Positions 1 to 41,060 of a stretch of 41,060 nt of DNA are shown piece by piece (the first letter of the stretch is position 1; each line of letters opens with the position of its first letter). Source of the DNA: Macrostomum lignano (taxonomy: Eukaryota); the NCBI GenBank assembly GCA_002269645.1, contig NIVC01003021.1, positions 1 to 41,060 on the forward strand. The letters are read 5' to 3'. A model generated the notes under the pieces. That model made no database searches, had not been told where the DNA came from, and saw only the letters and a list, made by a program, of their open reading frames with translations. Made by a program: the position numbers and the translations under genes.

Positions 1-248
1 GCAAAATTTGTTGGAACCATGGAAATTTGAGGACCGTACATGGACACCTCATTTCAATACCAACTTTAATTTCGAAAAATGCCAACCACTGACACTGTTC
101 ATAATATCAAACTTCATAATACCTTTCGGGTCTACACAAGGAAACTCGCACGTACCGTTCAGTGTCGAATCTAAACTTTTTCCTTCCAGTTGTTGAACTT
201 TTGTCACTTAACTAAAAAAGTCATTTAAAAGATATCATTCCGGCTCAC

Positions 249-1696
249 CTGAACCAGCATCTTCCAGTCGCCAATCACATCCGTGTCGGTGTTGACGTAC
301 GCGACCAGCCGGCTACCAATGCGCATGAACTCCTCCTCGACCCACTCCACGCTGCCCATCAGGCCGAGCTCCTCGGCGTCCCAGGCGCACATCAGGATCG
401 TCCGGCGCGGACGCCAGCCAGTTTTGTCGCGCAGCTCCGCCAGGGCGCGGCCGGTCTCCAGCAAGGTGGCCATACCAGTGTGCGGGTCCACGGCGCCGCC
501 AAACCAGGCGTCCCGGTGGCTGCCGATCAGCACCACCCGGTCGGGCTCCTGATCGCCGAGAATCTCGGCGCACGAGTCGTACACCTCGCGTAGCCGAACT
601 GCAACGGCCAGTGCACCCGGAGATGGGGCCTCTCGGTGCCGGAGTCGGAGGCAAAGGCGCTGGCCAGGACTTCGGCGTCTGCCACGGAGATCGGCACCAC
701 CGTGACGTTCAAGGCGGACTTCCAGCCGGCCTTGCCGCCGGGCTCCTGCCGGCTGGCATACCAGCGGGACGGGTAGCCGGGCGTAGTCGGGTCTCCGACA
801 GTGTCCTCCGGCCCACCGACATGGAAGGTGACGGCCGTGTCGGGCGATCCCGGACCCTCAGGATAGGCTGGCTGCTGCGGCTGGGCCGCATCCGGGTCGC
901 CCGAACCGTCCTCATCGTTTCCTGGCGGCGCGTGCACCAGAAGGAAGCCGGTGTTGTTCGTAGTCCTGGTAGCTACCTGCATTAGCAGCTCCAGTAATGC
1001 TGTCTCGTTGGGTCTGACCAGCACCAGGTTGCCTTCCAGCAGGGCGGTCAGATTCTCTACGCTCATGTACTCGGCAAAGTCCTCAGGTTGAAGCAGGCCA
1101 AAGTGGCCGCTGAGCGGTCGGGAATACGCGTAAAACGCTCTCGACAGACCTTCGATGTCCCGATCCTCTCGAGTCAGCGGCTTGTCCAGCTCAAGCGCTC
1201 GGCAGTCCTCGGCGAAACACACCGACACACTTGGCTGCTCGATCGCCTCCGATCTCGACGAATTGACGCGGCGGCTCTCGCCTTGTTGCTCGAAGTAGGA
1301 AATCGGCACCTCGTAGGATCTTCGGGATACGCGAAAGCCCAGATCGCGCCAGAAGTTCTCCACGTACTCGACGTGACGTATCGCTGTTGGAGAGCCGGCC
1401 AGAGAAGAGGTGCGCGACAGCTCCCGTACGTGAACTTTCAGTCTTGAGCTGGAGTCTCTCAGCAAGTCGCGCAGCTTGTCTCGATTCGCCCGCATGGCGC
1501 CGTCAGCATCGCCGACTGGCGTGCAGGCGACCTGGGTGAGAAGCGCGACCAGGCCGACTGAACAGAGGGCCAACTTGATGCAGGGGAACATTTTTCCGCC
1601 TGTTGGCATAACACGCTTCCGCCCCCAGTTCCAGCCATCTTTTATCCGCGTAGCCATCGAAGCCCCTGGGGGGGGGGGGGCAAGCGCATTAATCAT
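249..1696 (-). CDS. M28B glutamate carboxypeptidase II / NAALADase-like type II membrane peptidase, 5' coding exon; one apparent 1-nt frameshift at ~599; gene continues past the left edge
   Basis: N-terminal hydrophobic anchor (LALCSVGLVALLTQVAC). GDPTTPGYPS, VVPISVADAEVL, EPDRVVLIGSHRDAW..GAVDPHTG, WDAEELGLMGSVEW and AYVNTD match GCPII motifs (GDPLTPGYPA, GHRDSW, WDAEEFG, YINAD; Zn ligands H, D, E, D and catalytic E). Donor CAG|GTGAGC at 249/248. ORFs 527-1696 and 225-584 are consecutive halves. Start codon uncertain (a G13 run lies near it). Confidence 0.88.
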
Positions 1697-2138
1697 CGGG
1701 CGCGTTTCGCTAGCCGAACGTCTCGACCTTTCTGCAATATCAAGCTAATTGGACGCAGCCGTGGCGCAATAGCCCGGCTCTGCGCAATTCTAAAGCCTAT
1801 AATTTACATCCGAACACCATCGGGTCGAAGCCAAAGTCCTCATTAGAAAATTCCACCGTATTCCTCGTATTGCGTCACCACTTGGGTCGCTTTCAAATTT
1901 GGCAATAATACTCTCGCAGATTAAGCAAAGAATGTTGGCAATTAGCGAACAGGGAAGGTGCTGTTGAAGGTGGTATAGAAGGAACAGAAAGGACTGCCGT
2001 TGGAAAACTCCATGGACAGCTGAGGAAGCTATAGCTGAATCACGTGATTCTGGCCTCACGTAAGGCCAGGTTTTCGCTGCAAGATATTGATTACCTTCCG
2101 GACGGTTGATTAACATTTTTATGCAGCAATTGTTATGA

Positions 2139-2322
2139 CGGCTGGCAAATGTCGGCTGGCAAATGTCGGCTGGCAAATGTCGGCTGGCAAATGTCGGCTG
2201 GCAAATGTCGGCTGGCAAATGTCGGCTGGCAAATGTCGGCTGGCAAATGTCGGCTGGCAAATGTCGGCTAGCAATTATGTCGGCAGGCAACTGTCGGCTG
2301 GAAAATTTCGGCTGGCAAATCT
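2139..2322. repeat. 14-bp minisatellite (GGCTGGCAAATGTC), ~13 copies
   Basis: Tandem copies read directly; they generate the 2135/2163/1790 pseudo-ORFs. Confidence 0.95.
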
Positions 2323-3242
2323 CGCTATCCCGTGCAAGTGAATGCTTAGGATTCAGCTTAAAAATGTCATTGAAGCGATTAAATGTTCACTCTTATTACA
2401 AGTCTACTCATAGTAGACATATGCAGTTATCTACAAAAATATTAACTTTGAAGCTTCTAAACCTTCTTTAGAAGGAGCCATCGTTACCTTGAGGCCTCAT
2501 TATCTCTGCGTAATTAAATGCTTTGCCCTCAATTGTAATATTGTAATAATGACACAAAAAAGTAATAAACAAGCCCGTCTTCACATGCAGTTGTCTCTCT
2601 GATCTCTCTCTCACCCACTCGCAATTTGCGTCATAGAATGGCAGCTCAGCTTTACAACTGAAGTTGTTCAAGAGACGTCAGAGCTGAACAGCGATGGCAA
2701 AATGCATGCAGGTAGAAAATTTTCTAAACGAGCTCAATTGTGCTGCTCTTCATTCTCTTCATTTCTTCAGGCAAATGGTTGGCTACCCACCCAAGTCCTG
2801 GGCCGTTCTTACTGGATGTACATTCAAGTACTGCAGACAAGAGTGATGATGCTATTTTTAGACCATATGGGACAGAAATGAACAGACCCGATTGCAGCAG
2901 GGAGTGGTTGTTGGAAAGGTTTTATTGAGAGTAAACACTCCCTCCCTCTGTACGTTTACTCTCCGGACTTGCAAGTGCGCCCCTGTGTTTGACCGTATAT
3001 ATTCACCCAGCAAATTCACATAGGTACTCACGGAGGCTTAACGGCACCCACTGACGGCTTTATCTGTTTTTGCTCAAAGCAGTTCTTCAAGAAGGTAAGA
3101 TATATAAATTTCAATGATTGGTAGATGCACTGTGTTGATGCTCAGTAGCTGGATGCAGACTGTTGAGTGTTGATGCTCAGTAGCTAGATGCAGACTGTTG
3201 AGTGTTGATGCAGATTTCAGAAGGCACCCAGCCAGCACTGGA

Positions 3243-4911
3243 ATGGAGCGCATTCAGCTGAGCTCGCAGGCGCAGCACGACGTGCAGGCGTACGCTGAAT
3301 ATCGACACATAGTTGGCGACGACGATGGCGGCAAGATGTTCACTCCCGAGGAGTACGAGGCCTACAAGAAGCGCGTGCTGCCGGGCCGCATAAAAAACCG
3401 CCTGTACGTGAGCTGGACGAGCCCAAGTGGAATGGACTGCGTGCTGGTTGGACCCGAGACAGAGTGCTTCTGCCAGCACAGGTGCGTGTCACTAGGCAGT
3501 AGAAAAATACCTGATCGGTTTGATGGTGAGGGTGACTTGAGCTCCCTTGCACGGCAAGAATTAAGGTTAAATCTTAATTCTCATATCATATCTCATATCA
3601 TATTGTAATATATTAAATCTTAATCTCATATTGTAACAGAGCTTGGAGAAGGCTTTTAGAGCACGGGTTTACGACGTCTGCTAGTTAGTAAGCATCCAGC
3701 TAGCAACACATCCGGCTAGCAACACATCCGGCTAGCAATACATTCAGATAGCAACACATCCAGGTAGCAACACATCCAGATAGCAGCACATTCGGCTAGC
3801 AACACATCCGGCTAGCAAAACATCCGGCTAGCAACACATCCGGCTAGCAACACATCCGGCTAGCAACACATTCCGATAGCAACACATCCAGATAGCAGCA
3901 CATCCGGCTAGCAACACATCCAGTTAGCAACACATCCGGCTAGCAACACATCCGGCTAGCAACACATCCGGCTAGCAACACTTTCGGCTAGCAACACATC
4001 CGGCTAGCAACACATCCGGCTAGCAACACATCCGGCTAGCAACACATCCGGCTAGCAACACATCCGGCTAGCAACACATTCAGATAGCAACACATCCAGA
4101 TAGCAGCACATCCGGCTAGCAACACATCTACGATCATTGCGCTTCCAGATAATTACATTCTTTTTTATGCACCTCGAATCCCTCCAGGTACAAACAGCAC
4201 AAAACCGATTTCGAACAGCTGCCGAGCAGTCGGCCGATTCCGCTGCCCTGCCAGGTGCGCGGCTGCCCGTGCCCCGGCTACTGCTACATGCCGAAGAACG
4301 GCGGCCAGCCAGTCCGCTGCCACTGCAAGCACCTGGGCACCGAGCACGCGCCCACTCCGCCCTACCTGTGCAAACGTCGCGAGTGCATGAAGTGCGCCGG
4401 TTATAAAACTTCGTTCACCTGCGACTGCGGCCTGCCGGCCCATCAGCACGAGACTCTAGTTGAGACTGGCGAGGAGCGCGAGGCCCGCGGTCACCCAGTC
4501 GGCCAGTCGGTGCCGTACAAAGCCATGGGCGGCATCACCGGCTTCAGCTCGCTGGCCGCCGGCTACGCCCGCCTGGACCCGAGCGGCCGGGGCGCGCCGT
4601 CGGCCGAGTTCCTTGACCAGGAGATCACCGGGGACGATAACCCGTTCCTTCGGGCGCACGTGGGCGGCATCAAGGAGCACAAGATGCGGATGGGCGACAT
4701 GCAGGCGGCGCTGAAAGACTCCGAGGAGCGGCAGTCGCAGATGCGCAGGCCTGGAGAGTCCGAGCTGGATTATTACGAACGGCGCTACCAGGAGAAGCAG
4801 AAGCGAGCCGCCGCCGCCCCGGCCAGGCCCGCCGTTTCCGGCAACGAGGCCCCTGCGAAAGTCGGTCAGCGAAAGCAGGTGGCCGCCAAGCCGCAGCAGA
4901 AGAAGCGATGA
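3243..4911 (+). CDS. FAM221A: FAM221A-family Cys/His-rich protein, join(3243..3481,4188..4911), 320 aa
   Basis: MERIQL..EYRHIVGDDDGGKMFTPEEYEAYKKRVLP..SPSGMDCVLVGPETECFCQHR|YKQHKTD..QPVRCHCKH..YKAMGGITGFSSLAAGYARLD closely matches recalled vertebrate FAM221A. Donor CAG|GTGCGT at 3481, acceptor CCTCCAG| at 4187, phase 2; total 963 nt is in frame. Possible 5'UTR intron 3095-3220. Confidence 0.95.
3693..4128. repeat. 16-bp intronic minisatellite (GCTAGCAACACATCCG), ~27 copies
   Basis: Tandem copies inside the FAM221A intron. Confidence 0.95.
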
Positions 4912-5899
4912 AGGAGCATGAAAACTTCCCAATCACCCAATTGTCGGATTAACTTTTTAAACTGTGTTCTTATATCAGTGTGCCTTTTCTATATTTTCCG
5001 TCCAATTTTATTTTTTTAAAAGACGATTCTCTTTCGTCAGTGTTTCCCACAGATATTCGTACTGGAATAACTAGATGGACCACTCAGCACATTTGCGTCT
5101 AAGCTACTTTTAGTTCAGTAGTAAGTGAAGCTGAAGCATTTTAATGTATTTTTTAAGCCAAGGCTTATCTATTGGCTCTTACCCCCAAGCTTAAACCCTC
5201 AAACACCCCACAAGAACCTCTACCCCTGCCCCGCGAACCCAATTTTTATTACCTTCCTCAGTTGTTCCAGCCTAAACATCTGCCATGTACATTTCAGTGG
5301 CTAATGTACATTATTGCTGAACCAATTAGCCAGTTTTTTACGCCTGCAAGCTTGGGCTTTTAAACTTATCAGAGTCATCTCAGCTGGCTTTATTAGTATA
5401 AAATAGCTTATGTCGTATATGCTTATGTTTATTGCTAATGAACTGAAAGCAGAAAGCTGTTTTAGTAAGTATATATGCCTGAGTGGCCCATCTATAATTA
5501 TTCTCTGGTATCTGTGGTGTTTACTAAAAAAATCACATCGTAGCTTTATTGCCGTGTCTGGATGAATTTTTTTCCGAGATGTTAAAGTCTCACTATATGC
5601 TCGTAGATTGTATTGTACTGACTTTAGTGATTGAAAGCACACAACATGCGCAGTAGAAAACTGAATAAAATAGAGGTGAATAAGTAAAAATCGAATTTAC
5701 ATGTCATCTGGTACTTCATTTTCTTTCACATGTTGAAACTTGAGTCCAAAATAGATCTCATTTTTGAGCACACGTTTGCTATTTTGTCGTTAGAAAACTC
5801 TTTCAGGAAACTCTCGCGAGTGAGTACGATCGGTAGCAGTAAGTGAGGATTTACCACAGACAGTCTTGGCGGGGAACCGATCGTGTTTTGACCATAGAC

Positions 5900-6400
5900 A
5901 ATCTCAGTCGGGCGGGGGCTGCCAGTGTATTTTCAAACTCGTTTCGTTCCCGCTACGAATGTCTATGGTAAAAAGAGGCAGTTTATCTGGTGCCGGAGCG
6001 CCGAGTGCCAAAAGTTCTTAGGAAGCCAGGGTTGTGAGCCAGGTTGCCTTCCGGTTCCGCAGTCTCGAGCTCGTGTATCGACTTTTTCTGGGTGCTGCTT
6101 TTGCACACGGCAGCAAAGTGGTTGCTTGTCTACAGAACTTGCACTGGTTTTCGGCACTTTGGTTCTTGTCCACTGTGACGCTGGCAATGACTGCTGGAGC
6201 TGATTGTTCAGCTGGGATGCTGGTTGCTAACTGCTTGAGCTGATCAGAGCTGCTGTACCTCAATGATCAGCCTTTTCTTGGGTGTCACCTTCTCCATGAT
6301 CAGTTTGCGAATATCTGCGCGAAGTCCATATTCTATAGGTCTTAGTTTCTTAGGCTACTCCATCATAGAACCTCTTCAGCCATGCCTCAGTCATGCTTGC
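5900..6400 (-). mobile_element. Degenerate LTR-retrotransposon (Ty3/Gypsy-like) gag fragment with CX2CX4HX4C zinc knuckle
   Basis: Minus strand 6143-6103 reads TGC AAG TTC TGT AGA CAA GCA AC CAC TTT GCT GCC GTG TGC = CKFCRQA(N)HFAAVC, then KS, if one A is restored. Upstream gag-like IEYGLRADIRKLIMEK with in-frame stops. No LTRs or RT seen. Confidence 0.62.
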
Positions 6401-7579
6401 AGAAAACGAAACAAGGTCACGTGATGGCTATTAATACGTACATGAAAGCTTAGGCATTCTTTCCCGTGAAGAGTTTCTATTCTAGATCAGTTTAATTAGT
6501 TATAATTGACCTGTTTAAAATAAGAACTCTATTTTTCTCCGCAATGCGCTACTTAAAGTAAAGAGAAGCCAATTTTCACTGAAATTTATCTGGTAAATAT
6601 GTAAGAGTGTGTACTTGACAGGCCCAGGAAAAATCATAATCCTGCCATGTTGCCTGCGTGCACAGCTCATAGTCGAGTGATTTGGGCGGCGGGGGGTGGG
6701 CGACAATTTCCATGCAAATGACTCTTCGATTTACACCAGCCAGCAGCCATTCTGCTTTATTCGAGTTGCGCCGGCCGCGCCCAAAGTCTAAGTAGATTGA
6801 GTAAAAGAGTCGATTCCATGCCCCGTGTCCGGCCCGAAGAAACTATAAGCTATAGGGCTAAAATAAAAGCTCTTAAGATTCCCTCGCCCCACCCATTCTA
6901 CAAGCTATTATAGACTCGATGGTACGATAGAATTCTTCCACTAATGTCAGCTTTCTACTAGTAGGCAAGAGAGTTAAGTACTGGCTAGAGGTTTCATTGT
7001 TAACTATAAGAACGGCTGGTCTGGCCTCATTGTGCCATAGCACTACAAGGCAACAGTAGAGTCGAGGCGTGGCTTGCAAGCGCAGTGATGCATGACAGGC
7101 CCCCATAGCAGCTGGAGAGGCGCGTTCCCACAGTCTCGGCAATGCCGCCCCCCCCCCCTGGGTCTGAGTTCTTTCCTCTCTCGCTCTCTCACTCGCTCAG
7201 CTCGTATCCACTGTTAAAACTGCATGGTGGCCCGAGCTGTTTCTGTACTGCAACCAGAACCAGCCAGCTGAGGTACTGTGAAGCGGCATAGCTACGATGG
7301 GGAGTGTGTAACATGCATATAGGGCTATTGCCTGCTCTTCTTGCCTGGCTTTCTTCTTTCTCAAACAACTGCTCAGCCAATTATGGCCGACCGAACACAC
7401 AGTGCAAACCACCCCCGACCAAACTGTTTTGGGTAGGCCTCTCTGGGTGCAATAAAAGCTGGCGGTGCGTTGTGCTTCTGCAGTAGACACAAAAACAGGG
7501 TCTTGCACTCGTAAGAGACGCCAGTCTGAAGCCATCAGAGTTGATACAAAGCAAATCTCGGTCTGTCAGAGGTGCCTTC

Positions 7580-9742
7580 ATGCACGCATTCAGCTACCTG
7601 CTGCTCGGCTGGGCGTTAGTCGGGGGTGTCGCACACGGATGCACTCTGGAGGCTGAAAATATCTACGTTTATGACTACACACCAGCTGGGACAGTCGTGA
7701 TGCCAGTCATTGTGAAATCTCCAGACACTCTGGACCACGCTGCCACAAGTATTGATACCCAGAACGCCGGGATGCCTCTCGAAGTTCTGTCAAACAATTC
7801 CCTGTTGCTGAAGTCACCAATGACGGGTGTTAAGGTGCTTCGTATTACATGCGGCGATGGAGAAAAGAAGCTTCTCATAGTGAACATGATCGACACCGAC
7901 AACAATGCTCCCGTGTGGGACAGCTGGAACTACACCTACTCAGTAAGGGAGACTGAACCGGTCCCATACGAGCTGAAAGTGAAGCCGAAAGCCACGGATG
8001 AACCTGACAAGAACAGCGGACAAAGGCTCGAATATAGCATTCTTCCATCGGAATATTCCAGTTATTTTAGCTTGCTCAACCCGAGTCAATCCGTGATGAA
8101 CATCTCGCTCATCAAACAGCTAGACTACGAAACAGTGCAGCAGGTCGTTCTCATCCTGAAAGTCTCTGATTACAACACAACTGGCCAGAAAGTGTTCGAG
8201 GTAAACACAACCCTCACTGTGAACATCATCAACGAAGACGACACGAACCCCGTGTGGCTGAACTGTACAGCCGGGGCCCCGAGCGGGGTCTGCTATGTAC
8301 GCGAACTGCTGTCGAACAGCACGTCAGGAACTCTGATATCGCCACCCATCAAGGCAGTAGATGGGGACATTGGTCTGAATGCCGCAATTTTTTACACAAT
8401 CGTGTCTCAAAGTCCTTCAAGCATTGTGAACATTGACAATGCGACTGGAGCTCTGTCCATGATCACAAACCTGCCAGATCCAAACAGGTACAGCATTGTT
8501 TTGTTTGCCACTCAGGCGAACAATGGCGATAGAAAGACCAACACAGAGCTGCAGCTCAACATTGTGGCTGCCTCGTACACGCCGCCTGTGTTCGATTCGA
8601 CCCTCTACAACGTAACCATCATGGAGAACAACCCTCTAGGACTGGTGGTGGTCGTGAAGACAATCGATAATCTGAGGAGAAGCGTGACCTATCACCTGTC
8701 AGGGTTTCTGGACGTGTTCAGCATCGACGCGTCAACGGGGGAGCTGAGAACAATCAAATCGTTGGATTATGAGTCGAAGTCTTCGTACACGCTCAACGTG
8801 TCTGCATCTGACGGAACTGGATGGGGATTTACGACAGTGCTGGTACTGGTTGGAAACGAGAACGAGTTCAATCCCACATTCGACAGTGCCGAGTACACGT
8901 TCGCCGCCGCGAAGCGCGAGATCGGCCTCGAGGTTGGCAGAGTCAGCGCCGTCGATGGCGACGGATCAACGGTGACCTTCTCTATCATGGACACCGACTA
9001 CAGGAAGCTGTTCGCAGTGGATGCAAAACTTGGCATCATCACAATCAACACTATTCCAGCAAATCTTGCTGAAAAAAGCTACCGCTTCAGCGTTACAGCT
9101 TCGGACGGCTCCAGGACCAGCTCCGTCACCGTCATTGTCAACTTCGATTCCGCCCTGATCAACGTTGCGAACGCCTCCGTCAGCACGATTCCCCTCATCG
9201 TTCTGGGCTGCGTCTTCGCCGTGATTATAATCTCAGTTATCGTGGCATTCCTGCTCTACAGACGCTACTCAGCGAAGCAGGCGGACTCCGAGACCGGCCC
9301 CCCGGATGGCAGCGAGCTGCCGGACAGCTACGATTATCACGACATGAACGAGTTTGGCGGCACCTCACTGCAGGACAATCCGCTGGACGGCTACAACAAC
9401 TACATGTTCGGTGACCAGGCCGGCTCGGATGTCGGCTCGTTCAACCGGGAGCGCGACCAAGGCGAGCTGTTTGTCAGCAACGGTGTTTACCAGCTGGGCT
9501 CGGCTAATGACTACTATTCCTCGATGACTAACGGAAGCATTCACACCGTGTCTGGCGAGGGCTCTCTGGTTGGCAGCCAGCGAACGCTGGTGCACAGCTC
9601 GCGGCCGAGGCAGCTGCACGCAGGCAGCAATCTCAATGTTGTTCAGGTGGAGAACGCGGTGGACGCAGCCTCGGATCTGCCGAATTCACAGGGCGACCAG
9701 CTGGGACGCAACGGTGGACCGGGCTTGACTGTCTACTTCTAG
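7580..9742 (+). CDS. Intronless non-classical cadherin: signal peptide, ~5 EC repeats, TM, ~140-aa tail ending TVYF; 720 aa from ATG 7580
   Basis: Signal peptide MHAFSYLLLGWALVGGVAHG. Ca-binding motifs DTDNNAP, LDYE (x2), NEDDTNP, AVDGD (x2), NENEFNP. TM IPLIVLGCVFAVIIISVIVAFLLY followed by RR. Confidence 0.93.
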   Translation: MHAFSYLLLGWALVGGVAHGCTLEAENIYVYDYTPAGTVVMPVIVKSPDTLDHAATSIDTQNAGMPLEVLSNNSLLLKSPMTGVKVLRITCGDGEKKLLIVNMIDTDNNAPVWDSWNYTYSVRETEPVPYELKVKPKATDEPDKNSGQRLEYSILPSEYSSYFSLLNPSQSVMNISLIKQLDYETVQQVVLILKVSDYNTTGQKVFEVNTTLTVNIINEDDTNPVWLNCTAGAPSGVCYVRELLSNSTSGTLISPPIKAVDGDIGLNAAIFYTIVSQSPSSIVNIDNATGALSMITNLPDPNRYSIVLFATQANNGDRKTNTELQLNIVAASYTPPVFDSTLYNVTIMENNPLGLVVVVKTIDNLRRSVTYHLSGFLDVFSIDASTGELRTIKSLDYESKSSYTLNVSASDGTGWGFTTVLVLVGNENEFNPTFDSAEYTFAAAKREIGLEVGRVSAVDGDGSTVTFSIMDTDYRKLFAVDAKLGIITINTIPANLAEKSYRFSVTASDGSRTSSVTVIVNFDSALINVANASVSTIPLIVLGCVFAVIIISVIVAFLLYRRYSAKQADSETGPPDGSELPDSYDYHDMNEFGGTSLQDNPLDGYNNYMFGDQAGSDVGSFNRERDQGELFVSNGVYQLGSANDYYSSMTNGSIHTVSGEGSLVGSQRTLVHSSRPRQLHAGSNLNVVQVENAVDAASDLPNSQGDQLGRNGGPGLTVYF

Positions 9743-10613
9743 CGATCGGAGTTCGAGCCCCTTTGCATGAACTTGACATTGAATTTTTGAGCCTCATTTA
9801 CACGTAGCTAAAAGTTGGTTTCTGCTGCAACTTGACTTTCAAAACCGTATGTGCGCACAGTGGCACAAACCCAGAATCATTATGTAATCGACACGTATTG
9901 CCTGCTGATCCCTAACTTCCTTTCATTCCTAAGGTTTCCATCAGTATCAAAATTAATCCCTTGTTGCCTGTTTGAGTCCGCCATTCCCAGTTTTCGCGCA
10001 TTTAACTGCCATCCAGTACAATTGATGTTAAATAGAGCTCCATCAAGATATTTTTATGCAAACTTTGTTGACAGAAGCTCAGTAAGTTCCTGGGGTTTTT
10101 TCGACATCAGATGTATTGATAGCGATGTATAATATACGCCTCGAGGTTTCTCGAGTGTATTTTAACATCTTCTGCTCGCTCTTTGCATTCTTCTTTCTCG
10201 GGCTCGCCTCGGATCCAGCTGGGCTCAGAACAATGCCTGCTTATGGAGCGATTAGCCTAATGATAGAGTAAGAGTGAGAGCATAGAAACCATTTATGCCG
10301 ACAACTGCACTGATGAAGGAAGAGTTTAGACCTCAGACTCCGCAGCATGGGCGGGCCGCCCTCTCCATGCGAGAGTTCTCAGGCCCTGCTGCTGGCCCTC
10401 AAAACACTTCAGATTTGAATCGGCAGATTTGCATGGGTCAGCTGGATGAAATTGTTGCGGCGCTCCGATGCTGCTGCACCCGGCCGGTCATGGGAAAGTG
10501 AAGGCGTGTCCTGTGCAGCTCTCGGTTGAGAAGGAGGCTGTTTGCAAAATAAGCATTGCAGTCTCAGGCCGCGGGTTCTGCGGCCAGCATAAACCCAAAT
10601 ATGGAAATTAATG

Positions 10614-11182
10614 GACTGACTGACTGACTGACTGACTGACTGACTGACTGACTGACTGACTGACTGACTGACTGACTGACTGACTGACTGACTGACTGAC
10701 TGACTGACTGACTGACTGACTGACTGACTGACTGACTGACTGACTGGCTGACTGACTGACTGACTGACTGACTGACCGACCGACCGACTGACTGACTGAC
10801 TGACTGACTGACTGACCGACTGACTGACTGACTGACTGACTGACCGACTGACTGACTGACTGACTGACTGACTGACCGACCGACCGACTGACTGACTGAC
10901 TGACTGACTGACTGACCGACTGACTGACTGACTGACTGACTGACTGACTGACTGACTGACCGACTGACTGACTGACTGACTGACTGACTGACCGACCGAC
11001 CGACTGACTGACTGACTGACTGACTGACCGACCGACTGACTGACTGACTGACTGACTGACTGACTGACTGACTGACTGACTGACTGACTGACTGACTGAC
11101 TGACTGACTGACTGACCGGGGCGACTGACTGACTGACTGACTGACTGACTGACCGACTGACTGACTGACTGACTGACTGACC

Positions 11183-11213
<31 letters not shown>

Positions 11214-11703
11214 CGACCGACCGACTGACTGACTGACTGACTGACTGACTGACCGACTGACTGACTGACTGACTGACTGACTGACTGACTGACTGACCGA
11301 CTGACTGACTGACTGACTGACTGACTGACCGACCGACCGACTGACTGACTGACTGACTGACTGACCGACCGACTGACTGACTGACTGACTGACTGACTGA
11401 CTGACTGACTGACTGACTGACTGACTGACTGACTGACTGACTGACTGACTGACTGACTGACTGACTGACTGACTGACTGACCGACTGACTGACTGGCTGA
11501 CTGACTGACTGACTGACTGACTGGCTGACTGACTGACTGACTGACTGACTGACCGACTGACTGACTGGCTGACTGACTGACTGACTGACTGACCGACTGA
11601 CTGACTGACTGACTGACTGACTGACTGACTGACTGATTGACTGGCTGACTGACTGACTGACTGACGGACTGACTGACTGACTGACTGGCTGACTGGCTGA
11701 CTG
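10614..11703. repeat. (GACT)n tetranucleotide array, ~270 units with GACC/GGCT variants
   Basis: Read directly; source of the SQSV pseudo-ORFs. Confidence 0.98.
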
Positions 11704-12202
11704 TAGAGATTCTGAAGCACTTCATTTTAATTTTAAGCACGTGACAAATCTCTTTTCCTTGCAGATTACGATCGTAAGAAGACATTAAAATATGAAAGAC
11801 AGCTCGAATCTTCAAAAAAGATTACGTTTACGGTTTTGCTTACACTGAACAAGTTATAGCGTTTTGGCTCTATGTAGACCGCAGCATCATTGCTTTCTTT
11901 AAGAGTGATTCTCATGGCCAGATGAGGAGTGATTCTCATAGGTGGTTAATCCGGTCAACATTTAAATATTACAAAAAATTTTTACTTTCCTTTACAAAAG
12001 CGCTGGCGGAGTCATGAGAGACCCGTGAAATTTCAATCATTTTAATTGTACGCATATTCAAAGAAAAAACCCTTCAATCTCTACTGGTAGTAGAAACATT
12101 GATTATTAACCTGACAACATCGAATTTTGAGCTCAACTAATGGCAAAACACCTAAATAGATGTTCAATTTTTTTATTTCGTCATTATTTCTGTTTCTTAA
12201 CT

Positions 12203-12782
12203 GATGTAAGCTAGATTAGCAATCCATTCTATTCCTTCATAATTGATGTAGGCTAGACTAGCAATCCATTCTACTCCTTCATCATTGATGTAGGCTAGAT
12301 TAGCAATCCATTCTATTCCTTCATAATTGATGTAGGCTAGACTAGCAATCCATTATATTCCTTCATAATTGATGTAGGCTAAATTAGCAATCCACTATAT
12401 TCCTTCATCATTGATGTAGGCTAGATTAGCAATCCATTCTATTCCTTCATAATTGATGTAGGCTAAATTAGCAATCCACTATATTCCTTCATCACTGATG
12501 TAGGCTAGATTAGCAATCCATTCTATTCCTTCATAATTGATGTAGGCTAGACTAGCAATCCATTATATTCCTTCATAATTGATGTAGGCTAAATTAGCAA
12601 TCCATTCTATTCCTTCATAATTGATGTAGGCTAAATTAGCAATCCATTATATTCCTTCATAATTGATGTAGGCTAGATTAGCAATCCATTCTATTCCTTC
12701 ATAATTGATGTAGGCTAAATTAGCAATCCACTATATTCCTTCATCATTGATGTAGGTTAGATTAGCAATCCATTCTATTCCT
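12203..12782. repeat. 42-bp minisatellite (GATGTAGGCTAGATTAGCAATCCATTCTATTCCTTCATAATT), ~14 copies
   Basis: Head-to-tail copies with no spacers. Confidence 0.95.
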
Positions 12783-13133
12783 GACCAAGGGACCCGTGAA
12801 AATCTAGCAATTTCATGAATCGCCTGCCTCCACGGAGCCCCAATCCAAGCGCCATAAAAGTCCAAACTTCATAGAAGTGGCGGCCTTTCGCTTCCTGCAG
12901 TTTTACGTGTTTCACATTTTATCAACAAGTTTGATGGGTGCCTGGGCCAGTTCAAGCCGAGAATATTTTCTAAAACCTGCGGTTGCGTATCGATTGTCAT
13001 AACTTGTATTCTGTCCAAACGAGGTATTTTACATTCGTGGTCTGATTTGTAGAGAAAAGTAAAATTTGCCCGATCTTCACGCTCACGGAATCTAACCAGG
13101 GGGTTAACCGCTGAGCTGCTCTGCTGCTTGATA

Positions 13134-13957
13134 ACTGGTACCTACATGTTACCTACATGGGTACCGACATGGTACCTACATGGTACCTACATGGTACCTA
13201 CATGGGTACCGACATGGTACCTACATGGGTACCTACATGGTACCTACATGGTACCTACATGGGTACCTACATGGTACCTACATGGGTACCTACATGGGTA
13301 CCTACATGGGTACCGACATGGTACCTACATGGTACCTACATGGTGCCTACATGGTACCTACATGGTACCTACATGGGTACCTACATGGGTACCTACATGG
13401 TGCCTACATGGGTACCTACATGGTGCCTACATGGTACCTACATGGGTACCTACATGGGTACCTACATGGTACCTACATGGACCGTACCGACATGGTACCT
13501 ACATGGGTACCTACATGGTACCTACATGGGTACCTACATGGGTACCTACATGGGTACCTACATGGGTACCTACATGGTACCTACATGGGTACCTACATGG
13601 GTACCTACATGGGTACCTACATGGTACCTACATGGGTACCTACATGGGTACCTACATGGGTACCGACATGGTACCTACATGGTACGTACATGGTGCCTAC
13701 ATGGTACCAACATGGTACCTACATGGTACCTACATGGTACCTACATGGACCGTACCGACATGGTACCTACATGGTATCTACATGGTGCCTACATGGTACC
13801 TACATGGGTACCTACATGGGTACCTACATGGGTACCTACATGGTGCCTACATGGGTACCTACATGGTGCCTACATGGGTACCTACATGGGTACCTACATG
13901 GTACCTACATGGGTGCCTACATGGTACCTACATGGTGCCTACATGGTACCTACATGT
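13134..13957. repeat. Mixed 11/12-bp array ATG(G)GTACCTAC
   Basis: Read directly; stop-free on the plus strand, giving the MVPTW/MGTY pseudo-ORFs. Confidence 0.96.
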
Positions 13958-15264
13958 AAAGTTTACTACAGAAGTTTAGTCAAGACCAGCTTTAAAGAGT
14001 ATGATTTCACCAAGCAGAATGTAATAGAAATTTATGGAAGAACAACTGTCGTGAGGGAACTGAAAAGCGACATAAAAATGAGGATTAAATCCCCTCCAGA
14101 TCCCTGGTTCCTGGGGGAATAGGCAGTTCAAATTTCCCAGCTTTCAGCTTGTTTCGACGGAAGAAGAAAAATTTCCTCAGCCGGGAATAATCTTGGCCCA
14201 GCTGCCATCCTCCATCTCGACCGGATGTTGGCGCGGTGGGGGGGTAAGGCCCAAGTAAAAAGTTGTTATTCTTCTATAATTAAAAATCTAGCACTCAGTG
14301 TCTGGCTTGCTTTACAAACTTTTACTGCATTACCCCCCCCCCCCCAGTCAACATATTGAACTCAGCCAGGTCCGCACGCACATGGATGAAGCGGTGTAAA
14401 GCTGGGAAAGTGTTCCGTGTTTCCTCTTTTTCCGCTTTTCTAAGCAGCCCCGCGTGTTTCTTCTGAACCATTTCAGCTGCCGGCTGCTTCCTGGGGTAGT
14501 GCAGCGGCGATCAATTCTCGCCCGTTTCCTCACCCCCTCCCCCAGTCTCTCTCCGTTCCTCATCGTCCTATACGGTCTTTTAAGCTCCTGAGCCCAGCCT
14601 GCATGGCAGCTCGAACGAGACGCTTCTTCTTCAACAAGGTGAGTCCGCAGTCATGAGCGGTATAGGATGCAACCGGAAAAGCTGTCGAATTGAAAAAAAA
14701 GCAGAAATCAGGATGAGAGAGGCTGGGATGAGATTAAAAGCAGAAAATGAGCAGCAGATAAGGGCGGATGTGTTCCAAGTTTAATGAGACCCGGGGGACG
14801 AGGGCCAACAGATATGGGCCCGCCGGGTCCGTTCCTATGGGAGATTTCGAGGACCGAAGACCCGCTAAGGGATCTGGCTCATGTTTTTCTCCTAACTGGG
14901 AAAAATGAACTGGCCAAGGGCTTCAATTGATGGCTGGCAGCTGCGTCTATTAATATATGCCATTGATGCAGAGCCTGCAGGCTGCTGGATCGGGGATAAT
15001 CCGTGCTAAATCCCCCCAGTGCTTCCTTATTAATGTTCTTCAGTCCGTGTTCAACAGTTAATAACAGGGTGCCTCGATTCGATTTTTTGATAGGCAGTTT
15101 TCGTGACAGAAATGCATCGCTTCGGCATTTAGGGGCTTCTCTGTATTGCTCTGGAGAACGCGCAGCATAAAATGGGGTATTGCCATAGACAAATCTGTCG
15201 GGAAATATCCGTGATAGAAAAATCTGATTTCTCCAGAGCATACTAAATGCACTAGCGATATGAA

Positions 15265-15965
15265 GGAAATGATTCCTGAAGATGATTATTGGGAGAGTGA
15301 TAATGGAGAAATGATTCGGAAAGATGATTATCGAGAGAGTGAGGATGGGGAAAGGATTCGGGAAGATGATTATCGGGAGAGTGAGGATGGAGAAATGATT
15401 CGGGAAGATGATTATCGAGAGAATGAGGATGGGGAAATGATTCGAGAAGATGATTATCGAGAGAGTGAGGATGGAGAAATGAATTCCTGAAGATGATTAT
15501 CAAGAGAGAGGATGGGAAATGATTCGGGAAGATGATTATCGAGAGAGTGAGGATGGGGAAATGATTCGGGAAGATGATTATCGAGAGAGTGAGGATGGAG
15601 AATGATTCCTTAAGATGATTATAGGGAGAGCGAGGATGGGAAAATGATTCTTTAATATGATTATAGAAAGAGAGTGAGGATGAGAAAATGATTCCTTAAG
15701 ATGATTATAGAGAGAGTGAGGATGGAGGAAATGATTCCTCAAGATGATTATAGAGAGAGTGAGGATGGGGAAATTATTCCTCAAGATGATTATAGAGAAA
15801 GAATGAGGATGGGGAAATGATTCCTTAAGATGATTATCGAGAGAGTGGGGATATGGAAATGATTCGGGAAGATGATTATCGAGAGAGTGAGGGTGTGGAA
15901 ATGATTCCTCAAGATGATTATCGAGAGAATGAGGAGGGGGAAATGATTCCTGAAGATGATTATCG
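15265..15965. repeat. ~42-bp purine-rich minisatellite (GATGATTATCGAGAGAGTGAGGATGGGGAAATGATTCGGGAA)
   Basis: Tandem copies, some with 1-nt indels that break the frame. Confidence 0.93.
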
Positions 15966-16424
15966 GTGAACAGTTGCAGCAAGTATCAATAAAAGTGTCA
16001 ATTTTGTTCAGTGGGCTCTGTATTGTGCCTCCCCCGTGAAACACCCAGCCGCAGAATTAGGACCAGCAGATCAGATTGAAGCGAGGGAGTATAGCTCGTA
16101 AATGATATGATGGTGCTAGGAGGCTGAGCGGCCCCACTAATTGCGAGGGTCACAAAAGCAGACAGAAAGCACAAAGATAACTGTATTTTAAACGATAAAT
16201 AAGATTTTCGTTGTTTTTCTGCGACAAATTTATGCAGAAATTATGCTTATGAAAGCAGTGATGAAATTATTCTGCACAATTGCTACTAGCAGAGGGAAGA
16301 GAGGAGCTGAGTGAGACTGTGGGCAGCTCCGTGAGTCGAAAGAATGTTAGATGAAAAATGTTTATTCCTATCCGAGAAAGGTTTTGCGAATGAATTCATT
16401 TCCCAGTGACTTTCAATCGCGATT

Positions 16425-17420
16425 TGCCCTGAGATGGGCGATTCTTTGAGATGGCAGGGCGATTCTTTGAGATGGCGGGGCGTTCTTCGAGATGGCGGGG
16501 CGATTCTTTGAGATGGCGGGGCGATTCTTTGAGATGGCGGGGCGATTCTTCGAGATGGCGGGGCGATTCTTCGAGATGGCGGGGGCGATTCTTTGAGTTG
16601 GCGGAGCGATTCTTTGAGATGGCGGGGCGATTCTTTGAGATGGCGGGGCGATTCTTCGAGATGGCGGGGCGATTCTTTGAGATGGCGGGGCGATTCTTCG
16701 AGATGGCGGGGCGATTCTTCGAGATGGCGGGGGCGATTCTTTGAGTTGGCGGAGCGATTCTTTGAGATGGCGGGGCGATTCTTTGAGATGGCGGGGCGAT
16801 TCTTCGAGATGGCGGGGCGATTCTTTGAGATGGCGGGGCGATTCTTCGAGATGGCGGGGCGATTCTTTGAGATGGCGGGGCGATTCTTTGAGATGGCGGG
16901 GGCGATTCTTTGAGATGGCGGGGGCGATTCTTTGAGATGGCGGGGGCGATTCTTTGAGATGGCGGGGGCGATTCTTTGAGATGGCGGGGGCGATTCTTTG
17001 AGATGGCGGGGGCGATTCTTTGAGATGGCGGGGGCGATTCTTTGAGATGGCGGGGGCGATTCTTTGAGATGGCGGGGGCGATTCTTTGAGATGGCGGGGC
17101 GATTCTTTGAGTTGGCGAGGGCGATTCTTTGAGATGGCGGGGCGATTCTTTGAGTTGGCGAGGGCGATTCTTTGAGTTGGCGAGGGCGATTCTTTGAGTT
17201 GGCGAGGGCGATTCTTTGAGTTGGCGAGGGCGATTCTTTGAGATGGCGGGGGCGATTCTTTGAGATGGCGGGGGCGATTCTTTGAGATGGCGGGGGCGAT
17301 TTTTTGAGATGGCGGGGGCGATTCTTTGAGATGGCGGGGCGATTCTTTGAGATGGCGGGGCGATTCTTTGAGATGGCGGGGGCGATTCTTTCAGATGGCA
17401 GGGCGATTCTATGAGATGGC
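16425..17420. repeat. 21/22-bp minisatellite (GAGATGGCGGGG(G)CGATTCTTT), ~45 copies
   Basis: Read directly. Confidence 0.96.
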
Positions 17421-17429
17421 GGTTCACAA

Positions 17430-17697
17430 TGAGTCAAAATGAGTCGCATTGAGTCACTATGAGTCACTATGAGTCACTATGAGTCACTATGAGTCACTAG
17501 GAGTCATTATGAGTCACTATGAGTCACTATGAGTCACTATGAGTCACTATGAGTCACTATGAGTCACTATGAGTCACTATGAGTCACTATGAGTCACTAT
17601 GAGTCACTATGAGTCACTATGAGTCACTATGAGTCACTATGAGTCACTATGAGTCACTATGAGTCACTATGAGTCACTATGAGTCACTATGAGTCAG
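17430..17697. repeat. 10-bp array (GAGTCACTAT)n, 27 units, 25 containing TGAGTCA
   Basis: Units counted directly in register with the 10-nt blocks. Confidence 0.97.
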
Positions 17698-18221
17698 TGT
17701 GAGCTATTATTCATCTCACTGCAGGCATACAAAATTGGTGAAATTATTTTAGTCGTGAACTCCCAGTGTCCCACATCTCGCAATGGAGATTTCGAGCCTC
17801 AAGAGATGAAGGGGATTATTATAAAACCAAATTCAATCCTCAAGGCGGCGGCGTGAAATCCGCCACTGTCACTATCTCAAAATCTCCCAGCGCCCTCCCG
17901 TCCTCGTAATGCGAAAAAGTTCGAGAGAAAGCAGATGGCGATGGGGAGAATCTTGCAAAGTACAAGGGAGGCTGGGAAAGTCATGGGCACCGCAGTGAGA
18001 ACGGAATCCCGTAATGAGCTGGAATATTGAAATAGAAAGCTCGTATTAGTGATGAACAACTCAGGAAGTTGCGTAGCGTGTGGGATTTGAGCTGCTGCTT
18101 GCTAAATGGGAATGCCTGCAGGGGATGCTGCCCGGCTGAGGAAACAAATCTGCTTTTTTGTGCAATTAGTTAATTTTTTAAAGTGATGCAGATTTCCTGA
18201 TGTAGCTCTAACACTTTCTGG

Positions 18222-18960
18222 GGCGACTCTCATTATCTGATGAGGCGATTCTCATTATCTGATGGGGTGATTCTCATTATCTGATGAGGCGATTCTCATT
18301 ATCTGATGGGGCGATTCTCATTATCTGATGAGGCGATTCTCACTATCTGATGGGGCGATTCTCATTATCTGATGAGGCGATTCTCATTATCTGATGGGGC
18401 GATTCTCATTATCTGATAGGGTGATTCTCATTATCTGATGAGGCGATTCTCATTATCTGATGGGGCGATTCTCATTATCTGATGGGGCGATTCTCATTAT
18501 CTGATGGGGCGATTCTCACTATCTGATGGGGCGATTCTCATTATCTGATGGGGAGATTCTCATCATCTGATGGGGCGATTCTCACTATCTGATGAGGCGA
18601 TTCTCACTATCTGATGGGGCGATTCTCATTATCTGATGAGGCGATTCTCATTATCTGATGGGGTGATTCTCATTATCTGATGAGGCGATTCTCATTATCT
18701 GATGGGGCGATTCTCATCATCTAATGAGGCGATTCTCACTATCTGATGGGGCGATTCTCATTATCTAATGAGGCGATTCTCACTATCTGATGGGGCGATT
18801 CTCATTATCTGATGGGGCGATTCTCATCATCTGATGGGGCGATTCTCATTATCTGATGGGGCGATTCTCATTATCTGATGGGAGATTCTCATTATCTGAT
18901 GGGGCGATTCTCATCATCTGATGGGGCGATTCTCATCATCTGATGGGGCGATTCTCATCA
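18222..18960. repeat. 22-bp minisatellite (GGGGCGATTCTCATTATCTGAT), ~33 copies
   Basis: Read directly. Confidence 0.96.
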
Positions 18961-19272
18961 CCCTCTATAATTTGAATTTTCGTTCATAAAATAATCAATT
19001 TCTAACGCATTTCAAGATGAAGCGACAGGCGAGTCACATCAAAATGCTTCTAAGAAACGAATGCGACCTACTTTTTCTACGCTCGTACAATACCTCAAAT
19101 CGATACTGGAGCGCCCTGGATTGGCCCAAGCCGGTGCAGCCAGTGCCGGTGCAGCTGCCGCAGCCCCTCCGCCCAGGTCGTCAAGACCGGCTTCTTTACT
19201 TCCGCCGCTGTTCGACCTCGGCGCCGCTGCCGCCGATCCTCTCAGTCCCAGCAACTGCCCGCCAGCTCCGCC

Positions 19273-21029
19273 ATGCTGCAAGGCGAATGCGCCGCCCTCA
19301 ACGAGACCGAGTACTTCGCTAGGACGAAGGACTTCGGCGAGACTGTCTTCAACTCGCTGACCATAGCGGTGTCCTGCCTCGGCTTGGTGCTCAACATCCT
19401 GTCCCTGGTGGTCTTCGTCCGGGTGTTTAACAAGTCTGGCAGCAGGAACAGCTTCCACCTGTTCCTGGTGTTCCTGTCCGTGTGCGAGGTGTCCTTCTGC
19501 CTGACCAGCGCCGTAACGTACACCATCATGACCGTCTCCGTGAAGGGCCTGTACCACTGGGCCGGGCTCAATGCCCAGCTTGACGCCAACGAGTCCCTGC
19601 TGTTCGCCTACTCGCTGTACATGCCGACGGAGAGCTCCGGCCTGACCACCCTGGTGTACAACCTGTTGACTCTGTTCGCCTACCTGTCCGTGGTGTCGCA
19701 GTTCAGCCGCAACTGCTGGGTGGCCATCACCGCCCTGCTGCGCTGCTACGTGGCAACTCGTCGGACGAATGTGCAGGTAAAAGCAGCAATAAATATTGGC
19801 AGGAGGCAATTGCGGGCAATTACGCTGACGGCAACTCTGCCCATACAAGCGCAGGCACGCACTCACACACAAGCTCACACAGGCACAAACCCCAAATGAG
19901 CATACCTCATAACACAAACCCCAAATGAGCATACCTCATAACACAAACCCCAAATGAGCATACCTCATAACACAAACCCCAAATGAACATACCTCATAAC
20001 ACAAACCCCATATGAACAAACCTCATAACACAAACCCCAAATGAATATACCTCATAACACATGCCCCAAATGAACATCAAATGAACCTCATAACATAAAC
20101 CCCATATGAACATACCTCATAACACAAACCCCAAATGAACATACCTCATAACACATACCCCAAATGAACATACCTCATAACACAAACCCCAAATGAACAT
20201 ACCTCATAACACAAACCCCAAATGAACATACCTCATAACACAAACCTCATAACAGTAGGCAAATCTCAATCAAATTGACCACGCACCGTCCCTCCCGCAG
20301 GTGAGCCAGATGTACAGCCTTCGCCGTATATCGCTGATCTTCGCGCTGAAGCTGGTCCTGGTGGTGTCGCTGAGCCTGGCCCGGTCCTACCTCATCAACA
20401 CGCGCAACTTCCTCAGCCTGGAGTTCAACGCCTGCAACACCACCGGCTGGCAGCGCCGCGGAATTCTGCTGCTGCACGTGATGCTGAGCAAGTCAAGGAA
20501 CCGCGACACCGTCAACATGTTCTGGACGCTGCTCAGCCAGACCATCCCTCTGGTGGCGATCATCACCTCGTCGGTCCTGTTGGTGGTGTCGCTGCGCTCG
20601 AACAGCATGGTGAACAGCTCGGAGCGCAACAAGAAAATCACCCACATGGTGTTCATCTTCTCCCTGACTTTCGCTCTGCTCGAAGGTCCCCGGGCCATCG
20701 TCTTCTTCGTGTTCAAAGTGTACACCAAAGTGTCCAGGAGCGTCGCCATCAGGATATTCCAGGTCACGTACATCCTGTCGGTCACCGACTCCATCGTGAA
20801 CGTGTTCATCTACTTCTTCAACGATCAGCACTTCAAGAAGGAGCTCTGCGGCGAGGCCAAGCCGAAGCTGCCGCCCTCGCACACGGAGACTGCGCGCCTC
20901 ATCGACTCCAAGCAGAGAGGCGCCGCGCCCGCCACGGCTGAGCTGCCTGACGGAGGCTGCGACTGCGTCGCCGCTTCGAAGCCGGCTGACGAGATCGACG
21001 AGCTCAGATCCCAGGAGACCAGCGTCTAG
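19273..21029 (+). CDS. Rhodopsin-class (class A) orphan GPCR, FMRFamide-receptor-like type, join(19273..19776,20301..21029), 410 aa
   Basis: Kozak-like GCCATG; N-glycosylation site NET. TM1 LGLVLNILSLVVF, TM2 LVFLSVCE, TM3 end ITALLRC, TM6 FALLEGPRAI, TM7 TDSIVNVFIYFF. Phase-0 intron: donor CAG|GTAAAA at 19776, acceptor CCTCCCGCAG| at 20300. Confidence 0.9.
19880..20250. repeat. 29-bp intronic minisatellite (ACACAAACCCCAAATGAACATACCTCATA), ~12 copies
   Basis: Fills most of the GPCR intron. Confidence 0.94.
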
Positions 21030-21096
21030 GACCTCGGGATAACTCCTGGACTGCGACTGAGGACCTTGCTTTGCTTTGACTCTGGCTTTTGAAATA

Positions 21097-21562
<466 letters not shown>

Positions 21563-22092
21563 CCAATTTTCGCTTACACCTAGAGGAGACATTAGCTTTG
21601 CCGCAAGCCTCCCGGATCAATAAATAAATTATTTCAAAAGCAAATTTCAAATAAGAATTTTAACAATGCATTGCTTCAACCTAAAACGATGGGGGGATCG
21701 CAGATAAGCTGAATTCGATAAATTTATTATAAGTGCAAACTCAAGTAAGTAAGTGTTGAACCCAAAGACAGGCTCGTGCAGATGGAAGCTCGCCAGAGAC
21801 TGGAGAAATTCACGCAGGATTGCAGGAGATGAAGAGCTCAGGTGAGAACCTCTACAGTTGCACGTAGAGGCTGAATGGAGCGCAGAGACAATGACATCGG
21901 GGCAGAGATGGAGAGGCAGTACCTGCAGGCTGGGTCCTCTGCCAGTCCTCCAGCTGCCTCCAGACCCCCTCTACAGCCAGCGGAAAGGAAGTGCAGCGGT
22001 GCAGCAACACCAAGTCGGATGCCCTGGACAAGTCTGGCTTTGGCAGGAATCTTTTCACGTGGGAGTTGATTTTCAACTGATGGATGCAACAG

Positions 22093-22134
<42 letters not shown>

Positions 22135-22135
22135 G
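22093..22135. repeat. Compound (TG)n(AG)n microsatellite
   Basis: Read directly. Confidence 0.95.
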
Positions 22136-22249
22136 GCGAACCCGGTGTAAAGAAGCGCAAGGTTAAACACAATCAATAACTAAATGCTTCCGTTTTAGCC
22201 AAAAAGTTACAGACCTGTTATGATACTCGAAGGGCCCTAGTTACAGTAA

Positions 22250-22467
<218 letters not shown>

Positions 22468-23015
22468 AATTCAAGCTGCAGTAGCATTTGCTCTCGAATT
22501 TAAGCTGGAATGCGCGCTCAAATTCGCACCTGCCAAGCAGAAGTAAAAGCAGAACTTGAACTAGAAGCAGACACAGAAATCAGGGAATGAGACATCTTGG
22601 CAGAAAGTACGCACAGCTCCCGACCGTGAAAGTTGATGTGTTCATCTACTCGACAAATGGCTACACAGCAGTTACTGAGGCGGGCAAAGCGCTCAAGCGA
22701 GCGACACTCTGGGGGCACAGCGGGGAGATCCGCAGCCTTTCGGCCCTGACGAGGCGGGAGCCGCTGGGGTGTGGCCGGCTGAGCAAAAAGACGAATGGGA
22801 CAGAAAGCAAAATATAATGATAGCCAAGCAACATGGCTTGCGCGCCACCTCCCCCCCAGCGGGCAGTCTGTGCGCTGGGGCCCGTGTTTGCCTCCATCAT
22901 ATTCGGTCGCATGCGCACCAGATCGAGTGACGCTCCAGCGCTTCGAGCCCCCCCCCCCCCCTGATAGATTGAAGGATCAAGTTTGGGTCGCAGCTGCTTC
23001 TGCAGCGAATAAATA

Positions 23016-23042
23016 AGAGAGAGAGAGAGAGAGAGGGAGAGG

Positions 23043-23076
<34 letters not shown>

Positions 23077-23082
23077 AGAGAG
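23016..23082. repeat. (GA)n microsatellite
   Basis: Read directly. Confidence 0.93.
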
Positions 23083-23971
23083 GACGCGGGGACACACAAG
23101 GACAGGCAGGAAGGCGGGAGAGTCGGTACGCCTGATCGGATCAAGACAAGCGGTGCGGTGGAGCCGCTGTGTGGAGTTGCGATCGGGCCTGTAACAGCGG
23201 AAAGCCGCTCTACCACCCCCCCTCCTACCCGGCTTTGAGGCGGCTGCGGCTGAATTATCCATGAAGGACAGTCGGACAGAGCTGGGATCAGGAAATCGCT
23301 TTGTGCCCCCCGGTGTGCTTCAGCTGGCGCTCTCGACGCGGCAATCAACCGAAGGGTTGCCGTAGCAGAAACGGAAAAATCGATAAATGGATTCGAACAG
23401 ATGATGCCCCGCCGGTGGCAACCGGATCCCGGATCCTCACCTGGCCGCACCGCCCAGCTCTCTTCACTGACCGGCCGCTAAAACAAAATTATTCGAGAAG
23501 CCGCAATTAATTTTGCATCAGCTGAAGAGTGCCGCCCGAGCTCGAGTCCGCTCTCTGCTTAACTCCGCTTCTGTTTCGCCTCACTCGAGTCGATAAGTGA
23601 AAAGGGGGGGGAGAATCCTCGGGGAGGTGAGGCAGCGTTGAGCGCGCATTGTCCCACGGGACCCTCAGCCCGTGGCTCTTCTACCCCCCCCCAGTCTCCT
23701 CCTCAGATCTCTATATTTGGTTTTGGCACTTGAAATTAGCTATGATGGAGCCGGTCGAGGACGCTGAAAAATGAGGGGAAGGAGCCAAGCGGATCGCCAT
23801 AGAAATGGGAAGACAGATTTGCTGCGGGATTTAGCGCAGACAGCCAGCAGATGGTGGGACAGGGTAATGAAATTAGGAATTGGTGATGGCCGGTTTTGGC
23901 GCAGAATGAGCATGAAGTTGCAAAAATTTCAGCTCGAAATGGCGCTGAATCAAATTCTTACAAGCATGAAG

Positions 23972-24508
23972 AACTGCCAGTGACATTTGACTGCCAGTGA
24001 CATTTGACTGCCAGTGACATTTGACTATCAGTGAAATTTGACTGTCAGTGACATTTGAAAATCAGTGACATTTGAAAATCAGTGACATTTGACTGCCAGT
24101 GACATTTGACAATCAGTGACATTTGAAAATCAGTGACATTTGACTGCCAGTGACATTTGACTGCCAGTGACATTTGACTATCAGTGACATTTGACAATCA
24201 GTGACATTTGACTGTCAGTGACATTTGACAATCAGTGACATTTGACTATCAGTGACATTTGACTGTCAGTGGCATTTGACTATCAGTGACATTTGACAAT
24301 CAGTGACATTTGACTGTCAGTGACATTTGACTATCAGTGACATTTGACTATCAGTGACATTTGACTATCAGTGACATTTGACTGTCAGTGACATTTGACT
24401 GCCAGTGACATTTGACTGCCAGTGACATTTGACAATCAGTGACATTTGACTGTCAGTGACATTTGACTGTCAGTGACATTTGACAATCAGTGACATTTGA
24501 CTGCCAGT
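23972..24508. repeat. 17-bp minisatellite (GACTGCCAGTGACATTT), ~31 copies
   Basis: Read directly. Confidence 0.95.
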
Positions 24509-25528
24509 ATTATGAATCAATTTTCTTCCTCATCTCTGTTACACGCATTGTCACAAAGTCAGCTAAGAATTAAAAATAGATTCATAAAACCAATGAGCCG
24601 AGCCGTTTTTAATGGTTTTAGGCACAGGAAATGTACAATGGTGCGTACTCGTAGAATAAATAATTAACAAAGAACCCTAATTTTCTGAACGAAAAGCTTT
24701 ATGAATATCAATAGAGCAATAAGACAGACACAAAATACTAGAAGATGAACATTGGGTCTGTCTCCGATTGAAAGAAATAACACAATATTTTTGTGCTGAA
24801 AAAATGAAAACTTCCTATCTCCGTAGTGTATTTATTTGAAAAAAAACGGCCTCCTAAAATTTTCAAGAAACGAGCTTCCCATCCTTCCACTTGAGTAGTC
24901 CTTGATAAACGAACTGAGAAAACTTTCCGTTGAGTTAGCGCGCGACAAACGATTATTTGCGAGTACAGTGTCCAGGGAAGCTGATGCAGCTTCGAGACGA
25001 GTTTGTTAAAAGCACAAGAAAGTTTTGAGCAAATCGTTCGAGAATTTGAGTCGCCGAGAGATGAGAAAAAAGTTCTCAAAAGTTCGAAGCTCGAACATGC
25101 AAGGAGGAGAAGCTGTTTGGTGCAGGAAAAAACTTCAAGCACTTTGCGCCTCTTAAACGCCATCGGTGCGAAGCGACAGACGCAAGGGTTTGAGGCACCG
25201 GGACCTCATCGGATGGAAGATCGCGCGGCCTAGCGAAGGGATCAGGTGGGGACTGAGTTGAGACGCCGAATATTGATGCGGACTCCGTGCTCGAGTGGTT
25301 CGCCGCCGGTGGAGCTGCCCCTTGAGATGCTGGGGGGGGGGGTGGAGAGACGCAGAGGGGGGGGGAAGTGAGGGAGATCGGGAAGGGTGCCAGCTGCCCC
25401 ACCTCAGTGTGTTGGATTCCGGAATAGAGAGACAGGAGGGCTGCATCAGCTCATTAATAACTAATGACGGGATCAGCTGGCGCATGCAGTGGCTTCAACC
25501 GCCAGATCAAAACCAGTGGAATTAACTT

Positions 25529-25810
25529 GGGGGTTGCAGCCTACCGTAGTGGTCAGAGCGACTTGACGACTGAAAGGTAGGGGGTTCGATTCTCGACCCA
25601 CTCGGAACAATTTGTGTCCTTAAGCAAGACACCAGCTGTAAAATGGGTGCCAGCATTAGCTGGGGTAATTGAGGGTGTGCGTGGCGACCCCTGCAAAGTC
25701 CTTGGACTGAGCGGCCGTACGCAGCCTTCAGATGCGCCGCGCAATAGCTGCGTCTGAGCTGTCGGTTGCCCATCTGGCCCAATTGGGGCAGGTGAAATCA
25801 ATTATTATAT
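25529..25810 (+). mobile_element. tRNA-headed CORE-like SINE, copy A
   Basis: A-box-like AGTGGTCAGAGCG and B-box-like GGTTCGATTC, then AACAATTTGTGTCCTTAAGCAAGA..CCAGCTGTAAAATGGGTG, GTGGCGAC and tail TCAATTATTAT. Most of these blocks are shared with the copy at 37846. Confidence 0.75.
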
Positions 25811-26009
25811 AACTTGTAGCTCAACCAAAAGCCACCGCTGACGACTGCATGAGCAGCCGCTTATTTAGACGCTGGGAACTGTTTCTACTGAAGAAACAAA
25901 ACCTTAACCTCACAATGTACTTGTAGGATGACGGCAAAAATAAGGAACCAGTGGCGCCCGGAAAAGTGCAACAGTGGCGCCAAAATAGTGCCATAATATT
26001 GGCGCCAAA

Positions 26010-26455
26010 AGGGTGTTACAGTGACGCTGACAGGGTGTTACAATGACGCCAACAGGGTGTTACAATGACGCCAACAGGGTGTTACAATGACGCCAACAGG
26101 GTGTTACAATGACGCCAACAGGGTGTTACAGTGACGCCAACAGGGTGTTACAATGACGCCGACAGGGTGTTACAGTGACGCCGACAGGGTGTTACAATTA
26201 CAATGACGCCAACAGGGTGTTACAGTGACGCCGACAGGGTGTTACAATTACAATGACGCCAACAGGGTGTTACAATGACGCCGACAGGGTGTTACAATTA
26301 CAATGACGCCAACAGGGTGTTACAGTGACGCCGACAGGGTGTTACAATTACAATGACGCCAACAGGGTGTTACAGTGACGCCAACAGGGTGTTACAATTA
26401 CAATGACGCCAACAGGGTGTTGCAGTGACGCCAACAGGGTGTTACAATGACGCCG
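26010..26455. repeat. 22/28-bp minisatellite (GACGCCAACAGGGTGTTACAAT, with or without a TACAAT insertion)
   Basis: Read directly; long and short units alternate in the distal half. Confidence 0.94.
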
Positions 26456-26811
26456 AAAAAATAGCCATGCCGTCACTTCTAGAAATAATCGTTTCTGCTT
26501 TTTTTAAATTTTCCTTGTCGAATCGAAAAATTGCTTTAAAAATCTTCTTTAGAGAGAAACTGAAAACAAAGTCAACAAATAGCTGTTCAAAAACGTTTTT
26601 AAGACTGTCCTGGATCGGCAAAATGATATTTGACAGACTCCAGGGCTCAAGGAGCAATCCATGAAAGCTAAGAAGTTTGACTGCAATCAGAAGAAGTCAG
26701 TGAGGCATTCACGAGAGCTGAGGATCTGCCCACAAGACAAGTAGTCGGAATTCGTTGATTTCTGAGTCTATAAATGACATGCTTTCATTGACTTCGAGTG
26801 CTGCAAGCAAC

Positions 26812-27945
26812 TGTCGCTAGCGCAGTCTGTAAACTGTCACTAATGCAGTCTGTAAACTGTCGCTAGCGCAGTCTGTAAACTGTCACTAATGCAGTCTGTA
26901 AACTGTCGCTAGCGCAGTCTGTAAACTGTCACTAATGCAGTCTGTAAACTGTCGCTAGCGCAGTCTGTAAACTGTCACTAATGCAGTCTGTAAACTGTCA
27001 CTAATGCAGTCTGTAATCTGTCACTAATGCAGTCTGTAAACTGTCCCTAGCGCAGTCTGTAAACTGTCACTAATGCAGTCTGTAAACTGTCCCTAGCGCA
27101 GTCTGTAAACTGTCACTAATGCAGTCTGTAAACTGTCGCTAGCACAGTCTGTAAACTGTCCCTAGCGCAGTCTGTAAACTGTCACTAATGCAGTCTGTAA
27201 ACTGTCACTAATGCAGTCTGTAAACTGTCGCTAGCACAGTCTGTAAACTGTCCCTAGCGCAGTCTGTAAACTGTCACTAATGCAGTCTGTAAACTGTCAC
27301 TAATGCAGTCTGTAAACTGTCGCTAGCACAGTCTGTAAACTGTCCCTAGCGCAGTCTGTAAACTGTCACTAATGCAGTCTGTAAACTGTCACTAATGCAG
27401 TCTGTAAACTGTTGCTAGCGCAGTCTGTAAGCTGTCACGAATGCAGTCTGTAAACTGTCACTAATGCAGTCTGTAAACTGTCCCTAGCGCAGTCTGTAAA
27501 CTGTCACTAATGCAGTCTGTAAACTGTCGCTAGCACAGTCTGTAAACTGTCCCTAGCGCAGTCTGTAAACTGTCACTAATGCAGTCTGTAAACTGTCACT
27601 AATGCAGTCTGTAAACTGTTGCTAGCGCAGTCTGTAAACTGTCACGAATGCAGTCTGTAAACTGTCACTAATGCAGTCTGTAAACTGTCCCTAGCGCAGT
27701 CTGTAAACTGTCACGAATGCAGTCTGTAAACTGTCACGAATGCAGTCTGTAAACTGTCACGAATGCAGTCTGTAAACTGTCACGAATGCAGTCTGTAAAC
27801 TGTCACGAATGCAGTCTGTAAACTGTCACGAATGCAGTCTGTAAACTGTCACGAATGCAGTCTGTAAACTGTCACGAATGCAGTCTGTAAACTGTCCCTA
27901 GCACAGTCTGTAAACTGTCGCTAGCAAAATCTGTCACTAGCGCAG
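26812..27945 (+). repeat. 23-bp minisatellite (CTGTCACTAATGCAGTCTGTAAA / CTGTCGCTAGCGCAGTCTGTAAA), ~49 copies; left arm of an inverted pair
   Basis: Read directly. Confidence 0.96.
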
Positions 27946-28419
27946 TCCAAAACAATCCCAAATGAAATGATTTCCCTCCATATGATGATAGATTTCTCAG
28001 AAATCGTGAGCACACCGCAGTCCACAGCCAACAATAGAAGACTCAAAGCCAACATTGACAGCTGAGCTTTGCCTCCGCTATTTTGACGCTGACGACTCCC
28101 AGTTGGAGAGCCGCACTCAGAGAGCTCAGTTTTGAGTAGCTTTCAATTATTTTCCATATAGTTAGCATAGCATTTAACTGTAGTCTTATATATAGTCGCT
28201 CCTTCACTGTTGTCTAATCTCTTCAGAAAATTGAAAAATTCCAATTAGAAAATTAATTCTTTTCTAAGAATGCTTGGGATTTATTTATGCTGAGCATAAA
28301 TATGCTGGATACTGTTTAAGTACGCGTATTCAATACCTTAGTAGAATGAATTTTTGGCCATTTTTGGCTTATTAAAAGCTTTCATTTTAGTAGCACTGAA
28401 ATTAAAACAGTTTAAAGAC

Positions 28420-28708
28420 TGCGCTAATTACAGTTTACAGACTACTCTAATGACACAGACTGTACCAGTGACAGTTTACAGACTGTGCTAGCGACAGTTT
28501 ACAGACTGTGATAGTGACAGTTTACAGACTGTGATAGTGACAGTTTATAGACTGTGCTAGCGACAGTTTACAGACTGTGATAGTGACAGTTTACAGACTG
28601 TGCTAGTGACAGATTGTGCTAGCGACAGTTTACAGACTGTGCTAGCGACAGTTTACAGACTGTGCTAGCGACAGTTTACAGACTGTGCTAGCGACAGTTT
28701 ACAGACTG
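28420..28708 (-). repeat. Same 23-bp family in reverse orientation (GACAGTTTACAGACTGTGCTAGC), ~12 copies; right arm
   Basis: Unit is the reverse complement of GCTAGCACAGTCTGTAAACTGTC from the 26812 array. Confidence 0.93.
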
Positions 28709-30144
28709 AGTGGTGCCTGTGCACAGTATTGACGCGCTTGCATGTACCCAGGAGTCAACGGAATGGGCGGAAATTGCCGCCAGCGCTGGTTGTGGGGCGA
28801 TGTCGCTGAGGACTCATGCACAGCTCACACAGGGTATACAGCGGCCCTGACTTTCTAATCGTCAGGCATTTGCACTCTCTGTGCCTCGGGGGTTGGCCTT
28901 CATGGGATAAAAGAAACTTTTCTACATTGAAGCTTGGACAGCTGGTGGAAAAATATTCTGCTCGAAGAAAAAATTCAACAAACAGCAGAAAAATTTCCAC
29001 CGTTGCATGCATAGCGTTGGTGATGATGGATGCTGACCGGAAATCAACCACAGGCGCAACCTCATACCAAGTCATCCCCTGCAGCCGCCGCAGTCTTCAG
29101 AATTGTGTATTCATAATTACTCGCCTAAGCCTTCGACGCAACACTCGAGTGTGCATCGGCAAATCCGGTTTGACGGCCCCTGTCAAGCTGAAGCAGTCCA
29201 AAGCCAGTCAGTCAGTCGGGTGTCCGCAAGTCACTCCTCGTTGTTTATCTGCCTCTGCCGGTGCAGTCTTGACATTTGCGCGGCAACTTGAAAATCGAAT
29301 AAGATAATCCGTTCGGATCATCAAGGATTTTCATTTTCATTTAGCCCGATCCACAATCGAAGTACTTTTGAGAGGTTCGCTAATGAACGCGACTTGAAGC
29401 AGAGTGCCCAGCTTGTGGGTGTGACCAGCTGCCCTCTCAAGCAGCGGAATTCGACACCCGAACGACCGGGATGCAGTTCTCATTCGGGATCTAGCATTAG
29501 ACAAACAATTTTTATTACTAAAGAGTAATTAGGTGCTGCTGGAATTGCACAGCATAGAGTGCAATAAAATCTTGACCGCTAATCCCCGCAGATGGGGCAG
29601 GCGTATTAGCCGTGCCGATCAAGTTGAAATGCGAAGATTTAGGAGCCAGCGGGATTCTCTATAATCCTCATATAGGGAATGAGAAAAGGAACAGAGATTT
29701 ACTGCAAAGTAAACACGGCATGCCCAGAGCCAAGGGATAAGGTATAGCAGACCCCGGCGGCTGATGCTTAATTAGAGAGGCAAAGCAAAGCAGAAACAGA
29801 CACGGGAGAGATGAGGTATTGATGCTGCTGGTATGCGGATCAGCCAAGACCCAGCCAGCCGCCTCAGCTCACAGATGCGGCCACACCAAGGAGGAGGAGG
29901 AGGATCAAGTGAAAGTGTTGTCTTGTAAACCCCCCCCCCCAACAGCTATAGGCTGTAATAAGATAATTTTCCGCTCGATATTGAAGACAAAAATGCGCCG
30001 AGCCGTCAGTTACAGGTACTGTGGCTGTGGATAAACCCCCGGGGCGAAACGTCTTCAGCGATAATATCGTGTTGAAGTACATTTCTTACCTGTATTCTTG
30101 ACATAATTAAGCATGACGAAGTGCTTACTCGAATAGAACTGACT

Positions 30145-30745
30145 AAAACTTACTGACGCGCTTACAGACGCTTACTTGAGGCACTTAACTGAAGGATGAT
30201 GCAATGCTTACTGGATGATGACGCAGTGCTTACTGAAGGATGATGCAATGCTTACTGAAGGATGACGCAGTGCTTACTGAAGGATGATGCAATGCTTACT
30301 GAAGGATGACGCAGTGCTTACTGAAGGATGATGCAGTGCTTACTGAAGGATGATGCAATGCTTACTGAAGGATGACGCAGTGCTTACTGAAGGATGACGC
30401 AGTGCTTACTTGAGGATGATGCAGTGATTACTGAAGGATGACGCAGTGCTTACTTGAGGATGATGCAGTGATTACTGAAGGATGACGCAGTGCTTACTTG
30501 AGGATGATGCAGTGATTACTGAAGGATGGCGCAGTGCTTACTTGAGGATGATGCAGTGATTACTGGATGATGATGCAGTGATTACTGAAGGATGGCGCAG
30601 TGCCTACTTGAGGATGATGCAGTGATTACTGAAGGATGGCGCAGTGCCTACTTGAGGATGATGCAGTGATTACTGAAGGATGACGCAGTGCTTACTTGAG
30701 GATGATGCAGTGATTACTGAAGGATGACGCAGTGCTTACTTAAAG
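30145..30745. repeat. 22/23-bp minisatellite (GCAGTGCTTACTGAAGGATGAC), partly a 45-bp dimer
   Basis: Read directly. Confidence 0.94.
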
Positions 30746-31629
30746 ATGTAAGGCAGCGACTACACACTAAAACAAGTTAGTTCAAAGTTTCGTATACTCT
30801 TCTGAGGAAAATGATCGAAGTACTTTTTTGTGAGCTTCAGACCAGGCAGTGATGATCGCGCACCCGAGATAGCTAATAACGCATTGTTTGTCATTTTACG
30901 CTCGTACAACCGCAAGACAAGCAATGCAGGAACACAATTACGAGAACTGATGCCCTGCTTTCGCTGAGTCAAGATTCGAAGGATCGCACGTCACAGCGGC
31001 AGATGACAGGTAAGAGCGAAGCACGGGACCGGGGCGACACGCGAAGCAGGAGAATCGCCAATTCAGAGAGCAATGGAGGCTTTTCCGAAATCTACTCTTA
31101 GTGAAGAAAACGGTCAAAAATCTGAGCCAGCAAGTCACGCAACTCCCCTCTGACAGGCGGGGGAGCTCAGCCCCAAAATTTCATAGTAATTCCCATAGCT
31201 GCTTGTCTATGTCATCAATATGGATGCGCACGAACAACCGCGGTATAGCTAGGAGCATTTTGAGGCCTCTCAACATAACTGGCCTTCATCTTGTTTTCCC
31301 TTCCCACTCGGCGGTCTCTTTCTCTCTCTATTTTGCCAATTAAACGAGCCTTTTCCAGCGATGCGTGGAATTTTAACAAGGAACAAAAAATTGCATGACT
31401 ACTAACTACACTGACATGATAAATTGAACTGTGCATGATTGAGAATGGCCCAGAGTCCTACGCGACCCAGCTGCTTAGGAACTCGTCTAGCTGCTTTAAC
31501 TCACTTGTGGGTTGCATAAAATTCAGGAATGAAGAAATGAGCATAAATCTCACATGGTGTGGCCGAGAATTATGATACTCATACTTAATCCATCTCATAA
31601 GAGCATTATTTTTTCTCCGCAAATCCCAT

Positions 31630-32500
31630 TTCTTACCCCGACCAACCACCCCTTCACTTTCTTACCCAGGCCAACTCCCATTTTATTACCCCGGCCGACC
31701 CCCCTCATTTTATTACCCGGGCCGACCCCCCTCATTTTCTTACCCCGGCCGACCCCCCTCATTTTCTTACCCCGGCCGACCCCCTCATTTTCTTACCCCG
31801 GCCGACCCCCCTCATTTTCTTACCCCGGCCGACCCCCCTCATTTTCTTACCCGGGCCGACCCCCCTCATTTTCTTACCCCGGCCGACCCCCCATTTTATT
31901 ACTCCGGCCAACCCCCCATTTTATTACCCCGGCCGACCCCCTTCATTTTCTTACCCCGGCCGACCCCCCATTTTATTACCCCGGCCGACCCCCATTTTAT
32001 TACCCCGGCCGACCCCCCATTTTATTACCCCGGCCGACCCCCCATTTTCTTACCCCGGCCGACCCCCCATTTTATTACCTCGGCCGACCCCCACATTTTC
32101 TTACCCCGGCCGAACCCCCACACTTTTTTACCCCGGCCAACCCACCACATTCATACCCTGGCCAACCCCCCAAACTTTCCCAACCTGACCCAAACCCCCC
32201 ATTTTATTACCCCGGCCAACTCCCCATTTTATTACCCCGGCCGACCCCCTCATTTTCTTACCCCGGCCGACCCCCCATTTTATTACCCCGGCCAACCCCC
32301 CATTTTATTACCCCAGCCGACCCCCCCTCATTTTATTACCCCGGCCGACCCCCCACCTTTTCTTATCCCGGCCGAACCCCCACACTTTTTTACTCCGGCC
32401 AACCCCCACACTTTCTTACCCCGGCCAATCCACCACTTTCATACCCTGGCCAACCCCCCAAACTTTCCCAACCTGACTCAAACCCCCACTTTTCCCAAAA
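31630..32500. repeat. C-rich ~24-26-bp minisatellite (TTACCCCGGCCGACCCCCC..TTTT)
   Basis: Read directly; source of the 424-aa PGRP pseudo-ORF. Confidence 0.93.
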
Positions 32501-33609
32501 ATTTCCAGTAAAACCCCACAATCAGCCCAAAGAACAGGTAAACCAAGATACACTACTAAAATTTTTTTATATTTGCATTCTTCCTGTGCTAAACACGCAA
32601 CTTTCCGAAAATGAATCAAATTGGCATTCAGTTGTCATTTATTGTCAGATAAGTGTTGGAATCTTACATGCGCTCACGGGAGCCAGCACAACTGATTTAA
32701 TAATCCAGATAGAGTATGGGAATTTTTCGGTAAGCACTCTGGGAACTAGAAATAGACCAGGCCTGACAAGGTTAGGTATAATTATGATAGGAAAAAAAGA
32801 TAACACAAGTAGCTCTACTACTTATTAAATCAGTAGTAGCACAGGCCATCCGAGCTAGGAATTGCTTAAAAGAAACTTTACCTGTGTAAAATCCAAGATT
32901 ATAAATCATTAGATAGATTGGTTTAATTTAACCTGCTAAATTTTTCTGATTTTTTTAATAATTTGCTAGCTACCGATATGTATCGAAATTATATTAAACT
33001 AAGGCACAATTTTAGCAATCCCTGTACACTGACTGTAGTCTGTATATCCATGTTGAGAGGAAGATTTTTATAGAAGAAAAAGCACAATTGTATAACTAAC
33101 AGAAGTCATTACGAAAACAAAAACTAAGTAAACACATGCATGTTCGTAATGACTAAATCTGTAAGCATAATTACAGTTTAATCACAGGTTGAAAGGCCGC
33201 CAAAACAGATGAATTCTGCATATAATATGTACCGTAACCATTGCTTTACTAACTTAGTGGAAATTGCAATAAAAGACACAAAGTATTAAGTCAGGTTGTT
33301 AACTACTAGCTGAAGTGACACTATTTGGCAAATATTGAGGAGTATGCAGGTGAGTATTTCATTATATCTTTTTGGAATTATAAAGATTATATGCATAACT
33401 AGATATCAACAGAGCCACTCAGCATTGAATTAATGCACTTGATGTAACTATGCTCATGGCACTACTGCAAAACGTAATAGGCTGCGAGCATTTTGTCAGA
33501 TAAATTTATTGGATCGTGTTTTGTTGCTAATGGCTGCTTGGCAATTTTCAGAGCACCTTGTCACACAATTTGGCATAACTTTATTGTGCTTTAAAAGAAT
33601 TTGATAACT

Positions 33610-33945
33610 TTTTACTACCCCGGCCAAACCCCCCCACTTTATTACCCCGTATAACACCCCTTTCCTACCCCAGCCAACCCCCCGCATTTTCCTACCCCGG
33701 CCAATCCCCCACTTTCCTACCCCGGCCAATCCCCCGGCCAACCCCCTTTTCATACCAAGGCCAACCCCCCTTTCCTACTCTCAACTTTACTACCCCGGCC
33801 AACCCCCTTTCCTACACCGGCCAACCCCTCTCCACTTTCTACCCCAGCCAACCCCCACTTTACTGCCCCGGCCAACCCCCCTTTCCTACCCTCCACTTTA
33901 CTACCCCGGCAAACCCCCCCCCACCCGACTTCACTACCCTTGGCC
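33610..33945. repeat. Degenerate C-rich array related to the 31630 family (CTACCCCGGCCAACCCCC)
   Basis: Shared ACCCCGGCC(A/G)ACCCCC core, same orientation. Confidence 0.88.
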
Positions 33946-34445
33946 AGCAAATAGGAAATATTCAGTTAATTACCATAAACAACAAGCGAAAAATCATTTT
34001 CAAGTATTTAGTGCCCCCTAATTTTTTATTATCTTTTTGATTCGTTCAGGAATAAAATAGTCTACGGTCACACCCCATTCCAGCCTCATACAGAATGTAG
34101 CATTGGTGGTGGTGTGACTTCGGCATAATTATGTCAATTATATTTACAATGCCAATAATTTAATCAGAGGCACCGCACCACAAGAAATTATCCCATTACG
34201 CTCGTAACGCCATTGAAAGCATGGAAATTACAAACGGAATATCTGACATTTTTTCTCATTAATAAACAGAAGAATAACCTTTTAAATCAACGCCACACAC
34301 AGAATTACATAAATAGGGTACACAGACATCTAAAAACTCAATTAAAAAAGATCTTACTATCATAAATAACTAATAGCAGCAATAACTGAAATTTTTTCTA
34401 GCCCTGAATTTCGGCGGTACAGCCAAGGCATCGGACCAGATGAGA

Positions 34446-37400
34446 TCAGAAAGACGGAGATGACAAGCAGAAGAGACGGTCCCGCTCCCTGCCAAGCCAT
34501 TTAAGCACCCGGTTCACCGACTGGATGGCCGACCGCTTGCTGGCCAGCGGGCTGAAGGCTGCGTACAGCTCGAACTCTTCGGTGATCTGGCAACGAGAAT
34601 TGATGGGATGTTGAGTGCTTAGCGGAGTGCCGCCATCAGCTGCTATGGGAATCTGTCAGCGGGATGTCAGCGTGATGTCAGGGGTATCTGACAGCGGGTT
34701 GTCAGGGGTATGTCAGCGGGATGTCAGGGGAATCTGTGAGCAGGATGTCAGGAGTATGTCAGAGGATGTCAGGAGTATGTCAGAGGGATGTCAGGAGTAC
34801 CTGTAAAAGGGTTGTCAGGGGTATCTGACAGCAGGATGTCAGGGGTATCTGTCAGCGGGATGTCAGAAGTGTATTATTTGTTAGTGAGATGTCAAACAGG
34901 CTCACCCAGCCCATCACGGATGCCAGCTGGTTGGTGTGATACACCAGCTTAAGCGGCCTGGTCCGCCGATGCAGCAGGGCGTGCATCCGCTGGTAAAGCG
35001 CCATGACGCGCTGCTGGTCCTCAGGCTGGCCAAACGGGTCGCCCATCTGCGGCGAGAAGTACTGGCCAGCCAGCTTGATTTTGTACACGAAATGGCGCAC
35101 CTCCTCCGCCCCAGTCTGCGCCAGGGTCCACTGGCCGGCAACGGCGCTCTCGCGAATCTGGGCCAGACAATTGGCCTTCTGCAGCTTCTGCGTGCGAAGG
35201 AGTGAAATAAAATTTGCTACTGACAAGCCAAAACACTACTGTTAGTACTGTTAGTAGGTTGGAAACTTTAACGACTAATTTAGCAGTTTCCAATTCAAAG
35301 TTTAATCCGATTGGTCTTGCACAGATCCCATTGACAAAAAAATCCCCACAGATAGCACAGATCCCATTGACTAAAACTTCCCCACTGATTGCACAGATCC
35401 CATTGACTAAAACTTCCCCACAGATAGCACAGATCCCATTGACTAAAACTGCCCCGCTGATTGCACTGATCCCATGGACTAAAACTTCCCCACTGATTGC
35501 ACAGATCCCATTGACTAAAACTTCCCCACTGATTGCACAGATCCCATTGACTAAAACTTCCCCACTGATTGCACAGATCCCATTGACTAAAACTGCCCCG
35601 CTGATTGCACTGATCCCATGGACTAAAACTTCCCCACTGATTGCACAGATCCCATTGACTAAAACTTCCCCACTGATTGCACAGATCCCATTGACTAAAA
35701 CTGCCCCGCTGATTTCACTGATCCCATTGACTAAAACTTCCCCACAGATAGCACAGATCCCATTGACTAAAACTGCCCCGCTGATTGCACAGACCCCATG
35801 GACTAAAACTTCCCCACTGATTGTACAGACCCCATTGACTAAAACTCCCCACTGATTGCACTGATCCCATGGACTAAAACATCCCAAGTAATGCACAGAT
35901 CCCATTGACTAAGCCCAACCGAAGTGTACCTACCTCAAGTATTTTATTCTTGGCCTCGGCCAAAGCGTCAAAGCTGTTGCCGTCGACAGTGAGCAGCACC
36001 AAGCAGAGCTCCTCGTCCAGAAAGCACACGTAGGCGTACAGGTTGCCGCTGGCGTCGAACTTCGGCAGACAAATCGGAGTCCAGGCCTGACTGGTCTTGA
36101 AGGACTCGGTGCAGTTAATCAAATTGATAATCAAATGCATGTCTAACGGGTGCAGGTACTGCCGCTTCATGTGCACCAGGCTCACCAGCTTGGTGCCGCT
36201 CAGCAGGATGCCGAACACCAGATCCTGCGAGTGATGGGGGCTAGATTCTCAGTGTCTCACCCTGAGATCTCACTCTTCTAGCTTAGAGATTAAAACTGTC
36301 GACTCTGGAGACTCTCATTATCTCTTTGTGAGATTCTTAGTGTCTCACCCTGAGATTCTTCATGCCTTGCCCTGAGATTCTCCTTGTCTCACCCTGAGAT
36401 TCTCCTTGTCTCGCCCTGAGGTTCTCACTGCCTCGCCCTGAGATTTTCAATGTCTCACCCTGAGATTCTCACTCTTTTAGCTTAGAGATCCCAACTGGCT
36501 ACTCTGGAGATTCTGATTATCTCATTGTGAGATTTTCCTTGTCTCACCCTGAGATTCTCACTGCCTCGCCCTGAGATTTTCAATGTCTCACCCTGAGATT
36601 CTCACTCTCTAGCTTGGAGATTCCGACGGTCAATTTTTGAGATTCTCATAATTTCATTGTGAGATTCTCACTGTCTTAACCTGAAATTCTGACCGTCTCA
36701 CCTGCTCACTGTGCCTCACCCTGAGATTCTCACTCTCTAGCATAGAGATTCCCATCGTCTTCTTGAATAATTGTCTAATTGTGAGATTGTTACCAATATT
36801 CTAAAGTTATAACAGCAAGGGAGAGCCAATTTGTGAGCAATTAAAAAGGCTAGAATTCCCCAAAACTGAAAGTCTTAAAAACCACTTAAAATTATCTTCG
36901 CTAGAGGTATAGAACAGTTTTTCAACTACTAAATTATTAATTATTAGTACTGGTGAGCAGGATATTTTAACTATTAAACCAAATAAATAAAAACTAGGCA
37001 CAACAAAGTGGGTAAACAATAGCAGCTACTGTAAAAACAAACCACCAATGAAGCGCATTTATGATAGAATGTTAAAATTGAACCAGAAGCACACAGAAGA
37101 CACACAAAAAGAGATGAAACAAACAAACAAACAAACACCTAATACTTACCGGATTGCGACGATTCTGGAAGCGAGTTAACGAATTAAGGAATATATTTTT
37201 TATCATTTCTTAATGACAATAACAAATTTTAGTAACAGCCCATGAACTGACCTTGTCGATTCACTTGTTTTTTTGTTAATTGCTTGCAACTTCTAGATAC
37301 TTTACTTACAGTAGAAATAGCGAAATATTGCATTCACGAAATTAGCAATAATGAAATTCTATTAACTGTTTTACTCTTAGCATAAATATATAGGGTAATA

Positions 37401-39196
37401 TATGGACTATAATAAAAAATAAAGCAAATATACTTTATATGCTACTAGTAGTAAAATTTTATTTTATTTTAATTTGCAATCTTTGGCAGTGCAGTACAGA
37501 AAAATGAGAAAATACCGCAATGAAAACTGGAAGCACGCGGACCCTATTTTAAAGTTGATCATATTGAAGTGCCACTAACACTAATTAGTCATTAAAGTAC
37601 AAAGGAAAACTATCTCCACATTGAAATTTTAATCAAAATTTCAAAGTGCATGCAGTAGGTCCTTCTACTAAAGAAACTACAAGATGACGATATGTATCGA
37701 TAGGCGGCATTTTCGCGATCTCATTCCTCAAATAAAGAAAATTGATTTAAAAAAAACATAATTTTTTTAATATTTGTATTTTGATTGGCTTGGAGTTGCT
37801 TAATTCTCTATTGGATTACTCTATAATGTGTCTAATGTGTCTAGGGTTTGTAGCCCAGTGGTCAGAGCGTCGGACTCATGACGTGAAGGTCGGGGGTTCG
37901 ATTCCGGATACCACTTAAACAATTTGTGTCCTTAAGCAAGAAGACCACTTAACTCTGCATTGCTCCAGTTCACCCAGCTGCAGGTGTGGCGACAATCAAT
38001 CAGGGCAATCAGGGCAGCGGTATTCAATTCAATTATTATTCCCATCTCCTTAAAAAAATCCAGATTTTCACCTTAACCCGAGCTCCAGAACAGATGGCAT
38101 CGCCGACAGCGTCTCTGGTAGACTTGGGCAGTGGCAGGCACTGGACTGCGCCCAGCAGGGGCCCGATGTCCCGCTCCATGAACTGCAGCAGGCCGGTCAA
38201 GAACCTGTCCGCATCTGTAGCAAATGGCGCAGATCGTAATTTGACTTGCGAAATGCCCGCTTGAGCACAGTGAAGGTGAGCAGGCTGAGGATCTGATTGT
38301 ATAAATAGTTGAGCTGGAGCAGCAGTTGAGTAGGCGACTCGGCCGACCGGCAGATGCACACGAGAATGAGGAACTCCTTGGCTAGGAATACGAATCTGCG
38401 ATCAGCGGATTCGAACCAATGCACCTGATCGTCTGAGTCCTCAACTACTGACACCAGGGCGGTCATGACGCCCATGTGAGTCACCAGCTTCTCTTCGTTG
38501 CCATGCCGACTAAAGATCGGCTTGCCTGAACGGCTCATGACAAACACGTGCCGATCAGCTGTTCTCCATTCTGCTGTCAGCGTCTCCTCTACATCATCCT
38601 GCTGTTGCTTTTGCTGTTGCTGCTGCTCAGCTTCGTTAAGCAGCAGCGCCGTCACGCCGGCTGCGATGCTGTCTTCGGCAACAGCAGCGGCTGGTCTCGA
38701 GTTCGAGCCCGGCTCGGATGCTGACGGCTTGTCAGTCTCAGCCGCCGCCGTTGCCGTCCCAGCAGCTCTTCATTGGCTTCTTTGTCTTCGTCATCTTCAT
38801 CATCTTCGGATGCGGCCTCTGCTGCTGCTGCCAGGGCAGCCGGCGTTGGCGCCTCGCAGCTGGAGGCGCGGGCGATGCGCCGGATGGCGCCGCGGCTGGT
38901 CTTGCCAGCCACCTCCGTGTGGATGTCCTCCACGTCGATGGTCTTAAGCAGGGCCAGCTGCTTGTCTTCATCTTCGTCGGCTGCTGCTGCTGGTTCTGGA
39001 CGCGTCGGCGCCTCCAGCGGTGGCTGCGGCAGCGACTCGCTGCGATCGTCAAGCTCGTCCCCAGCCTGCTGCAGCTGCTCAGATGAGTCCATCAACTCCT
39101 TGGGCAAAAGCGAGACCGCCCGCCTGGTTTGCTGAGATTTCAAGGATGCTGGATCTACTTCTTCACTTTCTGGTGGGATGCAGCAAAGTGGGATGC
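34446..39196 (-). CDS. MON1: MON1 (SAND family; Rab7 GEF subunit), complement(join(34446..34586,34906..35187,35934..36224,38072..39196)); two apparent 1-nt frameshifts (~38765, ~38217); start at ATG 39092 or in an upstream exon
   Basis: Motifs HVFVMSRSGKPIFSRHG, MGVMTALVS, YNQILSLLT, NYDLRHLL, LHPLDMHLIINLI, AWTPICLPKF, RHFVYK, RPLKLVY, FELYAAFSPL and KWLGRERDRLF match recalled MON1A. All three introns are GT-AG, phase 0 (AAG|GTGAAA, GAG|GTAGGT, TGG|GTGAGC); exon lengths 291, 282 and 141 are multiples of 3. Confidence 0.95.
34630..34865. repeat. Degenerate intronic repeat built on ATGTCAG(C/G)GG with TGTCAG-N6-CTGACA mini-palindromes
   Basis: Read directly in the last MON1 intron. Confidence 0.75.
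35325..35912. repeat. 36-bp intronic minisatellite (GCACAGATCCCATTGACTAAAACTTCCCCACTGATT), ~16 copies
   Basis: Read directly; stop-free on both strands, giving the 213- and 294-aa pseudo-ORFs. Confidence 0.95.
36240..36760. repeat. Degenerate ~22-bp CTCACCCTGAGATTCTC repeat organised in larger (~130-200 bp) blocks
   Basis: Blocks starting CTCACCCTGAGAT(T)CTCACTCT..TAG recur at ~36256, 36455, 36587 and 36716. Confidence 0.8.
37150..37164 (-). other. Candidate 15-nt in-frame microexon of MON1 (NRRNP)
   Basis: Minus strand: TTAACTCGCTTCCAG | AAT CGT CGC AAT CCG | GTAAGT, inside a phase-0 intron. Confidence 0.55.
37846..38040 (+). mobile_element. tRNA-headed CORE-like SINE, copy B (antisense in a MON1 intron)
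   Basis: GTAGCCCAGTGGTCAGAGCG (A box), GGTTCGATTCC (B box), AACAATTTGTGTCCTTAAGCAAGAAGACCACTTAACTCTGCATTGCTCCAGTTCACCCAGCTG, GTGGCGAC and tail TCAATTATTAT. Confidence 0.78.
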
Positions 39197-39732
39197 CTGC
39201 AAATTAAAAAAACTATCTGATCAAGCCGAAAATATAATCAATGGAAAGGTCATTCATTTTTTATGTATTACTAGATTAAATTATGGCTTGACAAAAATGC
39301 AGTCATTATTTGTTAGCTTATAATTAAACCTTATGCTTTATGCACTGTCAAAATCGAAACATTTTTATTATTTAAATTACATTAATGGATAATAATAATA
39401 TAGTAATTGTATAAAAAATGTCTAAAATGGTAGCCAATCATAGATTTAAACTCATACTGGTATACAAAATTTTAATTCTATTTGAATTATAATATAGGTT
39501 TATATCTTTTAGGATCCCATATAGGTGTGGCTCATATTATACTGCCATATACCAAGGAAAATCTTGTGACTATAGTGATTATGCAATTCAAATAAAAGTA
39601 AAAGTTACAATTTAGCCAATCAACTTGTTACTAATGATAAACAAAAAGGTAGTTATGATGTAATCTTTGTTATAGTCAAAATTAAAAAAGTCAGTATTAT
39701 AAATAATGATTATCTATTTATTCAGAGCATTA

Positions 39733-40517
39733 TATGAGGGGTGTCCAACAAATAGTGATACTTTAAACCGTAGCTTCTGCTCTATAGCTTCCTGTTGATT
39801 TCAGCTTGTCTAACCTGTCAGCGATCTCTCTAAAGGTCAAGAAGATCCAGAATGGAGTCCGCCAGTACATCAGGTCAATGAACGTATGGCGCCCCATCCG
39901 ATGCTGATCTGCCAAGTCAGTCCTTCCCTCACTGAACTGCTCAATTCATCGATAAACTGTCATTTTGCTGACTGCAGAGGATCCGTGCGCAGAGCAAAGT
40001 TTTGTATGAATTTCTGAGGCACTATGGCCAGCACCCCAAAGAGCGAAGATGGTACTTTGCTGAGCAACAACTGAGTGCACATCCATGTGTTGTCAAGTAT
40101 GGGCAATAAAATCATGAACAAATTGCAAAATGCAAGCTCCTCTGTTGGCAAGTAAAGTAATGAATTTAATGCTTTATTTTTCTGTGCATGATTCTGTCCA
40201 TAGACAAATTTCAGTCAGTCACAATGAGCATCATATTGCAATTGTATTGCTTAAACAAGACATTTATCAATGCCTTCTTAATGAATGAGTGCAGAAGTCA
40301 ACTATTATAAATTTTCATATAATTTGTGTAACTCTATGGTACAGGTACTGTTATTTTCGTGGGTATAACTTTTGTTCTCTGGTATCAATTTTAAAAATTC
40401 AAAAAGCAGTTTGTAGAAGAGATTTTCTGCTATCAGTTCATAAAATTTTAAATCACAGGAAGCTATAGAACCAGAACTATGGTTAAAAGTATCACTACTT
40501 TTTGGACACCCCTTGTA
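39733..40517 (-). mobile_element. Internally deleted, non-autonomous mariner (IS630-Tc1-mariner) element, ~780 bp
   Basis: ~65-bp imperfect TIRs at 39735-39800 and 40451-40515 (both share AGGGGTGTCCAA..TAGTGATACTTT..TCTATAGCTTCCTGT when read inward) with TA at both ends. Minus-strand ATG 40086 reads MDVHSVVAQQSTIFALWGAGHSASEIHTKLCSAHGSSAVSKMTVYR*IEQFSEGRTDLADQHRMGR, a mariner HTH and linker. No DDD domain. Confidence 0.88.
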
Positions 40518-41060
40518 AAAATAGGTTTTTTTAAATATTTAACCCCTTAGCATGAAACATTTCTTAATCTGTACAAATATTAAGTCTTAATTTTCGAATT
40601 AAATAGTAGACTTATAAGTTTCATGAAAATGGGTTAAGATATTTTAAGGCGTTAATTAATCAATTATAAACCAACAAACATTAGGTTTTTTTAATAATCA
40701 AGGCCTTTTAATAATAATTATTATAAATTAAAATAATTAAGTTTTGTCAGATTTTTCAATCAAAGTGTCACAGTGCTGTTTTCCTTTTCCTATACTAAAG
40801 GAAATCCCACTGTTATGCCACCAAGGTGTCATAGGCATTCTGGTTCTCTCATCGAATGGGGCTAAACCTCTTTCTTAACATCTTAATCACTGTACCAAAG
40901 TTGTGCTAAACTATAATTAATTTCTGAGCATAGATCTTAGAATAGGGTCTGAGTATAAGTCTAAGTATTTACTTCTTCTGATAAAATTTTTAGAATACAA
41001 GTTTTATCTACAAGTCTACTATGTCATGCCTTTGCAGGCTGCTAGCTTGGCCTTCAAACC

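Follow-up and report, generated by a model that had tools for sequence, protein, structure and literature searches.

We found that the MON1 gene of Macrostomum lignano very probably (we put the probability at about 0.88) contains a genuine 15-nt coding exon that is spliced into the mature mRNA and is already present in public gene models. The exon encodes NRRNP and lies on the minus strand of the window, by which we mean the whole 41,060-nt stretch of contig NIVC01003021.1 (assembly GCA_002269645.1) analyzed here. Over 33900-39400 (5501 nt), it was 100.000% identical, with no gaps, to the Mlig_3_7 contig of that name. The minus-strand join of 38179..38072, 37164..37150, 36224..35934, 35187..34906, and 34586..34446 yielded exactly PAA53797.1 (278 aa), the protein deposited for NIVC01003021.1, and with the 15 nt omitted, the join failed to reproduce it. 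NRRNP was also found in PAA60026.1 and PAA55998.1, which come from contigs NIVC01002202.1 and NIVC01002677.1, respectively. All three proteins read SGARVKNRRNPDLVFGILL, and the 32-mer composed of acceptor, exon, and donor was identical at both sister loci. The 90% cluster of one M. lignano MON1 protein, P0319, comprised five M. lignano MON1 proteins.

The weight of these matches comes from the way in which the models were made. The Mlig_3_7 annotation combined RNA-seq reads aligned by STAR and assembled by StringTie/TACO with de novo transcripts placed by BLAT and ORFs called by TransDecoder; trans-splicing and poly(A) reads served to place the boundaries, and the procedure involved no ab initio prediction (PMC5730564). 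The RNA-seq sets behind the M. lignano annotation are SRP082513 and SRR2682326. Since a 15-nt block placed between two exons by an RNA-only pipeline must be contained in transcripts, the presence of the microexon in mature mRNA has indirect but specific support, inherited from the published annotation method and from the exact match to PAA53797.1. The original prediction of a frame-preserving microexon that adds NRRNP between ARVK and DLVFGILL agrees with this result, as PAA53797.1 was matched only with 37164-37150 in place. The description of the exon as hidden does not hold: GenBank lists it as a CDS exon, and it is included in all three RNA-based models. Because the exon was already annotated, the call was correct without being a discovery, and its novelty at the level of annotation is nil.

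The host gene was identified by tblastn with homologues, by Pfam, and by matches to PDB sequences. Fuz_longin_1, 2, and 3 were found in this order with Pfam E values of 2.8e-31, 6.6e-27, and 9e-26, respectively; human MON1A (9l0d/9lol) was matched with an E value of ~1e-110 and Drosophila 8c7g with an E value of 1e-95. Judged by these matches, the gene is MON1/SAND, the tri-longin-domain subunit of the Rab7 GEF. It spans positions ~39091 to 34446 on the minus strand (Table 1). The host intron, 38071-36225, is 1847 nt long, in phase 0, and AT-rich, with a GC content of 0.34 over 37001-38000. The exon on its 5' side finishes GCT CGG GTT AAG/gtgaaa at 38072 (ARVK; the end of the exon is ...GGGTTAAG), and the exon on its 3' side opens ctcgcag/GAT CTG GTG TTC at 36224 (DLVFGILL; the start is GATCTGGTG...). 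The tandem array in the downstream half of the intron gives rise to seven decoy donors, AGG/GTGAGA, and its length varies across the three M. lignano copies of the gene.

Table 1. Features of the MON1 locus, listed in the direction of transcription (LD, longin domain)
Feature	Coordinates	Strand	Remarks
MON1 exon 1: disordered N-terminus, LD1, linker and first helix of LD2, to ARVK	38072..39091	minus	
Upstream half-intron, 907 nt	37165..38071	minus	includes SINE-like tRNA-derived repeat at ~37830-37990 on the plus strand
Microexon 3' splice region: TTAAT (A at -20), TTAAC (A at -12), pyrimidine tract CTCGCTTCC, AG	37165..37190	minus	
Coding microexon AATCGTCGCAATCCG, 15 nt, phase 0/0, NRRNP	37150..37164	minus	needed for exact PAA53797.1; same in 3/3 M. 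lignano copies
Microexon 5' splice site GTAAGT after CCG	37144..37149	minus	donor score 6.45
(TGTT)n / GU-rich microsatellite, 12 nt 3' of donor	37117..37137	minus	TRF period 4, 5.2 copies
Downstream half-intron, 925 nt	36225..37149	minus	includes 22/66/199-nt tandem array at 36243-36751
MON1 exon after microexon, DLVFGILL...NKILE, LD2	35934..36224	minus	100% identical to M. lignano MON1 P0319 residues 786-882
MON1 following coding exon, KLQKAN...VMGW, LD2 end and LD3 start	34906..35187	minus	
MON1 final coding exon, ITEEFELY...SPSF and stop	34446..34586	minus	

Read directly from the window, the minus strand is laid out as ...TTAACTCGCTTCCAG / AATCGTCGCAATCCG / GTAAGT...(TGTT)n, with cgTTAACTCGCTTCCAG as the acceptor, CCG/GTAAGT as the donor, and GTAAGTattaggtg(tttg)n as the downstream sequence. 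All of the elements named in the original prediction were present at their minus-strand coordinates. The codons AAT CGT CGC AAT CCG translate into N, R, R, N, and P, contain no stop, and keep the frame. Both borders of the exon are canonical (...CCAG/ and /GTAAGT), and its length of 15 nt is under the 30-nt limit for a coding microexon. The pyrimidine tract that precedes it is short (~9 nt), and a UAGG is found just 3' of the donor, near the (UGUU)n tract.

Splice sites were scored with generic, approximate weight matrices, and the scores are to be read as relative only: the candidate donor scored 6.45, as opposed to 2.9, 5.1, and 3.0 for the three real donors of the gene, and the candidate acceptor scored 3.27, compared to 3.9, 3.2, and 1.3 for the real acceptors. 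The predicted acceptor is thus within the range of the real ones, and the predicted donor is above all of the real donors. Among the donor-like sites of the intron, the microexon donor ranked second, after a decoy at 36701 with a score of 6.9. The two sites formed the sole stop-free AG...GT pair of 3-30 nt and 3n length in the intron, even when the score thresholds were set to 0. Dinucleotide shuffling of the intron recovered an equally strong pair in 19 of 5000 trials (0.38%), and real eukaryotic DNA (31 loci, 284 kb of strand sequence) contained 2 such pairs, equivalent to ~1.3% per intron of this size. The pattern appears locally unusual, yet it would be expected to recur by chance hundreds of times per genome, and the statistics alone are ambiguous, with a real microexon and a chance pseudo-exon of roughly equal plausibility.

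Such numbers leave room for the view that the AG-15 nt-GT pair is a decoy never used in splicing and that the deposited proteins reflect an annotation artefact. The intron contains 11 acceptor-like and 10 donor-like sites that score at least as high as the weakest real ones of the gene, together with nine pseudo-exon pairs of up to 300 nt, and among introns of the same size, 0.4-1.3% should contain a pair as strong as the candidate. No insertion occurs at this site in the other MON1 proteins examined, the UGC motif is absent, and the pyrimidine tract is short. As is the case for intronic pseudo-exons, the candidate lies deep in a repeat-rich intron among splice-like sites and, by sequence alone, would be indistinguishable from a strong decoy. 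When the sequence statistics were taken as the arbiter, they gave a lean toward a pseudo-exon, which was overturned by the match to the deposited RNA-derived gene model. Unlike pseudo-exons, the MON1 exon is found in RNA-derived models and in a deposited protein. An RNA-only pipeline cannot insert a 15-nt block unless there are transcripts that contain these 15 nt; moreover, three separate loci have the block in their models, and the deposited protein is reproduced exactly. We consider an unused decoy to be very improbable.

Several other properties of the intron were considered. The clustering of CpGs was rejected as a sign of constraint: at the exon, 5 CpGs fall within 31 nt, and a cluster of equal size is located at 37689-37717. 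An origin of the exon from a repeat or transposable element gained no support, the 32-mer being unique in the window and self-BLAST of the intron returning only a SINE-like element 700 nt upstream. A search of the intron for structured RNA gave no Rfam match at the gathering threshold and only chance-level matches at E ~1, and no tRNA was found with ARAGORN.

To return to the genuine coding exon, its recognition would depend on an unusually strong 5' splice site, CCG/GUAAGU, which could form seven contiguous base pairs with U1. This pairing is predicted to be stronger than at any other donor of the gene. The acceptor, which is equal to the others of the gene, and the branch-like UUAAU/UUAAC found 12-20 nt upstream would help recognition. 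The 100 nt on the 5' side of the microexon acceptor contained no TGC, which means that the UGC motif of the SRRM4/eMIC class is missing there; this bears out the earlier remark that the UGC enhancer was not exact. With strong sites and no UGC of the SRRM4/eMIC type, the exon is closer to the broadly included microexons than to the neural-regulated ones.

The same placement emerges from a comparison with known microexons. Animal coding microexons (MicroExonator, PMC7821500) share with the MON1 exon a length of ≤30 nt, AG/GT borders, divisibility by three, a location in a surface loop beside a folded domain, and a strong 5' splice site, and the broadly included, non-neural class among them has in common with it strong sites and an in-frame length (PMC7821500). 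In contrast, vertebrate neural microexons are marked by a UGC/SRRM4-type motif, an extended pyrimidine tract, and a long distance from the branchpoint to the 3' splice site (PMC12871342), none of which is seen at the MON1 exon. A further difference is that the MON1 exon is specific to its lineage and lacks deep conservation. We infer that most transcripts include the exon, and the mode of recognition described above and the functional consequence described below are proposed in the same spirit.

Predominant inclusion could still be partial. The exon may be an alternative cassette microexon, perhaps with tissue- or stage-dependent inclusion, that produces two Mon1 isoforms; this would refine the main reading, and we give it somewhat less than even odds. 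Both forms are public, with inclusion in PAA53797.1, PAA60026.1, and PAA55998.1 and skipping, to give SGARVKDLVF, in two M. lignano models, UniRef A0A1I8IQP4 (n=2) and UPI0007A34023. An exon of 15 nt between introns of 0.9 kb is hard to define and usually depends on enhancers (PMC12871342), and the GU-rich (UGUU)n tract and the UAGG on the 3' side of the donor could bind regulators. The skipped form is no different in length from the other MON1 proteins examined and should therefore fold normally. However, both skipped models stem from what we take to be the annotation of the earlier ML2 assembly of Wasik et al. 2015. One of them carries an artefactual-looking duplication of 17 residues, which makes it plausible that the 15-nt block was lost from a model projected onto the genome. 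The exon, on the other hand, is present in all three RNA-derived models, and with its strong splice sites and no UGC it conforms to the class that is constitutively included (PMC7821500). The regulated isoform of the original prediction fared less well than its exon, in that proteins of the skipped form are confined to the older annotation. Skipping may take place in the animal, and frequently so, or the skipped models may be a by-product of a pipeline in which 15-nt exons are lost. Aligners and gene predictors commonly overlook exons of this length.

A more far-reaching proposal is that a regulated switch between inclusion and skipping of the di-arginine NRRNP loop at the edge of LD2 tunes the recruitment of Mon1-Ccz1 to endosomes in particular cell types. 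We regard such a switch as unlikely; if true, it would represent an independently evolved, lineage-specific microexon that controls a core trafficking GEF in a regenerating flatworm. Otherwise, a basic five-residue insert gained by exon birth in a loop of otherwise invariant length, within a conserved subunit of the Rab7 GEF, is a small curiosity, which would become weightier if its inclusion were regulated or if the arginines altered membrane or Rab5 binding. The case also illustrates that a true 15-nt exon was recognizable in raw sequence, and older M. lignano models omit this exon.

We compared the junction with that of other MON1 proteins. An insertion at ARVK/DLVF was found in 0 of 120 MON1 homologues, which ranged from fungi to vertebrates, in none of 13 shorter matches that span the junction, in none of 68 further representatives of 50% clusters, and in none of the annotated isoforms of 10 clusters (oyster, octopus, termite, starfish, lobster, catfish, turtle, lizard, tick, and moth). 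The homologues run contiguously across ARVK/DLVF, in line with the original claim that the skipped form aligns to MON1 without an insertion. A five-residue insert that is unique among the MON1 proteins examined is unexpected for a constitutive segment and counts against the explanation that we favor. The closest MON1 matches outside the species in a word-indexed protein search were 50-56% identical, and a scan of metagenome loci returned distant MON1 loci only, none of them above 64% identity across the whole query. In the literature, no link between MON1 and an animal microexon was found, and the sole co-occurrence of the two was in an unrelated wheat study.

The intron itself appears to be much older than the exon. 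In both Lineus longissimus and Asterias rubens, a phase-0 intron occupies the same K/D boundary (AAG/GT...CAG/GAT), and no microexon candidate was found within that intron of either MON1 gene. The position of the host intron, being common to Lineus and Asterias, is by this comparison ancient. Given an ancient intron and no insertion in the other MON1 proteins examined, the exon is a lineage-specific gain, which probably arose through exonisation within that intron on the branch that led to Macrostomum.

The second longin domain in Pfam begins at the D of DLVF. As the model with the insert, we used the deposited M. lignano protein P0464, and the Lineus orthologue, which lacks the insert, served for comparison. 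In the AF2 model of the Lineus protein (pLDDT 92), a helix at residues 145-158 is followed by a loop of 5 residues (159-163) and a strand (164-171). The corresponding elements in the AF2 model of P0464 are a helix at 358-372, a loop at 373-381, and a strand at 382-389. The latter loop, R-V-K-N-R-R-N-P-D, consists of 9 residues and coincides with a local dip in pLDDT to ~67. In these models, the surface loop that joins the first helix of LD2 to its first strand is predicted to grow from about 5 to 9 residues with the insert. The insert would add two arginines to an already basic loop and leave the flanking helix and strand undisturbed. The original placement of the insert near the LD1/LD2 boundary was essentially right, the site being this LD2 loop. 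LD2 of Mon1 is of the roadblock type, and the basic membrane-binding patch of Mon1 sits on LD2/LD3 (PMC8833172). The proposed Rab5 docking site is a conserved LD1/LD2 surface (PMC10193976).

Small in-frame segments are also known from other annotated MON1 isoforms, for example, VCHD in Dermacentor, QILT in Homarus, and 9 residues in Acanthaster. Those segments, however, all fall in the disordered N-terminus (residues ~29-94), and none is located at K/D before the first strand of LD2. The micro-exon genes (MEGs) of parasitic flatworms likewise use very short exons of symmetric (3n) length; they encode lineage-restricted secreted proteins and contain long runs of micro-exons. The MON1 exon shares with them its short, symmetric form but differs in being a single microexon in a conserved housekeeping trafficking gene.

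Near-identical duplicate loci are expected in M. lignano, for which the Mlig_3_7 assembly is redundant and neopolyploid (PMC5730564), and the three MON1 copies were 96-98% identical. Positions with copy-specific variants include 38090 and 38242. At this level of identity, reads and transcripts may be shared, and RNA evidence therefore cannot be assigned to the copy at 34446-39091. The exon, together with 23 nt upstream and 14 nt downstream, is invariant in the three copies, the nearest upstream variant being at 37188; at an intron divergence of ~3.8%, such invariance has a probability of ~0.13 and is not significant.

The copy in the window differs from its sisters in exon 1, the frame of which is broken twice, as seen in the shift of the tblastn match from frame -3 to frame -2 at 38218/38212. 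Relative to the two sister copies, it has a private CT insertion at 38762-38761 and a private C deletion next to 38218. Because these two indels break the ORF, the GenBank CDS starts at 38179 (MERDIG...). The indels may be errors of the assembly, which was produced by PacBio/Canu, or the copy may be a decaying duplicate; with its broken exon 1, it may not be the expressed one.

The surroundings of the gene were also examined in the window. The neighboring GCPII-like gene also shifts frame at a point where a sister contig differs by a 1-nt indel. An exon of FAM221 neighbors MON1 and has an 88% match in M. lignano. The Mlig_3_7 contig of this match is 98.7% identical to the window in an alignment that covers its first 11 kb.

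The window copy of MON1 exon 1 differs from the two sister copies, on contigs NIVC01002202.1 and NIVC01002677.1, by a CT insertion and a C deletion, both private to the window. Because of these two indels, the ORF that starts with the ATG at 39091 is broken, and the GenBank CDS of the contig is therefore limited to the C-terminal 278 aa. The indels reflect either an assembly error or the decay of a duplicate in a neopolyploid genome.

Small indels were also found in the glutamate carboxypeptidase II (GCPII)-like gene, where the reading frame shifts within uninterrupted coding sequence, and the alignment with GCPII from the PDB runs unbroken over the frame change. A 1-nt indel at position 589 distinguishes the sister contig there; over the whole gene, the window and the sister contig are separated by nine 1-nt indels and one 2-nt indel. 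The FAM221 and cadherin-repeat genes are syntenic on sister contig NIVC01002677.1.

Features of the window and annotated alternative segments in other MON1 genes
Feature	Position or protein entry	Strand	Remark
GCPII/NAALADase-like gene	225-1696	(-)	frame change near 589-600
FAM221	3198-4911	(+)	two exons
Cadherin-repeat protein	7541-9742	(+)	single exon, 733 aa, transmembrane segment
Rhodopsin-type GPCR	19273-21029	(+)	two exons
MON1 exon 1	38072-39091	(-)	broken frame; indels at 38762-38761 and adjoining 38218
Intronic minisatellite	36243-36751		22/66/199-nt array
Intronic minisatellite, next intron	35317-35912		36-nt-unit array
Long tandem minisatellite arrays	10409-11815, 13128-14122, 15578-17467, 21076-21627, 31554-32828, 33496-33950, 34615-34952
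SINE-like repeat, dispersed, two copies	37830-37990, 25520-25680	both (+)
Dermacentor MON1	P0190/P0187		VCHD, in-frame, annotated
Homarus MON1	P0031/P0147		QILT, in-frame, annotated
Acanthaster MON1	P0145		CHCHSVCEC, in-frame, annotated

The M. lignano MON1 protein cluster was never retrieved by the word-indexed homologue search with MON1 queries, and negatives of that search do not amount to absence. Only an exhaustive search of representatives recovered the cluster, although its representative matches the query at 100% identity within the tested exon and at about 99% overall. In MON1 of other animals, the three small alternative segments (VCHD, QILT and CHCHSVCEC) all lie within the disordered N-terminal region of the protein; they may be separate microexons or alternative uses of splice sites.

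The lengths of the intronic minisatellites vary across the three genomic copies of the MON1 locus, and the 22/66/199-nt array supplies seven strong decoy donors (AGG|GTGAGA). Long tandem minisatellite arrays are unusually abundant in the window. On both strands, these arrays give rise to spurious long ORFs, such as those encoding SQSV or PTW/YLHG repeats.

The two copies of the SINE-like repeat are 80% identical. Each consists of a tRNA-like head with a GGTTCGATTCC box, in which neither ARAGORN nor Rfam called a tRNA, followed by the conserved core AACAATTTGTGTCCTTAAGCAAGA. The copy at 37830-37990 lies antisense inside the intron, upstream of the 15-nt MON1 microexon.
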